A stretch of DNA of 64,000 bases from assembly GCA_947084985.1 (NCBI GenBank), contig CAMTUI010000026.1, positions 508-64,507 on the forward strand, written 5' to 3'. Below are positions 1-64,000 of this stretch, piece by piece. The notes below the pieces were generated by a model that was given only the letters and a program-made list of their open reading frames with translations, was not told where the DNA came from and did no database searches. The position numbers and the translations under genes are program-made. How positions within the stretch are numbered: position 1 is the stretch's first letter; each line of letters opens with the position of its first letter. Source of the stretch: Methanobacteriota archaeon. Its GTDB lineage: Archaea > Thermoplasmatota > Thermoplasmata > RBG-16-68-12.

Positions 1-539
1 CATACGCCGGACAGCTGCTCGGCTGCGACTACCATACGGCCACGGTGATCGAGGAGGACGTCGACGGGTACCTGTACATCGGGACGGGGGACTTCCATCC
101 TCTGGGCATCGCGATCCTCGTCGACAAGCCAGTCATCATCGCGGACCCGGAGCGGGGCACGGCGCGGGACCTAGCGGAGGTCAGGGACCGAATCCTCCGG
201 CAGCGGCATGCCGCGATTGCGCGCTCGAAGGATGCGAAGGTCTTCGGGATCATCGTGTCGCGGAAGATTGGCCAGGTGCGGATGGAGCTCGCCAACGACC
301 TGAAGGCCCTCGCGGAGAAGCACGGCCGCCAGGCGAACATCTTCCTCATGGACCTCGTCTCGCCGGAGTTCCTCGAGGGATACCGCGTGGACGCGTGGGT
401 CAACACCGCGTGCCCGCGCATCGCGATCGAGGACATCCTGCAGTACAAGAAGCCCATGCTGACGCCACAGGAGTTCGAGACCGTCCTCGGCGAGCGCGAT
501 TGGAAGGACTACAAGTTCGACGAGATCCGCGCGTACTGA
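1..539 (+). CDS. dph2: Diphthamide synthesis protein Dph2 (2-(3-amino-3-carboxypropyl)histidine synthase), C-terminal part; the 5' end lies outside the window
   Basis: The frame is open from the window edge to the stop at 539. 'YLYIGTGDFHPLGIA...WVNTACPRIAIED' fits the conserved C-terminal region of archaeal Dph2. Confidence 0.8.
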   Translation, partial: YAGQLLGCDYHTATVIEEDVDGYLYIGTGDFHPLGIAILVDKPVIIADPERGTARDLAEVRDRILRQRHAAIARSKDAKVFGIIVSRKIGQVRMELANDLKALAEKHGRQANIFLMDLVSPEFLEGYRVDAWVNTACPRIAIEDILQYKKPMLTPQEFETVLGERDWKDYKFDEIRAY

Positions 540-548
540 CCGACGTCT

Positions 549-788
549 CTACGGCGCGCCTGCGATGGCCATCATTGTGGCCTTACGCATCTGCTCGAGA
601 TCCTGGACCGCTCGTGCGTAGTACGCCTCGCATCGCCGCCGGGCCTCCTCCCAGGTCCGAGACAGACTCGCTGGGCCCACGTACTCTTTCACCTGCACCC
701 GACGCCCCCCGCGGGTCTCGTAGTGCCAGAAGTACACGTACGCGCGACCTCGGACCGTGTGTTCGTACACGCCGCAGCCGACTTGCAT
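549..788 (-). CDS. Small hypothetical protein (79 aa)
   Basis: Listed ORF with a 'YVYFWHYETRGGRRVQVKEYVG' beta-hairpin-like motif and a helical tail. A palindromic AT-rich motif lies 14 nt upstream of its ATG. No family was recognised. Confidence 0.45.
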   Translation of the reverse strand: MQVGCGVYEHTVRGRAYVYFWHYETRGGRRVQVKEYVGPASLSRTWEEARRRCEAYYARAVQDLEQMRKATMMAIAGAP

Positions 789-801
789 GCACGTGGATCG
801 T

Positions 802-823
802 GTTATAGTTATTTAACTATAAC
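802..823. promoter_or_regulatory. Perfect palindrome GTTATAGTTA-TT-TAACTATAAC in a divergent promoter region
   Basis: Read directly from the sequence. It is a 10-bp inverted repeat with a 2-bp spacer, and it is the only AT-rich stretch between the divergent genes 549..788(-) and queC(+). A near-identical copy lies at 54208..54230. Confidence 0.5.
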
Positions 824-891
824 TCGGAGGTGTGCGGACGTACCCCGACCGGCCTCGCAAACCCTTTACCGCGCCCTGCGTTGTCCGGCGC

Positions 892-1599
892 ATGGACCCG
901 CTCGCGATCGTCCTCCTCTCCGGCGGCATGGACTCCGCCACGGCCCTCGCGATGACGAAGGCGGACGGGTTCGCCGTGATCGCGCTCACGTTCGACTACG
1001 GCCAGCGACATCGGAAGGAGATCGACGCGGCGAAGGCCCTCGCGAAGCACTACCGCGTCCGGGACCACCGGATCGTCTCGGTCGATCTGGCGGCGATCGG
1101 AGGATCCGCCCTCACGGACCGCTCGATCCGCGTGCCCGAGCAACGAAGTCTCGAGGAGATTGGCCAAGGGATTCCGCCGACCTACGTGCCCGCGCGGAAC
1201 TCGATCCTCCTGAGCTACGCGCTGGGCCTCGCGGAGGCAACGATCTCAAGGGCCATCGTCATCGGAGCCAATTACCAGGACAGTAGTGGCTATCCGGACT
1301 GTCGGCCGGAATTCTACAAGGCCTTCCAGGAGGTCGCCCGTCTCGGGACGAAACGCGGTGTCGCGGGGGACGTCATCGAGATCCGCACCCCGGTCATTCA
1401 CATGACGAAGGCGGACATCGTCCGGAAGGGTCAGGAACTCGGGGTGCCGTGGGAGCTCACATGGTCCTGCTACCTCGGAGGCGCGAAGGCGTGCGGCGTC
1501 TGCGATTCCTGCCAGCTCCGGCTCAAGGGGTTCCGTGAGGCCGGCGTGAAGGATCCGCTCCCGTACGCCTCGCCTCGAAGGCGAGCGGCGAACTCTTAA
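892..1599 (+). CDS. queC: 7-cyano-7-deazaguanine synthase QueC
   Basis: Contains the PP-loop 'LLSGGMDSATA' and the C-terminal zinc motif 'CGVCDSCQLR'. I chose the start at internal ATG 892 (MDPLAIVLLSGG) rather than the listed 832. Confidence 0.9.
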   Translation: MDPLAIVLLSGGMDSATALAMTKADGFAVIALTFDYGQRHRKEIDAAKALAKHYRVRDHRIVSVDLAAIGGSALTDRSIRVPEQRSLEEIGQGIPPTYVPARNSILLSYALGLAEATISRAIVIGANYQDSSGYPDCRPEFYKAFQEVARLGTKRGVAGDVIEIRTPVIHMTKADIVRKGQELGVPWELTWSCYLGGAKACGVCDSCQLRLKGFREAGVKDPLPYASPRRRAANS

Positions 1600-1625
1600 T
1601 ACGCGGCGCGGGCATCGGACGGATC

Positions 1626-2378
1626 ATGGAGGCCGAGGCCGGCGTCATCGCGCGGAAGGGGGAGGAGTTCCTCCTCAGCGAGCTCTACGTCTCCGTCCAG
1701 GGGGAGAGCTCCCTCGTCGGCCTTCCGACGATCTTCGTCCGCCTGTACACCTGCAACCTGCGATGCCGATGGTGCGACTCGATGCACGCCGTGGAGGGCG
1801 GGGATTTTACCCGAGTCTCCGTGAACGAGGTCGTTCAGCGGATCCTCGAACTCGCGGGACCGACGGAGGCTCGTGACTCGGGGATCCGGAACGTCTGCTG
1901 GACGGGGGGGGAGCCGCTCCTCCAGGCGGAGTCCATCGCGCGGGCAATCCGTCGGCTCCCGGACACGTTCATCCACTCCATCGAGACGGACGGCGAGGTG
2001 GACCTTCGCGCCTTCGACGACCTCGTGGCGGTCGACCGACCTAGCGGCCGCGTGCGGTACGTGATGGACGTGAAGTGTCCGGGATCCGGCATGAAGGCCG
2101 CGAAGGCGTTCGCGAACATGGCCTTGCTGCGCGACCACGACGAAGTGAAGTTCGTCCTGATGGACCGCGCGGACTACGAGTTCGCGAAGGACGTCCTCTC
2201 GAACCATTCCACGAAGGCCAAGACGGTCCTCTTCTCCCCCGCGACGCCGGCTCACAAGGTCTCGACGGGCCTCGAACCGGGCCAGCTCGCGGAGTGGATT
2301 CTGCGGGACCGCCTCCCGGTGCGCCTCCAGCTCCAGGTGCACAAGATCCTCTGGCCCGGGCGGGAACGTGGCATCTAG
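1626..2378 (+). CDS. queE: 7-carboxy-7-deazaguanine synthase QueE (radical SAM)
   Basis: Contains 'FVRLYTCNLRCRWCDS' (CxxxCxxC) and lies immediately downstream of queC. Confidence 0.85.
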   Translation: MEAEAGVIARKGEEFLLSELYVSVQGESSLVGLPTIFVRLYTCNLRCRWCDSMHAVEGGDFTRVSVNEVVQRILELAGPTEARDSGIRNVCWTGGEPLLQAESIARAIRRLPDTFIHSIETDGEVDLRAFDDLVAVDRPSGRVRYVMDVKCPGSGMKAAKAFANMALLRDHDEVKFVLMDRADYEFAKDVLSNHSTKAKTVLFSPATPAHKVSTGLEPGQLAEWILRDRLPVRLQLQVHKILWPGRERGI

Positions 2379-2435
2379 CCTTCGGGCGATCGCCGTCCAA
2401 AGAAGTTTCATCTACTCCCCGCCCTTGGCGTACGC

Positions 2436-2840
2436 GTGCGGTACGAGGAGATCGACCACACGGCGGACGTCGGCATTCGGGCGTTCGGGACGAACCTGAC
2501 GGAGCTGTTCGTGAACGCCGCGGAGGGCATGTTCAGCCTGATCGCGAACCTGGACGCAGTCCGGCCGGTCGGGGAAGTCGAGATCCGGCTCCGTGCGGAC
2601 GACATCCCGACCCTCCTGCTGCGATGGCTGTCGGAGCTCCTCTACCTCCATGAGACACAGCACTTTCTGTTCTCCTCCTTCGATGCGAGCGTGAGTGACA
2701 CGACCCTCCGCGCGCTCGCCCGGGGCGAGACAATCGACAAGACGCGTCACGAACTCAAGCTCGCGATCAAGGCCGTCACTCGACACCGGCTCGCGGTCGA
2801 CGAGCAGAAGGGCGTGGCCGAGGTGATCTTCGACATCTGA
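2436..2840 (+). CDS. Archease
   Basis: The N-terminal 'MRYEEIDHTADVGIRAFG' and C-terminal 'KAVTRHRLAV' patterns are typical of archease, and the length (134 aa) fits. Confidence 0.9.
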   Translation: MRYEEIDHTADVGIRAFGTNLTELFVNAAEGMFSLIANLDAVRPVGEVEIRLRADDIPTLLLRWLSELLYLHETQHFLFSSFDASVSDTTLRALARGETIDKTRHELKLAIKAVTRHRLAVDEQKGVAEVIFDI

Positions 2841-2848
2841 GGGGTCCG

Positions 2849-3583
2849 ATGGTCCGAGGCATCACGTTCGACTGGTGGCACACGATCGCCGAGACGCCGT
2901 GGCCCGACTACGACGACCGGATGAGGCACATCCGCGTGGAGCGAATCGGGGAGGCCCTCGCTGCCGCGGGCTCACCGGTCGGACGCGCGGCGCTCTACCG
3001 GGCGTACGACGCCCACACGGACCTGCTTGTCCGGTCCTGGAAGGACCTCGTCGATCTGACCGCCGAGGAGCAGATCCGAGCCTTCCTGGAGTTCGCCGGC
3101 CTGGGCGACCGGATCGAGGGTCTCGGACCGCGGATCGAGGAGGCGTTCGGCGCCGCGATCGAGTCCCGCATGCCGCGGCTCTACCCGGGAATCGAGGAGA
3201 CGCTGGCCCGCCTGCGCGACCTTGGATACCGGATCGGCCTGATCTCGAACACGGGTCGCACATGGGGCCGCTTCCTGCGACGCGTCCAGGACCGCCTCGG
3301 AATCGGCTCGTACTTCGATGTCCGTGTCTTCTCGGACGAGGTGCGGGTGCGGAAGCCCGACCCGAGGATTTTCCGCACGGCCATCGAGGCATTGCGCCTT
3401 GAACCGTCGGAAACGGTTCACATCGGCGACGACGCCACGGCGGACGTGGCGGGCGCGAAGCAGGTCGGGCTGCGCGCGGTCTGGTTCAACACGGGATTCT
3501 GGCCCGGCGCACGGGCGGACCGCGCGGACGCGGAGATCGGCGAACATCCGCGGCTCCTGAAGGTCCTGGAGGCGTGGGGATGA
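2849..3583 (+). CDS. HAD-superfamily hydrolase
   Basis: HAD motifs are present: 'ITFDWWHT' (motif I-like), 'LISNT', 'KPDPRIF' and 'HIGDDATADVAGA'. Confidence 0.8.
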   Translation: MVRGITFDWWHTIAETPWPDYDDRMRHIRVERIGEALAAAGSPVGRAALYRAYDAHTDLLVRSWKDLVDLTAEEQIRAFLEFAGLGDRIEGLGPRIEEAFGAAIESRMPRLYPGIEETLARLRDLGYRIGLISNTGRTWGRFLRRVQDRLGIGSYFDVRVFSDEVRVRKPDPRIFRTAIEALRLEPSETVHIGDDATADVAGAKQVGLRAVWFNTGFWPGARADRADAEIGEHPRLLKVLEAWG

Positions 3584-4539
3584 AGGCCACCGCAATCGCC
3601 CATCCGATCCAGGGGCTGATCAAGTACCACGGGCTCGCCGATCCGGTCCTGCGCCTCCCTTTCCACGACTCGATCAGTGTGTGCACGGCTCCGCTCACGA
3701 CCCGCACGACGGTCGAGTTCGGCTCGGTGCCTCGCGACACGGCGGAGATCGACGGTCGCACGGTGACGGCGAGGGACATGGAGCGGATCCGCGCGGTGGT
3801 CGACGTGATCCGGACGAAGGCTGGGATACGGGATCCGTTCCGGATGGCCTCCGTGAACGACTTCCCGTCGAACATCGGCCTCGGGGCGAGCGCCTCCGGA
3901 TTCGCCGCCCTCGCGATGGCCGCCAGCCATGCGGCAGGATTGCGGGTGAGCCTCGAGGAAGTCTCGAAGTTCGCACGCCGTGGCGCGGGTTCGGCGACGC
4001 GCTCCGTCACGGGCGGATTCAGCAAGTGGAAGATGGGCCTGACGGACGACGACTCGTACGCGGTCCAGCTTGCCGGCGAAGATCTCCAGATGGGGATCGT
4101 GGTCGCCCTCGTGCCCGCGTTCAAGCAGACGGAGGACGCGCACCGTGAGGCCCTCACGTCCCCGTTCTTCCACGCCCGCCTCGCGGAGATCCCGCGGCTC
4201 ATCGCGGAGATGGAGCTCGCGATTCGGAAGAAAGACATCGGGGCGATCTGCGCCTTCGCGGAGCGGGACACCCTGATGCTCCACGGCATCACGATGACCG
4301 GGACCGCCGAGATGGTCCTGTGGCAACCGGATACGCTGCGGGTCATCCTCGCGGTCCGCAAGTTGCGCGAAGCCGGCGTGCCCGCATTCTTCTCAATCGA
4401 CACGGGCGCCACCGTGTACGTCAACACATTCGCCGACCGCGCGGACGAGGTCCGGCGCGCCATCGGGGAGCTCACCATCCAGACGATCCCATGCCGCGTT
4501 GGCGGCCCCGCCCGCCTGAGCGAGGACCACCTCTTCTGA
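3574..4539 (+). CDS. Diphosphomevalonate decarboxylase-family enzyme (archaeal mevalonate-pathway decarboxylase/kinase type, GHMP fold)
   Basis: Contains 'HPIQGLIKYHG', 'GLGASASGFAALAMAA' (GHMP motif) and 'GAGSATRSVTGGFSKW'. The exact substrate cannot be decided from sequence. Confidence 0.8.
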   Translation: MGMKATAIAHPIQGLIKYHGLADPVLRLPFHDSISVCTAPLTTRTTVEFGSVPRDTAEIDGRTVTARDMERIRAVVDVIRTKAGIRDPFRMASVNDFPSNIGLGASASGFAALAMAASHAAGLRVSLEEVSKFARRGAGSATRSVTGGFSKWKMGLTDDDSYAVQLAGEDLQMGIVVALVPAFKQTEDAHREALTSPFFHARLAEIPRLIAEMELAIRKKDIGAICAFAERDTLMLHGITMTGTAEMVLWQPDTLRVILAVRKLREAGVPAFFSIDTGATVYVNTFADRADEVRRAIGELTIQTIPCRVGGPARLSEDHLF

Positions 4540-4548
4540 CCGGGGTCC

Positions 4549-5808
4549 TCAGAGGCTGACGCGGATCCGGCCCACAGGGCCCGCAACGACCATGGAACTC
4601 GCGGTGGGATCGAAGTACTTCTGGGAAACGGATCGAATGCGGTCTTCCGTGAGGTCGTTCATGATATCCGGGAAGCGCTCGAGGAAGTCCATCCCGAGGC
4701 CATAGTACTCCATGCGGTGCAGCTCCGTGGCGACCTCCGCGTTTCGCTCGAGGGACACGATCAACGCGCCAATCTGGTTGTCCTTGCCGTCGCGGATTTC
4801 GTCCGACGTGAGGGGCTCCCGCCGCAGGCGGTCCATCTCCGCGCGGATCGAGCGGATTGCCTGCGGGATGTTCGAGGGGTTCACGCCCGCGGCGATCGTC
4901 CACATCCCGCCCGCCGTCCGGGCCTCGAGGCTGCTGAACGCGTAGTACGCGAGGCCTTGCCCGTCCCGAAGGTTCTGGCCGAGTCGGCCGTACAAGCCGA
5001 TGCGACCGAAGAGGAGATTTGCGAGATGTAGCGCGTAGTAGTCGTCGTGGCAGCGCGAGATGGCAGGCGCGCCCACGGCGATGTCCGCCTGGGACTTGTG
5101 GGGCATCGGGATCCACAGGTTCCTCGGCCGGTATGGCGGGGGCACAGGGATGGCCGGACCGACGCGGCCGTTCCCCCGGAAGCGGGACAGGGGATTCGCG
5201 ATCGAGTCCTCGATGAACGCCCGGTCCACGTCGCCCGCGAGGGACAGGATGAGGCCTTCCGGACCGACGTGGGCCTCGTGGAACGCGACAACGTCGGCCC
5301 GGCGGATCCGCCTGATGCGGGTTTCGTTCCCCTTGGGATCCCGACCGTACGGATGGTCCTTCGGGAACACGCTCCGCGCGAGCTCGCGGGCCGCGCGGTG
5401 CCGCGGGTCGTCCGCTTCGATCCGCAGGTCGTTCCTCATCTCGCCCCGGACCCGCTCGACCTCCTTCGGAGGGAACGCGGGTTCCGAGAGACACTCCACG
5501 AGGATCCGGATCGTCTCCGCGGCGGTCTCCTGCGTGCATCGCCCTTGGAAGCCGAGGAGCTCCTCCGCGTTCCGGAATTCGAGGGTCGACCCGATCCCCT
5601 CGAGCCGATCCGCGAGCTTTGCCGCACTCCGGCGCTTCGTGCCGCTCAGCATCAGGCGGGCCATGAATTCCGCGATGCCGTGGTCGTCGGCTTCCGCCGC
5701 CATCCCGGCGGGCACGCTCCCGCGGAACGCGACGAACGGGTTCGCCGGCAGGGCTTGGGATACAAGGACTGCGCCGTTGTCGAGGACCGTGCGGTCCGGA
5801 AGGCTCAG
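4549..5808 (-). CDS. M16-family peptidase, non-catalytic subunit (degenerate zinc motif); the 5' end is uncertain
   Basis: The listed ORF 4549..5715 starts at a GTG, but the in-frame upstream translation 'LSLPDRTVLDNGAVLVSQALPANPFVAFRGS' looks like the conserved M16 N-terminus. 'HGIAEFMARLMLSGT' replaces HxxEH. Confidence 0.7.
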   Translation of the reverse strand: MSLPDRTVLDNGAVLVSQALPANPFVAFRGSVPAGMAAEADDHGIAEFMARLMLSGTKRRSAAKLADRLEGIGSTLEFRNAEELLGFQGRCTQETAAETIRILVECLSEPAFPPKEVERVRGEMRNDLRIEADDPRHRAARELARSVFPKDHPYGRDPKGNETRIRRIRRADVVAFHEAHVGPEGLILSLAGDVDRAFIEDSIANPLSRFRGNGRVGPAIPVPPPYRPRNLWIPMPHKSQADIAVGAPAISRCHDDYYALHLANLLFGRIGLYGRLGQNLRDGQGLAYYAFSSLEARTAGGMWTIAAGVNPSNIPQAIRSIRAEMDRLRREPLTSDEIRDGKDNQIGALIVSLERNAEVATELHRMEYYGLGMDFLERFPDIMNDLTEDRIRSVSQKYFDPTASSMVVAGPVGRIRVSL

Positions 5809-7085
5809 GAGGGGACCTCCTGGTGGTGGAATCGAACGACGGATCGATGCTCATCGACGAGGTACTTGCGCGCGACTCCGCGCACCTGCTCCGGCCGGAC
5901 CTTGAGGACCTCCGCGAAGAGGCCGTCCGTGAAATCCCAGGAGGCGAGGCCCTCGCTCACGCTCAGGAGCATCCCCTGGTATGTGACGCCATCCTGCTCA
6001 TAGCGGGACCAGGCGCGCACCTGCGCCTTAGCGCGCTCCATCTCGACCTTCGAGGGCGGGGCCTTGCGGAGCACGGCGACCTCGCGGTCCAGGACGTCCT
6101 CGACGCGGTCGAGGGACACGCCGCCCGCGAGGGTCACGTTCGCGATGAGCAGGGACGGATCGATCTTCATCTCGTGCCTCACGCCGACGTCCGTCGCGAG
6201 CTTCGTCTCCACGAGGGCGCGGTAGAGGCGGTTCGACCGCGGTCTCCACTCGCCCGCCGCGTAGGGGATGAAGCCGCGCCATCCGCCGAGGATCGTCGCA
6301 AGGAGGAGGATCGCCGGGGTGTCGTCGTGCGTGGCCGGCGGGATGTGCCAGCCCACGGAAAGGAGATCCGCGGCCCCCGGTCGGGACAGCTCGCCGCGCC
6401 GCTCCCCGTGCTGCTCCGGCTCCACGAGCGGCATGGGCTGCGGCGGCGCTTCCGGCCTGAGCGGCCCGAACGCCTCCCGGATGTGCTGCATCGCGACCGC
6501 CGCATCGAACCCTCCAACGAGAATCAGAGTCGCGTTGTTTGGCGCGTAGTACCGAAGGTAATGCTCGTACAGCGGGTCCCGCGCGAGCGCCGCGAGGTCT
6601 TGCTTGTACCCGATTGCGGTCCAATGATACGGGTGGACATGGAACGCAAGGCCCCACAACTCCTCCTCGACAAGGAACTCCGGTTGGTTCTCCGCCCCCT
6701 CCCGCTCGCTGATCACCACGGTCCGCTCCGCCTCGACCTCCTTGGGGTCGAAGGCCGCGTTTCGCATCCGCTCCGCCTCGACCATGAGGGCCGTGTCCAT
6801 CGCGCTCGCGGGGATCGTCTCGAAGTAAATCGTGTAGTCCGTGTCCGTGAACGCGTTGAATTTGCCGCCGAGGCGCGAGATGAGGCGGTCGATCTCCCCC
6901 TTGGCGAGCTTTCCTCCGCCCTTGAAGAGCATGTGCTCGACCCAGTGCGTCGAGCCCGTCATCCCGGGCCGCTCGTTCCGCGAGCCGATCCGGTACGTGA
7001 CCCACGTGGACAAGGCCTTCGTCTCCGGGATCGGTCGAAGGATGACCTTCAGCCCGTTGTCGAGGGACTCGACATGGGTGGCCAT
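5805..7085 (-). CDS. M16-family zinc peptidase (pitrilysin/insulinase-like), catalytic subunit
   Basis: 'GSTHWVEHMLFKGG' carries the inverted HxxEH zinc motif. I chose the start at ATG 7085 (MATHVESLDNGLKV) rather than the listed 7271. Confidence 0.85.
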   Translation of the reverse strand: MATHVESLDNGLKVILRPIPETKALSTWVTYRIGSRNERPGMTGSTHWVEHMLFKGGGKLAKGEIDRLISRLGGKFNAFTDTDYTIYFETIPASAMDTALMVEAERMRNAAFDPKEVEAERTVVISEREGAENQPEFLVEEELWGLAFHVHPYHWTAIGYKQDLAALARDPLYEHYLRYYAPNNATLILVGGFDAAVAMQHIREAFGPLRPEAPPQPMPLVEPEQHGERRGELSRPGAADLLSVGWHIPPATHDDTPAILLLATILGGWRGFIPYAAGEWRPRSNRLYRALVETKLATDVGVRHEMKIDPSLLIANVTLAGGVSLDRVEDVLDREVAVLRKAPPSKVEMERAKAQVRAWSRYEQDGVTYQGMLLSVSEGLASWDFTDGLFAEVLKVRPEQVRGVARKYLVDEHRSVVRFHHQEVPS

Positions 7086-7137
7086 ACGGGCCGCGGAAAC
7101 GGGCCCGATGGATAAAGAGTTGCGTGGGCGGCCCTGC

Positions 7138-7686
7138 TCACGGGCCCTCGGACGCTGACGTTCGCAGGACGAACTCGCAGACCGAATCGCCCGTGCCACG
7201 GCATGTCGTCTCGATGCAAGAGATGCCCTCGGCCCAGAAGAGGGCGCGGAAGAAACCCGCGAAGTAGCCACGCAGGAAGTGGCACGCCGGACGGTCCCAG
7301 GTCCCTTCCTGCCCGTACGTCTCCAAGGTCCGCGTGAGTCGGAGTCGGGCCTGTCGGCTCTCCCGGTCCACCTCGATCGACGACACGGCGAACCAGCCGC
7401 ACCGGGAGTACACGTCGCCCAGGTGGTCCACGATCTCCATCGGGTCCTGACTGCCGGTCCATCGAGCCATCGTGCCGACGAACGCTTCGCCCGCCTCGAG
7501 GCCGCTGCGGTACAGGAGGTCGTCCGCGGCGGGACCGAGCGTCGCCCGGACCTCCCGAAAGAACCGCCGCAAGGTGTCCCGCGAGATCACGACCACGGGG
7601 ACGGTCGAGAGACGCGTGTCCGCGGTCCTCGGCTTCGTCGTCAGCTGCCAGAACTCGTCGATGTCTCGGATCGCAGATCTCACCAC
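7138..7686 (-). CDS. V4R domain-containing protein
   Basis: The C-terminal pattern 'CHFLRGYFAGFF...CIETTCRGTGDSVCEF' is typical of V4R (4-vinyl reductase) small-molecule-binding domains. Confidence 0.65.
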   Translation of the reverse strand: MVRSAIRDIDEFWQLTTKPRTADTRLSTVPVVVISRDTLRRFFREVRATLGPAADDLLYRSGLEAGEAFVGTMARWTGSQDPMEIVDHLGDVYSRCGWFAVSSIEVDRESRQARLRLTRTLETYGQEGTWDRPACHFLRGYFAGFFRALFWAEGISCIETTCRGTGDSVCEFVLRTSASEGP

Positions 7687-7689
7687 GGC

Positions 7690-8820
7690 TGTGTGTTCAG
7701 CGCCAAAGCTCGGCTTAAACCGCGGGCCGCGAGAATCAGAGGTGATTACCGGCCTTGACGGGATCGATATTCACGGCCGGCGAGCTTGACCGACGATTAC
7801 CTCCCTGGCTTGTCTTTTGTGGCGCCGAGGCGCTGTCCCTTTGCATTCAGCTCCTTCATTCGTCTGTAGAGCGCCTCTCTGGTAGCCACGACCCTCCGCG
7901 AAAGAGGGGCGAAACCGTTTGCGTCGCGGCCCTGCCGCGTTCTCCTCTTGTGCCTTATGAATTGCAAGAGGACGACCGCCTGCCTCCGATTGACCTGGAG
8001 ATATGGCAAGGCCGACAACAAGAGCTGCTGGACCATTCGGTCGGACCACACCAATTGATAGGCATGCTTCCAACCGATTTTGACGGCAGGCTGGTTCACA
8101 AGGATCCCTCCAAAGGCTCGCTGCAGGTCCTCGAGTATGACCCTATCTGTGTTGCTGACACACACCCGCGCTCGGTACTGAAGTCCCCGATGCCTCCGAC
8201 TCTCCGATCGCGCAATCATCAGACAACCCTCCGCATCGATGAAACCGGCCAGGTATTCCGAGGAAATGGTCCGAGATTCTGATTTACGAGCAGTGTTGTC
8301 GTGACCCCTGGAAACTGAAACCGATCCCCTTTTGTTCAGGAGCTTAAGGCGCCTGTAGAAGGCGTCGCGGATTATCAACTCCCGCCCCGAAAGGGACAGA
8401 AGGCGTCCGAGTCGATCTCTCCTCCGGCGGGATCCTCGGACATGGAAAACGAACTCACGCAATGCTGCAGCCTGTTTCGACTTAACCCGCAAGAAGGGCG
8501 AAACCTTTGTCAGCAATCTTGCGGCGGCTGCGTTTGTCCAGACCAGAGCGTACTGGGGCTTCCATCCGGGGCTCCTCGGACCAACGCTCACAAAAATTCC
8601 ACCTGAGAACCTCTGGATTTGGTTCAAGATCGGTCGATTTGTATTGGTAATGGACACCCTGGCGCAATATTCGTGCGGTCGGTCGCGCCGAGGTATCCGT
8701 GCGATTGAGAGATGCCCCTCGCCGTCTACAAAACCGGCAAGGTATTCGACGGAGAGCACGGCCGACGGCCAGAGAGCATGGGGAAAGCCTAAGGTTCAGG
8801 GAGGGAGGTTGGTGAAAGTG
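7690..8820. mobile_element. Lower-GC island carrying the homing endonuclease gene
   Basis: Hand count gives 30/60 G+C at 8281..8340 versus 38/60 at 9001..9060. The island is bounded by the V4R gene and the Pup-like ORF. I found no terminal repeats. Confidence 0.45.
7797..8759 (-). CDS. Free-standing LAGLIDADG homing endonuclease (two-domain)
   Basis: Two LAGLIDADG motifs are present, 'YLAGFVDGEGHL' at the N-terminus and 'YLAGFIDAEGCL' mid-protein. The gene is visibly lower in G+C than its flanks. Confidence 0.85.
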   Translation of the reverse strand: MLSVEYLAGFVDGEGHLSIARIPRRDRPHEYCARVSITNTNRPILNQIQRFSGGIFVSVGPRSPGWKPQYALVWTNAAAARLLTKVSPFLRVKSKQAAALREFVFHVRGSRRRRDRLGRLLSLSGRELIIRDAFYRRLKLLNKRGSVSVSRGHDNTARKSESRTISSEYLAGFIDAEGCLMIARSESRRHRGLQYRARVCVSNTDRVILEDLQRAFGGILVNQPAVKIGWKHAYQLVWSDRMVQQLLLSALPYLQVNRRQAVVLLQFIRHKRRTRQGRDANGFAPLSRRVVATREALYRRMKELNAKGQRLGATKDKPGR

Positions 8821-8997
8821 CTAAGCGCGCCTGTCTCCCCCTTCCCCCTTTTGCGCCTTGAATCTTGCCGAGTCCAGGTCGAGTTCGAAGTCCTCTTCCT
8901 TGACTTCGCTCGGGGTAAAGACCTTGCCGGCCTCAAACTCTAGCTTCTTTTCCTGCTTCTTCCGCTTCTTCGGCTTTTCCTCAACCTGCTGTGGCAT
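8821..8997 (-). CDS. Pup/UBact-like small protein (58 aa), not in the ORF track
   Basis: Hand translation gives MPQQVEEKPKKRKKQEKKLEFEAGKVFTPSEVKEEDFELDLDSARFKAQKGEGGDRRA. The ATG at 8997 overlaps the stop of the upstream ligase gene by 17 nt. The acidic helix plus 'FKAQKGE' resembles the Pup C-terminus 'YVQKGGQ/E'. Confidence 0.6.
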   Translation of the reverse strand: MPQQVEEKPKKRKKQEKKLEFEAGKVFTPSEVKEEDFELDLDSARFKAQKGEGGDRRA

Positions 8998-10279
8998 AGG
9001 CCGCCTCCAGTTTCGTGGCGTATGGATCCAGAAGATCGATACGCCGCCGCGTCCCGTCGTTCACGATGACCATCGACCAATCAATCATCTCGATATCGAA
9101 GGTGTCGCACAGCTCCCGTCGCAGGTGTGCTCGGGTGTCTTCCGGCGGCTCGTGGATCGCGTCCTTGATCGCCTCGTCGTCCGTGATCCGGTCGATGAGC
9201 CCGGCCCGTTGTCGCTTGTAGAACAACGAGCGCTCCGCCCCGATCTCCGAATACTGCTTGCAGGCCATCATCTCGACGTCCGACCCGGACTTCTTCTCCA
9301 CGGCCTCCTGGATCGCGAAGTATCGATCGAGCCACTCGACGCGCCGCGCCGCGTCCTTCGAGCGCCGGTTCTCGAGATCGTCGAGGACCTCTTCGAGGAT
9401 TCGCAGCGCCCTGCGTTCGCGGTGATCCTCCGCAAGCGGCTCGATCTTCCCCAAGTAGTACCGCTGGATGTCGACCGGCGACACGACGGATCCGTCCTCG
9501 AGTTCCACCCGCCATTGCTCCGGGTTCCGCGTCTCGACATTGCGCCAGAGGTCCTTCACCGGGTCCTTCAGGCGAGGCACATCGTCGAGTTGTCCGGCCT
9601 CCATGAGCTGCAAGATAGCGGAAGTCGTGAAGTGGCGGAGCATGATGGCGGTTTCGTTCATCAGCGCGTCGCCGACGATCACGTGGAGCCGACGCCATAC
9701 GCGGCCATCCGCATGGGGCTCGTCCCGCGTGTTCAGGATCCCCGTGTCGTGCATTGTCTCTCCGCTGATCACCTGGGAGGTCAGGAACGCCATCGGCGAC
9801 AGCACGTACTTGCCGCGGACGATGTCCCCCGCGCCGGTGTAGATGAACCGCGTGGCGAGATGCGGAACGAGCTCGCGGATGAAGCGCTGCGGGAACGCGA
9901 CGTCCCGCGACACGCAGTAGTTCTCGTGGGATCCGTAGGACGTCCCGTCGGGTGAGGTGTTGTTCTTGAAGGCGTGGATCTTCGTCTCCGAGGAGATGTA
10001 CTTCTCCTCCATGACGCGCCGAAGCCAGTCCAGGACCTTCTCCCCGGCCTTCTCCCAGACCACGACGTCGTGGAAGTTCGTCGTCTCCGCCGTGCTGACC
10101 TCGAAGTGCCCGACGTCGTAGTAGACGCGGGAGCCGTTCGTGATGAACTCGCCCGCGAGGTGGAGGTCCGATTCCCGCAAGAGGTCGAGGGCCATCATGT
10201 GGGGATCGAACCCCATCGTGCCCATCTTGCGGCAGTACAGCGTGTACTCGTGCTCGGTCCCCTGGATCATCTTCTTCAT
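8981..10279 (-). CDS. PafA/Dop-family Pup ligase/deamidase homologue (carboxylate-amine ligase fold)
   Basis: Motifs line up with PafA: 'GTEHEY' (GIETEF), 'NGSRVYYDVGHFEVSTAE', 'FKNNTSPDGTSYGSHENY' and 'LNTRDEPHADGRVWRRLHVIVGDALMNE'. It is 432 aa, and I saw no long Dop-type loop. Confidence 0.85.
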   Translation of the reverse strand: MKKMIQGTEHEYTLYCRKMGTMGFDPHMMALDLLRESDLHLAGEFITNGSRVYYDVGHFEVSTAETTNFHDVVVWEKAGEKVLDWLRRVMEEKYISSETKIHAFKNNTSPDGTSYGSHENYCVSRDVAFPQRFIRELVPHLATRFIYTGAGDIVRGKYVLSPMAFLTSQVISGETMHDTGILNTRDEPHADGRVWRRLHVIVGDALMNETAIMLRHFTTSAILQLMEAGQLDDVPRLKDPVKDLWRNVETRNPEQWRVELEDGSVVSPVDIQRYYLGKIEPLAEDHRERRALRILEEVLDDLENRRSKDAARRVEWLDRYFAIQEAVEKKSGSDVEMMACKQYSEIGAERSLFYKRQRAGLIDRITDDEAIKDAIHEPPEDTRAHLRRELCDTFDIEMIDWSMVIVNDGTRRRIDLLDPYATKLEAAYATAG

Positions 10280-10282
10280 GCA

Positions 10283-11842
10283 TCACCCGACCATCGGATC
10301 CGCACCGGTCCGGAAGACCTCGCGCTGCCGCTTCTCGTACACGTACATCTCCGTGATCGCGTGCTCCTTGCACTCCTCGTCGATGGCCATCTCGAAGTCC
10401 CGCAGGCTCAGGCCCTCCTTCTTCCGGTCGGACTTCTTCAGGAGAATGACCCGCTTCACGAAGTTCTTCTTCGCCGTGGTGACGATGGCCTCGATGATCG
10501 CGCCCGAGATGATGTCCTTGCGCTTCACGGTCTTGATCGCTTCCTTCGCCTCGGCGTCGAGCTTCACCCTGACCCACTTGTTCTCTCCGTAGAGCTCGTC
10601 CAAGACGAACTTGCGGAGAGTGTCGATTGCCTCCGAGCGGCCGCCGTACTGCTGCTCCAGCTCGGATGCAACGGGGAGCTCCTCGTTCAGGTAGATCCGC
10701 AGGATCTCCTCGGCCGCCATGCGCTCGGGCCGCGGGATCTCGATGATCTCGTCGAAGCGGCCCGGCCGCAGCAGGGCGGGGTCCACGAGGTCCGCGCGGT
10801 TCGTCGCTCCAATCACGAAGACATCGTGGAGCTTGATGAGCCCGTCCATCTCGCTCAGGATCTGCGCGATGATGTTCTTGTGCACGCCCGACGTGTCCAT
10901 CATGCCACGCACGGTGAAGAGGGCCTCGATTTCATCGAAGAAGACGATGCTCGGCTTCTTCTCGTGGGCCTGGCGGAAGATCTCCTTGATGATCCGCTCC
11001 GACTCCCCGACCCACTTCGAGAGGACATCCGCGATGCTGACGTTGAAGAACGTCATGTCGTTCTCCGTCGCGATCGCCTTCACGAGCAGCGTCTTGCCGC
11101 AGCCCGGAGGACCGTACAGGAGGATGCCGCGTGGCGCCTCGAGATTGATCTGCTGGAACAGCTTGGCCTCCTGGTACGGGAGGACGACGACGTCCTTAAT
11201 CCGCTCGATCGCCTCCATCAGCCCTCCGATCTGGCCGTACGTCACGTTCGGCTTCTCGCCGAGCAGGAGGGATTTGACCTCGAGGTTCGGCAAGATATCG
11301 AGGACCTCCATCGTGGGAGGGAGGACGCTGATCTGGAATCCCGGCTTGAGCTTCTTGTAGACACCCTTCTCGCAATCGATCAGCCGCTTCTCCATGTCGC
11401 CCTCGACGGAGATCACGAGCTTGCCGTCCATCATGTCGGCGACCTTCGCGATCACGCCTTCGTTCCGCACGGGAGAGCCTTCGACGATCGCGTAGGTCTG
11501 CGGGTGGACCCACACATACTGACCGACCCCGAGCTGCGCCTTCTCGACGAGACCGGTGGAGACCTTGAGCAGTTCCGTCGCGCGCGCGACGACCACCTGG
11601 TTCCCGTCGAGGTCCGGTCCCTCCTTGCGCACGACGTACGCGTAGAGGAGCGGCGGCTGCTTGATCTTGTTGAACTTGTCCTCGTACGCCTTCAGGCGGT
11701 ACTCACGCTCCTCGATCTCGTATCGGAAGGAATGGAGATCGCGTTCGTACTGTCGGCGCAGGCGGTCCATTTTCTCCTCGAACTCGTCGCGCACTTCGTC
11801 CGCAGACTTCGACGCCTTTCCATCGCCTTCGTCGCTCGCCAT
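10283..11842 (-). CDS. Mpa/ARC-type AAA+ ATPase (proteasome-associated-ATPase-like)
   Basis: It has an N-terminal coiled coil and an OB-like region, plus Walker A 'GILLYGPPGCGKTLL' and Walker B 'IVFFDEIE'. The post-AAA segment 'ILRIYLNEELPV...ISGAIIEAIVTTAKKNFVKRVIL' parallels Mpa 'IYSKYLTEFLPV...[22 protein letters not shown]'. Its stop lies 3 nt before the ligase ATG. Confidence 0.85.
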   Translation of the reverse strand: MASDEGDGKASKSADEVRDEFEEKMDRLRRQYERDLHSFRYEIEEREYRLKAYEDKFNKIKQPPLLYAYVVRKEGPDLDGNQVVVARATELLKVSTGLVEKAQLGVGQYVWVHPQTYAIVEGSPVRNEGVIAKVADMMDGKLVISVEGDMEKRLIDCEKGVYKKLKPGFQISVLPPTMEVLDILPNLEVKSLLLGEKPNVTYGQIGGLMEAIERIKDVVVLPYQEAKLFQQINLEAPRGILLYGPPGCGKTLLVKAIATENDMTFFNVSIADVLSKWVGESERIIKEIFRQAHEKKPSIVFFDEIEALFTVRGMMDTSGVHKNIIAQILSEMDGLIKLHDVFVIGATNRADLVDPALLRPGRFDEIIEIPRPERMAAEEILRIYLNEELPVASELEQQYGGRSEAIDTLRKFVLDELYGENKWVRVKLDAEAKEAIKTVKRKDIISGAIIEAIVTTAKKNFVKRVILLKKSDRKKEGLSLRDFEMAIDEECKEHAITEMYVYEKRQREVFRTGADPMVG

Positions 11843-12128
11843 CTGTGGATCACCGCGTGCGTATGCCCGCGAGTCGGCTGGGAATCAGGAGCATCTGCTC
11901 TTCGGACGGAAGTCCATGGAACAAGATGCGGCCTCGTCCCATCCCTTGTTAGAAAGTGGCATCCTGAATTAAAGCTTTTGTTATCGGTATTGAGCCTGCG
12001 ACGAACCAAGTTCCGCTGCGCTCTGCTGACGGATGTGCGCCTCCGTTAAACGCCCGCGCGACATCCGAGCGCGCAGACGTGTTTGTAGTAGCAATAAGAC
12101 CAAAAAGGGAGGCGCCGGTCCGCGGAGC

Positions 12129-12710
12129 GTGGAAGGCCTCGTCCCCTTCGCGGCCGCGCTCGGTCTTATCGTCGTCCTAGAACTCGGGGACAAGACGCAA
12201 CTCGCGACGATCTCCCTCGCGTCGCGCCACCCGTGGCCGCCGGTCCTACTTGGCGCGGCGACCGGATTGATCCTCGTGACGGCGATCGGGTCGGCCGCTG
12301 GGCTCCTGCTCGCGGAGCTCCTGAGGGACTGGATCTTCGCGATCAAGATCGGAGGCGGTCTCCTCTTCATCGCGTTCGGCGTCGCGAGCTACCGGCACCA
12401 GGAGCGGGAGGCAGCCGACGAGAGGGCGAGACCGCGGGGTGCCTTCCTCACGGCGTTCACGATGAACGCCGTGGCGGAACTCGGCGACAAGACGCAGCTC
12501 GCCGTGATCATCCTGGTCGCGTCGACGGGGGCGCCCCTGAGCGTGTTCGCGGGCGCGAGCGTTGGTCTGACGGCCGTTGCCGGGGCGAGCGTTGCCATCG
12601 GCACGTGGCTCGCGCGAATCTTGCACACCGACCGCATGCGCGTCGCGTCCACGCTGCTGTTCATCGCGGCGGGGGTCCTCCTCATCGTCGAGGCGCTCAT
12701 CACAGGTTGA
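12129..12710 (+). CDS. GDT1/TMEM165 (UPF0016) family cation transporter
   Basis: Two 'ELGDKTQL' (E-x-G-D-K-T) motifs sit within hydrophobic segments. I chose the start at GTG 12129 (VEGLVPFAAALG), because the listed N-terminus is Arg-rich and non-membrane. Confidence 0.8.
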   Translation: MEGLVPFAAALGLIVVLELGDKTQLATISLASRHPWPPVLLGAATGLILVTAIGSAAGLLLAELLRDWIFAIKIGGGLLFIAFGVASYRHQEREAADERARPRGAFLTAFTMNAVAELGDKTQLAVIILVASTGAPLSVFAGASVGLTAVAGASVAIGTWLARILHTDRMRVASTLLFIAAGVLLIVEALITG

Positions 12711-13856
12711 TCACGCCAGACCGTGAATCGGGAAGAGCGTGCGGCGGATCTCATCGACCGTGCGCTTCGCCTGTCGGGGCACATGGGCGTCCTCGTCCGC
12801 TCGCTCATGGTCGCGGAGGGACTTGTCCGCCGGCACGGAGCCGACGAGCTGGTTGCACTCCCGCAGCCATTCCGCGGGGATCGCGTCCTCGAGGTTCGCG
12901 CCGACCATCTTGGAGAACAGGAGAGTCCAGACCCGGGGGACCGCGGTCAGGTCGTAACCGCCTCCCGCCACGGCGATCCAGCGTCCGCCGCACAGTTCCG
13001 TCGAGAGGCCGTCGAGGATCCGGCCCACGGCCTCGTACGTCTCCGTCGTGAGCATGAGGTGGGTGAGCGGGTCCATGTGGTGCCCGTCGGCCCCGAGCTG
13101 GCTCACGATGACTTCCGGTTGGAACGCGCGGGCAAGGGGCGGGACAATTTCTTGGAACGCGTAGAGATAGGATACGTCGCGCGTGTACGGCGGCAGGGGC
13201 ACGTTCACGGAGAAGCCCCGTCCGGGGCCCTCGCCGATTTCGTCCGCGAACCCGCTGCCGGGGAACAGGTAGTGGCCGTCCTCGTGGAGGGAAATCGTCA
13301 TGACGCGCGGGTCCTCGTAGAAGATCGCCTGGACGCCGTCGGCATGGTGCGCGTCGACGTCGACGTACAGGATGCGCTTGAGCCTGAATTCCTCCAAGAG
13401 GGATGCGATGCCGATTGCCACGTCGTTGAGGATGCAGAACCCGCTCGCCTTGTCGCGCATCGCGTGATGGAATCCGCCGCCGAGGTTGAACGCCCGCACG
13501 TGGCGGCCCGACACGACCTCTTCGCATGCGCGGGCCGTCGCGCCGACCTGGAGGGCCGCGGCCTCGTACATGCCCGCGAAAACGGGATTGTCCGCGGTCC
13601 CGAGTCCGTGCTCGTACGACGTGCCCGAAGGATCCGCGCTGAGCTTCCGCACAATCCCGAGGTATTCGGGCGAGTGAACGCGCAGGATCGCGGCGTCGCC
13701 GGCCGGCGCGGGCCGTAACTCGTCCACGCCGTCGCGAATCAAGCCGTACGAAGCGATTAGGTCCCGCGCGAGCTTGAGCCGGACCTCCCGCAACGCGTGC
13801 TCTTTCCCGAAATCGTATCGGAGAAACTCGTCGTGGTACAGGAGGGCGGCCCGCAC
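12711..13856 (-). CDS. Histone deacetylase-family enzyme (AcuC/acetoin utilisation or acetylpolyamine amidohydrolase type)
   Basis: Contains 'GGGFHHAMRDKASGFCILNDVAIG' and 'YVDVDAHHADGVQ'. Confidence 0.85.
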   Translation of the reverse strand: MRAALLYHDEFLRYDFGKEHALREVRLKLARDLIASYGLIRDGVDELRPAPAGDAAILRVHSPEYLGIVRKLSADPSGTSYEHGLGTADNPVFAGMYEAAALQVGATARACEEVVSGRHVRAFNLGGGFHHAMRDKASGFCILNDVAIGIASLLEEFRLKRILYVDVDAHHADGVQAIFYEDPRVMTISLHEDGHYLFPGSGFADEIGEGPGRGFSVNVPLPPYTRDVSYLYAFQEIVPPLARAFQPEVIVSQLGADGHHMDPLTHLMLTTETYEAVGRILDGLSTELCGGRWIAVAGGGYDLTAVPRVWTLLFSKMVGANLEDAIPAEWLRECNQLVGSVPADKSLRDHERADEDAHVPRQAKRTVDEIRRTLFPIHGLA

Positions 13857-13949
13857 GCATCCCGAAACGCGGTTGCGACACTTAAAAGGAACCGCGCGTC
13901 GCTCGGCGGCCGCGACTATTATCTGATTTCCTGAATGAAAGATGAGGGT

Positions 13950-14560
13950 TCAGAGCAGCCAGCCACCCGTGACGCCGATCACGTCGCCCGTGACGAACTC
14001 CGCCTCGTCGGAGACGAGGAACAAGACAGCCGACGCGACGTCTGCACCGGTGCCCGACCGACCAACGGCGGTCTGCGAATCCTTCCGCCGGCGTGCGGCG
14101 GAGGGACGGAGATCGGGATCCTCGATGATGCCGGGAGAGACGACGTTCACTGTGATGCCATGGCGGCCGACCTCCCGCGCGAGAGACTTCGTGAACGCGA
14201 CGATTCCCGCCTTTGCGGCGTAGAACGCGGACATGTCCGCGGACCCGTGGGCCCGGTAGGCGCCGGCGGCGCCGAGGTTCACGATGCGCCCCCACGCATT
14301 GCGGCGCATATGCCTCGCCGCGTATTTCGAGCAGAGGAACGTGCTTGTGAGATTCGAATCGAGGATGCGACGCCAGGTCGCGAGGTCCATCGTCTCGACC
14401 GGCTTGACGACTCACTCTCCCACGTTGTTCACGAGGATGTCGAGCCGACCGAAGGACCGTGGCCCGGCGTGCCGCCTGGAGAGCCGCCCGTCCAGCCGCC
14501 GTCTGAGCCTTCGCAGCCCCCGCCGCAGCCCCCGTCGGCACCCTAGCCGGGGCGACTCGA
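13950..14560 (-). pseudogene. Short-chain dehydrogenase/reductase remnant (in-frame TGA, N-terminal Rossmann motif missing)
   Basis: The C-terminal 146 aa are intact ('SADMSAFYAAKAG' carries S...YxxxK). Upstream, in the same frame, the sequence reads '...FGRLDILVNNVGE-TGA-VVKPVETMDLATW'. No TGxxxGxG appears in any of the three minus-strand frames I translated between 14415 and about 14650. Confidence 0.55.
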
Positions 14561-14880
14561 GGGCGTTCGCTCGGTCGTCGAGCAACGAAAAGAAGGGGCC
14601 ACCCGGCAGGCCGGGCGGATGGAATACTGGAAAAGAGGTTACTGGCGCTCGCTCGCGGTCAGGCGGACGGACTTGACGGAGACATCGTCGCGCCGGACGA
14701 GGAGACGCGTGAGACTGGGCAGGATGAGAGGCAGCATCGAAGCACCTCCTCCGGCTCAGCGGTTGAAGGAGAAGCGGGGCGCGACCGAATACCAGGCGAG
14801 CGCTCCGGGCGTCTCCTTCAGGACCTTCCGGGATTCCTTCACGATCTTCGTGAGTTTCACATTATCACATCGTTTTGATG

Positions 14881-14946
14881 CTATCGAAACGGACTAATTG
14901 GAGGGTTCTATTTAAATATATCGATGATGATAACACGTTTCGATAG
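14881..14946. promoter_or_regulatory. 11-bp perfect inverted repeat (CTATCGAAACG ... CGTTTCGATAG) flanking an AT-rich box upstream of the ArsR-family gene
   Basis: Read directly from the sequence. The arms are at 14881..14891 and 14936..14946, and 'TATTTAAATATAT' lies between them. The right arm ends 20 nt before the GTG at 14966. Confidence 0.5.
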
Positions 14947-14965
14947 AATCGAATGAGGCCGTCGC

Positions 14966-15553
14966 GTGCCTGACCAGGCACCGGAAGCGGCGGGGACCCC
15001 GCCGCATGTCGTCGTCACGATCGACCAGCTGAAGGTCCTCAGCGAGGCATCGCGCCTCCGGATCCTGACCCTCCTCATGGACCGCGACATGTCGATCTCC
15101 GGCATCGCCAAGGCCCTCGACCTGAGCCCGGCGACCGTCCACCACCACGTGACCCAGCTCCTCCAGGCAAACCTGATCGTGCCGACGAAGAGCGAGGTCC
15201 GCGGGAACCTCGTCGAGAAGTACTATCGCATCCCCGCGACGGGAATCGACTCGAGCACGATTTGGGACCAGCTGAGCGATGCGGACAAGGTGAACTATCG
15301 CCTCGCGGTCCTCGGCCTGCTGAAGGGGCTCGTGAACGAATCGATTAAGCGGATCCAGGCAAGGGGGACGGTCGACTTCGAGGTCGGGCGGCTATACTTC
15401 TACCACATCCCTTGGCGAAAGGACGCGATCCAGCAGGCGTGGGAAATCATCGAGGAGGCCCGCCGAAAGCTCGAGCGGCTGGAGGCGAAGGCGAAGACCC
15501 AAGGCGAACCGGGGGACGAAGTGATGGCCCTCTTCACCCTGTTACCCGTCTAA
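14966..15553 (+). CDS. ArsR/SmtB-family winged-helix transcription regulator
   Basis: Contains 'LKVLSEASRLRILTLLMDRDMSISGIAKALDLSPATVHHHVTQL'. Confidence 0.85.
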   Translation: MPDQAPEAAGTPPHVVVTIDQLKVLSEASRLRILTLLMDRDMSISGIAKALDLSPATVHHHVTQLLQANLIVPTKSEVRGNLVEKYYRIPATGIDSSTIWDQLSDADKVNYRLAVLGLLKGLVNESIKRIQARGTVDFEVGRLYFYHIPWRKDAIQQAWEIIEEARRKLERLEAKAKTQGEPGDEVMALFTLLPV

Positions 15554-16016
15554 GCGGTCGTCACGCGTAATCGCCGCGGATCAGCTTCGTGACATACGGC
15601 GTGAGGATGCGCGCAAGGCCCATGTCTCCGTCCCAGTCATCGAGCAGGTCCCAGTGGTGGTCCTCCATGTCATTGATGCAGCGCTCGATCTGCCCGGTCC
15701 AGGTCGCCGTCCCGTCCCCCTCGATCCGCGCTGCGAGGACGAGCCACTTGCCGCGGCTGCAGTTGGCGAGACAATCAGGAGCGTCGCATAGGACGACACG
15801 ACGATCGCCAGGCGAGGCCGAGGCTTCGCCATGGGCGGATCAGATGATGGGCGTGGATCGGCCAGGTGTAACTCCGAACGGTGCGCGTGCCGTGCTCAGT
15901 GGCGGTCCGGATTATATCTGGAGAAATCCCGCGCATGATTCCGTTATTGCCCGCGACAACGCATGCCACGGTCCTACCAGCCAACGTTCATTAGCTGAGC
16001 CGAAGTACGCCCCGCG

Positions 16017-18128
16017 ATGACGACAGATCCGCTCGATGCGATCTTCTCGCCATCCTCCATTGCCATCGTCGGCGCGTCCCGCAGCCGGGGCAAGATCGGT
16101 TACGAGATCCTGCACAACCTGATCCTGAACGAATACCAGGGGACGATTTACCCCGTCAACCCGAAGGCACGGAGCGTCCACGGGATCCCCGCGTATGCAA
16201 GCGTGCTCGCGATCCCCGACTCCGTGGACCTGGCGATCATCACGGTCCCCGTGGAGGTGGCCCTGGCGGCCGTCGAGGAATGCGGGAAGAAGGGCGTCCG
16301 CGGGCTCGTCGTGATCACGGCCGGGTTCCGGGAGGTCGGCGGCCCCGGGATCGAGCGGGAGGAACGCCTCCTCGCCTTGTGCCGGCAGTACGGGATGACG
16401 ATGATCGGCCCGAACTGCATGGGCGTCATCAACACGCACCCGGACGTCCGGATGGATGCGACGTTCGCCCCGACGCCGCCGTTGCGCGGCGGGATCTCCC
16501 TCGTCACGCAGAGTGGGGCGTTGGGCGTGGCGATCCTCGACCACGCGAAATCCCTCGGCGTAGGATTTGCGAAGTTCTGTTCCCTCGGAAACAAGGCGCA
16601 GGTCAGCCTGAACGATCTCCTCGCCGCGTGGAAGGACGATCCGGAGACGAGGATCATCCTCGCGTACATCGAGAACTTCGGGAACCCGAAGAACTTCGTG
16701 CGGATCGCGCGCGAGACGACGAAACGCAAGCCCGTCATCGCGATGAAATCCGGCCGCTCCGAGGCGGGAGGCCGAGCCGCCGCCTCGCACACGGGCTCCC
16801 TCGGAGGGTCCGACCTCGCGGCAGAAGCGGTGTTTAATCAAACGGGCGTCCTCCGGGCGAATTCGATCGAGGAGCTGTTCGACTACGCGATGGCGTTCTC
16901 ACTGCAGCAGCTGCCCAGAGGCAACCGGGTGGCCGTGGTCTCGGATGCGGGCGGACCTGCGATCATGTGCGTGGACGAACTCGTCGCGAATGGCCTTCGC
17001 CTCGCGGAGCTCTCGCCCGCCACGATCAGGTTGATGGAGACGTGGGCACCGCCTGAGGCCTCACTCCGAAATCCGATTGACCTGACGCCGCAAGGGAGCC
17101 TCGACGACTACCGCAACGCGCTCGATACGGTCCTCTCGGATGACGGCGTGGATGCGTGCATCGCGATCTATGTCCCTCCGGTCCGCGTGGACGAAGTGGA
17201 GGTCGCGCGAATCGTCTGGCAGACGGCCGAGAAGCATCACAAGCCGGTCCTCACAAACTTCCTCGGGCGGACGGAGGAGAGCCCGGGATTCGCGGAACTC
17301 GTGTCCCACGGGATCCCGTCCTATCTGTTTCCCGAGAGCGCGGCGCGAGCCCTCGCGGCGATGTACCGCTACGCTCGGTACCGCGAGCGGGAGGAAGGAA
17401 AGACGCGGATCTTCGAGGTGGACCGAGCACGTGCCGCCGAGATCCTCCGTCGCGCGCAAGCCGAAGGACGGCAGCGTCTCGCCGAAACGGAGGCGATGGA
17501 GTTCCTCGAGGCGTACGGCATCCGCACGGCGAAGTCGCGGATCGTCGCCTCGCGCTCGGAGCTGCCGGACGCCGCCCGCGAGATCGGATATCCGGTCGCC
17601 CTAAAAGCCGTCGGGAGCCAGCTCGTCCACAAGACGGATTTGAAGGCGGTCCTCCTCGACGTGCGCACGGAGCGCGAACTCGTTGACGGGGCACAGAAGA
17701 TGGAGCGGGGGCTGAAGGCACGCGGCGTCGCCCTCGACGGCTTCCTCCTCCAGGAGTACGTGGTGGACGGGAAGGAAGTCATCCTTGGGATGACGAGAGA
17801 CAAGGTGTACGGCCCCTTCCTCGTCTTCGGTCTCGGCGGCATCTACGTCGAATACCTCCAGGACGTCGCGTTCGGCCTGCCGCCGCTGACGGACCAGGAT
17901 GCGTCGAGGATGATCGAGTCGATCCGGACATATCCGCTCTTGACGGGCGTGCGCGGCGAGGCGCCGTGCGACGTCGACGCGCTCCGGGAGGCCCTCCTCC
18001 GCCTCGCGCAGGCGGTCCTCGATTTCGACGCGATCCAAGAGATGGACCTCAACCCCGTGATCGCGCTCGAGAAGGGAAAGGGATACCGCGCGGTTGATGC
18101 GCGAATCATCCTCGTTGGGCCGTCGTGA
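16017..18128 (+). CDS. ADP-forming acetyl-CoA synthetase (fused alpha-beta, CoA-binding + ATP-grasp)
   Basis: The CoA-binding N-terminus 'PSSIAIVGASRSRGKIGYEI', the 'GPNCMGVIN' and 'ASHTGSLGG' motifs, and the C-terminal ATP-grasp region all fit. It is 703 aa. Confidence 0.9.
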   Translation: MTTDPLDAIFSPSSIAIVGASRSRGKIGYEILHNLILNEYQGTIYPVNPKARSVHGIPAYASVLAIPDSVDLAIITVPVEVALAAVEECGKKGVRGLVVITAGFREVGGPGIEREERLLALCRQYGMTMIGPNCMGVINTHPDVRMDATFAPTPPLRGGISLVTQSGALGVAILDHAKSLGVGFAKFCSLGNKAQVSLNDLLAAWKDDPETRIILAYIENFGNPKNFVRIARETTKRKPVIAMKSGRSEAGGRAAASHTGSLGGSDLAAEAVFNQTGVLRANSIEELFDYAMAFSLQQLPRGNRVAVVSDAGGPAIMCVDELVANGLRLAELSPATIRLMETWAPPEASLRNPIDLTPQGSLDDYRNALDTVLSDDGVDACIAIYVPPVRVDEVEVARIVWQTAEKHHKPVLTNFLGRTEESPGFAELVSHGIPSYLFPESAARALAAMYRYARYREREEGKTRIFEVDRARAAEILRRAQAEGRQRLAETEAMEFLEAYGIRTAKSRIVASRSELPDAAREIGYPVALKAVGSQLVHKTDLKAVLLDVRTERELVDGAQKMERGLKARGVALDGFLLQEYVVDGKEVILGMTRDKVYGPFLVFGLGGIYVEYLQDVAFGLPPLTDQDASRMIESIRTYPLLTGVRGEAPCDVDALREALLRLAQAVLDFDAIQEMDLNPVIALEKGKGYRAVDARIILVGPS

Positions 18129-18130
18129 CC

Positions 18131-18559
18131 CTACGGAAGGAGCGCGAGCCGCGCCCGTTTCGAGGTCGACAGAGGTCCGATGATCTCGATCCATATCCCG
18201 TCAGGATCCCGGATGTAGGCCCAGGCGCTCTTGTGCGGCCCGACCGGTCCGGCTATGACCGGGATGCTGAGGCGGCGGAGCTCGCGGATCTTCTCCGTGA
18301 GGTTCCGTGTGCGGAAGGCGAGGTGGTCGAGCTGCTCCCCCTTTCGGTACGGAGTTGCGAACGGACTGTCCGCCGCATACCAATTGAGTTCGAGCCACTG
18401 CTTCCCGCGCGGACTCTTCAACAGGGCAACGGCTCCCTTCGTCTCCCGGATCCGCGTGCGGGACTGGAGCGTCATTCCGAGGACGCGCGTGTAGAAATCG
18501 ATGGATCGATCGAGGTCGCGTACGCGAATCCCCGTGTATGTAAAGGTCATCGGGACCAT
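18131..18559 (-). CDS. VOC-family protein (glyoxalase I-like)
   Basis: This is the C-terminal 142 aa of the listed 391-aa ORF: 'MTFTYTGIRVRDLDRSIDFYTRVLGM...DPDGIWIEII'. The start is ATG 18559 or 18550. Confidence 0.8.
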   Translation of the reverse strand: MVPMTFTYTGIRVRDLDRSIDFYTRVLGMTLQSRTRIRETKGAVALLKSPRGKQWLELNWYAADSPFATPYRKGEQLDHLAFRTRNLTEKIRELRRLSIPVIAGPVGPHKSAWAYIRDPDGIWIEIIGPLSTSKRARLALLP

Positions 18560-18600
18560 CGGCGCGGAACCGGAGCCGCCCCTATTTAGGGCTGGCGCCC

Positions 18601-19464
18601 TCAGCGGATCGCCAGGAGGGCCACGCCGACGAAGATCGCCGCGACGCCGGCGTACTGAGGCCAGGTCAGGCGCTCGCGGAGGATCGCGACGGCGAGTCCG
18701 ACGGTCACGGCGCTGAACAGCCCGCTCAAGGTGCCGACGACGGCCACGGATCCTCCTTGGATGCCGACGTTGTATGCGAGGAATGCGAGGCTGTCCACCA
18801 CGCCAATCGCGAGGAGCGAGGAGACGAGGCCTCTCGGAGGCCGACCGATCGACCGTCCGCCCACGGCGACGGCGAGGAGGATCATGACGCCGACAAGACG
18901 AGAAAAAGCGGCGGACGTCACGGGCCCGAGCTCTACGACGGGATACTTGAGGGCGAAGTAGAACACGCCGTAGCCGGCGAACGCGACGAACGCGCTCACG
19001 ATCCCAACCCGAGGATCCTTCGCCGCAGGATTGGCAGGGTGGACCCGGCTCCGAGAGAGCCATATAATCCCCGAGAGGACCGCGACGATTCCCAAGGACG
19101 CGAGGCCGCCGGGCCGATCCCCCAGGAAGACGATCGCGAGGGTCGCGGTGACCGCCGGATAGCTGGACGCGAGAGGCGAGACGACCGAGAGGACGCCGTA
19201 CTCGAAGGACTTGTAGAGGAACAGAGAGGCGACGAGATTGATCGATCCCAGGACGACGAGCCAGAGCCACATGGTTGTCGCCTCCCAACGGGACGACTCG
19301 AACCAAACCGCGACGGGAAGGAGGATCACCATCCCGATGAGCTCCATGTAGAACAGGACGGAGAGGTGCCCGATGCGGTGAGATGCCTGCCGCGCGAGGA
19401 AGTCCCCGGTCCCGTATCCGGCGGCGGTCGTCAGGCCGAACGCGAGGTCCGAGGCGGCAGTCAC
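18601..19464 (-). CDS. EamA/DMT-family transporter
   Basis: It is 287 aa with about 10 hydrophobic segments and a two-fold internal repeat pattern typical of EamA. Confidence 0.8.
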   Translation of the reverse strand: MTAASDLAFGLTTAAGYGTGDFLARQASHRIGHLSVLFYMELIGMVILLPVAVWFESSRWEATTMWLWLVVLGSINLVASLFLYKSFEYGVLSVVSPLASSYPAVTATLAIVFLGDRPGGLASLGIVAVLSGIIWLSRSRVHPANPAAKDPRVGIVSAFVAFAGYGVFYFALKYPVVELGPVTSAAFSRLVGVMILLAVAVGGRSIGRPPRGLVSSLLAIGVVDSLAFLAYNVGIQGGSVAVVGTLSGLFSAVTVGLAVAILRERLTWPQYAGVAAIFVGVALLAIR

Positions 19465-19523
19465 AGGATCGCCCGGCGGGATTCGGCCATGGAACTTATC
19501 ATTGCGGGTCCGGCACAGCCATT

Positions 19524-19907
19524 ATGGTAGCGCCCACCGATGCCGAGGCGGAGGAATGCCATCTGTCCGCCCCCATCTCGTGCCCGAAGTGTGGATCCGC
19601 GAACGCCCCCGACAACCGATTCTGCGCCAAGTGCGGTTTTGCCCTTGCACCCGCGCCGCCGACGTGGTCCGCTCCTCATGGCGCCCCTATTCCGTACCCG
19701 CTCCCTTCGCTCCCTTCGTCCGCCCGCGCTCCGACGAGCGTTCTTGGAGTCGCGGGGGCCGTGATGTCGATGCTGGGAGGAGTCCTGATCGGGATCGGAT
19801 GGATCCTTCCGATCGAGTCGTTCTACATCGTGATCGGCGCAGGATGGATCCTGTTCGCTCCCGGAATCGCGCTCGGCCTCCTCGCCGCCTCCCAAAGGAG
19901 CTCGTGA
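19524..19907 (+). CDS. Zinc-ribbon membrane protein
   Basis: I chose the start at ATG 19524 (MVAPTD). 'CPKCGSANAPDNRFCAKCG' (C-x2-C-x10-C-x2-C) is followed by a Pro-rich linker and two hydrophobic segments. Confidence 0.6.
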   Translation: MVAPTDAEAEECHLSAPISCPKCGSANAPDNRFCAKCGFALAPAPPTWSAPHGAPIPYPLPSLPSSARAPTSVLGVAGAVMSMLGGVLIGIGWILPIESFYIVIGAGWILFAPGIALGLLAASQRSS

Positions 19908-19919
19908 CGCCGCGCGCTC

Positions 19920-20321
19920 TCATCCCGGCAGAGGCCTAGCGAACAGCTCAATCCAGATCCCGTCCGGGTCCTGGACGAACGCGAGGACCGTCCCGCCCTC
20001 GAGGAACGGCGGAATCCCGGGGCGCGCTCCCTTCGAGAGGAGCTCGTGATAGGCCGATTCGACGTCGTCGCAAGCGAACGCGATGTGGTCGAGCTCGTGA
20101 CCGTTGCGGTACGGACCCTCGAAGTGCGTGGACCCTTCCGGATACCAGTTCAGCTCGAGCATCTGAGGAGACCCGTCGCTCTGCAATTCGGCCCACTCCC
20201 CGCCCGTCTCCGGGACGCGCGTCCGTCGGTGGACCGTCATCCCGAGCACGTCCCGGTAGAATGCAAGCGAGGTGTCCATGTCGCGCACCTGGATCCCGAC
20301 GTACGTGAGCGTATATCGCAT
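19920..20321 (-). CDS. VOC-family protein (glyoxalase I-like), paralogue of 18131..18559
   Basis: 'MRYTLTYVGIQVRDMDTSLAFYRDVLGM...DPDGIWIELF' aligns with the other copy along its whole length. Confidence 0.8.
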   Translation of the reverse strand: MRYTLTYVGIQVRDMDTSLAFYRDVLGMTVHRRTRVPETGGEWAELQSDGSPQMLELNWYPEGSTHFEGPYRNGHELDHIAFACDDVESAYHELLSKGARPGIPPFLEGGTVLAFVQDPDGIWIELFARPLPG

Positions 20322-20430
20322 AGTGACCGGGGGTCGGAACCGGGGGGCAGCCGATAAGGCCATCGCCGGAGAGGGACGGCGCGCAACGCTTGTAATCCGG
20401 GACGGCTATGCCCGTCCGAGGCGAGAGAGC

Positions 20431-20805
20431 GTGATACAGTTGGACGTCGAGCTACCTGATCGACCCGGAGAGCTCGCGAAGCTCGCGGCCATCCTCGGAG
20501 ACGCGCGCATCAACATCGATGCGATGAGCGCCGAATCTGCGGGCGGCGAAACGTACGTGAGCCTGATCGTGAACCAGCCGGTGCAGGCCCGCGACGCGCT
20601 GATGAAGAACGGCTACACGTGCTCCACCCGGACGGTCCTCGTCGTGCGAATCGAGGACCGACCCGGCGCCTTGGCCCAGCTGTCCCGGAAACTTGGCGAC
20701 GCCGGCATCGACATCGTGAGCATGATCCATCTCGGCACCGTCGCTGGACATGCACAGCTCGCGATCGGTGTGGACAATCTCGAGAAGGCGAGGGCCCTCG
20801 TCTAG
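20431..20805 (+). CDS. ACT domain-containing protein (two ACT repeats)
   Basis: Two repeats of the 'DRPGELAKLAAILGDARINI' / 'DRPGALAQLSRKLGDAGIDI' pattern are present. I chose the start at GTG 20431. Confidence 0.7.
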   Translation: MIQLDVELPDRPGELAKLAAILGDARINIDAMSAESAGGETYVSLIVNQPVQARDALMKNGYTCSTRTVLVVRIEDRPGALAQLSRKLGDAGIDIVSMIHLGTVAGHAQLAIGVDNLEKARALV

Positions 20806-20936
20806 ACGGTCCGCGACGCGCCGCAAGTCGCAGTATCACATTCGATATCGAGAACACCCGGTCCGGGATAGAAACACTCAAATCAGGCCGCACTCCTATC
20901 TTCTCACATCCGCCACACGGGTTGGGAGGACGGACC

Positions 20937-21623
20937 TTGAGAGACGCATCGGAAGAGGGGGCGCCCCGCGAGGGCTTGGGCGTCGTGCCGACGGGCTATG
21001 CAATCTTCGGACCGAAGACGGTCCCGCGGGTCGACCACGAGCGAATTTTCGTGCTAGACGGTCAGGCGAATCTGCTCGGGGAGTATGCCCTGCGGGACGA
21101 GTGCCCGCTCGAGTACGCCGACCTCAAACGGTCCATCCCGGCAAGCGGGATGCGGCACCTCGTGTCCTTCTACCAGGGGGAATACGCCTTCACGCCCTTC
21201 CGCGTGGATGACATCTGGTTCGTCGTCCTGACGCGGGGCGTGCCGCGGATCGAGGACCGCGGCTCGATCGGGACCCTCCTCGCGGCGATGCGGCTCCATC
21301 TCCCCACCGTCCTCGCTCCCGCACTCGCGGAGCGGGAGGCGGTCCTCCGCCGACTGGAGCGCGATCTCGACGAACGAGAAGCATCGCTCATCATGCGGGA
21401 GCAACGTGTCGCACTACGGGAGTCGGAACTCCACTTCACGAACGCGACGCTCCGGGAGTTGGAGGTCGACGTGCTGGCGCGGGAGAACAAACTGAACGCG
21501 CTCCGCGACTATGCGGTCCGGATGCAGATCGCGTTCCGGAATGGGGAACCCAAACCACCGATGCAAGACCCGAAGAAGCGCAGCCCACACGAGTCCGACG
21601 TATCCGCCGGCCCGTCCCCGTGA
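20937..21623 (+). CDS. Coiled-coil protein, paralogue A of the triad (228 aa): conserved alpha/beta domain + short coiled coil
   Basis: The listed ORF overlaps the ACT gene, so I chose TTG 20937, which is preceded by GGGAGG 7 nt upstream. The domain 'RIFVLDGQANLLGEYALRDECPLEYADL...IWFVVLTRG' aligns with the two downstream genes. Confidence 0.65.
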   Translation: MRDASEEGAPREGLGVVPTGYAIFGPKTVPRVDHERIFVLDGQANLLGEYALRDECPLEYADLKRSIPASGMRHLVSFYQGEYAFTPFRVDDIWFVVLTRGVPRIEDRGSIGTLLAAMRLHLPTVLAPALAEREAVLRRLERDLDEREASLIMREQRVALRESELHFTNATLRELEVDVLARENKLNALRDYAVRMQIAFRNGEPKPPMQDPKKRSPHESDVSAGPSP

Positions 21624-21628
21624 CGGTC

Positions 21629-21634
21629 TTTTTT
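21629..21634 (+). terminator. T6 run immediately after the stop of paralogue A
   Basis: TGACGGTCTTTTTTCAG is read directly. Oligo-T tracts are the usual archaeal termination signal. Confidence 0.4.
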
Positions 21635-21660
21635 CAGACTCGATAACGGGGTCCCGCCCC

Positions 21661-21668
21661 TTAAATAA
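21661..21668 (+). promoter_or_regulatory. TATA-like box (TTAAATAA) upstream of paralogue B
   Basis: This is the only AT-rich element in the 114-nt intergenic region, 70 nt before ATG 21738. Confidence 0.4.
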
Positions 21669-21737
21669 GCTGCCGCCCGCTCGATTCACGATCGAGGGAC
21701 CGCGAGGCATCGCCTTCGCGGCCGAGGCGGACAGCGC

Positions 21738-23141
21738 ATGCAAGGGCTGATCGAGTCCCTCCTGTCGGGCATCGTGATGCGAGGCCTCAGCCCGACGCTC
21801 GTCTCCGTCCTGATGTCCGCGCCCCTGAAGAAAGTCACGCGAGCGCAACTCAAGAAGATCTACGTGCTCGACGATCGAGGCGAAATGGCGGGCGAGTACA
21901 TCCTCGACGCCGACTGCCCAATCGACTACAACGATTTTCTGAAGGTACTCCCCAACGAAGGGATCGGCGATCGCGATTCCCTCTTCGTCGGGGAGTACGT
22001 GTTCACGGCATTCCAGAGCGGCAGGTTCGTGTTCGTCCTCCTGTCCCGGGGCCAGCTGGCCACGGAGGACTTCGACTGGACGGCACTCCTCCTGACCGCA
22101 GCGGACTCTCATCTCGCCCGTGGCGCGGCCCGTCCGGTTCCCGCGCGTCCTTCGGAGGCGACGCCCGAGTCCGACAAGGCCCTGGCCGAACGCGAGTCGC
22201 GGATCGAATCCCGGGAGAAGGCCCTCGCGGAACTCGAGGTGAAGCTGAAGGCCGAGCAGGCGAACCTCGCCGGTCGCGGCGAAGAACTCGACCGACAGAA
22301 GCAGCGGCTCGCGGCCCTGGCAGACTACTCCGCGAGGATGCAAGACACGGTCACGAAAGGCGTGAATCGAGCGCTCAAAACACTCGAACTCGCGGAGCAG
22401 ATCTCTGCGACCTCGCGCACGGAATCGACGAAGACCGACGCGAAGGCCGCACTGGAACTCCGACAACGGTTCGAGCGAGAGCGGCAGGAACTCCTCGCCG
22501 CGAAGGCGGGCCTCGATGGGAAGTACCGCGATGCCGTCTCCCGGATTTCCAGGCTTGAGCAGGAGGCGAAGGACGCCGTCGCCAAGCTCGAGAACGAACG
22601 GGCGGCGGCGTCCGTGCGCGTCGCCGAGGAAGAGAAGACCCGAAGGGAGATCGAGACTCGTGTCGCCGAGCTGAGCCAGAGGTTCGCGGCCATGGCGAAG
22701 GAGAGGCTCGTCGCATCCCACCGGACGACGGAGCCGTCCGAGGCCGTCAAGCGGGCCGAGGAAGGCGAGAAAGCGGAGCTCGCGCGGGAGCGGAAGTTCC
22801 TCCAGCGTCGAGCGATCGAACTCCTCGATCGCGAGGAGCGGGTCCGGGATCACGAGGCGAGGGCGGAGCAACGGGAGCGGGACGTCGCACGGCGGGAGGA
22901 CGAGGTCGTGGCTCGCGAGGCGGACCTCGAACGGCAGAAGGTGCTTCTCGCCCAGGCGAAACTCCAGCCCGCGGAGGTCCGGGCGGAGAGCAACGAGGCC
23001 CGGAAAGACATCGAACGGCGGGTGAAGATCATCCAGCAGAAGGCCCTCGAACTGCTCGACCGTGAAGAGAAGCTGCGGAAGCGCGCGGCGGAACTCGAGG
23101 CGATGGAAGCCCGTCTTGCGGGACGGGTACCGGCCGGATGA
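21738..23141 (+). CDS. Coiled-coil protein, paralogue B of the triad (467 aa)
   Basis: The domain 'KIYVLDDRGEMAGEYILDADCPIDYNDF...FVFVLLSRG' is followed by about 310 aa of E/R/A/K/L-rich heptad-like sequence. The C-terminal 117 aa are homologous to the C-terminus of the giant gene. Confidence 0.75.
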   Translation: MQGLIESLLSGIVMRGLSPTLVSVLMSAPLKKVTRAQLKKIYVLDDRGEMAGEYILDADCPIDYNDFLKVLPNEGIGDRDSLFVGEYVFTAFQSGRFVFVLLSRGQLATEDFDWTALLLTAADSHLARGAARPVPARPSEATPESDKALAERESRIESREKALAELEVKLKAEQANLAGRGEELDRQKQRLAALADYSARMQDTVTKGVNRALKTLELAEQISATSRTESTKTDAKAALELRQRFERERQELLAAKAGLDGKYRDAVSRISRLEQEAKDAVAKLENERAAASVRVAEEEKTRREIETRVAELSQRFAAMAKERLVASHRTTEPSEAVKRAEEGEKAELARERKFLQRRAIELLDREERVRDHEARAEQRERDVARREDEVVAREADLERQKVLLAQAKLQPAEVRAESNEARKDIERRVKIIQQKALELLDREEKLRKRAAELEAMEARLAGRVPAG

Positions 23142-23186
23142 GCGTCGCCCCCTGTGTAATCAAGGGAGATAACCACCGAACCGGAC

Positions 23187-23194
23187 TTATATAG
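23187..23194 (+). promoter_or_regulatory. TATA-like box (TTATATAG) upstream of the giant gene
   Basis: This AT-rich element lies 70 nt before ATG 23264. GGAGGA lies 9 nt before the ATG. Confidence 0.4.
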
Positions 23195-23263
23195 GTCGCT
23201 CAGGCCTCGATTCTTGCTTTCCGGAAGGGGGAGTCCAGCCCTCTCGACCGGAGGATATCCGAC

Positions 23264-26200
23264 ATGCGTCCAGCCCTCGCGGTCACGCTAGTTCTTGCCC
23301 TCATCGCCAGCGTGCTCGCGGCCCCGCTCATCGTCGCGCATCCGGCGTCCGCGGATCCGTGGCCGACGAACAACGGAGACGGCACGTCGGTGGTCCTTTG
23401 GAACTTCACGAATCCGTCCGACTACGCGCTCACGGACGCGGAAGTCATCGGCGGGAGCGCTGCCCTCAAACGGCAGCTCGGGTGGTGGAACAGCACGAGT
23501 GCGGCAGACTTCACGGGACCCGACAGCGCCACGAACGCGAACTGGACACGTTGGCCCGGGGACGTCGTCATGGATTCCGTGGCCGGGCCGTCGACCCTCG
23601 TCACGATCCAGCCCGATGGGGCGACGGGCCTCGATGCCTATCTGGATCGCGGCAACGCGGACACGAACCGTGGTGCCGACGCGAGCATGGTCTTCGAGCC
23701 CCGCGGGTCAACCACTCGGCGGCCGATCCTTCAGTTCAGCCTTTCGGCTATCCCTGCAGGCGCGCTCATCGACGACGCAAAGCTCAGCCTTTACATGAGC
23801 GGCGCAGCGGCGAATTCTCCGGTGGCGGAAGTCCATTCGGTGACCGCGGCCTGGAACGAGGGTCAGGTTACCTGGAACAACCGCCTGACTGCGACGCCGT
23901 GGGGGAGTGCCGGGGGCGACTTCGTTGCCCATGTCGTCGATCAGTTGAGCCTCAACGCATCGCTAGGATGGAAGACGTGGAACGTCACGCAGCTCGTCGA
24001 CCTGTGGTATCGTGGGCGCCTCTCGAGCAACGGCCTTATCCTCACGGGCCCCACGACTGGACCGAACTTCGACAAGACGTTCTGGTCCTCTGATTATGCG
24101 GTAGACCCCAGCCTCCGTCCGAAGCTCGAGGTACGGTACCGAGTCATCGGGGCCGCCGGTGAGTACGTTTCCCGCGTCGGGGGGCCCGGTTCCCTCGTCG
24201 CCTGGGACTCCATTTCCTGGAACATGACGGAACGATCCTTCGCGACGGATGAGTTCGCCGGATCGTCCCTGGATCCAAAATGGACGTGGACAAACCCGCC
24301 CACCTCGTACGACGTCGGCACGACGACACCGGGGAGCCTCCATGCGGTATCGACGACAGGCGGGGACCTCGACGGAGCCACGTTCTCGGGCAACGTGCTC
24401 GCGAACGAAGTGGCGGGCGACTTCACCGCAATCGCGATGATCAGCGGCGACCCGACCGTAAGCGGGCAAAAACACGGACTCATGGTCCTGCTCAACAGTC
24501 GCAACTGGTACGCAATCCAGAAGGTAAACGCTTCGGGGAGCGTCAACTGGCAGGCGAAGTCCACCGCCGATGCCGCCACCGTAATCCGCGCGAACGTCGC
24601 GAGCGGGAACCCCGTTCCGGCGTGGTACCGGATCGGGCGATCCGGGAACACCTTCACGGCGTCAACGAGCTCCGATGGTGTTTCTTGGACCACACGGGAC
24701 ACGTACACGCCCGCGTTCGAGTATCCCCTCGAGGTCCGGATTGCCGTTTTCCTGACCGACGGACTCTCCGGGACCGCCCACACGGTCGATGCTGACTACG
24801 TCCGCGTGAACATCAGCAACGACGCCACGGTCGCCGTGAGCACGAGGACGGGGAACACGAGCACGGTGGACGCCTCCTGGTCCGCGTGGTCCGCACCGTA
24901 TCCTGCTCCGTCCGGTTCCCCCATGTCGGGGCGCACGAACTATGCACAGTTCCGCCTGACCTTGTCCGTCGCGTATCCGGATCACACGCCAAACATCGGC
25001 GACGTGAACATCTCCTGGACGACGTACCCGGCCTCGGGGACCGTCGAGACCGCGGATTTCGCGCCGGGCGACTTGGCGGAGTGGGACACGTTCGACGCCG
25101 TCCACACACTCAATGGACAGACGGTTGCGTACGCCTACTCGACGGATTCCGGCGGAAACTGGACCCCGTTGACACCGCCGCAATTCCTCCTGGGGGTGAG
25201 TACCGCCAGCGGAACAATCCGCTTCCGCGCGACACTCTCAACGGCGAGCGCGACCCTCACGCCGGTTGTCCGCGAGATGCGCCTCACGTATCGGCACATG
25301 CTGGACCACTTCTACGTGACGGCGTCATCGACCGCGACAGCGGGCGCCTCCTTCTCCATGACGGTGACTGCCAAGGACGCGGGCAACGCAACGATGACCT
25401 GGTGGACGGGCACCGTCACCCTTGACGCGGTACTGCCGGACGGCGTCACCCCCGCAAGTGGGGTCCTCGGCGTGACGAGCCTCGCGATTTCCGCAGGTGG
25501 CACGGCCACCTTGACCACGGAAACGTACACGAAGGCCGAGGTCATCCGGATCCGCGCAAGCCTCGGAACCGTGTCGGGTCTGAGCGGCCCGATCGATGTC
25601 TCTCCGGGCTCACTGAATCGAATCGCCGTGACGCCGAACGACGTCACTCTCCTTCCGTTCGACGGCCAGATTCTCACGGCCACCGGCTACGACGCCTGGA
25701 ACAATGTGATCTCAGTCCTCCCCTTCGGTTGGTCCGTCACCGGGGGCGTCGGGAGTTTGAACCTCTCTACCGGACCGAGCGTGAATTTCACTGCGAGTCC
25801 CCCGCCCGCGAACGGGATCGTCGAGGCGTCCGTTGGCGCAATCGTGGGGATTGCGCAAATCCATGTTGTCTCGGGCATCCGGCCGTGGGTCACGATCTCA
25901 GCGCCGGCGAGCGGAGACCATCTGACCGGCGCCGCGTCAGTTGATTACACGAACAGTTCCGATGCGGTGTCGATCCGCTTCGAGTACGACGACGGATCCG
26001 GATGGACGCTCATCGGGATGACGGTGACACTCAATGGGACGTTCCTCTGGGACACGACGGGACTCGACTTCGCGGGCGGGAGCCTTCGGGCGATCGTCAC
26101 GAACAATCGGGCGACCACGAACACGACGACAGTGACTCCGATCGAGGTCGACAATACCCCGCCCACCATCACGGTTGGCTCGGCTGTCGATTCGCAGTCG

Positions 26201-29200
26201 ACGAGCGGGACAATCACGCTCACATACGCAACATCACCCGATGTCGTCCAGGTTAACTTCGCATACTTCGACGGGGCATGGAACTCCATCGGTTCCGACG
26301 TCACCGTTGACGGCTCCTACGTGTGGACGCCCGGCATCCCGATCAACGGAGTGACGGTCCGCGCAACCGCCGTGGACGAGGTGGGCCTATGGGGAACCGG
26401 CGAGAGACTAGGGATTGGCAACCGCACCGTGGGCACAAACCCGCCATCAATCCAAGGGATCCCGGCCCTCCACGTTCGCGTGGGCACGGCGTACGGCCTG
26501 AACCTCAGCTTCTACGTCTCCGATCCCGACACGGGTCTCGCGTCCCTCTCGATCACGGTCGCGGATCCTGCGAACGTCACGGTCCTCGGTGGCCCCTACC
26601 CGAGCCTGACGATCACCTACGGGACATCGGGCACCTTCGTGCTCACTGTGTGGGTGTCCGACGGTATCGACACCGCCTGGGCCTTCCTCACAATCATCGC
26701 CTCCGGCGTGAGCCCGCCTGTCGTCCTCCTAAATCCTCCGGCGGTGGCCTTCGATGAGGATACGACCTCGGTCAACGGATTCGGCGTACCGGCCGGAACG
26801 TTCATCGATGATCCCGACGGGGACCCCCTCACGTTCGAGGTCCTCGGAAACCGGACGGTACACGTCCGAGTGAACGCGGGAGGGACAATCGACTTTTGGG
26901 CCGATCCGAACTGGTACGGCTCCGAAGCGATGCGACTCCGCGCAACGGATCCCACCGGCGGATTCGCGGAGACCTCCTTCATCGTCCTCGTGCGGTCCGT
27001 CAACGACGCGCCCATCCTCGCTCTGATCCCGGACCTCTCAATCGACGCAGCTGTGACATACATCCTTAACCTCGGTCCGTTCCTTTCCGACGTCGACACC
27101 CCGCTTTCCTCCGTGACCGTGACGACGGACAGCCCATACGTCACGGTGAACGGACACATCCTCACCCTGGCGTTCCCGTCCGATTGGACGAACGCCGATA
27201 TCCAAATCACCGTCTCCGATGGCTCGGCGGTCGCGCTCCAGACCGTGCGGGTGGCGTTCCGCGTCACCCCGACCTGGTGGAGCTCCCCCTACGTGCTCGC
27301 AATCCCGCCTATCGGTGTATTCGTGGTGGTAGCCATGTTTGCGCAACGCGCGCGCTGGAGGCCGACGAAGGCCTTCCTTGTGGACGAACGCGGTCGAATG
27401 ATCAGGGAATTCACCCTGGATCCCTCCTGTCAGGTCACGTACGACGAGGCCGTGCAGGCGGGCGCCTTGGAGGCCGTCGAGAAGCCGATCAAGGTGGCCA
27501 AGTACCACGCCCAGACGGTCCGTGGGGACGCCCTCGCGGTCGTCCTCCTGGCCGTCGGCCCCGTGACCGTGGAGCAGGTCGAGTTCGCGCGGGAGATGCT
27601 CGTCCAGATTCAGGACAAGTTCGAGGACACGGTGAAGTCCCGCCTCGAGGAAGCGCGGGCGTACGAGGCGGAACTCGAGGGGCAGGCGAATTCGATCGGG
27701 GAGCAGCAGGCGGCCATGGAGGGACGAGCCACGGAAATCGAATCCATGATCCAGCAGGTCGAGGTCGCGCAGTCGAAGGTCTCGACGGAGACGGCGGCTC
27801 TCGCCACGCGAGAGCAATCTCTCGAGGCCCGCGAGCGGCAGGTCGCCGAAGACCGACGGGTCGTGGACGACTTGGCACGCCAGCTCGAAGAGCTTCGCGT
27901 ATCCCTCGAAAATAGAGGCGCGAAGATCCAGGAGCAGGCCGGAGAGGTCGTTCGGAGGACGGAGGCCATCGTCGCGAGGGAGAATGCGATCGCCCCGCAC
28001 GAGGAGGCCCTCGCGAAGCGGGAGGAAGGGATCGCCGCGGCGGAAGCGGCTCTGAAGGCCCAGGCGGAACTCATGGACAGGAAGGCATCCGACTTGGCGG
28101 CCCAGGAGCACGTCCTGGCCGAGCGCGGGGCCGTTGTGACAGACGAAGAGGAGGAACTCCGTGCCGCACAACAGGCGTTCGAAGATGACCAGAAGGAAGT
28201 GCTGGATTTCCGAGCGTCGATTGACTCCCGCGTTGCGGCCGTGGAAAAAGCGGAGTCGGATATCGCATCGAATCGCAAGGAACTCGAGGACCGCGAATCG
28301 CGCATCACGCCGAAAGAAAAGGAACTTCAAGAACGGGAGTCCGCCCTACTGGACAGGGAAACGGCCATCCAGGCGGAGATCGCCAAGCGCACGAAACATC
28401 TCGAAGACCGAGAGGCCCAGCTTTCCCAGGAGGCGGAGCAGCTCCAGACAAAGAGCCAGGAGATCGAACAGAGTCTCCGATCCATCGAGACCCAGTCGAA
28501 CGAGCTGTCCGCCGAGCGAACGAGCATCGACGAAGGTCGCGCGGCTCTGGAGCGCGAACGAGCCTCCTTGGAGAGACGCATTCAGACACTGGATGCCGAG
28601 CTGCGAACGCGAAAGGAGGACCTCGACGCTCAGGCACGAGCGGTGGCGGACGGACAGCTTCAGCTCTCTCAGGACAAGCAGACGTTTGACGGGCTGAGGG
28701 GCGAGAAATCCCATTGGATCGCATCGAAGGAGATTGAGCTCGAGTCGCTGGAACAGGCCCTCTCCGAAAAGGAGGCGGCCGTCCGCTCGCAGGCCGAGCA
28801 GAACGCGCAGCAGCTCGCGGACCTGGCCGCCCGAGAGGAGACCCTCGAAATCGAGGCGGATCGGCTCGAGAAGGACCACGCCGAACTCGACGCGCGCAAG
28901 GGCGAGCTCGACAAGCTCGCGAAGAACCTCGACGCGAAGGCCGTGCAGCTTCGCGAGGAAGAGGCCCGCAAAGCGGAAGAGTACCGCACGTGGCAGGCAA
29001 CCCTAGAGTCGGAGCAGACCCTCCTGCGGCAGCAGCGGGAGACCTTCGAGAAGGAAATGTCCGACCTCCGCGACTCCTGGGCCGCCCGAATGCTCCGCAT
29101 CCAGGAGCGCGAGGAGAATGTTGCGGCGCGCGAGGAAAAGGCAGGCGAGGGCATTGAATGGGCCGCGAAGGCCGAGGAAGAAGTAACGCGCCGCGAGAAG

Positions 29201-31582
29201 GCGGTTCAGACCGCGTCCGCCGAGGCGGACCGAATGAACGCCGAGGTCGAGGCGAAACGGAAGGAGGTCGAGCAGCGAGCCTTCGAGGTGGAAGCTCGTG
29301 AACGGTCCCTGCGCGAGGAGGCGGCCACGCATGCGGATGAACTCACACGACGCGACGCGGCCTTGCGGACCGCGGAGAGTCAGCTGGCCGAGAAGCGCGC
29401 GGAAATGGAACGGAATCTGACCGCCCGGTCCCTGAAGTTGCAAGAAGCCGAGACGGACATCACCCGTAAGGGGCAAGAGAACGATGCCAAGATCGCAGAG
29501 GTGACCGGCCGGGAAGTGCGGCTCGTTTCCCTCCAGGAGTCCCTGCGGCAAGAACAGGAACGCCTCGTCCGGGAGCGAAAGGACCTCCAGATCGCAGCCG
29601 AGCAGCTGGACGCGAAGCAGGTCGAGCTGGCCCAACAGAGGCAGCGTCACGCCGAAGAGGCCGTGCGCTTCCAGGCGGAAGCGGAGTCGATCCGCCATTC
29701 CCTCGCCGCGAAGGAAGCGGACCTGCAATCGGAGCGGGAACGGCTCGAGAGGGAGTCTACATCCCTGCAGGACCGTCTCGGAGCGAAAGCGCAGGAGTTC
29801 GTGTCCCGGGAACGATCAATCTCCGCGCGCGAGGACGAACTCCGTGCGGAAGAGCAAGATCTCGAAGGCCGCATCCGAGCCATCGAATCGCGAGAACGAC
29901 AGGTCGATGCGCAGGCGGGAGAAGTCGCCGCCCAGACCGCCGCTCTGTCGAAACGACAGGCCGAGGTCGACGCGCGAGCCGCCCAACTCGAGACGATGGC
30001 GCGGAAGTTGCTCGTCGACCAGGAGGAAAAGCAGAAAGAATGGGAATCCGTGCGGACCGCCCTCAAGTCGCAGGAAGCGAAAATCAGCGCGACGGCGGAA
30101 TCGCGGATGGCACAGATCACCGAGCAGGTCACGGAACTCGAAGCTCAAGAACGGTCCCTTGCCGTGACGGCAGCCCAGCTCGAGGCGGAAACGGCGCGGC
30201 TCGCAGATGCTGCGAAGGCCCAGTCGGCGAAGGACGCGGAGGCGTCCGCGGCGATGTCGCGGGCTGAGAAGCGGTTCCAGGAGATCCAGGCCCGTGAGGC
30301 GGAAGTCCTCCAGATGCGTCAGGCGTTCGAGTCGGAGCGATCCTCTTGGGCCAGCCGGCGGGCGGAGGAACTCAAGCAGCTCGAGGCGACCCGCGATGCG
30401 GCTGCGGAGCAGACACAGAAGGCGGAGCGGCTCACCCAGGACGCGCAGCGGCGCGCTCTCCTGGCGAGCGAAGCGGAACGGGCCGCGAGGCGCCAGGCGG
30501 ATGACCTTGCGGCCTTGCATGCCGATCTGGAGACGCGCCGCGCCGATCTCGATAAGCTCGAGCGGACGCTGAAGGCTCAGAACTCCCAATACCAGGAGAC
30601 CTCGCGCGGGCTCGCCGTGAAGGAAACGGAGCTCACCGCGCGCGGGAAGGATCTCCAGGCAGAGCAGGCGCGTCTCGTCGCAGCGGAGCAGGACCTCACA
30701 TCGAAGACGGAGGGCCTGAAGGCTCGCCAAGCGAATCTGGAGCGGGAGGCGGCCCGCGTCGCGGAACTCAACGCGAACACCGAAGCGCGCAAGGCTGACG
30801 CCCAGGCGCGCGTGAGCGCCGCGGAAGCGAAGATGGCCGAGGTCGCCCAGCGTGAGCGTGTCCTCACCACGGAGCTTCAGCGGGCGGAAAACCTGATGGA
30901 AGATCTCGGGCGCAAGCAAGATGAGATTCGCGCAAAGGAGAAGACGCTCGCATCCGTCGAGGCGGACTTCGGAATGCGTAAGTCCGCGGTGGCCCAAAAG
31001 GAGGCCGAGCTGAAGGAGGGCCTGAAAGTCCTCGAGTCGATGCGACGGGACCTAGAGGCCCGGCTCGGGGCCATCGACCAGGACCGCTCGGCGGCTGCGA
31101 CGGCTCGCGAAGAGGCCGTGGCCCTGAAGGCCGAGGCGGACCGGGCGAAGGCACAGGTCGAGACGATGGGGAAGGAGGTCGCCAAGAACATGAGGTTCCT
31201 CCAGAAGAAGGCCGTCGACGTCCTCGACCGCGAGGAGAAGGTCCGCGATCTCGAGCAGAACGCGCAGGAACGGGAAAAGACGCTGGAGGCCCGCGCGGAA
31301 ATCCTCGAGGCAAAGGAGAAGGCGATCGAGGAGGAGCGCACCCAGATGGTCGCCAAGATGGAACGGCTCCAGTCCGAGATCGACCGGTTCAAGGGGAAGC
31401 TCTCCGATGCTGAAAAGGCCGCGAAGCCGACCGCCGAGATGGAAGACTGGAAGAAGGACATCGACAACCGCGTGAAGATCATCCAGCGGAAGGCGATGGA
31501 CCTCCTGGACCGCGAGGAGAAGCTCCGGAAGAGGGAGGAAGAGCTCCAGGCGCTCGCACAGCAGCTCGGCGTGAAGCCCTAA
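23264..31582 (+). CDS. Giant single-pass membrane protein (2772 aa): secreted multi-domain ectodomain, one TM helix, cytoplasmic alpha/beta domain and very long coiled coil (paralogue C)
   Basis: This is an uninterrupted 8.3-kb ORF with a signal peptide 'MRPALAVTLVLALIASVLAAPLIVAHPASA'. It carries a DNRLRE-like module ('ADTNRGADASM...ILQFSLSAIPAGALIDDAKLSLY...VTAAWNEGQVTWNN'), a ConA/LamG-like module ('DEFAGSSLDPKWTW...') and Ig-like and cadherin-like ('SVNDAPIL') repeats. The TM segment is 'SPYVLAIPPIGVFVVVAMFA', followed by 'QRARWR'. Confidence 0.85.
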   Translation: MRPALAVTLVLALIASVLAAPLIVAHPASADPWPTNNGDGTSVVLWNFTNPSDYALTDAEVIGGSAALKRQLGWWNSTSAADFTGPDSATNANWTRWPGDVVMDSVAGPSTLVTIQPDGATGLDAYLDRGNADTNRGADASMVFEPRGSTTRRPILQFSLSAIPAGALIDDAKLSLYMSGAAANSPVAEVHSVTAAWNEGQVTWNNRLTATPWGSAGGDFVAHVVDQLSLNASLGWKTWNVTQLVDLWYRGRLSSNGLILTGPTTGPNFDKTFWSSDYAVDPSLRPKLEVRYRVIGAAGEYVSRVGGPGSLVAWDSISWNMTERSFATDEFAGSSLDPKWTWTNPPTSYDVGTTTPGSLHAVSTTGGDLDGATFSGNVLANEVAGDFTAIAMISGDPTVSGQKHGLMVLLNSRNWYAIQKVNASGSVNWQAKSTADAATVIRANVASGNPVPAWYRIGRSGNTFTASTSSDGVSWTTRDTYTPAFEYPLEVRIAVFLTDGLSGTAHTVDADYVRVNISNDATVAVSTRTGNTSTVDASWSAWSAPYPAPSGSPMSGRTNYAQFRLTLSVAYPDHTPNIGDVNISWTTYPASGTVETADFAPGDLAEWDTFDAVHTLNGQTVAYAYSTDSGGNWTPLTPPQFLLGVSTASGTIRFRATLSTASATLTPVVREMRLTYRHMLDHFYVTASSTATAGASFSMTVTAKDAGNATMTWWTGTVTLDAVLPDGVTPASGVLGVTSLAISAGGTATLTTETYTKAEVIRIRASLGTVSGLSGPIDVSPGSLNRIAVTPNDVTLLPFDGQILTATGYDAWNNVISVLPFGWSVTGGVGSLNLSTGPSVNFTASPPPANGIVEASVGAIVGIAQIHVVSGIRPWVTISAPASGDHLTGAASVDYTNSSDAVSIRFEYDDGSGWTLIGMTVTLNGTFLWDTTGLDFAGGSLRAIVTNNRATTNTTTVTPIEVDNTPPTITVGSAVDSQSTSGTITLTYATSPDVVQVNFAYFDGAWNSIGSDVTVDGSYVWTPGIPINGVTVRATAVDEVGLWGTGERLGIGNRTVGTNPPSIQGIPALHVRVGTAYGLNLSFYVSDPDTGLASLSITVADPANVTVLGGPYPSLTITYGTSGTFVLTVWVSDGIDTAWAFLTIIASGVSPPVVLLNPPAVAFDEDTTSVNGFGVPAGTFIDDPDGDPLTFEVLGNRTVHVRVNAGGTIDFWADPNWYGSEAMRLRATDPTGGFAETSFIVLVRSVNDAPILALIPDLSIDAAVTYILNLGPFLSDVDTPLSSVTVTTDSPYVTVNGHILTLAFPSDWTNADIQITVSDGSAVALQTVRVAFRVTPTWWSSPYVLAIPPIGVFVVVAMFAQRARWRPTKAFLVDERGRMIREFTLDPSCQVTYDEAVQAGALEAVEKPIKVAKYHAQTVRGDALAVVLLAVGPVTVEQVEFAREMLVQIQDKFEDTVKSRLEEARAYEAELEGQANSIGEQQAAMEGRATEIESMIQQVEVAQSKVSTETAALATREQSLEARERQVAEDRRVVDDLARQLEELRVSLENRGAKIQEQAGEVVRRTEAIVARENAIAPHEEALAKREEGIAAAEAALKAQAELMDRKASDLAAQEHVLAERGAVVTDEEEELRAAQQAFEDDQKEVLDFRASIDSRVAAVEKAESDIASNRKELEDRESRITPKEKELQERESALLDRETAIQAEIAKRTKHLEDREAQLSQEAEQLQTKSQEIEQSLRSIETQSNELSAERTSIDEGRAALERERASLERRIQTLDAELRTRKEDLDAQARAVADGQLQLSQDKQTFDGLRGEKSHWIASKEIELESLEQALSEKEAAVRSQAEQNAQQLADLAAREETLEIEADRLEKDHAELDARKGELDKLAKNLDAKAVQLREEEARKAEEYRTWQATLESEQTLLRQQRETFEKEMSDLRDSWAARMLRIQEREENVAAREEKAGEGIEWAAKAEEEVTRREKAVQTASAEADRMNAEVEAKRKEVEQRAFEVEARERSLREEAATHADELTRRDAALRTAESQLAEKRAEMERNLTARSLKLQEAETDITRKGQENDAKIAEVTGREVRLVSLQESLRQEQERLVRERKDLQIAAEQLDAKQVELAQQRQRHAEEAVRFQAEAESIRHSLAAKEADLQSERERLERESTSLQDRLGAKAQEFVSRERSISAREDELRAEEQDLEGRIRAIESRERQVDAQAGEVAAQTAALSKRQAEVDARAAQLETMARKLLVDQEEKQKEWESVRTALKSQEAKISATAESRMAQITEQVTELEAQERSLAVTAAQLEAETARLADAAKAQSAKDAEASAAMSRAEKRFQEIQAREAEVLQMRQAFESERSSWASRRAEELKQLEATRDAAAEQTQKAERLTQDAQRRALLASEAERAARRQADDLAALHADLETRRADLDKLERTLKAQNSQYQETSRGLAVKETELTARGKDLQAEQARLVAAEQDLTSKTEGLKARQANLEREAARVAELNANTEARKADAQARVSAAEAKMAEVAQRERVLTTELQRAENLMEDLGRKQDEIRAKEKTLASVEADFGMRKSAVAQKEAELKEGLKVLESMRRDLEARLGAIDQDRSAAATAREEAVALKAEADRAKAQVETMGKEVAKNMRFLQKKAVDVLDREEKVRDLEQNAQEREKTLEARAEILEAKEKAIEEERTQMVAKMERLQSEIDRFKGKLSDAEKAAKPTAEMEDWKKDIDNRVKIIQRKAMDLLDREEKLRKREEELQALAQQLGVKP
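27284..27343 (+). other. Predicted transmembrane helix of the giant protein (aa 1341-1360)
   Basis: This is the only long hydrophobic stretch after the signal peptide. The positive cluster RARWRPTK on its C-terminal side suggests the C-terminus is cytoplasmic. Confidence 0.7.
27629..31579 (+). repeat. Region encoding about 1317 aa of low-complexity E/A/R/K/Q/L coiled coil
   Basis: Heptad-like, almost Pro/Gly-free sequence with recurring 'xRExxL' units (for example 'DRESRITPKEKELQERESALLDRETAIQ'). I saw no exact nucleotide tandem repeats. The region generates long spurious antisense ORFs. Confidence 0.75.
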
Positions 31583-31629
31583 TCCGCACCCGCCGGGAGC
31601 CGGCGCAAAGGGCATATCCCGCACACGCC

Positions 31630-32106
31630 TTGCCCGGCCCAGGGAGAGAGATGATAGACCGCCGAGTCATCGAGACGCCGCTCGGGGGCGTCGAAGTCTT
31701 CACGGAAGACGGACGGCTGAAGGCCTTGAACCTCACACGGGCGCGACCCACACCGGCCGCGGACCGCGAGCTGATCGTCCGCGAAATTCAGCGGTACTTC
31801 GCTGGGGAACCCGTCCGATTCGAGAACCTGCCGCTCGATCTGAGCGATTCCACGGAGTTCGAGAAGAAAGTCTACGAGGCCACGCGGGCAATTCCGTTCG
31901 GCAATGTGGCCACATACGGCCAAATCGCGAAGGCGATCGGAAAACCGAAGGCCGCTCGGGCCGTTGGACAGGCTCTCGGGAACAACCCGATTGCAATCGT
32001 AATCCCGTGCCATCGGGTCGTTGCTTCGGACGGCGGCCTCGGGGGCTTCACGGGCGGACTGCACTGGAAGAGGAAGCTCCTCCGGCACGAGGGCGTGTTG
32101 CACTAG
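31630..32106 (+). CDS. ogt: Methylated-DNA--protein-cysteine methyltransferase
   Basis: Contains the active-site motif 'IVIPCHRVV' and 'ATYGQIAKAIGKPKAARAVGQALGNNP'. Confidence 0.9.
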   Translation: MPGPGREMIDRRVIETPLGGVEVFTEDGRLKALNLTRARPTPAADRELIVREIQRYFAGEPVRFENLPLDLSDSTEFEKKVYEATRAIPFGNVATYGQIAKAIGKPKAARAVGQALGNNPIAIVIPCHRVVASDGGLGGFTGGLHWKRKLLRHEGVLH

Positions 32107-32115
32107 CCGTGCGCG

Positions 32116-32720
32116 TCATCGTCGCGTCGCCTTTCGCATCGCCCGGTCGAAGTCCTCGAAGAGATCGTCGATGTCCTCGAGGCCTACGCTCACGTGCACG
32201 AGGCCTTCCGTGACCCCGCTCACGCGTCGCTCCTCGTCCGTCAAGGGTCCGTGAGTCATCGACGCGGGATGCTTGACTAGGGTCTCGACGCCGCCGAGGC
32301 TCACCGCGAGGGTGGCTACATCGACGGACTCGACGAACCGTTTCCCGGCGCGGTAGCCGCCCTTCAGCTCGAAGCTCACCATCGCGCCGAGGCCCGACAT
32401 CTGCTTCCGGGCGAGGGACCGCTGCGGGAACGACTTCAACCCGGGATAGTGCACGACCTTCACGGCGCGATGGTCCTCGAGGAACTCCGCAAGGGCTTGC
32501 GCGTTCGTCCCGTGAGCCACCATTCGCAGGGGCAGCGTCTTGAGTCCGCGCCGGAGCCGTTGCGACCGCGAAATCGGCACCTTGCTTCGCGGATTCTAGA
32601 ACCCAAGTCGACGTCGCGTAGATCGGCGTGACGATGGGGCGATGGCCCTTCCTCCGCCGTCCGTGGATCGCCTGCGTCTTGGGCCTCCGGCGCCGGGCCA
32701 CGGGGCCGGGCACTGCGACA
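32116..32720 (-). pseudogene. Cys/Met-metabolism PLP enzyme (cystathionine gamma-synthase/O-acetylhomoserine sulfhydrylase family) remnant with a large internal deletion
   Basis: The N-terminal motif 'TQAIHG...PIVTPIYATSTWVLESAKQGADF' is in one frame. It joins directly (about 32565..32580, with a frame change) to the family C-terminus 'LRRGLKTLPLRMVAHGTNAQALAEFL...SLGGVETLVKHPASMTH...VSVGLEDIDDL'. The PLP-lysine core is missing. Confidence 0.6.
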
Positions 32721-32880
32721 ACGACGTAATACGTTTCGCGAGGCCGCGGGCGATCGATCTGGACGCGCCGCGGCCCTCCCGAGTGAATTAAAACCGGAAA
32801 GGTCAAAAAGGGGACCCGCATTCGAGCCATTGCTCGGCCCCCGATCAAGGGCCGGGCCAAACGCCCTAGGAGGCGACCGG

Positions 32881-33309
32881 ATGTCGCGAGAAGTGGACTT
32901 CGCAGCCAAGCCGATCGATCCGGACTTCATGAACAAGCCCGACGAGTATCCGGAGACAGGCACCCATTTCGGTCATAAGGTCTTCGCCGAGGGCAAGGAA
33001 CGGCCGGACGCCGACGGCAACCCCTACCCCACGAAGTTGGGGATCCACGGTACCCACGTCGCTGTCGACTTCGACGGATGCATCGCAGACGGCGTCTGCA
33101 TGGACGTCTGTCCGGTCGACGTGTTCGAGTGGGAATTGGCGCCGGGAAAGAAGGGGACCGGGAATGATATCGGGCCCCTCGACCACAACAGCGAGGAGTG
33201 GCAGAAGTACCGGACGGACAAGTCCGATCCGATCCGGGAGTCGGACTGCATCGACTGCATGGCATGCGAGACGGCCTGCCCAACGAAAGTCATCAAGATT
33301 TCTCCATGA
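32881..33309 (+). CDS. Dicluster ferredoxin with N-terminal extension (archaeal zinc-containing ferredoxin type)
   Basis: Contains 'CIADGVCMDVCP' and 'CIDCMACETACP'. I chose ATG 32881, which is preceded by AGGAGG 7 nt upstream. Confidence 0.85.
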   Translation: MSREVDFAAKPIDPDFMNKPDEYPETGTHFGHKVFAEGKERPDADGNPYPTKLGIHGTHVAVDFDGCIADGVCMDVCPVDVFEWELAPGKKGTGNDIGPLDHNSEEWQKYRTDKSDPIRESDCIDCMACETACPTKVIKISP

Positions 33310-34282
33310 GTCCTCCTCCCCTTCGATTTCTGGCGTCCACAGGATAGCGGACCATCTCAGTCCTTCTGCGGCGTGGCGCGGTCGCCTTCCGCCCGAGAGA
33401 CCGAATCCGCGCGACGAACCCGGCCAGCAGGTCCGGACGTCGGTAGATCGCGATCACGAGGGGCAGGGCGACCGCGAGGTACGCGACGTGCGCGATGACC
33501 CGAGCCCACTCTGGGTTCTGGGAATATCCCAAGAGCACCGCGAAGACGGAGCCGACGTACCCCTTGTGGTGGAGAGGGTCGGGCGGGGTCGTGGCGTCGC
33601 CGCCGAACAGCCCGAGGTTGTACGCCGGTGTGGCCCACCATCCCAGGTCGTAAGCGCCCGTCTCGCCGCCGTACTCGATCAGCTCGTGGACGCCGTATCC
33701 GAGCAAGCCGCCTGCGACGAGGATGAGGAGGATGCTCGTGAAGTAGAAGAACCGGCGGAGGTCCAGCTTGATCCCGACGCGGAAGATCGCGTACGCGAGG
33801 CCGACGCCCGCGCCGATGCCGAGAGCCGCGCCGAGGAGCGTCATCCCGACTTCCTGCACGAGGAAAGGCGTCAGGAACAGGACGGTCTCGAGGCCCTCCC
33901 GGAATACGAGCACGAACGTCACGGACGATAGCCCGAGAATCGCGCCCTGGGTCACCGCGGCCTCGACCCGGGTCTCCACCTCGCGCTTGAGCGTCCGGCC
34001 CTTTGCGGCCATCCAGTAGATCATCGACGTGAGCACGGCGACCGCGATCAGGGCCGCGACGCCCTCGAAGAGAAACCGCTGGGAATCTGAGAGGGCACCG
34101 TAGGCGAGCCAGACCGCGGCCCCGAGGCCGAAGCTTGCGGCGATCGCCCCGTAAATGCCGTACCAGGCGTACCGGACCATGTTCTCTCGTCCCGTGCGGA
34201 CAAGGAAGGCGAGGATAATCGCAGAGAGCAAGGCGGCCTCCAACACTTCCCGGAACGTCAGGAGGTACTGGGCGACGACCAT
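33293..34282 (-). CDS. FTR1/EfeU-family high-affinity iron permease
   Basis: Two REXLE-type motifs ('FREVLEAALL' and 'FREGLETVLF') sit in a polytopic membrane protein. Confidence 0.85.
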   Translation of the reverse strand: MVVAQYLLTFREVLEAALLSAIILAFLVRTGRENMVRYAWYGIYGAIAASFGLGAAVWLAYGALSDSQRFLFEGVAALIAVAVLTSMIYWMAAKGRTLKREVETRVEAAVTQGAILGLSSVTFVLVFREGLETVLFLTPFLVQEVGMTLLGAALGIGAGVGLAYAIFRVGIKLDLRRFFYFTSILLILVAGGLLGYGVHELIEYGGETGAYDLGWWATPAYNLGLFGGDATTPPDPLHHKGYVGSVFAVLLGYSQNPEWARVIAHVAYLAVALPLVIAIYRRPDLLAGFVARIRSLGRKATAPRRRRTEMVRYPVDARNRRGGGLMEKS

Positions 34283-34297
34283 GGGATTCCTTCGCGG

Positions 34298-34368
34298 TTT
34301 TCGGTTAGCCTAAATTGGCGCCGTCGCGGCGAAAACGGCGTAATATTTAAGGTTTCGGTCAACCGAAA
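34298..34368. promoter_or_regulatory. Candidate DtxR/IdeR operator elements in the divergent FTR1 / DtxR-family intergenic region
   Basis: 'GGTTAGCCTAA' (34303..34313) equals the core of the classical DtxR box TTAGGTTAGCCTAACCTAA (14/19 overall). The perfect palindrome TTTCGGT-CA-ACCGAAA at 34353..34368 lies next to 'TAATATTTAA'. Confidence 0.45.
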
Positions 34369-34453
34369 TCCGGTGCATGCTGAAATCAAGCGCGGGTCGT
34401 CAAACACACGCAACTACAGTACGTACGATGGGAATCGCCCAGACGAATTCTTT

Positions 34454-34933
34454 ATGGCCCTCGTCCGGTTTGGGATGCCCGAAACGATGGCCCAGACCGT
34501 CCAGCTCACGGAGAACGTCGAGATGTACCTCAAGTACATCCACCTCCTCTCTCAGGCCCATGGCGGGCCCGCAAAGACCGGTGAGGTCTCCCACCACCTC
34601 CGGGTCACGCCGTCGAGCGTGACGGAGATGCTCGACCGGCTCCAGGCTGAGGGCTTCTTGAAGCACGAAAAGTACCAGGGGGCCTCCCTCACGAAAAAAG
34701 GGCGAGACGTCGCCGTGCGGATCCTCCGGCGACACTGCACGATGGAATACTTCCTCGCCCAGGCTCTTGGCGTTCCGGAGGGAAAGTACCACGACGAGGC
34801 GTGCGAGATGGAGCACGTCCTCAGCGACGACACGGCCCGGCGTCTACGGAAGCTGATCAAGCAGCCGGACACATGCCCTAACTGCTACGACCTCGAGAAG
34901 CTCCACTGCCGCCACCTGTCCGGGAAGCGCTAG
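34454..34933 (+). CDS. DtxR/IdeR/MntR-family metal-dependent repressor
   Basis: Contains 'VEMYLKYIHLL', 'VTPSSVTEMLDRLQAEGFL' and 'RRHCTMEYFL...HDEACEMEHVLS'. The start is uncertain (ATG 34454, 34475 or 34487). Confidence 0.85.
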   Translation: MALVRFGMPETMAQTVQLTENVEMYLKYIHLLSQAHGGPAKTGEVSHHLRVTPSSVTEMLDRLQAEGFLKHEKYQGASLTKKGRDVAVRILRRHCTMEYFLAQALGVPEGKYHDEACEMEHVLSDDTARRLRKLIKQPDTCPNCYDLEKLHCRHLSGKR

Positions 34934-35754
34934 CGGCCCTCGTTCATGGAGCCGCTGCGGTAGCCGAGCAGGTCGATCGTCACGTACACGAACCCCGCGT
35001 CGCGGACCGCCCGGGCAACCTTCTCGGCCATCGCGGGCTCGACGATCCTCGGGAGGTCCTCTCGGGGGACCTCGATCCGCGCGATTCCCTCGTGGGCGCG
35101 GACCCGCACGACCCGGAAGCCGAGCGCCCGAAGGGCCTCCTCCGCCGACTCCACTCGGTTCAGTTTCTCCAACGTGATCACCTCGCCGTACGCGATGCGC
35201 GACGACAGACAGGCGTTGCTCGGCTTATCGTGGAAGCTGAGGCCGATGTGCTTCGAGAGCGCTCGGACGTCCGGCTTCGTCAGGCCGAACTCCACGAGCG
35301 GGTGCCAGAACCCCTCCTCGTTCATCGCCTGGATCCCCGGACGGTGGTCGCCGAGGTCCGACACGTTCACGCCGTCGGCAATCGTCCGGATGCCGAGGTC
35401 CGCCGCGAGGGGCCGGAGCGCCGCGCCGAGCTCCTTCCGACAGAAGTAGCAGCGGTTCGAGGGATTTGCGACGTATTCGTCGTTCGCGAGTTCCGAGACG
35501 CGGATCACCCGCAGGTCAATCCCGATCTCGTCGGCCTCCTGCATCGCCTCCTCGAGCTCGCGTCGGGAGAGCGACTCCGCGTCTGCGATCACGGCGAGCG
35601 CACTCATCCCGAGGGCGTCGTGGGCCACGCGCGCCACGAGTCCGCTGTCGACGCCGCCGGAGTAGGCCACGAGCACGCGCCCCCGGTCCCGCATCGCCTC
35701 ACGCATGACGCGGTACGTCTCGTCGAGGTCGATCGCTCGCGCCTCTACCGCCAT
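34930..35754 (-). CDS. LarE-like PP-loop ATP pyrophosphatase (sulfur-transferase family)
   Basis: Contains the PP-loop 'VAYSGGVDSGLVA', 'RCYFCRKEL' and the LarE-type cysteine motif 'KPSNACLSSRIAYG'. I chose the start at ATG 35754. Confidence 0.75.
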   Translation of the reverse strand: MAVEARAIDLDETYRVMREAMRDRGRVLVAYSGGVDSGLVARVAHDALGMSALAVIADAESLSRRELEEAMQEADEIGIDLRVIRVSELANDEYVANPSNRCYFCRKELGAALRPLAADLGIRTIADGVNVSDLGDHRPGIQAMNEEGFWHPLVEFGLTKPDVRALSKHIGLSFHDKPSNACLSSRIAYGEVITLEKLNRVESAEEALRALGFRVVRVRAHEGIARIEVPREDLPRIVEPAMAEKVARAVRDAGFVYVTIDLLGYRSGSMNEGR

Positions 35755-35987
35755 CGTCCGCTTCGAACGCGCGACGCAAGATAAAGGCATCGCGGTTCGC
35801 AAAGCGTTTAGTCGGAACAACGCATCCTGCGTGCGAGCGGACAACCGATCCGAGTGCCCTACGGCCTGCGGAAGATCGAGTCGTGCCTCGTGCAGGTGTA
35901 CGGCCGGGACGACGTCGTGATTGCAGACGCGAGACATCTTGACCGCTACATCGACGACGACACAGAGGTCGTCTCGGCCTGCATTCA

Positions 35988-37262
35988 ATGGACCCGCTGG
36001 GCCTCGGCCCGGTAAGCATGTCCTTCACGATGGGCGGCACGTTGGCACCGTACACGAAGGCGATGTTCCTCGACCTGCTGCATCGCGCCGTGCGGCCGAA
36101 CCGGAAGTACAAGGTCGTGCTCGGCGGCCCCGGCAGCTGGCAGTTCGACTACCGCGATGGCCTGCAAGAGAGCCTCGGAATCGACCACATCGTTCACGGG
36201 GAGTGCGATCACATCGCCGGCGAGATCTTCGAACGCGTGAAGACCGGAGACGCGCCGTCCGTGCTGCGGTTCACGAACGCGACCGCGCCGTCCGTCGACA
36301 AGATCCCGAAGATCCTCGGGCCGACGATGCACGCGATGAACGAGGTCATGAGGGGGTGCGGCCGAGGCTGCGAGTTCTGCGAGGTGACCTTGCGTCGCCC
36401 GAGGTACTTCCCCATCGACTACATCGGCGACGAGATTGCGGTCAACGCGCAACGTGGGGCGAGCTCGATCCAGCTCCAGTCGGACGACATCTTCCTGTAC
36501 CGACTGGAGAATTGGAAGACAATGGAGCCGAACGAGGACGCCGTAGAGGAACTCTTCCGGTTCGTCATGGACCGGCCCGGGGTCAATCATTGCTATCCGA
36601 CGCACGGTACCGTCAGCGCGGCCGTGACGAACCCGGGACTCATCGAAGACCTCTCGGAGATCGGCCGCGCGAGACCGGACAAGTGGATCGGGATCCAGAG
36701 CGGGATCGAGACGGGGAGTCCGCGCCTGTCGAAGGCGGTCCTGCATCGCAAGGCCGCGCCCTTCACGGCGGAGGAGTGGCCCGACATCGTCGTCAAGGGG
36801 ACCGAGATCCTGAACCGCAACTACTGGTTCCCCACCTTCACGATTATCCTAGGACTGCCGGGCGAGACGCCCGAGGATGCGTGGATGACGGTCGACTCGA
36901 TCGACCGGATGGAGCAGATCCCGAACAACCACTTCATCACGGCTCCGCTCACCTTCGTGCCGATCGGCGTCTTGCGGGGCGAGGAATTCTACAACCTCGA
37001 CGAGATGATCGACGAGGCCCGGTTCAACGTCGCGTACCGCGCGTGGCGACACATCCTCCTCGAGATCGACAACGATCTCTGGCGACTGACGCGCCTCCCG
37101 GCTCCGGCAAAGGCGATGATCGTCGCGACGGCCCGCATCGGCGGTCGATACATCCTGGGCATCATGCACCGCTATGCACGGCACAAGGGTTTCCGGATCC
37201 GTGCGCCCGCGACGACGCGACGCCAAGCGGAAGGGCACACGGTCAGCTTCCCCGCCGCGTGA
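35988..37262 (+). CDS. Radical SAM protein (B12-binding-domain-like N-terminus)
   Basis: 'MRGCGRGCEFCEV' provides CxxxCxxC, and the downstream 'SGIETGSPRL' and 'FTIILGLPGET' are typical of class-B-like radical SAM enzymes. Confidence 0.75.
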   Translation: MDPLGLGPVSMSFTMGGTLAPYTKAMFLDLLHRAVRPNRKYKVVLGGPGSWQFDYRDGLQESLGIDHIVHGECDHIAGEIFERVKTGDAPSVLRFTNATAPSVDKIPKILGPTMHAMNEVMRGCGRGCEFCEVTLRRPRYFPIDYIGDEIAVNAQRGASSIQLQSDDIFLYRLENWKTMEPNEDAVEELFRFVMDRPGVNHCYPTHGTVSAAVTNPGLIEDLSEIGRARPDKWIGIQSGIETGSPRLSKAVLHRKAAPFTAEEWPDIVVKGTEILNRNYWFPTFTIILGLPGETPEDAWMTVDSIDRMEQIPNNHFITAPLTFVPIGVLRGEEFYNLDEMIDEARFNVAYRAWRHILLEIDNDLWRLTRLPAPAKAMIVATARIGGRYILGIMHRYARHKGFRIRAPATTRRQAEGHTVSFPAA

Positions 37263-37507
37263 ACCGAGCCAAGGAGACCGAGGATTGAGGCCGGGCGAGG
37301 TTGGCCCGCACACAGGGCTCGCCTTCATGCGCAATTTCCATTCAGAAGATTCAGGGGAGGTGTAGATGAGGAAATCCGAGCAAGTCGCTGGCGAGACGAT
37401 CGTGCACGCGAAGATCGAGGTGCCCATCCGGAAGAAGTGAGCAGCGGTCCGTCCGGACCCGCCACGCGCACAACCCTTATCCTTCCAAGGGCCCTCCCGT
37501 TCGGACG

Positions 37508-37957
37508 ATGACGGACGTTGAACGGGCCGTCTTCCCGCGGGCAGCCGGCCGCGCGTCGGGCGGACTCGAGCTGCGCTGCGTGATCTTCGCGCGTCGCGCC
37601 GACGCAGTGGTCCTGATCCGCCACCGTCGTCATCCGATCTTCGAAGACGCGTGGACGCTCCCCGGTGGTACCCTCGAGTATGGCGTGAACCCGCGGGAGA
37701 GCGCCGCCAGGATCCTGCGAGATCAGACGGGGATCGCCCCGGAATCCATGCGCCTGCTCGGGATTCATTCCTCGGTCGAAGGGGAATGGATTCTCACATT
37801 CCAGTTCGAAGCGACGGTCTCGACGGAACCCGCGCCCGGGAAAGGGGCCGCGGAAGTGCGGCTCGTCGGCCTCGAGAGGGCGCCGCCGGATGTGCATCCG
37901 CTGACGAGGAGCCTCCTAGAATCCTATCGGATCCACGAGCTGGCGAAGGCCCTCTGA
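37508..37957 (+). CDS. NUDIX hydrolase
   Basis: Contains the Nudix box-like 'GGTLEYGVNPRESAARILRDQTGI'. Confidence 0.8.
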   Translation: MTDVERAVFPRAAGRASGGLELRCVIFARRADAVVLIRHRRHPIFEDAWTLPGGTLEYGVNPRESAARILRDQTGIAPESMRLLGIHSSVEGEWILTFQFEATVSTEPAPGKGAAEVRLVGLERAPPDVHPLTRSLLESYRIHELAKAL

Positions 37958-37963
37958 TTCGGC

Positions 37964-38209
37964 TCACGCGGAGTCGTCGACCCACGCGAGGTACTGTCTC
38001 GCCTTCGCCTCCGCGCCCTCCTCGCCGATGACGGATGGGAGGGTGCGTTCCCGCAGGAGGTGCACAATCTTCACGAGATTATCCCGGGTCAACGTCCCGA
38101 GCTCCGCGTGGACGTCGCGCAGCCGCTTGCGGAGCATGGCGAGGGCCATGTCTCCCCAGACGGCGTGCATGTCCGTCGCGATGCGTTCGTACGCCGACTC
38201 CACGCCCAT
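37964..38209 (-). CDS. Hypothetical helical protein (81 aa)
   Basis: Listed ORF with codon bias like its neighbours. It is separated by 4 nt from the upstream membrane-protein gene. No family was recognised. Confidence 0.45.
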   Translation of the reverse strand: MGVESAYERIATDMHAVWGDMALAMLRKRLRDVHAELGTLTRDNLVKIVHLLRERTLPSVIGEEGAEAKARQYLAWVDDSA

Positions 38210-38213
38210 GATT

Positions 38214-38507
38214 TCACGCTTCGCTGTGCATCTGGTGTGCGCTGAGCCACGCGCTGTATCCGACGTAGAACAGCACGATGAGCGCTAGGATGAGGAAGAG
38301 ATCCGGGAACATCGTGTCCGTGACCAGGATGCGGGCCGCAGCGCTCAGACTGAGGGCGATTCCGACGGACGCCAGGCCGATGCTCAGGCGGTACAGGAGA
38401 CCACCGCGCATCATCCGTACACCGCGATGGGCGACGAGGAAGGCACCGAGGACACCGCACGAGATGCTCAGCACGAGTACAACGAACTGCTCAACATTGG
38501 GCAGCAT
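38214..38507 (-). CDS. Small membrane protein (97 aa, about 3 TM)
   Basis: It has three hydrophobic segments. No family was recognised. Confidence 0.5.
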   Translation of the reverse strand: MLPNVEQFVVLVLSISCGVLGAFLVAHRGVRMMRGGLLYRLSIGLASVGIALSLSAAARILVTDTMFPDLFLILALIVLFYVGYSAWLSAHQMHSEA

Positions 38508-38564
38508 GCGATCGACCGGCCGTTCGATGCAGAGCGGCGAGCCTTAAGTCTACGCCCGCTAGAC

Positions 38565-39491
38565 TCACCGCTGAGAATCGTCCGCGGACTCGAGACGAGC
38601 GGTGACGCTCTGTCCGCCCACCTGAGCAAAGCCCATGCTGCGGTACAGCGAAATCGCGGGGTCATTCCCCACGGTCACATACAGGGCAAGTCGCGATTCG
38701 CCGCGGTCCGCGAGGCGGTTCATCGCAGCCTGGAGGAGCGCTCGGCCGAGACCCCGACCTCGTCGTTCCTTCCAGACGCCCACCTCCGCAACGAGGGGCA
38801 TCCCCATCCAATGGGTGATGATGACCGCACCGACGATCTGCCCGTCGTCGAGAGACACGTAGGATGCATCGGGCATGTACTGGCCCGATTCTCCCTTGAA
38901 GATCGCGGCCACATACTCCCGCCACTCGTCCTCGGGACCGGAATGGAGGCCGAACTGCTGCTCCATGTGGCCGTCGTAGACGTCCATCAGGAACGAGGTG
39001 AGGCCGAGGATCTCACCCTCCTCGGGTGGCTGGAGGCTCACGCCGTCCGGCAGGGGAGCTTTGCGCGTCGGCGCCTCCATTCGCTTCCGCGCGAAGACAC
39101 GTCGGAAGCCGAGGGACGCGAACGCGTCCTCGTAGACGTCCTCGTAGTGCGCCGTGATCGCGGCCGATCCCGCCGCGCGGAGCATGTCGATCGCTCGCAG
39201 CACGGCAGCGGGCGCCTCGGTCGCGTGGGATGGGGCCATGGAGAATCCGGAGATCTCCCCCGGTTTCAGGTGGATCGTGCCGACGATGCGTCCGTCGCGC
39301 TTGATTGAAAAATGGGCGCGCTGTTCCTCCGCAGGCAGGGATAGGTAGCGGTCCAGGTGGACCGTCAGGTCCTTCGTCGGCAGGTCGGACCGACCCTCGA
39401 GGAAGACTTGCCAGTAGGAGTGGGCCTCCGTGGACGAGAGGGGCTCGAGGGACAGGGACGACACGTCGCCCACGAGGCCCTCGGGTGACAT
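38565..39491 (-). CDS. GNAT-family N-acetyltransferase (tandem GNAT-like halves)
   Basis: Contains 'VAEVGVWKERRGRGLGRALLQAAMNRL...LYVTVGNDPAISLYRSMGF'. Confidence 0.8.
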   Translation of the reverse strand: MSPEGLVGDVSSLSLEPLSSTEAHSYWQVFLEGRSDLPTKDLTVHLDRYLSLPAEEQRAHFSIKRDGRIVGTIHLKPGEISGFSMAPSHATEAPAAVLRAIDMLRAAGSAAITAHYEDVYEDAFASLGFRRVFARKRMEAPTRKAPLPDGVSLQPPEEGEILGLTSFLMDVYDGHMEQQFGLHSGPEDEWREYVAAIFKGESGQYMPDASYVSLDDGQIVGAVIITHWMGMPLVAEVGVWKERRGRGLGRALLQAAMNRLADRGESRLALYVTVGNDPAISLYRSMGFAQVGGQSVTARLESADDSQR

Positions 39492-39543
39492 GAACCTTCC
39501 CGCGCGTAGTCTTTATCCGCCGGAAGGGCGTTCGACGCACCGA

Positions 39544-40680
39544 ATGGACTTCGCGCTCACGGAGACGGAGGAGATCACGCGCAAGACCGTGCGGGACTTC
39601 GCGGAACAGGAGATCATGCCGCAGTCCATGGAGTACGACGAGAGGCAGGAATTCCCTCATGTGTGGGCGAAAAAGATGGGGGAGCTCGGCCTCATGGGCG
39701 TATTCGTCCCGGAGAAGTACGGAGGCGCGGGGCTCGACAACGTTAGCTATGCGATCACGATCGAGGAGCTGTCCCGGGCCGACGCGAGCGCCGGCGTGAT
39801 CGCGGCCGTGTGCAACGGCCTCGTGTGCGAGCCGATCCTCAGGTACGGCACGGAGGAGCAGAAGCAGACGTACCTCGCGCCCGTCGCACGTGGCGAATGG
39901 ATCGGGGCGTATGCCCTCACGGAATCCGGGAGCGGATCGGACGCCGCGGCGATGCGGGCGACCGCGGCCCTCGACGAGGACGAGTGGGTCTTGAATGGCA
40001 CCAAGGCGTTCGCGACGAACGGCGCGGCCGCGAGAATCGTGATCGCCTACGCACGGACCGGTCCGAAGAAACACGACATCTCCGCGTTCATCGTCCCGAC
40101 GGACACGAAGGGCTTCTCCGTCCTCAAGAAGGAGAATAAGATGGGGATCCGGGCGAGCGACACCGCGCTCCTGGGGTTCGACGATCTCCGACTGCCGAGG
40201 GAGAACCTCCTGGGCGAAGCCCACAAGGGTTTCACGATCGCGATGGCGACCCTCGATGGCGGCCGGATCGGGATTGCGGCCCAGTCGCTCGGCATCGCCC
40301 AGCGGGCTCTGGAGGAATCGCTGAAGTACGCGAAGGAGCGGGAGGCGTTCGGCCAGAGGATCGCGGACCTCCAGGCGATCCAGTGGAAGCTCGCGGACAT
40401 GGCTGTGGAAATCGAGGCCGCCCGGCTCTTGACGTACCGCGCCGCACGGATGAAAGACCAGGGGCAGCGGCACACGTACGAGTCGAGCGTCGCCAAGCTG
40501 TTCGCCTCGGAGGCGGCCCATCGGGCCGTCGACCACGCCGTGCAGATCCACGGCGGGTACGGCTTCATCAAGGACTATATCGTCGAGAAGTTGTACCGTG
40601 ACCAGCGTGTCACGGAAATCTACGAAGGGACCTCGGAGATCCAGCGCCTCGTCATTGCGCGTGCGGTTCTTGGGAAGTGA
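39544..40680 (+). CDS. Acyl-CoA dehydrogenase
   Basis: 'MDFALTETEEITRKTVRDFAEQEI', 'GAYALTESGSGSDAAAM' and 'YEGTSEIQRLVIAR' are all classical ACAD motifs. Confidence 0.9.
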   Translation: MDFALTETEEITRKTVRDFAEQEIMPQSMEYDERQEFPHVWAKKMGELGLMGVFVPEKYGGAGLDNVSYAITIEELSRADASAGVIAAVCNGLVCEPILRYGTEEQKQTYLAPVARGEWIGAYALTESGSGSDAAAMRATAALDEDEWVLNGTKAFATNGAAARIVIAYARTGPKKHDISAFIVPTDTKGFSVLKKENKMGIRASDTALLGFDDLRLPRENLLGEAHKGFTIAMATLDGGRIGIAAQSLGIAQRALEESLKYAKEREAFGQRIADLQAIQWKLADMAVEIEAARLLTYRAARMKDQGQRHTYESSVAKLFASEAAHRAVDHAVQIHGGYGFIKDYIVEKLYRDQRVTEIYEGTSEIQRLVIARAVLGK

Positions 40681-41518
40681 GCGCGGACAGGCCCATGAGG
40701 GTTGGTACCGCCTCGTTGCGGAGCATTACGACGACCTGCATGACCCCAGGCGAGCGTCGAAGGCCTATCCGTTCCTCCATGACCTCCTCCGCCGCCATGC
40801 GCCGGTACGCGACGTCATCGACTTCGCATGCGGGACCTTCGCGCTGGACTGGCCCCTACTCCGGCGCGGATATCGGGTCGTCGGCCGGGATCGATCGGAC
40901 GCGATGCTCCGCGTGGCGCGAGCTCTCGTGCGCCGCAGAAGTCGTCCTGCGGACGTGGCACGCGGCGACATGCGCACCGCGCGGGTGCCGGGGACCTTCG
41001 ACGCGGTGCTCTGCCTCGGGACCGCGTTCAACTATCTGACGATCCCCGTGGACATCCGGGCCGCGTTGCGGAACTTCCACCGCCATCTCCGGCCGGGCGG
41101 AATACTGGTCCTCGATCTCACGAACTTCGATGCGTGGATCCGCGAGCCCATGAACGCACGCGCGGAGGTGGACGTCCGCACGGCGGACGGCCGTCGGATC
41201 ACGATCTTCGCCTACAACGACCAGGAGCTTGAGAGGCGTATCCACCACGCGCGGTTCCTCACGCTCGTCGAACGAGGGGGACGAGTGGACGTCCTGTGGG
41301 CCGAGGCGCCACTCCGGATCTGGTCAAAGCGGGAGCTCGCGGACGAATTGGCCCGCAGCGGCTTCCAATCGGTCGAGTGGTGGGGAGACCTCCGGCTCGG
41401 CGCGAAGTATTCACCGAGGAAGAGCCCACGGCTCGTGTCCGTCTCCCGACGGACCGCGGGCCTCAGGTCGCAAGGCGATACGACCGGTACTCCGTCTCGC
41501 AAGGCGGGGAGCCGCTGA
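40661..41518 (+). CDS. Class I SAM-dependent methyltransferase
   Basis: Contains 'VIDFACGTFALDWPLLRRGYRVVGRDRSDAML' and 'LRPGGILVLD'. The start is GTG 40661 or TTG 40670, overlapping the ACAD stop. Confidence 0.75.
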   Translation: MRFLGSERGQAHEGWYRLVAEHYDDLHDPRRASKAYPFLHDLLRRHAPVRDVIDFACGTFALDWPLLRRGYRVVGRDRSDAMLRVARALVRRRSRPADVARGDMRTARVPGTFDAVLCLGTAFNYLTIPVDIRAALRNFHRHLRPGGILVLDLTNFDAWIREPMNARAEVDVRTADGRRITIFAYNDQELERRIHHARFLTLVERGGRVDVLWAEAPLRIWSKRELADELARSGFQSVEWWGDLRLGAKYSPRKSPRLVSVSRRTAGLRSQGDTTGTPSRKAGSR

Positions 41519-42554
41519 TGTATGCGACGCCCGAGGAGAGGTTCAGAATGGACCCGAAGAGGGTCTTCGTGCGTTCGTTCGCCGGGCCCCGCTCGTCCTC
41601 GTGGCGGCAGATCGAATCCGGCGCGGACCGGTGGTCCCGCTGGATTGCCATGATTGTCTCCGGCGTCACGCGGCCCAATGCGGACGTCAGCAGATGCTTC
41701 GCGCGGTTGTACCGCATTACGGAACAGAAGGTCCAGTTCGGGTTTTTCTCGAACGCCCACATCTTCGGCGAGACGTAGTGGTTCGTGTGGACGAGCCATC
41801 CGCCGTCGCCGTAGAGCGCGTCGAAGGACGTTGCGGAGCCTTCCATGGAGTACAGTTCGCCCTCGCGGCTGCAGACGATGTTGTTGAAGCTCGCCCCGCG
41901 ACCCTCCGGCATCGAGCTCTCGAGCGCCTCCAGGAGTGTCCGCGCCTCGAGCACGCGCCGGGGCGGATACATCTTCGGGATGCCGACGCGGGCGTCGTTG
42001 TGGCTCAAGGCGTTCCCGGTCAGGCTAATCCCGGCCGCGTTGAATCCGATTGTCGGGAAAAGCCCTTGATACGACATCGCGAAGAACGCGGGCTTTCCGT
42101 CCGCCGCAATGTGTACCGGGACGACGATGCCGTCGTACGCAGGCGTGTAGTCCTCGTTGTGGGCGACGAGGACGGACCCGTCCGCGGTCTGCTCCGGGCC
42201 GACTGCGAGGTCCGTGCATCCCTTCAGGCCGGCGGTCGGACTGTAGCCGGACCACTGGGCCACTAGGAGGTCGAACGGGACGCCGCTTCCGTCCGCATAG
42301 CCCCGCATCTCCTCCACGAAATCGGGGACCCATTTCTCGATGAGCGGGAGGACCTCCCGTCCGTACCGCTTCGCGCCGTCGAGCGTGGCCCCCCTCTCCC
42401 AGCCCAGCTCCATGCGGAAGATCTCGACGGCTCGATGGGCTTGTTCGGAGAAGTGCGCCCCGAGCTCCTCGCCGATCAGGCGGGGCGTCCCCTTCGCTCG
42501 GAACACCTTCAACGCGGGGTATCGCACGGACCCGGAATCCAGCGTGAGGGCCAT
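41463..42554 (-). CDS. C45-family Ntn hydrolase (acyl-CoA:6-aminopenicillanic-acid acyltransferase-like)
   Basis: The candidate nucleophile 'GLKGCTDLAV', together with 'VLVAHNEDY' and 'HTNHY', fits the C45/AAT pattern. Confidence 0.75.
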   Translation of the reverse strand: MALTLDSGSVRYPALKVFRAKGTPRLIGEELGAHFSEQAHRAVEIFRMELGWERGATLDGAKRYGREVLPLIEKWVPDFVEEMRGYADGSGVPFDLLVAQWSGYSPTAGLKGCTDLAVGPEQTADGSVLVAHNEDYTPAYDGIVVPVHIAADGKPAFFAMSYQGLFPTIGFNAAGISLTGNALSHNDARVGIPKMYPPRRVLEARTLLEALESSMPEGRGASFNNIVCSREGELYSMEGSATSFDALYGDGGWLVHTNHYVSPKMWAFEKNPNWTFCSVMRYNRAKHLLTSALGRVTPETIMAIQRDHRSAPDSICRHEDERGPANERTKTLFGSILNLSSGVAYISGSPPCETEYRSYRLAT

Positions 42555-42605
42555 CGACCCTGGGCAACGCCCGATTCCGCTATGAGCCTTCCGCGGGCCC
42601 GTCGG

Positions 42606-42797
42606 TCATCTCATGATGCGGGAGGCCATCGCGACGATGCCGAGGGTCAGGACGATGAAGATCTGGAACACGAGGCTCATCGGGCTCAGCCCAAAGAGCC
42701 ATGCGGAGCCCGCAAGGAGCACCATGAACGACGCGAGGTACCCGATGTAGATCGCGAGCTCGAGCGAGGACGATGGGGAGGTCTTCGATTCGGGCAT
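42606..42797 (-). CDS. Small membrane protein (63 aa, 2 TM)
   Basis: Listed ORF with two clear hydrophobic segments. Confidence 0.45.
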   Translation of the reverse strand: MPESKTSPSSSLELAIYIGYLASFMVLLAGSAWLFGLSPMSLVFQIFIVLTLGIVAMASRIMR

Positions 42798-42921
42798 GCG
42801 ATCGCGGCGACGAGACGGCCCTATCTAATTCTTGCGGTCGTATCCTCCGGAGTGCGAACGACGCAGGGCCGCACCATCCACGGCGAAACCCTTTATCGTC
42901 TCCCGTCGCATCCTCGACTGG

Positions 42922-43653
42922 ATGGCTACGCGGGTCCTCTACATGGAGGCACGACGGGGTCAGGAGCCGGACCCTTGCTACGCGCGGGAGTTCGACGGCC
43001 GCATCGTCGAGCGGGGCCCCGACTACGCCGTGCTCGACGAGACCCTCTTCTATGCGGAAGGGGGCGGACAGCCGTACGACACAGGCGTCCTCCGGTGGCC
43101 CGACGGCGATGCGAAGGTCCACCGGGTGACGAAAGAGAAGGGCATCGTGAAGCATTTCGTGGACCGAATGCCGCCCGTGGACTCGGTCCATGGGGTCATC
43201 GACTGGATCCGGCGGTACAAGCACATGCGGATGCATACGTCGCAACACCTCATGTCCGGGCTCGTCTTCCGGATCTACGGCGCGCGCACGGTCGGGAATC
43301 AGATACACACGGACTACAGCCGAGTGGATTTCCAGCCGGCGAACTTCTCCCCGGAGGACCTCAAGCGGATCGAGGACGAGTGCAACCGCGTGATCGAATC
43401 GGCGCAGGAGGTGAACATCTTCGAGGAGGATCGAGTGGTCGTCGAGAACACGATCGAGGACCGCTCCCTCCTGGATCTCATTCCCGCATCGATCCGACGA
43501 CTTCGGGTCATCCAGGTCGGGAGCGCAGACTACTGCCCGTGCGGCGGGACCCACCTCCGGAACACGTCGGAGATCGGTCGGATCCGGATCCTCGAGAAAC
43601 GATCGAAGGGCAAGGAGACGGACCGGATCGTCTACGAGCTGCAGCCGCCGTAG
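42922..43653 (+). CDS. alaX: Alanyl-tRNA editing protein AlaX
   Basis: Contains the zinc motifs 'MHTSQHL' (HxxxH) and 'CPCGGTHL'. I chose the start at ATG 42922. Confidence 0.85.
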   Translation: MATRVLYMEARRGQEPDPCYAREFDGRIVERGPDYAVLDETLFYAEGGGQPYDTGVLRWPDGDAKVHRVTKEKGIVKHFVDRMPPVDSVHGVIDWIRRYKHMRMHTSQHLMSGLVFRIYGARTVGNQIHTDYSRVDFQPANFSPEDLKRIEDECNRVIESAQEVNIFEEDRVVVENTIEDRSLLDLIPASIRRLRVIQVGSADYCPCGGTHLRNTSEIGRIRILEKRSKGKETDRIVYELQPP

Positions 43654-43723
43654 GCGCATCGCCCGTGAGTGGAAGCAGGACAGAGGCCTTATCCGGCCGG
43701 ACCCACGTGCCATCGGGGGCGGA

Positions 43724-44683
43724 ATGAAAGCAGGCGTCGTCGGGGTCGGCAAGCTCGGCGGGGCGATCGCCTTCGCCCTCGCGAGGGAGGGCCCGTGGGA
43801 CGAGGTCGTCCTCGTGGACGCGATCCCGGACCTCGCGTGGGCCCAGGCGCAGGACATCCGGCATGGTCTGCGGGAACCCGTTCGTCCCGTCGTCCGCGCG
43901 GGCGCAATCGAGGATCTCGAGGGATCGGACGTCGTCGTCCTGTGCGCGGGCCAGGGCCGCAAGCCGGGGATGACGCGCCTCGACCTGCTCCAATCGAACG
44001 CCGGTGTGGTCGCCGACACAAGCCGGGAGATTGCGCGAACGACGCCGGACGCGACCCTCGTTGTCCTGACGAATCCGATGGACGTGATGACGGCCGTCGC
44101 GTGGCGGTCGACCCGCTGGCCCCGCGAACGGGTTGTCGGCTCGGGGACGCTCCTCGACTCGATGCGGCTCCGCGCGATCCTCGCAGACCGTCACCGGATC
44201 CCCTTGGCCGACGTGGACGCCGTGGTCCTCGGAGAGCACGGAGAGCGGGCCGTGCCGATTTTCAGTCGGGTGACGATTCGAGGGAGCTTGGTAACCCTCT
44301 CCCCGGCGGACCGACAGGAGATCGGACAAGAACTCCGCGACATTAGCGGCCGCATCATCGAGGCGAAAGGCGGGACGGCCTTCGGACCCGCGGGGACGAC
44401 GACGGACCTTGTGCACGCCCTCGTCGCGTCGACCCCGAGCGTCGTGCCCTGCTCCGTGGTCCTAGATGGCGAGTACGGCGCGACGGGCGTCGCGATGGGC
44501 GTGCCCGCGCGACTCGGCAGTGGCCGTGTGAAGCGGGTCGAGGAATGGCCGCTCCCTGACGACGAACGGCGGGCGCTCGACGACGCGGCGCGGGATCTGA
44601 CAGCACACGCAGAGGACGCCGCGGTGGTCCTGGACCTCGTGCGGACATCTCGGAGCCCGGCGGGGACGCGCAGAACTTCTTGA
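43724..44683 (+). CDS. mdh: Malate dehydrogenase (LDH-like family)
   Basis: Contains 'MKAGVVGVGKLGGAIAF', 'VVLCAGQGRKPGMTRLDLL' and 'GEHGE'. Confidence 0.9.
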   Translation: MKAGVVGVGKLGGAIAFALAREGPWDEVVLVDAIPDLAWAQAQDIRHGLREPVRPVVRAGAIEDLEGSDVVVLCAGQGRKPGMTRLDLLQSNAGVVADTSREIARTTPDATLVVLTNPMDVMTAVAWRSTRWPRERVVGSGTLLDSMRLRAILADRHRIPLADVDAVVLGEHGERAVPIFSRVTIRGSLVTLSPADRQEIGQELRDISGRIIEAKGGTAFGPAGTTTDLVHALVASTPSVVPCSVVLDGEYGATGVAMGVPARLGSGRVKRVEEWPLPDDERRALDDAARDLTAHAEDAAVVLDLVRTSRSPAGTRRTS

Positions 44684-44692
44684 GGGCACGCC

Positions 44693-45940
44693 TCAAGGGT
44701 TCTCTCTTGGATCGGACGGTTCCGCCGTCCCCTTTGGAATCCCCAGTCGCCGCCGCTCGGCCACCGGATCCCTCGCCGCGAGCATTACGAGACCCGACAC
44801 GATCACCCACACGGACGCGACAAGGAACGGGACGATCGTCACGTGACCGGCGACCATCGTTGCCTCGAGGACCGCCGCTAGGATCACGGGCCCGAACAGG
44901 AAGCCGAGATCCGTGAGCGTCCGGTAGAGGCCCATCGACGTGCCCATGATATCCGTCGGCGTGAGGTCCGTCGCCCATGCGGCAAGGGGACCGTGGAGCC
45001 CCAGGGCCAGGCCATAGACGAACATCACGGGGATTGCGCTCGCGAGGTCGCGCGTGAAGAACAGGAACGGGGACACGAGGCCCGCGGCGATGAGGGAGAT
45101 GACGAACGGGATCTTCCGTCCGATCCGATCCGCAAGCCACCCGCTCGGGTAGAGGGTGAACAGACTCGCCAAGGCGTTCGTCGTGATCAGGAGTCCCGTG
45201 AACGTGATCGCTTCCGTCGGGCTGACGCCCCAGTTGAAGGCGATGAACAGCGGGATGACCGTCGTGATGAGACCCGACCGGACGAAGAACGTACCCATCG
45301 TCCCGATGTTTACGAGCACGTACGAACGGTCCCGCAACAGGCGGACGACCGCGGCCCGATCGACCCCCGCGCCCATCCCTGCCACGCGTGTCGTCTTCAT
45401 CCCGAACGTGATGAGGAGGAAGCCCACGACCGCGAGGGCGGAGTAGGCGGCGAAGGGCGCGCGGATGCCCGCGGCAAGGACGACGACCCCTCCAACGACG
45501 GGCCCGATGATCTGCCCGATCAGGAGCGCGTTCACGTAGATTCCCATGTAGCGGCCGCGTCGCTCCGCGGGCACCCGCTTCGCAAGGGCCGCGAGCGATG
45601 AGGTCACGTAGAAGGCGCTGCCGACGCCTTCCGCCACGCGGACCGCGAGCAGGACCACGTAGTGGAAGGCGAACACGGCCACGGCGGACGTCGTCGCGAT
45701 GATCAGCAATCCGAGTTGCATCATCCGCCGGTTCCCGAAGCGGTCCCCGAAGGCCCCGGATGGCAGGTCGAGCACGATCCGGGCCGCCGGCAGGGCGCCC
45801 ACAAGGACGCCGGCGAGGAAGGCGGTTGCGCCCAGCTCCAGCCCATACTGCGGGAGCGCGGGGACGATGATCGAGATGCCGATCATCACGAGGAACACGG
45901 TCCCGGAGAGGACCGCGACCGTCCGGCGGAGGGAATCCAT
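44693..45940 (-). CDS. MFS transporter
   Basis: It is 415 aa with about 12 TM segments and the MFS loop motif 'GAFGDRFGNRR'. Confidence 0.85.
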   Translation of the reverse strand: MDSLRRTVAVLSGTVFLVMIGISIIVPALPQYGLELGATAFLAGVLVGALPAARIVLDLPSGAFGDRFGNRRMMQLGLLIIATTSAVAVFAFHYVVLLAVRVAEGVGSAFYVTSSLAALAKRVPAERRGRYMGIYVNALLIGQIIGPVVGGVVVLAAGIRAPFAAYSALAVVGFLLITFGMKTTRVAGMGAGVDRAAVVRLLRDRSYVLVNIGTMGTFFVRSGLITTVIPLFIAFNWGVSPTEAITFTGLLITTNALASLFTLYPSGWLADRIGRKIPFVISLIAAGLVSPFLFFTRDLASAIPVMFVYGLALGLHGPLAAWATDLTPTDIMGTSMGLYRTLTDLGFLFGPVILAAVLEATMVAGHVTIVPFLVASVWVIVSGLVMLAARDPVAERRRLGIPKGTAEPSDPRENP

Positions 45941-45983
45941 AGGCCCGCGACGTGAGACGAATGACTGCCATAAAACTGGCGGC

Positions 45984-46271
45984 TCAGAGGTCGACGGCCT
46001 TCCCGCCGTCCCACACCTTCCTCGCGCCCTTCTCCGGGGCCGGGATGAGGAGGTCCCGCTTCGATTTCGTCGGGATGACGAAGTACTCCTCCATCCCGCC
46101 GTCGTCGGAGACGAGGACGAGCTTCACCTTGCCGCCCTCCATCGGTTCGCCCGTGTCTGGATGCAGGTAGTTGTACCGGACATAGCGGCCGCGGTCGATT
46201 AAGGAGCGGACCTCGATCTCGCCCTTCCTCGTTTTCGTGAGGACGTCCTCGGGAAACGGAGACATGAGCAC
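45984..46271 (-). CDS. Hypothetical protein (95 aa)
   Basis: Listed ORF with a coding-like composition. No family was recognised. Confidence 0.45.
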   Translation of the reverse strand: MLMSPFPEDVLTKTRKGEIEVRSLIDRGRYVRYNYLHPDTGEPMEGGKVKLVLVSDDGGMEEYFVIPTKSKRDLLIPAPEKGARKVWDGGKAVDL

Positions 46272-46322
46272 CCCGTTCCAGGAACCCTTGTCCGGGGAAA
46301 AGGTCTCCGCAAATCGTGGCGG

Positions 46323-46643
46323 TCAAGTCTGCCGCGAGCGGGGATGTCGGACAGCGGATCTGCGTTCGAACAGGATGTCGCCATCGCACTCGATCGTCTC
46401 GATCTTGTAGTACGGCAGGCGCGCGGTCGCTGTCGTGAAGTATCGCCGCTCGAGGCCCACGATTTCGGAACCGCGGACGACCCGATAGCCCTCGGGCCGC
46501 GCGCGGTCTCGATACCGGAGCACCGCGTCGGCGATGCGGCTCGGCTCCCGCCACCGGAGTTCATTGAGCACCTCGCGGGCGGTGCGCGCGGACGGACGCG
46601 ACATCGTTCGAGACGCGTCATCTCCGCTGGGCATAAAGGCCAT
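46323..46643 (-). CDS. DUF504/UPF0248-like small protein
   Basis: 'AREVLNELRW...VLRYRDR...LPYYKIETIECDGDILFERR' fits the pattern I recall for this archaeal family. Confidence 0.6.
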   Translation of the reverse strand: MAFMPSGDDASRTMSRPSARTAREVLNELRWREPSRIADAVLRYRDRARPEGYRVVRGSEIVGLERRYFTTATARLPYYKIETIECDGDILFERRSAVRHPRSRQT

Positions 46644-46669
46644 ATCGGCCCGGCCCGTTAGGAGGGGGC

Positions 46670-47992
46670 ATGAAATACCCGCCTCGGATCCGCGCGTTCC
46701 TCGACCCCGCGAAGGCGGACCAAGGCGACACGGTCGTCATCCGGGCGAGGGGCGAGCGATACTCGGGCATCCTCATGCCGCACCACGGGTTCAGCGGCGA
46801 GGACATCCTCACGATCAAGCTGACGAACGGCTACAACATCGGGATCGAGATCGCGGACATCGAGGCCGTGGAGGTAACCGGAAAAGGAGCCCCGGTCACC
46901 GTGGACCGGAAGCTGCCTCCCGCCACGGAGGACAAGCCGACGATCGCTGTGCTTGGTACGGGCGGGACGATCGCCTCCTACGTCGATTATCGCACAGGCG
47001 CCGTACATCCCGCGGTGACGGCGGAGGAGCTCGTCTTCAGCGTCCCCGAGCTTTTGGAGATTGCGAACGTCCGGGCGCGCGTGATCTACAGCATCTACAG
47101 CGAGAACCTGAAGCCCGAGAACTGGCAGCGTCTCGCGCGCGAGGCCGCAAAGGAACTGAACGCGGGCGCAGCCGGGGTGATCATCCCGCACGGGACGGAC
47201 ACGCTGCACTTTACGACGGCCGCCCTCTCGTTCATGCTGCGTGACCTGACCGGACCCGTGGTCATCGTGGGAGCCCAGCGATCGAGCGACAGGCCCTCGT
47301 CGGATGCAGCCGCGAATTTGCTGAGCGCCGCGCGCGTCGCGACCGCGAACCTCGGCGAGGTCGTCGCCGTGATGCACGGCGAGACGTCGGACACGTTCGG
47401 GGAGATCCATCGAGGCACGAAAGTCCGCAAGATGCATTCGTCCCGCCGGGACGCGTTCCGGTCCCTCAACGCCTCGCCCCTCGGACGGATCCTCGCGGAC
47501 GGAACCGTCGTGCTGTCCGAGCGCTCTCTCCCACGGTCGAAGGGGCCCGTGAAGGTTGACGACGCACTCGATCCCGACATCGGGCTCGTGTACTTCTACC
47601 CGGGCCAACGGCCCGCGGAGCTCGAGGGGGTCCTGAAGGGCCTCCACGGCGCTGTCGTCGCGGGGACGGGGCTCGGCCATGTGTCCCAGGAACTCGTGCC
47701 GATCCTGCACCGAGCGACCCGGGACGGCGCGGCAATCGTCATGGCGACCCAGACGCTCCAGGGCCGGGTGAACATGAACGTCTACGACACCGGCCGCGAC
47801 CTCCTCAAGGCCGGTGTGATCAGCGCGGAGGACATGCTGCCGGAGGTGGCCTACGTGAAACTGATGTGGGTCCTGGGGCACAGCCGCGAGCCCGCTGAGG
47901 TCGCGCTGTCCATGGCGACGAACGTGGCGGGGGAAATCAACGCCGCAATCCGCCTCGATGAATTTGCGGATGACTCGGCTGCGGCTCGTTAA
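46670..47992 (+). CDS. gatD: Glutamyl-tRNA(Gln) amidotransferase subunit D
   Basis: It has an asparaginase-like core ('IAVLGTGGTIAS', 'HGTDTL') and the GatD N-terminal domain. Confidence 0.9.
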   Translation: MKYPPRIRAFLDPAKADQGDTVVIRARGERYSGILMPHHGFSGEDILTIKLTNGYNIGIEIADIEAVEVTGKGAPVTVDRKLPPATEDKPTIAVLGTGGTIASYVDYRTGAVHPAVTAEELVFSVPELLEIANVRARVIYSIYSENLKPENWQRLAREAAKELNAGAAGVIIPHGTDTLHFTTAALSFMLRDLTGPVVIVGAQRSSDRPSSDAAANLLSAARVATANLGEVVAVMHGETSDTFGEIHRGTKVRKMHSSRRDAFRSLNASPLGRILADGTVVLSERSLPRSKGPVKVDDALDPDIGLVYFYPGQRPAELEGVLKGLHGAVVAGTGLGHVSQELVPILHRATRDGAAIVMATQTLQGRVNMNVYDTGRDLLKAGVISAEDMLPEVAYVKLMWVLGHSREPAEVALSMATNVAGEINAAIRLDEFADDSAAAR

Positions 47993-48025
47993 GCTTATCC
48001 CCGGGTTCGGGTTCGGCGCATCGGG

Positions 48026-48487
48026 ATGAAAATCGACCAGGTTGGGGAGGTCGGCGTCGTCCTTACCGAAGCGAACGAGCCCGTCCTCTCCGGCGGCGAC
48101 CAGATCATCGGCTTCCGCGAGCTGAGCTACGAGATCTACAGGTCCGTCACCGTTGCGAAGAAGACCCTCGTCGAGGGAAGGCGGGGATGGGTGTGGCAGA
48201 CGCGCCGCCGGCTCCTCCTGCTCGACTCCGAGTGGCTCGACCTGCCCGGCGGGAAGAAGGGGAAGCGATTCCACGAGATCCCCTTCGAGGAAACGATCGA
48301 CGTCGAGCACAAGAAGAAACGCGTCCTGCTACACGCGGAAGACGCGGAGCACGGGAAGGTCGTCATCGAATTCACCCCGTTCGGCGCCTCGTCCCGCCTC
48401 CTCGCGTGGCTCAAGAACGAGAAGCTACAACGTCGTATGCGAGACGACGGCACCCTGAAGTCCCCGTACGACCACAAGCTCCGCTAA
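48026..48487 (+). CDS. Hypothetical protein (153 aa)
   Basis: Listed ORF, with a possibly PH/GRAM-like beta-rich pattern. Not assignable. Confidence 0.5.
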   Translation: MKIDQVGEVGVVLTEANEPVLSGGDQIIGFRELSYEIYRSVTVAKKTLVEGRRGWVWQTRRRLLLLDSEWLDLPGGKKGKRFHEIPFEETIDVEHKKKRVLLHAEDAEHGKVVIEFTPFGASSRLLAWLKNEKLQRRMRDDGTLKSPYDHKLR

Positions 48488-48496
48488 CGGGTCTGC

Positions 48497-48736
48497 CTAC
48501 TTCTGTGCCGCACGCGCTTCGCGCTGTTTCCGCTTCATCCGCCGCGTGTAGGCCCAGGACATCGTGAGAGCGAACGCCAGCACGAACACCCAGGTGGCCT
48601 CCGTCGGGCGATCCCCATCATAGAACGTGTACACGACAAACAGGACGACGAGCCAGAAGACAACGTAGCCCGCGATTCGGCGCTTCGCGAAGTCCGTCGC
48701 CCGCCCCATCGCGGGGACGATGCACGCAAGGCGCAC
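48497..48736 (-). CDS. Small membrane protein (79 aa)
   Basis: It has two hydrophobic segments and a basic C-terminal tail. Confidence 0.45.
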   Translation of the reverse strand: MRLACIVPAMGRATDFAKRRIAGYVVFWLVVLFVVYTFYDGDRPTEATWVFVLAFALTMSWAYTRRMKRKQREARAAQK

Positions 48737-48812
48737 AAGAAGCCAGCGGTTCGAGTATCATCCGCGAGCACGCGGATAGGCAAAGGATAATCGAGGCGCG
48801 AGGCCTCTCGGG

Positions 48813-49277
48813 ATGGGGTTCTCGATGACCGCCCTCGAGGAATACGACCGCATGTGGGAGATGTGGATCGACACGCACAGGCAGATCCACGGAGAGGACC
48901 ACGTGCCCGTGAAGGACTTCAACTGCTGCGGCGAACACGCCCTCGTCATGGCACTCCGCGCGACGTCGGCCCTGAAGAGCGATTACCCGGCATACCTGGT
49001 CAAGCGGATGGCGGCGATGCCGGACCTAGACAAGGAGTTCTACGTGAAGAACCTCCTGTCGACGGACGGGGAGCCAGAGCCGTCCGATCCCGAGCCGTTG
49101 CGAGAGTACCGCGCCTCGCGCCGCTACCACATCCTCTGGTCGGAGTTGAAGGAGGCCGCCGCGCGCATCGAGGAACTCGAGAGGGAATCGGAACGATCCC
49201 GCCTGCGGATCGCGGAACTCCAGGAACACCTCGCGAAGGCAGGCATCGCTGTGGAGCCTTCGTCGGGAAAGGCTTAA
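48813..49277 (+). CDS. Hypothetical protein with C-terminal coiled coil (154 aa)
   Basis: Listed ORF, containing 'LKEAAARIEELERESERSRLRIAELQEHL'. Confidence 0.5.
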   Translation: MGFSMTALEEYDRMWEMWIDTHRQIHGEDHVPVKDFNCCGEHALVMALRATSALKSDYPAYLVKRMAAMPDLDKEFYVKNLLSTDGEPEPSDPEPLREYRASRRYHILWSELKEAAARIEELERESERSRLRIAELQEHLAKAGIAVEPSSGKA

Positions 49278-49304
49278 TCATCACCCCCGGGGTTTCCGAG
49301 CCGG

Positions 49305-51197
49305 ATGGACTACCGCGCGCTCGGCCTGAAGGTCGGTCTCGAGGTTCACCAGCAGCTCGCGACCCGCAAGCTCTTCTGCGAGTGCGCCTCCGCCCTCGTC
49401 GATGAGACCGGCGGAATGAGATTCCGTCGCCGGCTGCGGCCGACCCAGTCCGAACTTGGCGAGGTCGACGCCGCGGCGATCGAGGAGGCGCGACGCCGTC
49501 TCACGTTCGTCTACGAGACCACGCCGAACTCGTGCCTCGTCGAGGCGGACGAGGAGCCACCGCATCAGCCGAATCCGGAGGCGCTGGACATCGCGTTGGA
49601 GGTCGCCCTCCTCCTGGAGGCGAAGCCCGTGGGGGAGGCCCACTTCATGCGGAAGATCGTGATCGACGGCTCGAACACCGCCGGGTTCCAGCGGTCCGCC
49701 CTGATCGCCCTCGACGGACACCTCGAGGTCGCGGGGAAGCGGATCGGCGTGCCGACGATCCTCCTCGAGGAGGATGCCGCCCGCAAAGTGAGCGAGGCGG
49801 CGGGCGAAGTCGTCTACCGACTCGATCGCCTCGGAATCCCGCTCATCGAGATCGCCACCACGCCGAACATCGAGACGCCGGAGGAGGCCCGCGACGTCGC
49901 CTTGGCCTTTGGGTCCCTCCTGCGCGCGACTCGGAAGGTGATGCGCGGGATCGGGACGATACGCGAGGACCTGAACGTCTCGATCGCCGGCGGCGCTCGG
50001 ATCGAGATCAAGGGAGTGCAGGAACTGCGCCTCATCGCGACGTACGTCGAGAAGGAGGTCGAGCGACAACGGATGCTCCTTGACATCGCGGCGGAGCTGA
50101 AGGAGCGAAGTGTTTCGTCCGTCCCGCGGGCGATCCTGGACGTGACCGAGATCTTCGCGCGGTCCACATCGAAGGTCGTCCGAGCGGCGCTTGAAAAGAA
50201 AGGCAAAGTCCTCGCGTGGGCCCTCCCCGGATTCGCGGGCCTCCTCAAAGGCAAGCTCGGACCCGAGCTGGCCGCGCACGCCAGGATCGCAGGCGCGGCC
50301 GGGATCTTCCATTCCGACGAGCTGCCCGGATACGGCGTGGGCCAGGCTGAGGTGGAAGCTGTCCGCGCGTCCCTAGCGACGGGGCCGCAGGACGCGTTCG
50401 TCCTGGTCGCTGAGGGAGAGGCAAAGGCCCGCCATGCATTCGAAGAGATGTTCCCGCGCGCCGACGCCGCGCTCCTTGGCGTCCCCGAAGAAACGCGGGA
50501 GCCGCGGCCCGACGGGACTTCAGTCTACAGTCGCCCGCTCCCGGGGAAGGCGCGGATGTATCCGGAGACAGACGTCCCCCCGATCCGCGTGGCTGCAGAA
50601 CGGCTCGAACGGATTCGGGATGGTCTCCCGGAGAGACCTGAGGTCCGCACGGCGCGCATCGTCCGCGATTACGGGATCCACGAACAGCAGGCGCGACAGC
50701 TCGTTCAGGAGGGGAGCGACGACGCGTTCGAATTGATTGCGAAGGAATTCGGAGAGGCAAAGCTCGTGGCCACGGTCCTGCTCTACACCTTCCCGGAACT
50801 GCGGCGGGAGGGCCTCGCGGTGGATGGGATTCCCGTGGACCACCTGCGAGAACTGTTCTCGCTCCTCAAGGCGGGACGCTTCGCCAAGGAAGCGATACCG
50901 GACCTCTTGAGGGAGATGGCCCGGCGAAATGTCCGCGCGTCCGACGCGATGGCGACGCTGGGCGTGCGGGAGCTCAGCCCCGAGGAGCTCGAGAAGATCG
51001 TGGACGAGGTCCTTGATGGGTCGATCAATCTCATCGAGAGCCGCGGAGCCGCGGCGGAGAAGGCGATCATGGGACGGGTCATGGAGAAGGTCCGCGGGCG
51101 CGCGGATGGGAAGGTCGTCAGCGAGGCCGTCCGGAAACGGCTCGAGACGCGAGTCGGGAAGGGAAAAGCCTCGAAGGGAAAGAAATCGGAAAAGTGA
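49305..51197 (+). CDS. gatE: Glutamyl-tRNA(Gln) amidotransferase subunit E
   Basis: The 'MDYRALGLKVGLEVHQQL' N-terminus, the GatB/E core and the length (630 aa) all fit. Confidence 0.9.
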   Translation: MDYRALGLKVGLEVHQQLATRKLFCECASALVDETGGMRFRRRLRPTQSELGEVDAAAIEEARRRLTFVYETTPNSCLVEADEEPPHQPNPEALDIALEVALLLEAKPVGEAHFMRKIVIDGSNTAGFQRSALIALDGHLEVAGKRIGVPTILLEEDAARKVSEAAGEVVYRLDRLGIPLIEIATTPNIETPEEARDVALAFGSLLRATRKVMRGIGTIREDLNVSIAGGARIEIKGVQELRLIATYVEKEVERQRMLLDIAAELKERSVSSVPRAILDVTEIFARSTSKVVRAALEKKGKVLAWALPGFAGLLKGKLGPELAAHARIAGAAGIFHSDELPGYGVGQAEVEAVRASLATGPQDAFVLVAEGEAKARHAFEEMFPRADAALLGVPEETREPRPDGTSVYSRPLPGKARMYPETDVPPIRVAAERLERIRDGLPERPEVRTARIVRDYGIHEQQARQLVQEGSDDAFELIAKEFGEAKLVATVLLYTFPELRREGLAVDGIPVDHLRELFSLLKAGRFAKEAIPDLLREMARRNVRASDAMATLGVRELSPEELEKIVDEVLDGSINLIESRGAAAEKAIMGRVMEKVRGRADGKVVSEAVRKRLETRVGKGKASKGKKSEK

Positions 51198-51424
51198 AAG
51201 GCTCCACAACGAGGCTCACGCGCCGCGAATCATCAGCGCTTGCCTTTTTTCGCCTTCTTCGAGGTCTTCTTTGCCATGGTGGTCTGACTCCTCCTGGGGC
51301 CAGGCCCCGGTTAGTGACGTCCCCTGTTCTCGAATCACGGCTTGAACCTATGCGCGGAAATCCGGGATACCGCACGTGAGAAACGTTATGCCCTCGCAAC
51401 CGTTCCCGCGCGCTGGAGACGCGG

Positions 51425-52243
51425 ATGAAGGTCTTCATCTCCGTGGACATGGAGGGAATCTGCGGCGTCGTCGCGGTGCGTGAGACGGATCCCGAGAAAG
51501 GAGGCGAACGGTATCAGACGAGCCGACGCCTGATGACTGGGGAAGCGAACGCCGCAATCGAGGGATGTCTGAAGGCCGGCGCCAAGGAGGTCCTCGTCGC
51601 GGATTCCCATTGGAACTTCGACAATCTCCTCCCGGAAGAGCTGCATGAAGCCGCGGTCCTCCTGCGGGGACAGCCGAGGCCCTTCTCCATGGTCCACGGA
51701 CTCGACGGGACGTTCGACGCGGCGATGTTCGTCGGCTTCCACGCGATGGCCGGGACGCCCCGCGCGATCATCGATCACACGTTCACGGGTCGGATTCGTT
51801 CCGTCGAGGTGAACGGACGCGCGGTCGGGGAGACGGGCGTGAACGCATACCTCGCAGGCCATTACGACGTGCCCATCGTCCTCGTCACGGGCGACTCCGC
51901 GGTCGCGGCGGAGGCCCAGGGCCTCCTGAAGGGCGTTCACACGGTCGCGGTCAAGGAAGCGATCGGCGCGAGCGCGGCGAAGAACCTGCACCCGAAGCGC
52001 GCCCGGGAATCGATTCGGGCGGAAGCGGAGAAGGCTTTGCGCGAGGCCGCTAAGATTCCTCCATTGAAGGCCGCGAAGCCCGTCCGGATGGCGGTGGAGT
52101 TCCACGAATCCACGTCCGCGGACCGCGCGGAAATCGCGCCAAGCGTGACGCGCGTCGGCGCCACACGCATCGAGTTCACCGCGCCGAACTTCTTCGAAGC
52201 ATTCCGGATCTTCAACGCGGCCGAGACACTGTCCGGCGCGTAG
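51425..52243 (+). CDS. M55-family D-aminopeptidase (DppA-like)
   Basis: 'MKVFISVDMEGICGV' is the characteristic N-terminus. Confidence 0.85.
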   Translation: MKVFISVDMEGICGVVAVRETDPEKGGERYQTSRRLMTGEANAAIEGCLKAGAKEVLVADSHWNFDNLLPEELHEAAVLLRGQPRPFSMVHGLDGTFDAAMFVGFHAMAGTPRAIIDHTFTGRIRSVEVNGRAVGETGVNAYLAGHYDVPIVLVTGDSAVAAEAQGLLKGVHTVAVKEAIGASAAKNLHPKRARESIRAEAEKALREAAKIPPLKAAKPVRMAVEFHESTSADRAEIAPSVTRVGATRIEFTAPNFFEAFRIFNAAETLSGA

Positions 52244-52313
52244 GGCCTCCCGGGGTGCTGGACATGGGGTGCTGGACAAATAGACTTATACCGACAGGAT
52301 TCATTCGGCGCCG

Positions 52314-52949
52314 GTGAGAAGGGACTTGGCCATGGCGGCGAAGAAGGCCAAGGGGGATGACTGGTTCTCCTCCCTTGACGCGGAGCTCGAGAAGCGTACG
52401 AAGGAAATCGTCCAGGACGTCGGCGAACAGACTTCGACCCGAACGGACTTGAACCGCACGCTCATCGAGGACTTCTGGAAGGTCTGGAAGCGGTTCAACA
52501 AGATCAACGTTCACTTCGCCCTCGAGCCGTCGTACACGAACTGGGCCGTCTTCCCGGACACGTTCCCCGACGGGGAGTGGCACTGGCGCCCCGGCTTCAA
52601 CCCGGCGGTCGTGCAGACGATCCAGCTGCTCGACCGCTCGATGGACCAGGGCCGCGTCGGGGACGCCCTCAAGGTGAACTACGTCGAGGTGGACGGGAAG
52701 CCGCACCTCCGCATCACGTTCGAGTACTGCGAGGGCGAGCACTACTACAAGTACAGCGGATGGAAGCGGATCTGGACGATCCACACCCTGTACGACCGCG
52801 CGCTCGACCGCGTCGAGCTCGACGACATCCACAAGCTCCTCGCGGACCTCGTCCGCGTGTGGTACGAGAGCCACCTCCGCCGGAACCGGGACGTCTTGAT
52901 CAAATATCTCAAGCAGACGTACGAGAAGGTCGAGACGTTCAACCAGTGA
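52314..52949 (+). CDS. Hypothetical protein (about 205 aa, Trp/Tyr-rich)
   Basis: Listed ORF with third-position GC bias like its neighbours. The start is probably ATG 52332. No family was recognised. Confidence 0.55.
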   Translation: MRRDLAMAAKKAKGDDWFSSLDAELEKRTKEIVQDVGEQTSTRTDLNRTLIEDFWKVWKRFNKINVHFALEPSYTNWAVFPDTFPDGEWHWRPGFNPAVVQTIQLLDRSMDQGRVGDALKVNYVEVDGKPHLRITFEYCEGEHYYKYSGWKRIWTIHTLYDRALDRVELDDIHKLLADLVRVWYESHLRRNRDVLIKYLKQTYEKVETFNQ

Positions 52950-53030
52950 GCCGCGCGGGCGTCCACGAGTATCGTCCGTGATACGGAGCGGCCAGCCTAT
53001 ATTACGGGAAAGCGAGAATTCATTCGAACC

Positions 53031-53360
53031 GTGGACGACCTGCTGTCCGGCGCGGTGCTTCTCCTTCTCGTGGGCGGCGTCGTCTTCTCCTGGGTCGACT
53101 GGCGCATCCGGTCCCGCAAACTCCCGGCAAGGGTCCGCCCGAGCTGGGACTGCCCCCATTGCGGCATCGTGAACGAGGCGGACCGGACGATCTGCTGGAC
53201 CTGCCAGGCGGCGATCGCGCGGAATTCCCTCCGGGCGGAGACGGGTCCGGGGAGCGAGACATGGCAGTGCCGCCAGTGTCGCGCGTGGAACGGCCCCACC
53301 CGGCGATCCTGTTGGTCCTGTCAGACGGCGCCGGCGAGCCAGACGAAGCGGCACGCCTGA
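53031..53360 (+). CDS. Membrane-anchored protein with two RanBP2-type zinc fingers
   Basis: It has an N-terminal TM segment 'GAVLLLLVGGVVFSWV'. Both 'WDCPHCGIVNEADRTICWTC' and 'WQCRQCRAWNGPTRRSCWSC' fit W-x-C-x2-C-x3-N-x6-C-x2-C exactly. Confidence 0.6.
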   Translation: MDDLLSGAVLLLLVGGVVFSWVDWRIRSRKLPARVRPSWDCPHCGIVNEADRTICWTCQAAIARNSLRAETGPGSETWQCRQCRAWNGPTRRSCWSCQTAPASQTKRHA

Positions 53361-53369
53361 CCGGCCGGG

Positions 53370-54173
53370 TCAGTGGACCCCGCGGTACAGGCCTCCGTCG
53401 ACCTGGATGATGTCCCCCGTGATGTACGACGCCCGAGTGGACACGAGGTACGCGATCAGGTCCGCGACCTCCTCCGGCCGCCCGAAGCGCCCGAGGGGCA
53501 CCTCACCCGCCTCCGCGGACATCGCCTCGTCCGGGTTCCGGCCCTCCCGCTCCGCGCGCACGCGAATCACCTCGGCGAGCCGGTCCGTCGCGATCCAGCC
53601 TGGGGCGACAGCGTTCACGCGAATCCCGTCGGGGGCGAGCTCGCGTGCCAGGGTCTTCACGAGGCCCACGACGGCCGCTCGCATCGTGTTCGAGAGGAGG
53701 AGGTTCTCGATCGGCTGCTTCACGCTGATCGAGGTGATCGCGACGATCGCTCCGCCGCCGCGGGAGGCCATCGACGGCACGGACGCCCGGATCAGCCGGA
53801 CCGCGCTCTGCAACGTGAGATCGTAGGCTGTCGACCACTGCTCCTCCGTGAGCGAGCGGAACGTCCCGGAAGGAGGCCCGCCCGCGTTCGCCACGAGGAC
53901 GTCGATGCCGCTGAACGCGACCTCGACCTTCTCGATGAACGACCGGATATCGTCCGCCCGGCCGACGTCCGCCGCGACGGCGAGGACCTCCGCGCCCGTC
54001 TCCTGCCGGATCGCGGCTGCGGTTTCCTCGAGGGGGCCCGCGTTCCTCGCACAGACCGCGACCCTGCACCCTTCCCGCGCGAGGGCGAAGGCCGTGGCAC
54101 GGCCCATCCCCTGGCTCCCCGCCGAGACGACGGCCACCTTGCCCTCCAACCCGAGATCCACGGGAGGTCGCAA
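53370..54173 (-). CDS. Short-chain dehydrogenase/reductase (FabG-like)
   Basis: Contains 'VSAGSQGMGRA', 'LVANAGG' and 'NTMRAAVVGLVKTLA', with a full-length Rossmann fold. Confidence 0.85.
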   Translation of the reverse strand: MRPPVDLGLEGKVAVVSAGSQGMGRATAFALAREGCRVAVCARNAGPLEETAAAIRQETGAEVLAVAADVGRADDIRSFIEKVEVAFSGIDVLVANAGGPPSGTFRSLTEEQWSTAYDLTLQSAVRLIRASVPSMASRGGGAIVAITSISVKQPIENLLLSNTMRAAVVGLVKTLARELAPDGIRVNAVAPGWIATDRLAEVIRVRAEREGRNPDEAMSAEAGEVPLGRFGRPEEVADLIAYLVSTRASYITGDIIQVDGGLYRGVH

Positions 54174-54261
54174 CGCGGCCGCGGGTAAGAAGGATTCGGG
54201 CTCTCGAGGTTATAGTTGTTTAACCATAACGATGGCCATCCGATACGGAGGGGGGACAGGC

Positions 54262-55107
54262 TCACGGAGCGCGGCGAAGGAATCCCCGGAGTTCGCCGAC
54301 GGGCTCGAAGCCGAGGGTCTTGTACATCGCCTGCGGGGTCTCGAGCACGTTCGTCGTCAGGAGGGAGTACTCGCATCGTTCCTGGAGGGCCCTCTGGCAC
54401 GCGTCGAAGATCATCGTCCGGCCGACGCCCCGCATCCGGAACGCCGGGAGGGTGCCGACGGCGCCGATCATCGCGAAGATCCCGCGAGGCCATAGGGTGA
54501 ACGCCCCCGCCGGCTCCCCGCCCAGATAGCCGACAAACGCCCGGTCCCCGACCGCGCGGCGCCGCTCCGCCTCGACCTCGAGGAGCTGGCGCGATTCCTC
54601 CGTCGTGTAGCCTGACTCCGCATGGAGGGACGTCTGGACGAGGCGGTAGTGGGATTCCGTGGCGCCCGCGCCGACCTCGCGGACCTCGAGCTCCGGGTTC
54701 ACGATGCAGGACGGGAGGCCGACGCGCGCCATCCCGAGTTCGGCGAGGGGTTGGAAGCCTCGCCCGACGAAGGCTTCCTGCTGGTCGTATGCCACCTGGG
54801 CGTCGGCGAACAGCAGATTCCGATGGCGAACCGGCGTGCCCTCGAACACGCGGTCCATGTCGGCCACGATGGACGGCGGTCCGCCGGCAGGCGCGCGTTC
54901 AATCCACGCGAGGTTCGCCTCGTGGACGAGCGGGTGCCGCAGGTCCCGGACGATCGCCCCGTAGGCCGTCCGCTCCACCTCCACCCCGGTCTCGATCCAC
55001 GTCCGGACCAAGTCGATCAGGCCGCGATGAAGGTCCCCTACATTCACGGGTTCGCGAAGGGAGGCTTCGGGATGAAGTTTATGTCCGCATCCCGTACTTT
55101 CACGCAC
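54262..55107 (-). CDS. GNAT-family acetyltransferase
   Basis: Contains 'IGAVGTLPAFRMRGVGRTMIFDACQRA...AMYKTLGF'. Confidence 0.75.
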   Translation of the reverse strand: MRESTGCGHKLHPEASLREPVNVGDLHRGLIDLVRTWIETGVEVERTAYGAIVRDLRHPLVHEANLAWIERAPAGGPPSIVADMDRVFEGTPVRHRNLLFADAQVAYDQQEAFVGRGFQPLAELGMARVGLPSCIVNPELEVREVGAGATESHYRLVQTSLHAESGYTTEESRQLLEVEAERRRAVGDRAFVGYLGGEPAGAFTLWPRGIFAMIGAVGTLPAFRMRGVGRTMIFDACQRALQERCEYSLLTTNVLETPQAMYKTLGFEPVGELRGFLRRAP

Positions 55108-55177
55108 CCCGCCGAACCCCTTTATACCACGGACTGTTACCTAAAAATGAGGCGAGAAATCGACACGCCTCAGGAAC

Positions 55178-56530
55178 GTGACTTCTGTGAAGGAGGAACT
55201 CGCGCCCCATGTGCATGACATCACCCGGGCGCTTGGGAACAAGGTGAGTGAGCAAGAGATCGAGCGGGAGCTGTCGAGCTACCTGAATGTGTACCGCGTC
55301 TCGCTGGATACGGCGAAGCGGTCGATCGTCAAGAAGCACGGCGGGAATCCGGCGAGCCTGGCGGTCGGTGTGAGCAGGACCCTGCGGGAGCTGATCCCCG
55401 GGGAGCAGAGCGTGAACCTGCTCGCGCGGATCGTCAGCGTGAACGAGAAGGACGTCACCCCGGAAGGCCAGGGGACGAAGCGCATCCTGTACGGCATCCT
55501 CGGGGACCCGACCGCAACGGTCCCCTTCACCGCGTGGGAGCCCCTGAACGCGCCCCTCGCGAGGGGGGACGTCGTGCGGGTGCAGAACGCGTACACGAAG
55601 GAGTACCGCGGCCAGGTCCATGTGAACTTCGGGGTCCGCACGGTCGTCTCGAAGGAGGCGCCGGACGCTCTGCCGGAGTACAGGCCGGGCGCGGGGGTCG
55701 GAGCGACGTACGTCGGGAAGCCGACGCCCGTCCGCGTCGTCGACCTGCGGGAGGGCGCCTCGAACATCGCCGTCACCGCGCGCATCCTGTCCGTCGAGAG
55801 GCGGGAGGTCGAGGTCGAGGGCACGCCGAAGACCGTTTTCTCCGGCGTCCTCGCGGACGAGACGGGCAAGTCCCAATTCAGCGCGTGGAAGGACTTCGAC
55901 CTGAAGGAGGACGAGGTCCTGCGAATCGAGGGCGCCTACGTCAAGTCGTGGCGCGGGATCCCGCAGATCAGCTTCGACGAACGCGCGACGATCACGCGCC
56001 TCAAGCCGGATGTCCTGCCGCCCGCCGACCGGCTCGCGGCGAGCCCGCGGATGTGGATCGAGGACCTCGCGGAGCGGGGCGGCGGGGTCGACGTGTCCGT
56101 GCGGGGCATCCTGATCGACCTCCGGGAGGGATCGGGGCTCGTGTACCGCTGCCCGGAATGCCGACGCGTCCTGAGGAAGGGCGCCTGCCGCGTCCATGGT
56201 GAGGTCAAGGGGGAGCCGGACCTGCGCGTAAAGGCGGTCCTCGATGACGGCTCCGGCGCGCTGACCGCCGTCTTCGACCGCGAGCTCACGGAGGCCCTTC
56301 TGGACAAATCCCTCGACGACTGCATCGCCGCCGCGAAAGAGGCGATGTCCACGGACGTCGTGCGGGACGAGCTGTCGGACCTGCTCGTCGCCCAGCCGGT
56401 CGAGGCCCGAGGGAACGTGACCTCGGACGATTACGGGCTGATGATGATCGTGGAGTCGGCGAAGATGCTCAAGGTGGACGTGCAGGCGGAGGCGCGGGAG
56501 ATGCTCGAGGGCCTGGAGGCGTCCGAATGA
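55178..56530 (+). CDS. rpa: Replication protein A (ssDNA-binding, multiple OB folds + zinc finger)
   Basis: It has repeated OB-like units ('LARIVSVNEK', 'TARILSVERREV') and 'CPECRRVLRKGACRVHG'. Confidence 0.8.
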   Translation: MTSVKEELAPHVHDITRALGNKVSEQEIERELSSYLNVYRVSLDTAKRSIVKKHGGNPASLAVGVSRTLRELIPGEQSVNLLARIVSVNEKDVTPEGQGTKRILYGILGDPTATVPFTAWEPLNAPLARGDVVRVQNAYTKEYRGQVHVNFGVRTVVSKEAPDALPEYRPGAGVGATYVGKPTPVRVVDLREGASNIAVTARILSVERREVEVEGTPKTVFSGVLADETGKSQFSAWKDFDLKEDEVLRIEGAYVKSWRGIPQISFDERATITRLKPDVLPPADRLAASPRMWIEDLAERGGGVDVSVRGILIDLREGSGLVYRCPECRRVLRKGACRVHGEVKGEPDLRVKAVLDDGSGALTAVFDRELTEALLDKSLDDCIAAAKEAMSTDVVRDELSDLLVAQPVEARGNVTSDDYGLMMIVESAKMLKVDVQAEAREMLEGLEASE

Positions 56531-57411
56531 TGCGCGAGGTCGCGTGGCGCCTCTTCGCGTCGGAGTACAACGACGCGACCCTCGAGATGAACGGCGGCGG
56601 GGAACGCGCGCCGTCGTACCTCGTCACGCCGCTCGGCGCCCGCGTGAACCGCGTGTTCGTCGTTGGCGTAATCACGGACGTGGAGAACATCGGCACGGAC
56701 ATGCAGCCGATGTGGCGGGCCCGCGTGGCCGACCCGACGGGCACGTTCCACGTCTACGCGGGGCAGTACCAGCCGGAGGCTGCGGCGGCCCTGTCGAAGC
56801 TCAAGCCGCCCCTGTTCGGCGCGATCGTCGGGAAGAGCCGCGTCTACACGCCGGATTCCGGCGCGGTCTACACGTCGATCCGACCGGAGACGATCAAGGC
56901 GGTCGACGAGTCCGTGCGGGACTACTGGATCCTCGAGGCCTGCCGGTCCCTCCGGAAGCGCCTCGACGCGATGGCGGAAGCCCAGAAGATGGACCCCGTT
57001 ACGAAGGAGGGTCTCATGAAGATCGGCGTGAAGGAAGCGATCGCCGAGGGCATCGTGCAGGCCGTCGGCCATTACGGCAAGGTGGACCTGTCCCGGTACA
57101 TGGCGATGCTCGCGGAAGGCCTGCGGTACCTCTTGCCGGAATACCGAGAAGCGGGAGCCGGCGAGCCCGAGCCAGCTGTCGCCTCTCCCGAACCGGAGCC
57201 GAAGGCGTCGGAGCCGGACGCTGACGAGGAGGCCGTCCTCGAAATCATCGCGTCCCTTGACAAGGACGGACGCGGGGCTGCGTGGGAGGGGATCCTCGAC
57301 GCGGCGACCGCGAAGGGCGTGTCGAAAGACCGACTGGAGGAGTCGATCAACCGCCTTCTGGACAAGGGACTCGTCTACGAGCCGATCCTGGGCCGGATGA
57401 AGAAGATCTGA
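56527..57411 (+). CDS. RPA-associated OB-fold protein with C-terminal winged helix
   Basis: The gene overlaps the rpa stop by 4 nt. It has the OB segment 'VNRVFVVGVITDVENIG...VADPTGTFHVYAG' and the C-terminal 'LEIIASLDKDGRGAAW...LLDKGLVYEP'. Confidence 0.7.
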   Translation: MMREVAWRLFASEYNDATLEMNGGGERAPSYLVTPLGARVNRVFVVGVITDVENIGTDMQPMWRARVADPTGTFHVYAGQYQPEAAAALSKLKPPLFGAIVGKSRVYTPDSGAVYTSIRPETIKAVDESVRDYWILEACRSLRKRLDAMAEAQKMDPVTKEGLMKIGVKEAIAEGIVQAVGHYGKVDLSRYMAMLAEGLRYLLPEYREAGAGEPEPAVASPEPEPKASEPDADEEAVLEIIASLDKDGRGAAWEGILDAATAKGVSKDRLEESINRLLDKGLVYEPILGRMKKI

Positions 57412-57417
57412 CGCCCC

Positions 57418-57918
57418 TCATGTGGGCGGGAGGTACGCCTTGCAGTCCCAACACTTGCGTGCGGTGAGGCCGACCTTCGCGCCGCACTTGTGGCAGCGCC
57501 GGACCTTCGGAGTGTTCGCCGTCAGCCGCTCGAGGCGCCGCAAGCCGAGCTTCCCGGTCGCGAGGCCGCCGAGGCCGCAGGCGAGGGCGAACCCGACGTC
57601 AAGGAGGATCTCCCAACCGAGGGGCCACATGGGCCATCCGGCCGGCAGGAACAGGATCCGGAAGACGTAGGTCCCCGCGAAGGCACCGAGGGTGGCTCCC
57701 GCGAAGCCCATGAACCCGATGTAGCTCGACCGGCCCGCGAACATGCCGATGCCGAAGAGGGCGAACGGCAGGTAGAGCAGCGTGATCTCGGGCGCTGGCA
57801 GGAAGAGAATCGGCAGGCCGACGAGGAAGGAAAGCCCGAGGGCACTGAGGATCGTCAGGGCCAGCCCCGCGAGGGGGTTCCGAACGGCGGGCATCGTCCC
57901 TCCAGGTCCTGGCGCCAC
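57418..57918 (-). CDS. Polytopic membrane protein with C-terminal zinc ribbon
   Basis: It has four to five hydrophobic segments followed by 'CHKCGAKVGLTARKCWDC' (C-x2-C-x10-C-x2-C). Confidence 0.55.
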   Translation of the reverse strand: MAPGPGGTMPAVRNPLAGLALTILSALGLSFLVGLPILFLPAPEITLLYLPFALFGIGMFAGRSSYIGFMGFAGATLGAFAGTYVFRILFLPAGWPMWPLGWEILLDVGFALACGLGGLATGKLGLRRLERLTANTPKVRRCHKCGAKVGLTARKCWDCKAYLPPT

Positions 57919-57967
57919 GACAGGGAGGCCTTTTCAACGTGCCGTCGTGGCTATCGGGCCGTGATAA

Positions 57968-58825
57968 TCAGGCCGGGCCGCCGTCCATCACGGACAGGAT
58001 GGACTCCACCGCACGCAGGGACGCGAGGATCGTGTCCCGATCCGGCGCATCCGGGCGCCGAGCGAGGTAGAACCGCAGGTCGTCCCGGGCCAAGGCAAAG
58101 AGGTTCCGGCGATGCGCGAGGAGCCCGCGGTCCCGCCGGTCGATTGCGGATTCGGGGTCCAGGTGAACGAGCTTCTCAACGACGGGCCAGGCGCGGTCCC
58201 CGTCGCCCTCCGGCGAGTAGATCATCTTGAGGTTGTTCAACATCCGCGAGAGGATCTGCCTCTTCCCGACGGGTTCCAAGGATTCCTCGACAAACGGCAT
58301 CGCGCCGCCGTAGACATCGGACACGAGGCGCTCGCAATCCTCGAGGGTGAGGGGTTCCCCGCCGCAGAACGGGTCGAGGAGGACGGACTGCTCGTGCCCG
58401 CGAGCCTCGACGATGAAGTGGCCGGGCAGCCCGATCCCGACGACGTCGACCCCGAGCCGACGGGCGACCTCCATGTAGACGACGCTCAGCGTGATTGGGA
58501 TCCCGGTCCGGCGGTCGAGGACCTCGTTTAGATACGAGTTGCGCGGATCGTAGTAGTTCTCCGCGTTGCCCCGAAATCCCAGGTCGCCGAAGAGATGGCC
58601 GTTGAGCGCGTCTACCGCAGCGGGCAGGGACGTCGCCGAATCGACCCGGTCCCGAAGGGGTTCTGCGAACGCATCGAGCCGCCGCAGGTACGCCTCCACG
58701 TCGAGGTCACGATACACGTCCATGGCGATCGTGAGCGCAGCCTCACCAAGGTCGATGGAAGCCTCCGGACGGTCCACGGCCCTCGCGAACCGGGCAAGGG
58801 TTGACAAACCGCGTACCTCGACCAT
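57968..58825 (-). CDS. Transglutaminase-like/TPR protein (SirB1-like family)
   Basis: 'GIPITLSVVYMEVARRLGVDVVGIGLPGHFIV' is followed by TPR-like C-terminal helices. I chose the start at ATG 58825. Confidence 0.7.
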   Translation of the reverse strand: MVEVRGLSTLARFARAVDRPEASIDLGEAALTIAMDVYRDLDVEAYLRRLDAFAEPLRDRVDSATSLPAAVDALNGHLFGDLGFRGNAENYYDPRNSYLNEVLDRRTGIPITLSVVYMEVARRLGVDVVGIGLPGHFIVEARGHEQSVLLDPFCGGEPLTLEDCERLVSDVYGGAMPFVEESLEPVGKRQILSRMLNNLKMIYSPEGDGDRAWPVVEKLVHLDPESAIDRRDRGLLAHRRNLFALARDDLRFYLARRPDAPDRDTILASLRAVESILSVMDGGPA

Positions 58826-59038
58826 GTCGCCGAATGTTGGACGACCGCCCGGCCGGTTAAAGGTTTGCCGCCCGCTCGGATTCGTGAGGTCCCGACGGGC
58901 CCGCCATCGCGCGCGGGCGCGCCTGCGCGCGGCGGATTTCAATTACATCATGTCGATAAAAATAGATGCATTTGCTTGGACGGCCCACCCGCATGGCCGT
59001 CGGACCGCCATCCCTCCCACCTTTTACAAAAGTGCTTT

Positions 59039-59962
59039 ATGGTCACGGACCGGATTCGCGTCCCGATCGGGATGGCTCTAACGCGCGAGAGCATTTACCT
59101 CAGCGTCGACGCTCTCCCGGAACCGGCGGAGGCGACCCGGATCCGGAAGGTGCCTACGGGGATCGCGGATCTGGACAGCATCGTCGAGGGAGGCTTCCCG
59201 GGTGGCTCGACCATCCTCCTGTGCGGGGACATCGGCGCGGGCATGCAGGAATACGTGTACACGGCGGCGTCCAAGATCGCCCTCGTGAACGAACGGCCGG
59301 AGGCCCGTCACTACTACCTCGGGGACCACTGCGACGATTCGGATCTGCCAGCGCGCGTGTGCTACATCACCTTCTCCCGCTCGAGGGAGATCATCCTCCA
59401 GGAGCTCGCGACATCCTTCAACGGAGATTTCTATCGTGCGTTCCGCGAGCGGACCGTGTTCAAGGACTTCTCGAGCATCTACTTCCGACACAGCGTCGTA
59501 CCGGCATCGTGGACGCAGCAGGAGGAATGGTTCGACCTGCCGTCCACGAACATCCTCGAAGAACTCGTGACCTTCCTCGATGAGAACGCCCAGGACTCCA
59601 TGATCGTCATCGACTCCCTCACGGACCTGGCAATCTCGGATCTCGTCGAGATGAAGGACCTCGTGACGACAATCAAGGGGCTCCAGCGCGCGGCGAAGCG
59701 ATGGGACGGACTCGTGTACCTCATGCTGACGCGAAGCATCCTGGAGCGGCGTCACGAGCAGCTCCTGATGGACAGCACGGACGGCTGCCTCGTCTTCGAG
59801 TGGCGGACCTCCCCGCGGTCGAGCACCCGCCAGCGGTACATGTACCTGGAGAAGTTCACAGGAGTCCTGCCACACCTGCCGCGCGACAAGATTGCCCGGT
59901 TCCCGACGATGGTGTCTGCGAACAGCGGGCTCGTGGTCGTCTACATGGAACGGATTTCGTGA
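59039..59962 (+). CDS. KaiC/RadA-like RecA-superfamily protein with degenerate Walker A
   Basis: In 'VPTGIADLDSIVEGGFPGGSTILLCGDIGAGMQEYVY' the P-loop GxxGxGKT is replaced by GDIGAGMQ. The Walker-B-like 'MIVIDSLTDL' is retained. Confidence 0.7.
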   Translation: MVTDRIRVPIGMALTRESIYLSVDALPEPAEATRIRKVPTGIADLDSIVEGGFPGGSTILLCGDIGAGMQEYVYTAASKIALVNERPEARHYYLGDHCDDSDLPARVCYITFSRSREIILQELATSFNGDFYRAFRERTVFKDFSSIYFRHSVVPASWTQQEEWFDLPSTNILEELVTFLDENAQDSMIVIDSLTDLAISDLVEMKDLVTTIKGLQRAAKRWDGLVYLMLTRSILERRHEQLLMDSTDGCLVFEWRTSPRSSTRQRYMYLEKFTGVLPHLPRDKIARFPTMVSANSGLVVVYMERIS

Positions 59963-59971
59963 GGTGAACGG

Positions 59972-60724
59972 ATGGTCGAGACGGAAGTGTTGGAACCCCG
60001 TAGTGAGGACGGGTCGGGCGCCGCCCCGGACGGGCAGTTCGTGCTCACGGGGATCGATGGACTGGACGTGATGCTTGGCCGCGGCGTGCCGGCAGGGCAC
60101 ATCATCACGGTCATGGGGTCCTTCGGGACGGGGAAGACGACCTTCGCCCTTCAGTTCCTTATGCAGGGCCTGATCAACGGCGAGAAGGGGATCTTCATCT
60201 CCCTCGAGGAGGACGTGGAGTCCGTCCTCGCGAACGCCGCTTCGTTCGGATGGGACCTGCGTCCGTACATCAAGGACAAGAAGCTGCACATCGTGAAGCT
60301 CGAGCCCGCGGACGCGAAGTCGACCGTGACGAGGATCAAGTCCGAGCTGCCAGAGTTCATCAAGCGCAGCGGAGCCGCCCGCGTGGCGATCGATTCAATC
60401 AGCCTCCTGAACATGCTCTTCGCGGACGACAACGAGCGCCGCGCGAGGCTGTTCGCCCTGTGCAAGCAGCTCAAGTCCACCGGGGCGACGTGCGTCTTCA
60501 CGGCGGAGGTCAAGGACGACAACGCGCGCTCTTCCCGGGACGGCCTCGTCGAATACGTGTCCGACGGCGTGATCGGATTGAGGTTCAACGAGCGGGAGAA
60601 CGGGGATGTCCAGCTCGTGATCCAGGTCATCAAGATGCGACGGCTCAAACACCCGCGGTCCGTAAAGCCGTACAGCATCACGGACCAAGGCCTCGAGGTC
60701 CACGGGGACATGGAAGTCTTCTGA
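59972..60724 (+). CDS. KaiC-like single-domain ATPase (RecA superfamily)
   Basis: Contains 'TGIDGLDVMLGRGVPAGHIITVMGSFGTGKTTFALQFL', Walker B 'RVAIDSISLL' and 'VIKMRRLKH'. Confidence 0.85.
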   Translation: MVETEVLEPRSEDGSGAAPDGQFVLTGIDGLDVMLGRGVPAGHIITVMGSFGTGKTTFALQFLMQGLINGEKGIFISLEEDVESVLANAASFGWDLRPYIKDKKLHIVKLEPADAKSTVTRIKSELPEFIKRSGAARVAIDSISLLNMLFADDNERRARLFALCKQLKSTGATCVFTAEVKDDNARSSRDGLVEYVSDGVIGLRFNERENGDVQLVIQVIKMRRLKHPRSVKPYSITDQGLEVHGDMEVF

Positions 60725-60848
60725 AGGCCGGGCATTCCGGGGTCATGCGCCGGGCTTCGGGGGCGGGGAGCCACCCGCACGCTTCCGGAGGAAGACCTCA
60801 AATAGGGCTCCGTTTGTTCCGGATAAGGGCACTCAACTGAAGCTCATC

Positions 60849-61493
60849 GTGTTCGACCTCGAGAACACGCTGATTTTCAACGAATTCCTCCCGGAGCTCG
60901 CTGCGTTGGTCGGGAGGGAGGCCGAGGTGGCCTCGATGACCCAGGCCGGGATAGACGGTCGCATCGACTGGGAGGAGGGGTTCCGTCTCCGAGCCCGCTG
61001 CCTCCGGGGCCTCACACAAGCCCAGATTCTGCGGGCCGCTCGGCATCTGCGGCCGGTCCCCGGCGCCATGGACTTCGTCCACTGGCTGAGGTCCCAGGGA
61101 CACAAGGTCGTGCTGGTCACCGGCGGACCGCGCGAGGTCGCGGAATCCGCTCTCGCCCTCTTCGAAGCGGATGCGGCGTTCAGCAACGAGTTCCTGTACG
61201 AGGATGGCGTCTTCAACGGGGACGTGGTCGTCCGCGTGAGCCCCCGACTGAAGGGGGAGATCGTCCGGCAACTTGCGGCCAAATGGCGGGTCCGCCGCCA
61301 GGACATTGTAGCGCTCGGGGACGGACTGATGGACGTGCCCCTCCTCTCCGAGGCCGGGGTCCGGCTCGGAATCAACTCGAACGGGAAGCTGAAGGCCCAC
61401 GTGCACTTCGAGACGTCCGACTTCGAGGAGGCCCGGCGATGGCTCCAGGAACGGGGAGGCTTGCACTCCGCGAAGCCAGGCCGGAACGATTAA
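60849..61493 (+). CDS. HAD-IB hydrolase (phosphoserine phosphatase-like)
   Basis: Contains 'VFDLENTLI', 'LVTGGPRE' and 'VALGDGLMDVPLL'. The start is a GTG. Confidence 0.7.
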   Translation: MFDLENTLIFNEFLPELAALVGREAEVASMTQAGIDGRIDWEEGFRLRARCLRGLTQAQILRAARHLRPVPGAMDFVHWLRSQGHKVVLVTGGPREVAESALALFEADAAFSNEFLYEDGVFNGDVVVRVSPRLKGEIVRQLAAKWRVRRQDIVALGDGLMDVPLLSEAGVRLGINSNGKLKAHVHFETSDFEEARRWLQERGGLHSAKPGRND

Positions 61494-61518
61494 GGGGGCC
61501 CCGGCGAACATCCACCCC

Positions 61519-62085
61519 GTGCGGGTGGGCATCCTCCTCTTCGACGGGGTCGAGGAACTGGACGCCGTCGGGGTGTACGAGGTCCTCGCGAAGGCGAAGC
61601 AGATCCATCCGCGGCTCGACCTGACCGTGCGCTTCTGGGCGCTGAAAGAAGAAATTACGGGCGCACTCGGCATGAAATTCCTGGCCCATGACGTGCGTCG
61701 GGACTTCTCGGACTGCGACATGGTGATCGTGCCGGGAGGTCCCGGTCGGACGGAGATTCTGAAAGACGCGGCGCTGCTGCAGGCCTTGCTGGACTTCGGG
61801 ACGGAGAGGCCCATCGCGAGCGTGTGCACGGGTGCGATGGTCCTCAAGGAGGCGGGTCTGCTCGCGGGACGTCGCGTGACGACCCACCAAGGTGCCCTCG
61901 ACGACCTGCGGGACGTCGCGGAAGTGGTCGAGGAGCGGGTCGTCGAGGACGGACTCGTGACGACCGCTGCCGGCGTATCGGCGTCCATCGACCTGGGCCT
62001 CCATCTCCTGCGGAAGCACTTCGACCCAGAACTGGCCCGTGAAGTAGCGGACCGGATCGAGTATCAAGGATACCAAAATCCCTAA
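61519..62085 (+). CDS. DJ-1/PfpI-family protein
   Basis: Contains 'MRVGILLFDGVEELDAVG' and the nucleophile elbow 'IASVCTGAMVL'. Confidence 0.85.
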   Translation: MRVGILLFDGVEELDAVGVYEVLAKAKQIHPRLDLTVRFWALKEEITGALGMKFLAHDVRRDFSDCDMVIVPGGPGRTEILKDAALLQALLDFGTERPIASVCTGAMVLKEAGLLAGRRVTTHQGALDDLRDVAEVVEERVVEDGLVTTAAGVSASIDLGLHLLRKHFDPELAREVADRIEYQGYQNP

Positions 62086-62120
62086 GTGCGGCGACTCGCT
62101 TCCGTCAGCCGGGTGGGAGG

Positions 62121-63026
62121 ATGCGGTTCCTCCGGAAAGGGAAGGTCAAGGAGGTCTACGAGGTCTCCGAGGACGAACTCGAGTTCGTCTTCACGGATCA
62201 GATCAGCGTCTTCGATAAGGTGATCCCGACCCTCGTGCCCCACAAAGGTGAGACCCTCTGCCGCACCGCGGCGCACTGGTTCAAGGTCGTCGAGGATCTC
62301 GGCATCCGCACGCACTTCCAGGGGCTCACGGACGGGCTCCGGATGCGCGTACGGCGGGTCGAGGTGATTCCGGAGTACGACAAGATCGCGCCGAGCACAC
62401 GGAACTTCCTCATCCCGCTCGAGGTGATCGCCCGGTACTACGTCGCCGGATCGTTCCACGACCGGCTCAAGGCCGGGCGGATCCGCCCCCAGGACGCCGG
62501 GTTCCCGCGGGGTCATGTGCCCACGTACGGGGAACCGTTGCCACAGCCGTTCGTCGAGGTCACGACGAAGCTCGAGAAGGTGGACCGGGAGCTCACGACA
62601 CGGGAGGCTCTCGCGATCTCGAAGCTGAGCGGCCAGGAGTACGACGGGCTCGTCGAAGCGGTCCTGAGGATCGATGCCCGCCTCAACGCGGACGTCAGAA
62701 AGCGCGGGCTCATCCACGTGGACGGCAAGAAGGAGTTCGGGATGGACAAGGACCGCCAACTCATGCTCGTGGACACGTTCGGGACCGCGGACGAGGACCG
62801 CTTCTGGGACGCGGAGGCGTACGAGAGGGGCGAGCACGTGGAGCTCAGCAAGGAGTACGTTCGGCAGTACTACCGCGGGACCGGCTACCACAAAGCCCTC
62901 ATGGACGCCCGAACCGCGGGAAAACCGGAGCCGGACATCCCGCCCCTCCCGCCCGATGTCACGATGCGGGTGAGCGACCTCTACGTGGGCCTCTTCGAGC
63001 GGCTCACAGGGGAGAAATTCCGCTGA
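62121..63026 (+). CDS. purC: Phosphoribosylaminoimidazole-succinocarboxamide synthase
   Basis: Contains 'GKVKEVYEVSEDELEFVFTDQISVFD' and 'GLIHVDGKKEFG'. Confidence 0.9.
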   Translation: MRFLRKGKVKEVYEVSEDELEFVFTDQISVFDKVIPTLVPHKGETLCRTAAHWFKVVEDLGIRTHFQGLTDGLRMRVRRVEVIPEYDKIAPSTRNFLIPLEVIARYYVAGSFHDRLKAGRIRPQDAGFPRGHVPTYGEPLPQPFVEVTTKLEKVDRELTTREALAISKLSGQEYDGLVEAVLRIDARLNADVRKRGLIHVDGKKEFGMDKDRQLMLVDTFGTADEDRFWDAEAYERGEHVELSKEYVRQYYRGTGYHKALMDARTAGKPEPDIPPLPPDVTMRVSDLYVGLFERLTGEKFR

Positions 63027-63111
63027 TTCCCGCTGCGTATCGTCCACGGAGAACGCGGGAACAAAGTCTTTTACCGACGGCGGGAATACGTCGGCCGGTC
63101 GGGGGCCCCGG

Positions 63112-63993
63112 ATGGAGTTAAACGTCTACGTGAACGGCAAGTTTTACCCGCAATCCGAGGCGAAGGTCAACGTCTTCGACCATGGCCTCCTGTACGGAGA
63201 CGGGATCTTCGAGGGAATCCGCGCCTACAACGGTCGGGTCTTCAAGCTCGAACGCCACCTGGACCGTCTCTACGCATCCGCGAAAGCGATCGACCTCAAG
63301 ATCCCTCACCGGCGGGAGGACCTGATGGAGATCATCCTCGAGACGTGCCGGCGAAACAAGATCCAGGATGGATATATCCGCCCGATCATCACCCGAGGCC
63401 CGGGGGACCTCGGAATCGACCCGCGAAAGTGCAAATCTGGGCCAACGGTCGTCGTGATCGCGCAGCCGACGATCTCCCTCTATCGCGGCGATGTCTATGA
63501 ACGAGGGCTTCGCGTCGTCACGTCGTCGTACCGTCGCGTCCCGCCGCAGAGCCTGAGTCCGTCGATCAAGTCCCTGAACTACCTCAACAACATCATGGCC
63601 CGCGTCGAGGCGAACCAGTACGGAGCCGACGAAGCCCTGATGCTCGACATCCAAGGCTATGTGGCCGAGGCGAGCGCGGACAACTTCTTCATTGCACGCG
63701 ACTCGACGATTCTGACCCCGTGGACGTCCACGAACCTTCCTGGCGTGACGCGGGAAACGGTGATGGAGATTGCGGCGCAGATTGGCGTCACGGCGAAGGA
63801 GCGCCCCTTCACCCTCTACGATGTCTGGGCGGCGGACGAAGCGTTCATCACGGGCACGGCAGCGGAGATCGGGCCGGTTGTCGAGGTCGATGGACGGCCG
63901 ATCGGGGACGGCAGACCCGGCAAGATCACGAAGAAGCTCATGAAGGCCTTCCGGGACTTGGTCACAAGCACGGGCACGCCGATCTACGTGTGA
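63112..63993 (+). CDS. ilvE: Branched-chain amino acid aminotransferase (fold type IV)
   Basis: Contains 'VNVFDHGLLYGDGIFEGIRAYNGRVF' and 'SIKSLNYLNNI'. Confidence 0.9.
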   Translation: MELNVYVNGKFYPQSEAKVNVFDHGLLYGDGIFEGIRAYNGRVFKLERHLDRLYASAKAIDLKIPHRREDLMEIILETCRRNKIQDGYIRPIITRGPGDLGIDPRKCKSGPTVVVIAQPTISLYRGDVYERGLRVVTSSYRRVPPQSLSPSIKSLNYLNNIMARVEANQYGADEALMLDIQGYVAEASADNFFIARDSTILTPWTSTNLPGVTRETVMEIAAQIGVTAKERPFTLYDVWAADEAFITGTAAEIGPVVEVDGRPIGDGRPGKITKKLMKAFRDLVTSTGTPIYV

Positions 63994-64000
63994 GCGCCCG

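Follow-up and report, generated by a model that had tools for sequence, protein, structure and literature searches.

The window, by which we mean the whole 64,000-nucleotide stretch of DNA that was analysed, carries on its minus strand a gene cluster in the order short-chain dehydrogenase (SDR), HDAC-like gene, Mpa-like AAA ATPase, PafA-type ligase and small ORF, and this order was found to be kept even in the most distant of the related loci, all of which come from Thermoplasmata MAGs. The upstream end of the cluster is formed by SDR fragments (about 13950..14453, minus strand), followed by a gene of the HDAC family, of the lysine/polyamine deacylase type (12711..13856, minus strand; PF00850, E=7.7e-90), which is conserved immediately 5' of the AAA gene throughout the clade; tblastn located it there in about 30 loci, the most distant included, and it was also found in L002. 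We infer that this HDAC-like enzyme is a candidate accessory or eraser enzyme. A GDT1 gene, lying on the plus strand, is inserted between the HDAC-family and AAA genes when the genes are listed in transcription order.

The AAA gene (10283..11842, minus strand) encodes a proteasomal-type ATPase of 519 aa with the Pfam domains AAA and Prot_ATP_ID_OB_C, in which a charged helical region at the N-terminus is followed by the OB and AAA domains. Its best NCBIfam match was to pup_AAA (Mpa/ARC, TIGR03689) at 350.8 bits, where the cut-off is 504.75, with PAN reaching 269 bits, and Mpa chains matched residues 96-467. The protein invariably ends in ...DPMVG, which matches neither HbYX nor the GQYL docking motif of Mpa, and no proteasome subunit genes were found adjoining the locus. 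PADLOC matches of this gene were set aside as they reflected generic AAA similarity only.

Directly downstream lies a carboxylate-amine ligase of the PafA/Dop family (8981..10279, minus strand; 432 aa), which matches Pup_ligase (PF03136) at E=1.7e-89 and is named 'PafA2 family protein' by NCBI. Against the NCBIfam models it scored 258.5 bits for PafA (TIGR03686, cut-off 551) and 257.2 bits for Dop (TIGR03688, cut-off 492), and in sequence it appears equally distant from the two; among solved structures, Dop scored 188 bits, slightly above PafA at 152 bits. A loop of 40-65 residues is reportedly present in all Dop proteins and missing from all PafA proteins (PMC8599861). The archaeal ligase lacks this loop, because C. 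glutamicum PafA, from its residue 12 onward, can be aligned to the ligase N-terminus with a gap of 2 residues only and the catalytic Asp of the ligase is at residue 55 (D55; the equivalent is residue 94 in A. cellulolyticus Dop), and its architecture is thus of the PafA and not the Dop type. The GxExE-type motif GTEHEY and the motif YYDVGH are invariant among the ligases of the clade. [quoted passage not shown]

No second PafA/Dop homologue was found in the 64-kb window or within 8-10 kb on either side of the ligase in related loci. One apparent ligase of 39% identity (L075) was rejected as a frameshift-ridden copy from the same clade. AF2 modelling of the ligase concatenated with the small protein gave a mean pLDDT of 52.8, too low for docking to be judged, from an unpaired alignment in which all ligase homologues were at least 67% identical.

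Beyond the small ORF lies a free-standing, double-motif LAGLIDADG homing endonuclease gene (7797..8759, minus strand; PF00961, PF14528), which separates it from a pair of M16 genes and which some related loci have and others lack, with a decayed copy in a few; as a selfish insert it stands outside the system. No group I intron or other Rfam family was detected in the endonuclease region. A V4R gene also lies downstream, between the LAGLIDADG and M16 genes in the listed order. The first M16 peptidase (5805..7085, minus strand; PF00675, PF05193) has an HxxEH zinc site (HWVEH) and likely starts at the Met of MATHVESLDNG; the second M16-family subunit (4549..5715, minus strand; PF05193, PF00675) has an N-terminus that is uncertain in the window, the M16 partner gene being 418 aa in L002 and L003. 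The M16 pair follows the small ORF only in the closer subclade (adjacent in L002-L004), and in the more distant ligase loci L033-L043 M16 genes were not detected downstream, where unrelated genes were found instead.

A small gene overlapping the ligase

The small ORF (8821..8997, minus strand) encodes a candidate modifier of 58 aa, supported as a gene by its translation, homologues, synteny and purifying selection. An ATG-started ORF with these limits is present in the ORF listing of the window, and translation of window:8821-8997:- gave MPQQVEEKPKKRKKQEKKLEFEAGKVFTPSEVKEEDFELDLDSARFKAQKGEGGDRRA*, in exact agreement with the earlier note, which had translated this minus-strand 58-codon ORF by hand. 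The protein consists of a Lys/Arg-rich N-terminus, an LEFEAGKVF motif, an acidic D/E-F-E-L-D-L-D stretch and a KGEGGDR core, and then ends in RA. Its ATG (8997..8995) lies inside the final 17 nt of the ligase ORF, whose TGA is at 8983..8981, so that the overlap of 17 nt with a PafA/Dop-like gene was also exactly as previously described. A Shine-Dalgarno-like GGAGG, read from the sequence at 9004..9008 on the minus strand, is positioned 6 nt 5' of the ATG within the ligase coding sequence. The start/stop overlap of the two genes recurs in related loci, where it measures 17, 14, 8 or 1 nt, and the small ORF is translationally coupled to the ligase.

Taken alone, an ORF of 58 codons means little here, because the DNA is 65% G+C and many spurious ORFs of similar size are present in the window. 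A homologue search recovered 165 clusters of proteins, 57-60 aa long and 66-93% identical to the small ORF, and those that are named are hypothetical proteins of Thermoplasmata archaea, called as such in several NCBI and JGI records. When ligase genes were scanned in one genome per species, 52 loci were obtained, all from Thermoplasmata-type MAGs (53 with the window), and the small-protein profile matched the frame directly 3' of the ligase in 53/53 loci where the region exists, the window included. A DNA-pattern scan of metagenomes yielded 120 further ligase loci, 95 of which had enough downstream DNA to be tested, and all 95 carried the small ORF after the ligase. The earlier note would have been refuted by an ORF not kept 3' of homologous ligases; the ORF was present in all 148 testable loci, with the linkage maintained down to 57% ligase identity (L125, L085).

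The stop codon is at the identical position in 48 distinct alleles, with TAG, TGA and TAA all in use, and residues that are invariant in the protein are encoded by up to 6 synonymous codons (Arg56, for example, uses six). The pN/pS ratio was 0.17 over codons 19-58, and 0.10 when codons 50-58 were taken alone. This conservation, the fixed stop position, the low pN/pS and the constant synteny show the small ORF to be a real gene under purifying selection. That it is a chance frame in G+C-rich DNA, as the many spurious ORFs of similar size and the lack of any matching family model might suggest, is refuted by its conservation, its fixed stop, its pN/pS of 0.17, its synteny of 100% and its calling as a hypothetical protein in several NCBI/JGI records, which leave such an explanation a vanishingly small probability. 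Longer 'read-through' forms (P0002, P0024, P0121 and similar) were not accepted as true variants, as they look like gene calls in which the stop has been read as sense. AF2 modelling of the small protein from a 73-sequence alignment gave a pTM of 0.20 with mostly coil, and the protein is predicted to be largely unstructured.

The K-G-[E/Q] core, the C-terminal tail and the wider family

The aligned core of the family consists of the Lys/Arg-rich N-terminus followed by L-E-F-[ED]-A-G-K-V-F, an acidic D-F-x-L-D-L, A-R-[YF]-K-A-x and K-G-[EQ]-[GA]-G-[DTNS]-R. In the window the last of these motifs is K-G-E-G-G-D-R, codons 50-56 (8830..8850, minus strand), and residue counts were taken over the 232 family members with the motif. 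Position 52, in the window Glu52 (8842..8844, minus strand), the proposed reactive residue, was E or Q in 228/232 members (Q in 123, E in 105, another residue in 4), G54 was invariant and G51 and R56 were near-invariant. Glu/Gln52 is the sole acidic or amide residue near the C-terminus that is conserved across the family, it is flanked by glycines, and near-identical alleles with the same ligase differ just by E versus Q at this position (L016 versus L017). The earlier note had proposed 'GGD' as one site that might be used instead; this is unlikely because position 55 varies across the family (D in 189 members, T in 21, N in 12, S in 8) while E/Q52, G54 and R56 hold, and for this variation Asp55 was rejected as the reactive residue.

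The claim that the protein continues past the Glu at which known Pup and UBact proteins end was borne out. The extension G53-A58 (GGDRRA; 8824..8841, minus strand) has a pN/pS of 0.12 over codons 53-58 and the fixed stop already described, and none of the 232 members ends at E/Q. Beyond Arg56 the tail is 2 residues long in the close clade and 2-73 residues long elsewhere, with some tails Cys-rich and the longest, of up to 73 residues, found in virus-like members. Among the ligase-linked copies scored, 94/96 had the 2-residue end (RA, RT or RS), and the most distant ligase-linked members (57% ligase identity) end in GGDRKKDGN or GGDRKKEGE. Conservation thus ends at Arg56, because the core KG[EQ][GA]G[DTNS]R is constant and the tails beyond it vary, and the 6-residue tail is fixed within the close clade only. 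The tail is genuine and not an artefact because it follows a conserved core and its codons are under strong selection; that it arose from insertion of the endonuclease was rejected, as loci without an endonuclease carry an identical tail.

When 1.84 billion representative proteins were searched with a profile, 94 relatives were recovered, and a third homologue search with a broad profile returned the close clade again and nothing further. No ligase was adjacent to divergent members in any of 10 genomic contexts examined, and for this reason the function of the family need not depend on the ligase. Most of these contexts appear virus-like by gene content. On contigs of 64-73 kb (L062, L063) the neighbours are a DNA methylase, PCNA, DUF5131 and radical SAM genes; on an 81 kb contig (L064) they are UDG, dUTPase, ribonucleotide reductase, ThyX and DUF3310, with PolB two genes downstream; L065 has RecU, PolB and HNH genes, L066 a UDG gene, and L067 a Phage_tube_2 tail tube protein and a 1852-aa Laminin_G protein. 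Runs of small unknown genes with TFIIB, zinc ribbon or resolvase surround the members in L058, L059 and L068, and the contexts of L060 and L061 are cellular-looking (riboflavin synthase, MetRS). The presence of PCNA and TFIIB points to probable archaeal hosts for the virus-like contigs. No relatives of the divergent members were found in PHROGs, nor in IMG/VR with either of two alignments, and tblastn of a viral-type member and its neighbouring PolB gave no match in deposited phage genomes. One divergent-member contig and a ligase-bearing MAG were both sampled from a single groundwater well (Hainich H43), an observation of co-occurrence only.

Comparison with known tagging systems

By published criteria, Pup is 50-90 aa long, bears a G[EQ] signature and is encoded next to PafA (PMC2588565). 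It is coupled through its side-chain carboxylate, with Gln being deamidated first, and a 2025 review places it in bacteria only (PMC12288473). The small protein resembles Pup in size and disorder (58 aa, AF2 pTM 0.20) and in its gene position beside a PafA/Dop-family ligase, with the 17-nt overlap in the window and adjacency in 148/148 related loci; it departs from Pup in that G-[E/Q] is not at the extreme C-terminus, G51-E52 being followed by GGDRRA. In the Pup/PafA/Dop/Mpa system of Actinobacteria (TIGR03687 / PF05639), as at the archaeal locus, a small unstructured protein is encoded beside a PafA-family ligase and a proteasomal AAA ATPase, the Gly-[Glu/Gln] site is restricted to E and Q, and the archaeal ligase keeps the PafA architecture and catalytic Asp. 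The differences are that Pup stops at E/Q, whereas in every member of the small-protein family G[E/Q] is followed by [G/A]-G-x-R and at least 2 further residues; that the N-terminus of the small protein is Lys/Arg-rich and not acidic or Gly-rich; that the locus shows a single ligase homologue in place of a PafA and Dop pair; that the Arg contacting the Pup C-terminus is Thr in the archaeal ligase; and that the host is archaeal, with 20S genes not adjacent.

The earlier note had filed the ORF as a Pup/UBact-like modifier, to be given up if profile similarity was lacking, and such similarity was not found. The small ORF matched no Pfam or NCBIfam model at E<=10, although the models for both families responded to controls: M. 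tuberculosis Pup matched TIGR03687 at 4e-21, and an approximate, UBact-like control sequence matched NF033388 at 9e-20 (70.7 bits). The Pup family was not among the Pfam matches of 73 family members, and in profile-profile comparison by hhalign the family reached a probability of 0.1-0.5% against Pup or the UBact-like control sequence (0.1% for UBact). A profile search of PDB sequences with the small-protein family returned nothing relevant, and the PHROG and PADLOC libraries held no family for the small protein. Since profile similarity is absent, it is unjustified to file the small ORF as a Pup/UBact member, and at the level of sequence it is no detectable member of either family. What stood of the proposed Pup layout is that the protein is small, predicted to be disordered, ligase-linked and possessed of a K-G-[E/Q] site; what did not is any similarity between profiles, or the terminal position of that site.

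The UBact loci (NF033388; Nitrospirota, Verrucomicrobiota and other Gram-negative bacteria) are alike in having a small gene after a Dop/PafA-like gene together with an Mpa-like ATPase. By eye, judged on the UBact-like control sequence, the two proteins presumably have in common a basic ...A-[RK]-x-[YF]-[RK]-x-[QR]-x-G-[EQ] stretch. UBact ends at G-E/Q, in contrast to the extended C-terminus of the small protein, which the NF033388 model does not match. The UBact locus holds Mpa, Dop, UBact, PrcB, PrcA and PafA, the last being a second ligase, whereas the archaeal locus has just an Mpa-like AAA ATPase and one ligase.

Ubiquitin and ubiquitin-like precursors, too, are conserved as far as a Gly-rich motif and vary in the length and sequence of the tail beyond it, a pattern that in ubiquitin-like proteins marks a processing site, and the occurrence of homologues borne by viruses of the host group is reminiscent of virus-encoded ubiquitin genes. 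Unlike ubiquitin systems, the archaeal module has neither a beta-grasp fold nor E1/E2-type enzymes, its ligase belonging to the glutamine-synthetase/GCL superfamily. Tubulin tyrosine ligase-like enzymes offer a precedent for use of an internal Glu, since in an ATP-dependent reaction they form an amide at the gamma-carboxylate of such a residue within a flexible tail; they differ in having an ATP-grasp fold and in adding amino acids instead of joining a protein to lysine.

The small protein as a candidate tag

The small ORF appears to encode a dedicated small-protein partner of an archaeal Pup-type conjugation/unfolding module, and the partner is most likely the tag itself. That it is the tag of this system, a new, Pup-analogous one joined through the side chain of the internal Glu52 or trimmed first, we regard as an even proposition. 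In alleles with Gln52 a deamidation step would come first, for which the same enzyme may be responsible. Because it is the side chain and not the alpha-carboxylate that reacts in Pup chemistry, the residues that follow Glu52 would need no removal, and the internal Glu52 could reach the active site with these residues in place, the flanking glycines allowing it; loss of the Arg with which PafA binds the free C-terminus of Pup, here replaced by Thr179, fits use of an internal Glu. Alternatively, the protein may be trimmed after Glu52, with the neighbouring M16 pair as the candidate protease in the close subclade, and trimming fits equally well because conservation as far as a Gly-rich motif with variable tails beyond resembles ubiquitin-like precursors. 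The AAA ATPase would recognise the tag and unfold the target, with the archaeal 20S proteasome as the presumed recipient, and a role on the lysine side is possible for the HDAC-like neighbour, by deacylation or by removal of the tag.

Several observations speak against a tag. Just one PafA/Dop homologue lies nearby, although Gln is found in roughly 40-50% of alleles; profile similarity to Pup or UBact was not detected and no member ends at E/Q; no proteasome genes are adjacent and DPMVG is not a known docking motif; and divergent members lacked an adjacent ligase in 10/10 contexts. Conjugation by PafA through an internal Glu is not reported in the literature surveyed.

Some of these observations would also suit a small protein that is not conjugated, acting as a regulator, adaptor or pseudo-substrate (for example an inhibitor or activator) that binds the ligase or AAA ATPase through KG[EQ]GG.R, with the viral relatives being manipulators of host enzymes. 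Such a non-covalent partner would be consistent with a motif that is always internal and tails that are free to vary, and with relatives in virus-like contigs that have no ligase, and strict co-occurrence and translational coupling suit a stoichiometric partner as well as they suit a tag. The restriction of position 52 to E and Q is, however, hard to explain for mere binding and matches the substrate/product pair of PafA/Dop, and no PafA/Dop regulator of such a kind was found in the literature surveyed; we consider this explanation unlikely.

That sequence diversity is greatest in virus-like contigs, near PolB, RecU, UDG, ThyX, RNR or tail genes, and that a homing endonuclease gene directly follows the cellular copy, could instead indicate a family that is mainly viral or of mobile elements and unrelated to tagging (for example replication-associated, with nucleic-acid binding through KKRKKK), the Thermoplasmata copy of which was captured beside the ligase. 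We find this improbable given that 148/148 ligase loci have the small ORF in the same position with an overlapping start and stop across 57-100% ligase identity, that it is also present in loci without the endonuclease (L002, L003, L023), and that no PHROG, IMG/VR or INPHARED match was obtained.

A conserved N-terminal part followed by variable tails, some of them Cys-rich (P0143, P0150, P0164, P0192, P0193), and the adjoining M16 peptidase pair of the close subclade are what would be expected of a RiPP-like precursor with a leader extending to ...GG.R and a variable C-terminal core, in which the ligase modifies and the M16 pair removes the leader. This is very improbable, since the 'core' would consist of only 2 residues in nearly all scored ligase-linked copies, the M16 genes are not adjacent in more distant ligase loci, RiPP systems do not include a proteasomal AAA unfoldase, and the long-tailed members are those without a ligase.

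Returning to the small protein as a tag, a bolder form of this reading, which we offer tentatively and with some doubt, is a new archaeal tagging system in which a single PafA-like enzyme would join an unstructured tag to lysines through an internal glycine-flanked Glu/Gln, with no need of a free C-terminus, and in which archaeal tailed viruses, by carrying tags of their own that vary in the tail, would exploit or jam the pathway of the host. In the literature surveyed, pupylation is confined to Actinobacteria and a few other bacterial phyla, and archaeal modifiers are beta-grasp proteins (SAMPs, Urm1 and a ubiquitin homologue). Full-text literature searches found no published description of an archaeal Pup-type system or of the motifs of the small-protein family, and what is new here is the candidate tag family, the position of the reactive-looking residue, the archaeal host and the virus-borne relatives, the enzyme families being already known.

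If true, this would be a third kind of tagging system for archaea, in a widespread soil lineage, and would bear on the origin of pupylation because its single enzyme appears equally distant from PafA and Dop. Use of an internal, glycine-flanked Glu/Gln would relax the rule that tags end at the reactive residue, which matters for the recognition of tags in genomes and for PafA-based labelling tools. The virus-encoded relatives would be the first hint of archaeal viruses interfering with a Pup-like pathway, comparable to eukaryotic viruses with ubiquitin genes. The question is directly testable on existing soil metaproteomes, because the two processing models predict different tryptic remnants on lysine, of +571.235 Da (GEGGDR) for internal linkage and +186.064 Da (GE) for a trimmed tag.

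A homing endonuclease gene beside the small ORF

Downstream of the small ORF, which encodes the candidate Pup-like tag, the window carries a homing endonuclease gene (7797..8759, minus strand), free-standing and of the double-motif LAGLIDADG type, whose start lies 61 nt past the small ORF. At about 30 related loci a LAGLIDADG endonuclease gene was found at the equivalent spot, with identity of only 40-59%; other loci (L002, L003, L023, L026 and L047) are without it, and broken remnants of the gene are still present in L015, L040 and L041. The endonuclease-carrying loci have in common the sequence [CT]ACTTTC[AG]C[CT]NACC[CT]C immediately 3' of the stop codon of the small ORF, where the window has the 18 nt at 8803..8820 (minus strand). 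Searches of the endonuclease region found no group I intron and no other Rfam family. The pattern looks like cyclic homing, in which the endonuclease gene is gained, decays and is lost beside a highly conserved gene.

A gene for a V4R-domain protein (7138..7686, minus strand) separates the endonuclease gene from the M16 peptidase pair. As this gene is also present at loci L013 and L019, where the endonuclease gene is missing, the spot downstream of the small ORF differs among genomes. The second subunit of this pair has 418 aa in relatives, where its start overlaps the stop of the first subunit; in the window (region 4549..5808, minus strand) it is only 388 aa from the first start codon, and may have an altered N-terminus or an unlisted start.

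Genes upstream of the ligase

The AAA ATPase ends in DPMVG (last residues at 10283..10300, minus strand, in the window), a C-terminus that is invariant in every related locus and that differs from both the HbYX motif and the GQYL motif of Mpa. In nearly all loci, the most distant included, an HDAC-family deacylase gene is kept immediately 5' of the AAA ATPase gene (12711..13856, minus strand, in the window; 5632-6816 in L002 and 5049-6200 in L035), and its product may be part of the system, for example in tag removal or in acting on lysines. A GDT1 transporter gene (12033..12710, plus strand) is inserted between the two in the window.

The HDAC-family gene is itself preceded by a short-chain dehydrogenase gene. 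In the window the match to relatives is limited to the C-terminal 167 residues, in one frame (13950..14453, minus strand); the longer ORF at this site (13882..14541, minus strand) is in another frame and had no Pfam match. A frameshift or truncation may have affected the dehydrogenase gene here.

Divergent relatives in virus-like contigs

Divergent relatives of the small protein (P0125, P0177, P0142, P0183, P0146, P0148, P0170 and P0141) are encoded on virus-like contigs (L058, L059 and L062-L068) with a G+C content of 42 to 61%. Comparison with PHROGs, IMG/VR and deposited phage genomes gave no match for them. Encoded on these contigs are PolB, PCNA, RNR, ThyX, dUTPase, UDG, RecU and HNH proteins, together with a tail tube protein and a Laminin_G protein of giant size. 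In several of the small proteins, the tail past the KGQ[AG]G.R motif is Cys-rich and zinc-knuckle-like.

Follow-up and report, generated by a model that had tools for sequence, protein, structure and literature searches.

One of the closest described counterparts of the locus reported here is the Pup-proteasome system of Actinobacteria (Mpa/ARC, Dop, Pup, PafA and PrcBA), which has both a ligase and a depupylase. Outside the Actinobacteria, UBact-type loci occur sporadically and in divergent form in Nitrospirae, Nitrospinae, Verrucomicrobia, Armatimonadetes and Planctomycetes, and their modifiers are hard to recognise by sequence apart from a C-terminal G[E/Q]. The bacterial PafA and Dop paralogues are genomic neighbours, the 20S genes share the Pup-system neighbourhood in most bacteria, and the conjugating residue is C-terminal in every described Pup, whose very last position alternates between E and Q in the motif G[E/Q] (Iyer et al. 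2008, PMC2588565).

The archaeal SAMP/Urm1 systems, with PAN or Cdc48 and the 20S proteasome, are comparable by functional analogy only, in the tagging of lysines with a small protein and a presumed proteasome link. SAMPs are beta-grasp proteins with a C-terminal Gly-Gly and an E1-like adenylating enzyme, and their chemistry and folds are unrelated to those considered here, where a glutamine-synthetase-fold ligase is predicted to use the side chain of a Glu and the ATPase resembles Mpa rather than PAN. We found no paper describing pupylation in archaea, and the searchable literature reports it from bacteria only, just as the initial annotation of this DNA had supposed.

Here we analysed a stretch of 64,000 nucleotides (the window) from an uncultured soil archaeon, and compared its three-gene locus with these systems. 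We consider it probable that the locus is a pupylation-like operon for protein tagging with a single enzyme, and that it is native to a Thermoplasmata lineage without cultured members.

Gene organization and genomic context

The three genes (Table 1) follow the order ATPase, ligase and small open reading frame (the candidate modifier), which resembles the actinobacterial mpa-dop-pup order. The ORF coordinates bear out the spacing first proposed for them: the ligase starts 3 nt from the ATPase stop, and the start of the small ORF overlaps the ligase stop by 17 nt. A GGAGG Shine-Dalgarno sequence lies 8 nt upstream of the small ORF start. The host contig belongs to an archaeal Thermoplasmata MAG and the flanking genes are archaeal as annotated (Dph2, archease, GatD, GatE and an RPA-like OB protein). 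Likewise in agreement with the initial annotation, we found a single PafA/Dop gene in the window and no genes for a 20S proteasome; over the window and the related loci together (568 kb) we counted one PafA/Dop gene per locus and zero 20S genes. The single enzyme, the absence of linked 20S genes and the archaeal host set the locus apart from the actinobacterial system.

Table 1. Position of the genes, codons and peptide-coding segments discussed in the text, counted from the first nucleotide of the window.
Feature	Position	Strand	Remarks
Mpa/ARC-like AAA+ ATPase gene	10283..11842	(-)	519 aa
ATPase residues 14-59 codons	11666..11803	(-)	Predicted long N-terminal helix/coiled coil
ATPase C-terminal octapeptide TGADPMVG	10286..10309	(-)	Exact end of 101/120 homologues
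PafA/Dop-family ligase gene	8981..10279	(-)	432 aa, without Dop-loop
Ligase D55 codon	10115..10117	(-)	Catalytic Asp; equals C. glutamicum PafA D64 and A. cellulolyticus Dop D94
Ligase T179 codon	9743..9745	(-)	Aligned with PafA R201 and Dop R221; numbering checked against 4b0t and 4b0r
Candidate modifier ORF	8821..8997	(-)	58 aa
Small protein E52 codon	8842..8844	(-)	Predicted conjugating residue; E or Q family-wide
C-terminal tail GGDRRA codons	8824..8841	(-)	Six residues past the E/Q position

Distribution among Thermoplasmata

The module is not unique to the window contig. All three genes were present in all sufficiently long contigs from about 50 species-level Thermoplasmata genomes, and a common synteny was found across more than 45 independent assemblies. 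Dozens of assemblies, which carry the labels Thermoplasmata, Methanomassiliicoccales or Euryarchaeota, shared both the gene order and the flanks, with an HDAC-family gene upstream and M16 peptidases downstream. The ATPase, the ligase and the small ORF were strictly linked and tightly spaced in all 30 of the 30 loci spanning the three genes, and no protease gene adjoining the operon was kept family-wide. Ligase identity across the Thermoplasmata locus set ranged from 61 to 91%. PafA-type genes in Thermoplasmata, Nitrososphaerales and Pacearchaeota MAG records already carry the label 'PafA2 family protein'.

Since pupylation is otherwise described in bacteria only, and since GC content is lower at 8-12 kb (0.60-0.61, vs 0.63-0.68 for most of the window), the locus could be taken for a chimeric assembly, for contaminating bacterial DNA or for a bacterial pupylation locus that reached the archaeal bin by very recent horizontal transfer. 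The GC dip, however, is due to Lys/Glu-rich coding and a LAGLIDADG gene, and the GC3 of the ATPase (0.91) and of the ligase (0.88) equals that of their neighbours (0.84-0.90). Moreover, the gene order and archaeal flanks are repeated in dozens of independent assemblies, and the nearest sequences outside the Thermoplasmata family are at most 40% identical. With synteny, GC3 and outside identity against it, we regard this explanation as refuted and its probability as very small; the module is native to the archaeal genome, as had been proposed.

The ligase

The ligase matched the Pfam family Pup_ligase (PF03136) over residues 38-403 with 301.3 bits, against a cutoff of 25. It stayed below the equivalog cutoff of the PafA model (TIGR03686, 258.5 bits; cutoff 551.3) and below that of the Dop model (TIGR03688, 257.2 bits; cutoff 492.3), to which it aligned only from profile position 72. 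The PafA-minus-Dop margin was 1.3 bits, whereas bacterial PafA representatives score more than 100 bits over Dop. Judged by these profiles, the enzyme is orthologous to neither PafA nor Dop.

Its AF2 model (pLDDT 94, pTM 0.93) has the gamma-glutamyl-amine ligase fold, with a glutamine-synthetase-like beta-sheet cradle and a small C-terminal domain. TM-scores were 0.89-0.90 to Dop (7oxy, 4b0r; Pup-bound Dop included) and 0.85-0.87 to the PafA-Pup complex (4bjr), and the next folds, YbdK/GCS2, followed at about 0.5. In an alignment with bacterial PafA and Dop (A1), residues G7, E9, E11, R51, Y53, D55, E60, E65, K105, H118, E119, R144, N183, R197, H199 and D204 were invariant, and the catalytic, nucleotide- and Mg-binding set is intact (GxExE, R-x-Y-x-D, E60/E65, H118-E119 and R197-x-H199). 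D55, matched by alignment to 4b0t and 4b0r, was invariant in a further alignment (A3) as well. The PafA/Dop signatures reported in the initial annotation are genuine: the ligase truly has the PafA/Dop fold, none of the core residues is missing, and it shares the fold and an identical catalytic core with the actinobacterial enzymes.

It departs from the actinobacterial enzymes at two sites. First, there is no Dop-loop insertion between strands beta1 (GTEHEY) and beta2 (EFITNGSRVYYD), while three of three Dop representatives in A1 carry it; this loop of 40-65 residues before strand beta2 is found in all Dop and in no PafA (PMC8599861). Second, R201 of C. glutamicum PafA, which follows the alpha-loop and salt-bridges the residue at Pup's C-terminus (PMC8599861), is replaced by Thr. 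Outside the Thermoplasmata family the position holds R or K in 126 of 129 aligned sequences; within the family it is Thr (8/8 aligned, and 116/116 members in which the motif was found). Among the conserved positions, no other shows a family-specific change as radical as this Arg-to-Thr replacement. Two other representatives have W there rather than R/K; they come from unrelated two-paralogue loci, and the small ORF adjoining one of these ligases (L062) ends in SGE.

In an NJ tree, the window-family ligase grouped with the enzymes of three other archaeal-context loci (L054, L056 and L060) and was split from 39 bacterial-type representatives with 100% bootstrap. The enzymes of these three loci are 31-40% identical to the window ligase and keep R or K at the R201 position; the Thr, like the C-terminal tail of the small protein described below, belongs to the window family. 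L054 and L056 (the latter from Nitrososphaerales), and probably L060, also combine a compact single enzyme with a small ORF and an Mpa-like ATPase, and L054 has the same ATPase-ligase-small ORF order. A Pacearchaeota enzyme (L059), which has no adjoining ATPase, clustered with the bacterial-type sequences. To judge from this tree, the equal PafA and Dop scores and the missing Dop-loop, the window enzymes are not a recent bacterial import, and the label 'bacterial-type' first given to the module was misleading in view of both the PafA/Dop tie and the archaeal-context grouping.

A Nitrospinota control locus (L058) has two paralogues where the window locus has one enzyme. Its order is ATPase-Dop-Pup-PafA, with a Dop-like protein of 511 aa, a PafA-like protein of 471 aa and a Pfam-detectable Pup that ends in GGE; its ATPase scored 638.5 bits, over the pup_AAA cutoff.

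The ATPase

The best NCBIfam model for the window ATPase was pup_AAA (TIGR03689), collinear over residues 43-494 with 350.8 bits and thus below the cutoff of 504.75. PAN models scored 193-269 bits (cutoffs 500-750), the best reaching 268.9 over residues 130-387, and covered the AAA core only, within residues 130-396. A PDB sequence search matched Mpa to residues 96-467, and Foldseek with a low-confidence model (pLDDT 58) returned M. tuberculosis Mpa in 29 of the top 30 hits. All three kinds of search (profile, sequence and fold) place the ATPase nearest to Mpa, in keeping with its original assignment to Mpa/ARC rather than PAN. The Walker A motif GPPGCGKT (244-251), the pore loop KWVGE at 276 and the Walker B motif at 301 are intact.

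The same low-confidence model predicts a helix at 14-59, an OB region at about 65-185 with beta-rich stretches at 66-112 and 130-184, the AAA module and a post-AAA extension of 120 extra residues, an arrangement that may resemble the Mpa/ARC architecture (coiled coil, double OB, AAA and C-terminal extension). Of the OB region, Pfam detected OB_C only, and weakly. The N-terminal helix (AF2 block pLDDT 72-85 over residues 11-50 and about 52 over 51-60) was nearly invariant in 42 homologues of 73-92% overall identity (alignment A2). Mpa binds Pup (PMC12288473), and by analogy this helix is a candidate docking surface for the small protein.

The 20S-docking motif of Mpa is a C-terminal GxYx (GQYL; PMC6466877). 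Neither GQYL nor the HbYX motif of PAN is present at the PMVG terminus of the window ATPase, which departs from the canonical docking motif because it has no penultimate Tyr. The ATPases of other archaeal-context lineages end in GGMFG in two cases, a terminus similar to that of the window family, and in VEYQ in a third; for L060, whose ATPase is truncated by the contig end, the GGMFG C-terminus alone is visible. The PMVG and GGMFG termini, which have no penultimate Tyr, and the lack of module-linked proteasome genes over 568 kb of loci would suit an ATPase that acts within the same tagging chemistry independently of the proteasome, unfolding or disassembling tagged proteins on its own. Corynebacterium reportedly lacks a 20S proteasome although it has Pup, PafA, Dop and ARC, and such a proteasome-free role has reportedly been proposed there. 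Archaeal proteasome genes are, however, commonly unlinked from their ATPases, and the strong conservation of the C-terminal motif [DG][PG]M[VF]G across lineages suggests a docking function of some kind. Furthermore, all archaea encode 20S proteasomes (PMC12288473), so a partner would be available to the ATPase, and we consider a proteasome-independent role unlikely.

The small protein

In all related loci that reach far enough, a small ORF lies directly 3' of the ligase, overlapping or abutting it. We found 164 homologues of the small protein, and those listed are of 57-60 aa and 'hypothetical' where named. The protein is highly charged and is made up of a Lys-rich N-terminus, the invariant blocks KLEFEAGKVF and K[ED]EDFELDL, and the C-terminal motif A-x-K-G-[E/Q]-G-G-D-R-R-[T/A/S]. 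Its shortness, its charge and the E/Q alternation are shared with actinobacterial Pup, and its length and its place next to a PafA-family gene are those expected of a Pup (50-90 residues). Its G[E/Q], unlike that of Pup, is not at the extreme C-terminus but precedes the invariant GGDRR[T/A/S] tail.

No Pfam or NCBIfam model matched the small protein. The Pup model PF05639 gave no match at E<=10 to the full-length protein or to a version cut at E52, and scored 79.7 bits with an M. tuberculosis Pup control. HMM scores against Pup and against the other archaeal small ORFs were no better than those of shuffled sequences. At the sequence level, then, the small protein is no detectable Pup homologue, and it is tied to the ligase by position, size and C-terminal motif only. 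The reading of the three genes as counterparts, by homology or analogy, of mpa/arc, pafA/dop and pup stands except for a recognisable Pup, and 'Pup-like' is loosely true of size, position and the G[E/Q] motif but not of the Pup profile or a terminal G[E/Q]. With UBact modifiers the protein shares the difficulty of being recognised beyond G[E/Q], and the basic/aromatic context before its E/Q (...RFKAQKGE) may resemble that of UBact (...RYRQRTGE).

Residue 52 was E in 64, Q in 52 and V in one of 117 aligned proteins, between invariant flanks, and Fitch parsimony over 38 loci gave at least eight independent E/Q switches. By eye, E52 lines up with the final E or Q of small ORFs that adjoin the ligase in four further loci of archaeal type (...ARDGE, ...ARSAE, ...ARSGQ and ...NSGE), which stop exactly at [G/A][E/Q] and have no GGDRR tail. 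Among the family proteins listed, 116/120 have G[E/Q] followed by GGDRR[T/A/S]. Across 47 loci GGDRR showed zero amino-acid changes, although four codons were used for G, two for D and five to six for R; this invariance despite heavy synonymous change indicates that the tail is translated and under purifying selection.

The absence of detectable Pup homology and the internal E/Q would also agree with a small protein that is not a transferable tag but a substrate, regulator or precursor peptide of a ligase-like enzyme, which might for example add a small amine to E/Q52 or act as an amidase, the ATPase having a different target. In the same direction, the catalytic core is slightly nearer to the amidase Dop than to PafA (188 vs 152 bits in the PDB search, TM 0.89 vs 0.87). 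The ligase, however, has no Dop-loop, and unless a tag is recognised there is little reason for the three genes, one of them coding for an Mpa-like unfoldase, to be so strictly linked. In addition, G[E/Q]-ending small ORFs, suited to conjugation, lie beside the same enzyme in other archaeal lineages, and the whole-length conservation of the small protein is too high for a simple precursor peptide. We give this possibility little credence.

Discussion

For the tagging operon that we prefer, the sequences show the gene content, the family membership of both enzymes by homology, the preserved catalytic residues, the conservation patterns and the phyletic spread; every biochemical step is inferred. 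The ligase would spend ATP on activating the carboxylate in the side chain of the small protein's residue 52, as Glu or as Gln once deamidated. Because it is the one homologue found with the tag and is equidistant from PafA and Dop, and because genomes encoding Gln would need deamidation, it probably also deamidates Gln-encoded tags and possibly removes the tag. The ATPase would recognise the tag via its very conserved N-terminal helix and unfold the tagged protein, most likely to feed the archaeal 20S proteasome; as the window and the related loci have no 20S genes, a proteasome link is assumed here.

The tail may have either of two fates. A protease could remove the six residues and expose a terminal E/Q, or the tail could stay on and the enzyme ligate an internal glutamate. 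We weakly favour the second because of the Arg-to-Thr change at T179; the co-variation of tail and T179 has n=1, as both arose on one branch.

On the side of tail retention we counted the invariance of the tail, T179 and the lack of a family-wide protease gene beside the operon. Against the tagging operon itself we counted the internal position of the predicted conjugating residue, the PMVG terminus without penultimate Tyr, the lack of Pup similarity, the lack of 20S genes in the loci covered and the low confidence of the ATPase model; the two ligases with W at the R201 position, one of them next to an SGE-ending small ORF, weigh against the link between tail and T179. A second PafA/Dop paralogue may also lie elsewhere in the genome.

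A more specific form of the proposal, archaeal single-enzyme pupylation in which internal-glutamate ligation yields a branched tag with a free six-residue tail, and which possibly arose before the PafA/Dop duplication, seems to us rather doubtful. Since the enzymes from archaeal contexts lie apart from the bacterial PafA and Dop sequences sampled, the system may be older than that duplication. The window locus itself is a Pup-like set in an archaeon, with one enzyme per locus and not two, and with six extra, strictly conserved residues past the predicted attachment point. If the pre-duplication origin were true, pupylation could be archaeal in origin and could have moved to bacteria with the proteasome and an ARC-type ATPase.

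Operon layout and genomic setting

The initial annotation had read three genes from the sequence, with a 3-nt spacer, a 17-nt overlap and archaeal-type genes on both sides, and its observations were correct on every one of these points. The flanking genes encode Dph2, archease, GatD, GatE and an RPA-like OB protein.

Coordinates of the genes discussed (in the window, unless another locus is named)
Feature	Position	Strand	Remarks
AAA ATPase, 519 aa	10283-11842	-	first gene of the tightly packed trio
Ligase-type enzyme, 432 aa	8981-10279	-	starts 3 nt past the ATPase stop
Small ORF, 58 aa	8821-8997	-	ATG 17 nt before the ligase gene ends, preceded by a GGAGG ribosome-binding site
Extension of the ATPase gene	11843-11963	-	40 poorly conserved codons added by other gene callers, giving 559-aa versions
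HDAC-family lysine deacetylase	12711-13856	-	just upstream of the ATPase gene
M16 peptidase	4549-5715	-	downstream, same strand, closer subclade only
M16 peptidase	5805-7271	-	downstream, same strand, closer subclade only
V4R-domain protein	7138-7686	-	after the operon, same strand, in some closer-subclade loci
Double-LAGLIDADG endonuclease	7797-8759	-	free-standing, directly after the small ORF
Short-chain dehydrogenase, apparently truncated	13950-14390 with 14412-14585	-	lacks the N-terminal third; "NNVG" motif just upstream in another frame
ORF of 2772 aa	23264-31582	+	domains only near the N-terminus: CBM96, disaggregatase repeat, ConA-like
Fragment of 154 aa, apparently truncated gene	32116-32580	-	match to the Cys/Met PLP-enzyme profile confined to its C-terminal 142 positions
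L059, 61-aa ORF and 440-aa Pup_ligase gene	1102-2666		ORF (...NSGE) upstream of the ligase gene; Pacearchaeota (DPANN), Tara Oceans
L061, tandem divergent Pup_ligase genes	305-3288		462 and 532 aa, no adjacent ATPase
L062, tandem divergent Pup_ligase genes	880-3991		470 and 546 aa, no adjacent ATPase

Relatives of the ligase at 61-91% identity were recovered in 52 loci from approximately 50 species-level genomes, and all 52 records are labelled as Thermoplasmata, Methanomassiliicoccales, Methanobacteriota or Euryarchaeota MAGs. Every related locus with a contig long enough keeps the order ATPase, ligase, small ORF. The carriers include the near-complete MAG contigs CAVYJM010000006.1 (1.13 Mb) and DASPYU010000016.1 (528 kb). 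The third-position GC content (GC3) of the ATPase (0.91) and ligase (0.88) genes matches that of their neighbours (0.84-0.90); total GC does dip in the operon region, because of Lys/Glu-rich coding and the foreign composition of the LAGLIDADG gene (GC3 0.645). Among 1.84 billion cluster representatives, the best ligase match outside the family was 40% identical and all others ≤38%. We therefore rejected a recent bacterial import, given this distance and a GC3 equal to that of the neighbours. Congruently with the earlier claim that the operon is native to an archaeal contig, these comparisons indicate that the trio is neither an artefact nor a recent import.

In the window an in-frame TGA breaks the 40-codon extension of the ATPase gene; the ATG at 11842, preceded by GGTGA, is the conserved start. 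A TATA-like TTTAAT lies ~125 nt upstream.

An Mpa/ARC-like ATPase

The best NCBIfam model for the ATPase was pup_AAA, the Mpa/ARC equivalog, with 350.8 bits (cutoff 504.75) and collinear over residues 43-494, whereas PAN models reached at most 269 bits on the AAA core alone. This bears out the initial assignment to Mpa/ARC rather than PAN. In a PDB sequence search Mpa aligned over residues 96-467, and the AAA core by itself was nearer to the D2 domain of Cdc48/VAT. Mycobacterium tuberculosis Mpa made up 29 of the 30 top fold matches of a low-confidence ATPase model, of which only the rank order was used because its pLDDT was 58. The Walker A and Walker B motifs are intact, as is the pore loop.

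Across the ATPase homologues, the predicted N-terminal helix (residues 14-59) hardly varies. As the coiled coil of Mpa binds Pup (PMC12288473), this helix would fit, by analogy, a putative tag-binding surface. The C-terminus reads TGADPMVG in 101 of 120 homologues and carries no penultimate Tyr, so it matches neither the GxYx docking motif of Mpa nor the HbYX motif of PAN (PMC6466877). The ATPases of two other archaeal-context lineages end in GGMFG.

A ligase apart from PafA and Dop

The ligase matched Pfam Pup_ligase with 301 bits. Its predicted fold (pLDDT 94) gave TM-scores of 0.89-0.90 against Dop and 0.85-0.87 against the PafA-Pup complex, and all the core residues common to bacterial PafA and Dop are kept, including D55 (PafA D64, Dop D94). 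The NCBIfam scores for PafA (258.5 bits, cutoff 551) and Dop (257.2 bits, cutoff 492) are nearly equal and both under cutoff, unlike those of bacterial representatives, which differ by more than 100 bits between the two models; these scores indicate that the window ligase is orthologous to neither. The Dop-loop, reported to be present in all Dop and in no PafA (PMC8599861), is absent from it in the alignment. By neighbour-joining, the window family grouped with the ligases of three tail-less sister lineages, P0250 and P0283 (MAGs with archaeal-type flanking genes) and P0263 (a Nitrososphaerales MAG), on one side of a split with 100% bootstrap (200 replicates); 39 bacterial-type PafA, Dop and intermediate representatives fell on the other side. 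This tree is unrooted and distance-based and gives no order relative to the PafA/Dop duplication. YbdK, the nearest outgroup fold, is ~12% identical. The tied scores and the split led us to abandon the label "bacterial-type" that the module had first received.

A candidate modifier with a conserved tail

We found 164 homologues of the small protein. The 120 listed are mostly 57-60 aa long, and the named ones are hypothetical proteins of Thermoplasmata MAGs. Conservation is very high for a short charged protein, with the blocks KLEFEAGKVF and K[ED]EDFELDL essentially invariant. The C-terminal motif is A-x-K-G-[E/Q/V]-G-G-D-R-R-[T/A/S], in which the variable position (residue 52, the predicted conjugating residue) is E in 64 sequences, Q in 52 and V in one. 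Among 38 loci, a switch between E and Q occurred there at least 8 times, with no change in the adjacent residues. A terminal Gln of Pup needs deamidation to Glu before ligation (PMC8599861; PMC2588565), and the alternation seen here resembles that of Pup's terminal residue, except that six residues follow it here. Over 47 loci, the codons for Gly, Asp and Arg in this six-residue tail differ freely at synonymous sites without a single amino-acid change, which shows that the tail is real coding sequence.

The Pfam Pup model gave no match to the small protein at E ≤ 10, and an HMM built from 117 family members gave two bacterial Pups and the small ORFs of the other archaeal loci scores no better than those of shuffles. 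We therefore do not claim homology to Pup by sequence, and the candidate role as a modifier rests on context and motif. Thus, what stands of the "Pup-like" third gene is its position, size and C-terminal motif, but not a detectable homology.

Other PafA-type loci with archaeal context provided a comparison.

Small ORFs of other archaeal-context PafA-type loci
Locus	Source	Arrangement	C-terminus of small ORF
L054	MAG with archaeal-type flanks	ATPase-ligase-small ORF	...FHRKARDGE
L056	Nitrososphaerales MAG	ATPase-ligase, then convergent small ORF	...LYRARSAE
L060	MAG with archaeal-type flanks	partial upstream gene (ends GGMFG)-ligase-small ORF	...LVRARSGQ
L059	Pacearchaeota, Tara contig	ligase with small ORF upstream; no ATPase next to it	...YTQNSGE

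By eye, the ...RFKAQKG-E/Q of the window family can be aligned with the [G/A][E/Q] that ends these ORFs. The window family is thus the one with an extension. A Nitrospinota control locus (L058) showed instead the bacterial pattern of ATPase, Dop-like, Pup and PafA-like genes, with a Pfam-detectable Pup ending in GGE.

In L059, archaeal RFC genes adjoin the pair, and, in contrast to the rest of the archaeal ligases, the one here groups with bacterial-type sequences. The metagenomic contigs L061 and L062 seem to represent a further type of PafA-family locus; in both, the first of the two genes has Trp where PafA has R201, and the pair in L062 is followed by a 47-aa ORF that ends in SGE.

An Arg-to-Thr change that accompanies the tail

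In the PafA-Pup crystal structure Pup's C-terminal residue is contacted only by a weak salt bridge to R201 (PMC8599861). This residue and Dop R221 align with T179 of the window ligase (numbering checked on PDB chains 4b0t and 4b0r). Outside the family this site carries R or K in 126 of 129 aligned sequences, and R in the tail-less P0250, P0263 and P0283, but it is Thr in all 116 family members in which the motif was found. T179 is the most radical of the family-specific departures at conserved ligase positions. Such a change would be expected of a ligase to which residue 52 never presents a free alpha-carboxylate, the tail being still attached at binding. T179 and the tail map to the same single branch, so the co-variation has n=1. 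As for the three non-family representatives without R or K, two lie in two-paralogue loci where the sole small ORF ends in SGE. The third belongs to a locus with a single enzyme, where no ATPase gene adjoins and no G[E/Q] ORF is apparent. Such cases tell nothing about a link between Arg loss and tail, or speak mildly against it.

Two fates can be proposed for the tail at roughly even odds: it may be cut off by an unlinked protease, or it may be retained and the internal Glu ligated. We lean slightly towards retention because of T179 and because no protease gene is conserved family-wide.

Neighbouring genes

The pair of M16 genes was considered as a possible tail-processing protease and set aside as family-wide evidence, since the linkage is limited to the closer subclade and unrelated genes occupy that place in the divergent one. 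The HDAC-family gene is kept in most related loci with the upstream region captured, including the divergent subclade (49-76% identity), and a functional tie of lysine deacetylation to lysine tagging is conceivable. The LAGLIDADG gene, whose GC3 contrasts with the 0.84-0.91 of its neighbours, occupies the same position in ~30 of ~45 related loci at 43-59% identity, against 70-94% for the flanking genes; either it is a mobile gene that persists at one fixed site, or it has been domesticated. Elsewhere in the window, a strong AT skew (0.34-0.38) coincides with the 2772-aa ORF, whose product is probably a surface or cell-envelope protein, and the "NNVG" motif in another frame upstream of the apparently truncated short-chain dehydrogenase suggests a frameshift or an assembly error.

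Proposed mechanism

We infer each step of the scheme below (conjugation, deamidation, binding of the tag by the ATPase, and coupling to the proteasome). A single enzyme would phosphorylate E52 at its gamma-carboxylate; in genomes with Q52, it would first convert the Gln, by deamidation or directly via an acyl-phosphate intermediate. It would then transfer the tag to lysines of target proteins. The Mpa-like ATPase would bind the tag on its N-terminal helix, thread the tagged protein and probably pass it to a 20S proteasome.

That a single enzyme does both the ligase and the deamidase jobs is suggested by three observations: the presence of one PafA/Dop gene per locus, its equidistance from PafA and Dop, and the fact that bacterial PafA/Dop paralogues are genomic neighbours (PMC2588565). 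The single gene first noted in the window holds throughout the 568 kb of loci examined. PafA itself can remove as well as transfer Pup (PMC5358908). As the initial annotation had noted for proteasome genes, no 20S genes were found in the window, nor in the 568 kb of related loci, with Thermoplasma subunit sequences as queries.

Significance

The founding comparative study and the reviews place pupylation in bacterial lineages only (PMC2588565; PMC6466877; PMC12288473) and have archaea using beta-grasp SAMP or Urm1-type tags. We found no description of archaeal pupylation in the literature searched, in agreement with the initial statement that it had been described from bacteria and not from archaea; this coverage is incomplete and an earlier account may exist. 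The bare presence of homologues is already visible in databases: in MAGs of Thermoplasmata, Nitrososphaerales and Pacearchaeota the ligase is annotated as "PafA2 family protein", and the JGI label for the ATPase is "proteasome-associated ATPase". The whole system appears to be undescribed: how it is conserved through an archaeal lineage, its organisation with a single enzyme, the candidate modifier family, and the conserved C-terminal extension with the matching loss of a conserved Arg.

PafA-based proximity-labelling tools at present need a free Pup C-terminus. Ligation through an internal Glu, if true, would mean that the enzyme family needs no free C-terminal residue, and would bear on these tools. 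A natural one-enzyme system, if confirmed, would allow one to ask how ligase and depupylase activities diverged. Finally, if many archaeal species natively have a conserved pupylation-like operon, archaea would gain a second kind of protein tag, and the question of the origin of the Pup-proteasome system is reopened.

Follow-up and report, generated by a model that had tools for sequence, protein, structure and literature searches.

The window analysed here, a 64-kb stretch of DNA from an uncultured soil archaeon of the Thermoplasmata with a G+C content of 64–68%, contains three adjacent genes on the same strand, designated A, B and C, preceded by a gene for a fused ADP-forming acetyl-CoA synthetase (ACD) (Table 1). 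Like the synthetase, MGMT, FTR1 and DtxR, which are also encoded in the window, point to an archaeal origin; neither tRNA genes nor Rfam families were detected in its 64 kb. The three genes had been described, in an original prediction made from the sequence alone, as consecutive paralogues in which an alpha/beta module is fused to coiled coil; all of the sequence-level statements made there on A, B and C were borne out by recomputation.

Table 1. Coordinates (nt) of the genes, protein regions and predicted regulatory features of the locus.
Feature	Position	Strand	Basis or remark
Fused ADP-forming acetyl-CoA synthetase (ACD)	16017-18128		window gene content
Gene A, 228 aa, TTG start	20937..21623	+	ORF; SD-like GGAGG; GC3; orthologue starts; AF2 model
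Module of A (aa 35-122)	21039..21302	+	alignments, AF2, Foldseek
A/B-specific motif in A, LNALRDYAVRMQ	21492..21527	+	near end of A coil; BLASTP; conserved in A orthologues
T6 run, candidate archaeal terminator	21629..21634	+	6 nt past A stop codon
B promoter region (predicted): GATAAC 21642-21647, TATA-like TTAAATAA 21661-21668	21642..21668	+	~20 orthologous loci
Hairpin CGCGAGG-N5-CCTTCGCG in B 5' leader, then AGGCGGnCAGCGnATG (predicted)	21701..21720	+	16-species alignment, RNAalifold
Gene B, 467 aa	21738..23141	+	ORF, BLASTP, hydropathy, orthologue conservation
Module of B (aa 39-126)	21852..22115	+	AF2 pLDDT 81, Foldseek, orthologue conservation
A/B-specific motif in B, LAALADYSARMQ	22308..22343	+	BLASTP; orthologue conservation
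Tail motif copy 1 of B, KFLQRRAIELLDREERVRD	22794..22850	+	BLASTP B vs C; conservation 0.8-0.92
Tail motif copy 2 of B, RVKIIQQKALELLDREEKLRKR	23019..23084	+	BLASTP; also in distant family members
C promoter region (predicted): GATAAC 23168-23173, TATA-like TTATATA 23187-23193	23168..23193	+	partly conserved
Gene C, 2772 aa, predicted type-I membrane protein	23264..31582	+	ORF, Pfam/NCBIfam domains, hydropathy
C signal peptide (aa 1-~30) and extracellular region (predicted)	23264..27289	+	NCBIfam, Pfam, sequon count, composition
Single TM helix of C (aa 1343-1360)	27290..27343	+	Kyte-Doolittle 2.12
Module of C (aa 1368-1455)	27365..27628	+	alignments, hhalign; 8 residues after TM helix
Cytoplasmic coiled coil of C (aa 1456-2772) (predicted)	27629..31579	+	heptad periodicity, composition
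Tail motifs of C	31193-31249 and 31469-31534	+	BLASTP B vs C

The TTG start of gene A is supported by an SD-like GGAGG 9 nt upstream, by a rise of GC3 from 0.55 just upstream to 0.83 within the gene, and by its orthologues, which begin with M-R-E/D at the matching position. The encoded protein consists of a disordered N-terminus, the module, one helix of ~77 aa and a disordered Pro-rich tail. In B, a moderately hydrophobic segment (aa 1–29) is followed by the module, a coil and a doubled tail motif.

Both BLASTP and profile alignment agree on the paralogy of the three genes. BLASTP aligned A with B (E = 4e-23; 33% identity over 200 aa) and B with the module of C (E = 2e-8). No significant pairwise alignment was obtained for A and C; the A-type and C-type profiles, built separately, were aligned in register by hhalign (E = 8e-5), and B bridges the modules of A and C. 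The possibility that the shared module is compositional noise is refuted by these pairwise and profile alignments. In the multiple alignment of the module, positions R, E, L, C, Y, Y, V, L, G and E are invariant, and the invariant cysteine is the sole cysteine of each protein (A aa 56, nt 21102–21104; B aa 60; C aa 1389), so that the remaining 2771 residues of C contain none. Across 27 B orthologues, column identity within the module reaches 80–96%.

Searches of sequence databases with the module were negative. A, B, C and 18 module sequences gave no match for the module in Pfam (even at E ≤ 10), NCBIfam or PADLOC; specifically, neither Robl_LC7 (PF03259) nor Longin (PF13774) matched any of them at E ≤ 10, and the PDB profile search returned no Roadblock protein. 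Nor did profile and sequence searches of the PDB yield a significant match for the module, the tail motif or the C ectodomain.

AF2 modelling of the module from an 18-sequence alignment gave a beta-beta-alpha-beta-beta-beta-alpha fold (pLDDT 81, pTM 0.73), which was reproduced in an independent run on full-length A (pLDDT 77), the input alignments being shallow in both cases (18–20 sequences). When both models were compared with the PDB by Foldseek, the top 50 matches were all longin, Roadblock or profilin-superfamily domains, including those of AP2/AP3/AP4 mu-N and sigma, zeta-COP, Sec22b, VAMP7, TRAPP, Mon1-Ccz1, SRX, LAMTOR2-5, EGO-TC, Rag C-terminal domains, MglC, dynein LC7, Asgard Roadblock and profilin. 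The best matches were the AP2 mu2/sigma2 longin domains (mu2-N, TMq 0.61–0.64, rmsd about 3 Å); for the isolated module, TMq was 0.55–0.64, with an rmsd of 2.8–3.9 Å to AP2 mu2-N. Foldseek E-values ranged from 1.8e-3 to 4e-2, none being below 1e-3. The five-stranded sheet and central helix that form the core of the superfamily are found in both module models. Thus, the earlier hunch of a Roadblock/LC7-type or longin-type domain stands at the level of fold, where the top 50 matches and two models concur with weak statistics, and is not supported at the level of sequence. As judged from these searches, no membership of the module in either sequence family is detectable, and the predicted relation is a fold-level resemblance, for which no family membership is claimed.

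The module models also differ from known members of the superfamily. They start with a strand, the N-terminal helix of Roadblock domains being absent; the N-terminus of A is disordered (pLDDT < 50), and the module model does not include aa 1–29 of B. The predicted topology is that of longin domains, except that a single C-terminal helix is present, running on into the coil, while the second C-terminal helix of longin is absent. The central helix comprises 7 residues only. As both extra helices are absent, one face of the sheet should be open and, according to the models, should be free to take a helix in trans. It is at this sheet face that a partner helix binds in LC7-type domains.

Beyond its signal peptide, protein C has an ectodomain of ~1310 aa that is rich in Thr, Ser, Gly and Asn and has no cysteine. 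It harbours a DNRLRE/CBM96 region at aa 124–290 (DNRLRE, NF033679, 95.4 bits vs. an NCBIfam cutoff of 34; CBM96, PF24517, 48.5 bits vs. a Pfam cutoff of 26), a ConA-like region at aa 328–478 and a Big_9/tandem-95 Ig-like region at aa 1160–1252; the Pfam matches in the ectodomain are CBM96, DUF1349, GH43_C2 and Big_9. The ectodomain carries 21 N-x-S/T sequons, vs. a single one in the 1411 residues past the TM helix, and is probably glycosylated. The TM helix is directly followed by QRARWRPTK, whose four positive charges mark that flank as the cytoplasmic side. Signal peptide, TM helix, charges and sequon skew together place the module and the coil in the cytoplasm, consistent with the lack of a signal peptide in A and B, and by these signals C is a type-I surface protein with a cytoplasmic module and coil. 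The proposed set of one membrane-spanning and two soluble members is therefore supported as far as C is concerned (signal peptide, single TM helix), whereas the solubility of B is uncertain because of its hydrophobic aa 1–29. Neither A nor B has a C-terminal hydrophobic segment. At the N-terminus of B, a conserved Gly/Pro is flanked by two short stretches of hydrophobic residues; their 19-residue Kyte-Doolittle mean lies under a TM threshold in the window (below 1.6) and above it in one orthologue (about 2.0), so B may be peripherally or monotopically bound to the membrane.

As originally noted, the module is followed by coil in all three proteins: one uninterrupted 77-residue helix in A (AF2, pLDDT > 90), about 330 aa in B and 1317 aa in C, which correspond to predicted lengths of about 11, 50 and 195 nm, respectively, the last figure applying if the coil of C is continuous. 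The coil of C contains only 3 prolines, consists of 17% Ala, 17% Glu and 11% Arg, and shows a 3.5-residue hydrophobic periodicity with a power of 5.9, vs. 0.94 in the ectodomain used as a control. No tandem repeats were found in the DNA that encodes it, so the coil is not the product of a recent repeat expansion. Sub-threshold matches of the coils (SMC, ASRP, RNase Y N-terminus, JetC) were rejected as compositional.

Two types of short motif are located on the coils. The first, L-x-A-L-x-D-Y-x-x-x-M-Q, lies about 65 residues past the module and is specific to A and B; it was given earlier as 'L(N/A)AL(R/A)DY(A/S)xRMQ' and was found in A at aa 186–197 and in B at aa 191–202. The second, absent from the original prediction, is a doubled C-terminal motif common to B and C (BLASTP E = 4e-13), with the consensus (K/R)FLQ(R/K)(R/K)A(I/V)(E/D)(L/V)LDREE(R/K)VRD in copy 1 and RVKIIQ(Q/R)KA(L/M)(E/D)LLDREEKLRKR in copy 2. 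Among 27 orthologues of B, conservation of these tail motifs matches that of the module (column identity 0.8–0.92 vs. 0.4–0.5 in the intervening coil). Smaller conserved islands are seen in the same orthologues at aa 166–195 and 301–330. The tail motif recurs in distant family members, and outside the family it was not found: a dedicated search gave only fragments of A/B/C family proteins, and there was no match in Pfam, NCBIfam, PADLOC or the PDB. MIM/ESCRT-type and dileucine-motif readings of the tail motif were both dropped, as the residue spacing departs from the respective consensus sequences.

Each of the three genes has an upstream region of its own, and inspection confirmed AT-rich boxes before B (TTAAATAA) and before C (TTATATA). 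The box of B, conserved in about 20 species, is preceded by GATAAC at a distance of 13 nt, and that of C is kept only in loci in which the N-terminus of C resembles that of the window. Orthologues of A carry TTCGATAACGAGAAC upstream, while the window has GATATC at 20844–20849. There are 4 GATAAC sites in the 64-kb window, vs. about 10 expected; all 4 are promoter-proximal, and two of them are the B and C sites. The 5' leader of B contains a conserved predicted hairpin that shows little covariation across 16 species (RNAalifold). The T6 run reported earlier on the 3' side of A was also confirmed and, from its sequence, is a candidate archaeal terminator.

The distribution of the family was examined at both the protein and the genome level. 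A HMMER profile of the module matched 103 proteins at E ≤ 1e-3 among 1.84 billion cluster representatives; word-indexed protein searches returned close relatives only, mostly as short fragments, and all of the traceable relatives came from metagenome-assembled genomes of uncultured Thermoplasmata from soil and sediment. In the giant C-type members, which reach 4767 aa, a signal peptide and an ectodomain (350 to >3200 aa) precede the TM helix, behind which lie module, coil and tail motif. In short-ectodomain TM forms (P0180, P0185, P0189, P0198), only 20–50 aa lie outside, and the TM helix, module, coil and tail motif are kept. Soluble B-like forms carry the doubled tail motif, and A-like forms occur without it. 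A divergent branch lacks the module cysteine (P0176, P0195); the presence of an MttB gene on the same contig suggests that this branch comes from Methanomassiliicoccales.

The genome scan, in which a B-only alignment was used and one genome per GTDB species was retained, detected B in 31 species, all labelled as Thermoplasmata, 'Methanobacteriota/Euryarchaeota archaeon' or Methanomassiliicoccales. The order of genes across these 31 species is acetyl-CoA synthetase (ACD), ACT-domain gene, A where present, B and a giant ORF. Gene A is located directly upstream of B in 21 of the 31 loci, whereas in 7 (L006, L007, L009, L010, L011, L014, L020) it is absent and the ACT-domain gene abuts B; the other 3 were left out of this count, since the contig ends too close to B. 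In every locus with enough downstream sequence, a very large ORF is found 3' of B. It begins with a signal peptide wherever the true start can be identified, and often exceeds 2900 aa while still running off the end of the contig. The ectodomain of the giant ORF is frequently unrelated to that in the window; the cytoplasmic module is 77–88% identical. More distant loci depart from this order: one has a B-like gene after ArsR and acetyl-CoA synthetase with no C gene (L035), another has a B-like gene without a C-type neighbour (L033), and a third has two module genes in tandem (L037). Co-occurrence of the genes in other genomes is therefore supported, B standing next to a giant ORF in every assessable locus of the 31 species, although A is absent from at least 7. 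Thus, the conserved unit in the clade of the window is B + C, not A + B + C, and A is an accessory paralogue that was probably lost in one subclade.

The analysis demonstrates the paralogy of the genes, their domain architecture, signals of membrane topology, a similarity at the level of fold, conserved motifs and a synteny that extends over 31 species; the most economical reading of A, B and C is structural. The hetero-oligomeric filament or tether envisaged in the original prediction is plausible in view of the shared interaction-type motifs and the architecture. We propose, tentatively and with slightly less than even confidence, that this small, Thermoplasmata-specific family builds a coiled-coil scaffold beneath the membrane, by which the cytoplasm is joined to a variable surface protein. 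According to the literature, Roadblock and longin domains are dimeric platforms (PMC10933270). The plan of the family would be an optional ectodomain with TM helix, a longin/Roadblock-like head, a parallel coiled-coil rod and a doubled tail motif. In protein C, a glycan-binding, Ig-like ectodomain would be connected by a single TM helix with a head lying against the membrane and a cytoplasmic rod of ~195 nm, B would be a ~50-nm cytoplasmic and possibly membrane-associated version with the head type and tail motifs of C, and A would comprise the head and the first coil only. We infer that the rods dimerise, that the heads form pairs in the manner of Roadblock and longin domains, and that co-assembly takes place through heads and tails, the tail motif mediating that of B with C and 'ALxDYxxRMQ' that of A with B. 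Anchored by the TM helix of C, and perhaps also by the N-terminus of B, the rods would form a submembrane lattice or tether that connects the cell interior mechanically with the surface coat, and in which A would serve as an optional cap or modulator.

Several observations point to such a scaffold. A variable or replaced ectodomain next to a conserved cytoplasmic module fits a conserved intracellular job beneath a fast-evolving surface; heptad periodicity persists over 1317 aa with hardly any proline; the motifs at the rod ends are as conserved as the head and are found in no other protein context; and a promoter element is counted as common to all three genes. Against this reading, long coiled coils serve many unrelated roles. 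The absence of A from at least 7 species and the occurrence of lone distant B-like genes indicate that a three-protein complex is not obligatory.

The same evidence bears on other explanations. The large carbohydrate-binding, Ig-rich ectodomain, which varies greatly between species as expected under surface selection, would fit a protein that is primarily an adhesin or cell-coat component, with the coil as an anchor or a secretion/assembly handle and with A and B as helpers in insertion or turnover. However, a coil of 1317 aa far exceeds the needs of an anchor, the members with an ectodomain of 20–50 aa keep all of the remaining parts, and the conserved part of the protein is the cytoplasmic one, so this explanation is considered unlikely. 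Structural matches to MglC, LAMTOR, Rag C-terminal domains, Mon1-Ccz1 and TRAPP suggest instead a membrane-anchored platform of the MglB, Ragulator or TRAPP kind, in which the module recruits or regulates an Arf/Rag/MglA-like small GTPase and the coils serve as spacers or effector arms. A partnership with GTPases is indeed usual for Roadblock and longin domains (PMC10933270). The co-occurrence of small GTPases, raised as a check in the original prediction, was not seen: a motif scan of the window and of 37 related loci found no ORF combining GxxxxGK[ST], DxxG and [NT]KxD. In Asgard archaea, GTPase genes frequently lie apart from the corresponding Roadblock or longin genes (PMC10933270), so this result counts only weakly against such a platform. 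The module, however, has no sequence similarity to Robl_LC7 or Longin, and the central helix, which provides the dimerisation and GTPase contact in Roadblock domains, is very short in the model; a GTPase platform thus appears rather improbable.

Protein C could also be an outside-in signalling receptor, in which a ligand alters the pairing of the heads or the state of the cysteine and the change is relayed along the coil to A and B. The 8-residue linker between the TM helix and the head, the single invariant cysteine in the module of each protein and the conserved structured 5' leader of B would all suit this role, but no output domain (kinase, HAMP, DNA-binding) is present in any family member and one branch (P0176, P0195) has lost the cysteine, which makes a receptor very unlikely. 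Least probable by far is an SMC-like or other chromosome- or DNA-tethering protein, or part of a defence system. Weak matches to SMC_prok_B, ASRP and JetC were recorded, yet all of them lie far below the family cutoffs and cover coil segments only (SMC and archaeal SMC-related profiles, 63.7 bits vs. 567 and 32 bits vs. 300), and a JetC coil (E = 3.6e-4) is the sole match to the PADLOC defence models. There is no ATPase head, hinge or nuclease domain and no Walker motif in C, and the locus is a stable, syntenic chromosomal site. With its defining domains absent, this explanation is effectively refuted. A bolder form of the scaffold itself, regarded as improbable too, is a self-assembling skeleton in which the open face of each head would bind the tail helices of neighbouring rods, so that head-to-tail polymerisation would give a lattice of 50- and 195-nm struts riveted to a glycan-binding coat; such a skeleton might be switched through the single invariant cysteine.

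Comparison with known systems shows where the family is familiar and where it is not. Like members of the Roadblock/longin/profilin superfamily (MglB/MglC, LAMTOR2-5, LC7, AP2 mu2-N/sigma2, zeta-COP, Sec22b, TRAPP Bet5/Trs23), the module is predicted to have a five-stranded antiparallel sheet with a central and a C-terminal helix, is membrane-associated and is probably a pairing domain. Unlike them, it lacks detectable sequence similarity, its central helix is very short, its C-terminal helix runs straight into a long coil, and no GTPase is encoded nearby. With longin SNAREs (Sec22b, VAMP7, Ykt6) the family shares a longin-type head, a coiled coil and membrane anchoring in one polypeptide, and A, a head with a helix of ~77 aa and no TM segment, superficially resembles Ykt6. 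However, no SNARE/synaptobrevin motif was matched in A, B or C by Pfam, the TM helix of C precedes the head and is not a C-terminal tail anchor, the coils are 5–20 times longer, and the doubled tail motif is the family's own.

Golgins, kinectin, EzrA and crescentin/FilP-type CCRPs are long coiled-coil tethers or cytoskeletal proteins, and a comparison from general knowledge shows similar rods of hundreds to >1000 aa with one TM anchor; the short motifs at the rod ends recall the helix-termination motifs of intermediate filaments. By sequence the family is unrelated to any of these proteins, which have neither a longin-like head nor a giant extracellular domain. Faint matches to CRWN_N and HmpF were seen on relatives of the family. 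The ectodomain of C passes both family cutoffs of the archaeal and bacterial DNRLRE/CBM96 surface proteins at aa 124–290; to our knowledge, none of these carries a cytoplasmic longin-like head and a coil of 1300 aa.

The combination of features had been put forward as undescribed, and this was upheld: no annotation, family model or paper was found for the module, the tail motif or the three-gene arrangement. Literature searches on longin or Roadblock together with coiled coil and Thermoplasmata or archaea yielded no description of the family, and a survey of ESCRT does not mention it. Neither the Roadblock/longin fold nor the long coiled-coil membrane tether is new in itself; what is new is their combination.

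Many Thermoplasmata lack a rigid wall, how their envelope is organised and stabilised is poorly understood, and we know of no coiled-coil membrane skeleton described in archaea. The locus provides a concrete, conserved and compact candidate, consisting of a giant transmembrane protein and one or two small paralogues. The scaffold proposal is testable, as the interaction motifs are short and defined and A and B are small and easy to express. The module would add to the Roadblock/longin fold a new branch, orphan at the sequence level, in which a euryarchaeal lineage has joined the fold to a TM helix and long coils, and as such it bears on the pre-eukaryotic uses of a 'trafficking' fold. If the self-assembling skeleton were true, these archaea would have a functional equivalent of spectrin- or LINC-type linkages, made from the fold found in the adaptor, SNARE and Ragulator complexes of eukaryotes.

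Bioinformatics analysis revealed that an ACT gene lies immediately 5' of A or B, the two smaller of the three paralogues that carry the shared module with a predicted longin/Roadblock-type fold, in all of the assessable loci (31 species). In L035, from a more distant lineage, genes for ArsR and acetyl-CoA synthetase precede a 357-aa B-like gene as they do B in the window; no C gene lies downstream of it in this locus. Locus L037, which belongs to another lineage than L035, contains a tandem pair of module-bearing genes.

The products of A, B and C each contain a single cysteine, which is the invariant cysteine of the module; the 2772 residues of C include no other. This residue is kept in most of the distant family members, and is missing from one branch of the family. 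In the orthologues of C, the predicted membrane-spanning member, the ectodomain is swapped or hugely enlarged in many species, the locus ending only after more than 2900 aa. The cytoplasmic module of these orthologues is still 77–88% identical despite the change of ectodomain. In several MAGs, e.g., those with L016 and L026, the C genes are broken up by frameshifts.

Coordinates of features in the window and in related loci
Feature	Position	Strand	Context
Zinc-ribbon protein gene	19383–19907		upstream of A
Two-ACT-domain protein gene	20272–20805		upstream of A, after the zinc-ribbon gene
Module cysteine codon, A	21102–21104		
Module cysteine codon, B	21915–21917		
Module cysteine codon, C	27428–27430		
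B 5' leader	21701–21737		counterpart upstream of B in loci L003–L031
GATAAC	11980–11985	-	
GATAAC	14929–14934		
GATAAC	21642–21647		
GATAAC	23168–23173		
GATATC (variant)	20844–20849		
B-like gene region	405–4387		L035
Tandem module-bearing genes	1285–3150		L037
Replaced/expanded C ectodomain			downstream of B in L003, L006, L007, L011, L014, L016, L019, L023, L027, L028

Between 28000 and 32000, AT skew rises to 0.34–0.38 and GC skew to about 0.09. The purine-rich codons of the region coding for the coiled coil of C (GAG, AAG, GCG, CAG) account for the skew, rather than a replication feature.

On the minus strand at 8981–11842, a Pup-ligase family gene (PF03136; E-value, 1.7 × 10−89) adjoins the gene for an AAA ATPase that carries a proteasomal-ATPase OB domain. 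The G+C content of this interval is 0.60–0.61 vs. about 0.65 elsewhere. The presence of such a pupylation-like gene pair on a contig of Thermoplasmata suggests that the genes were transferred horizontally from bacteria.

GATAAC is rarer in the window than expected (four copies vs. approximately 10), and each of the four directly precedes a TATA-like box or a gene start; the genes concerned encode the AAA ATPase and ArsR in two cases and are B and C in the other two. The element, which is also present in A orthologues, could be a site for a shared regulator or a lineage-specific promoter element. The 5' leader of B consists of a hairpin, CGCGAGG-N5-CC(C/T)TCGCG, followed by AGGCGGnCAGCGnATG; both parts are retained in at least 16 species, with covariation nearly nil, and the leader may act as a translational or RNA-stability element.
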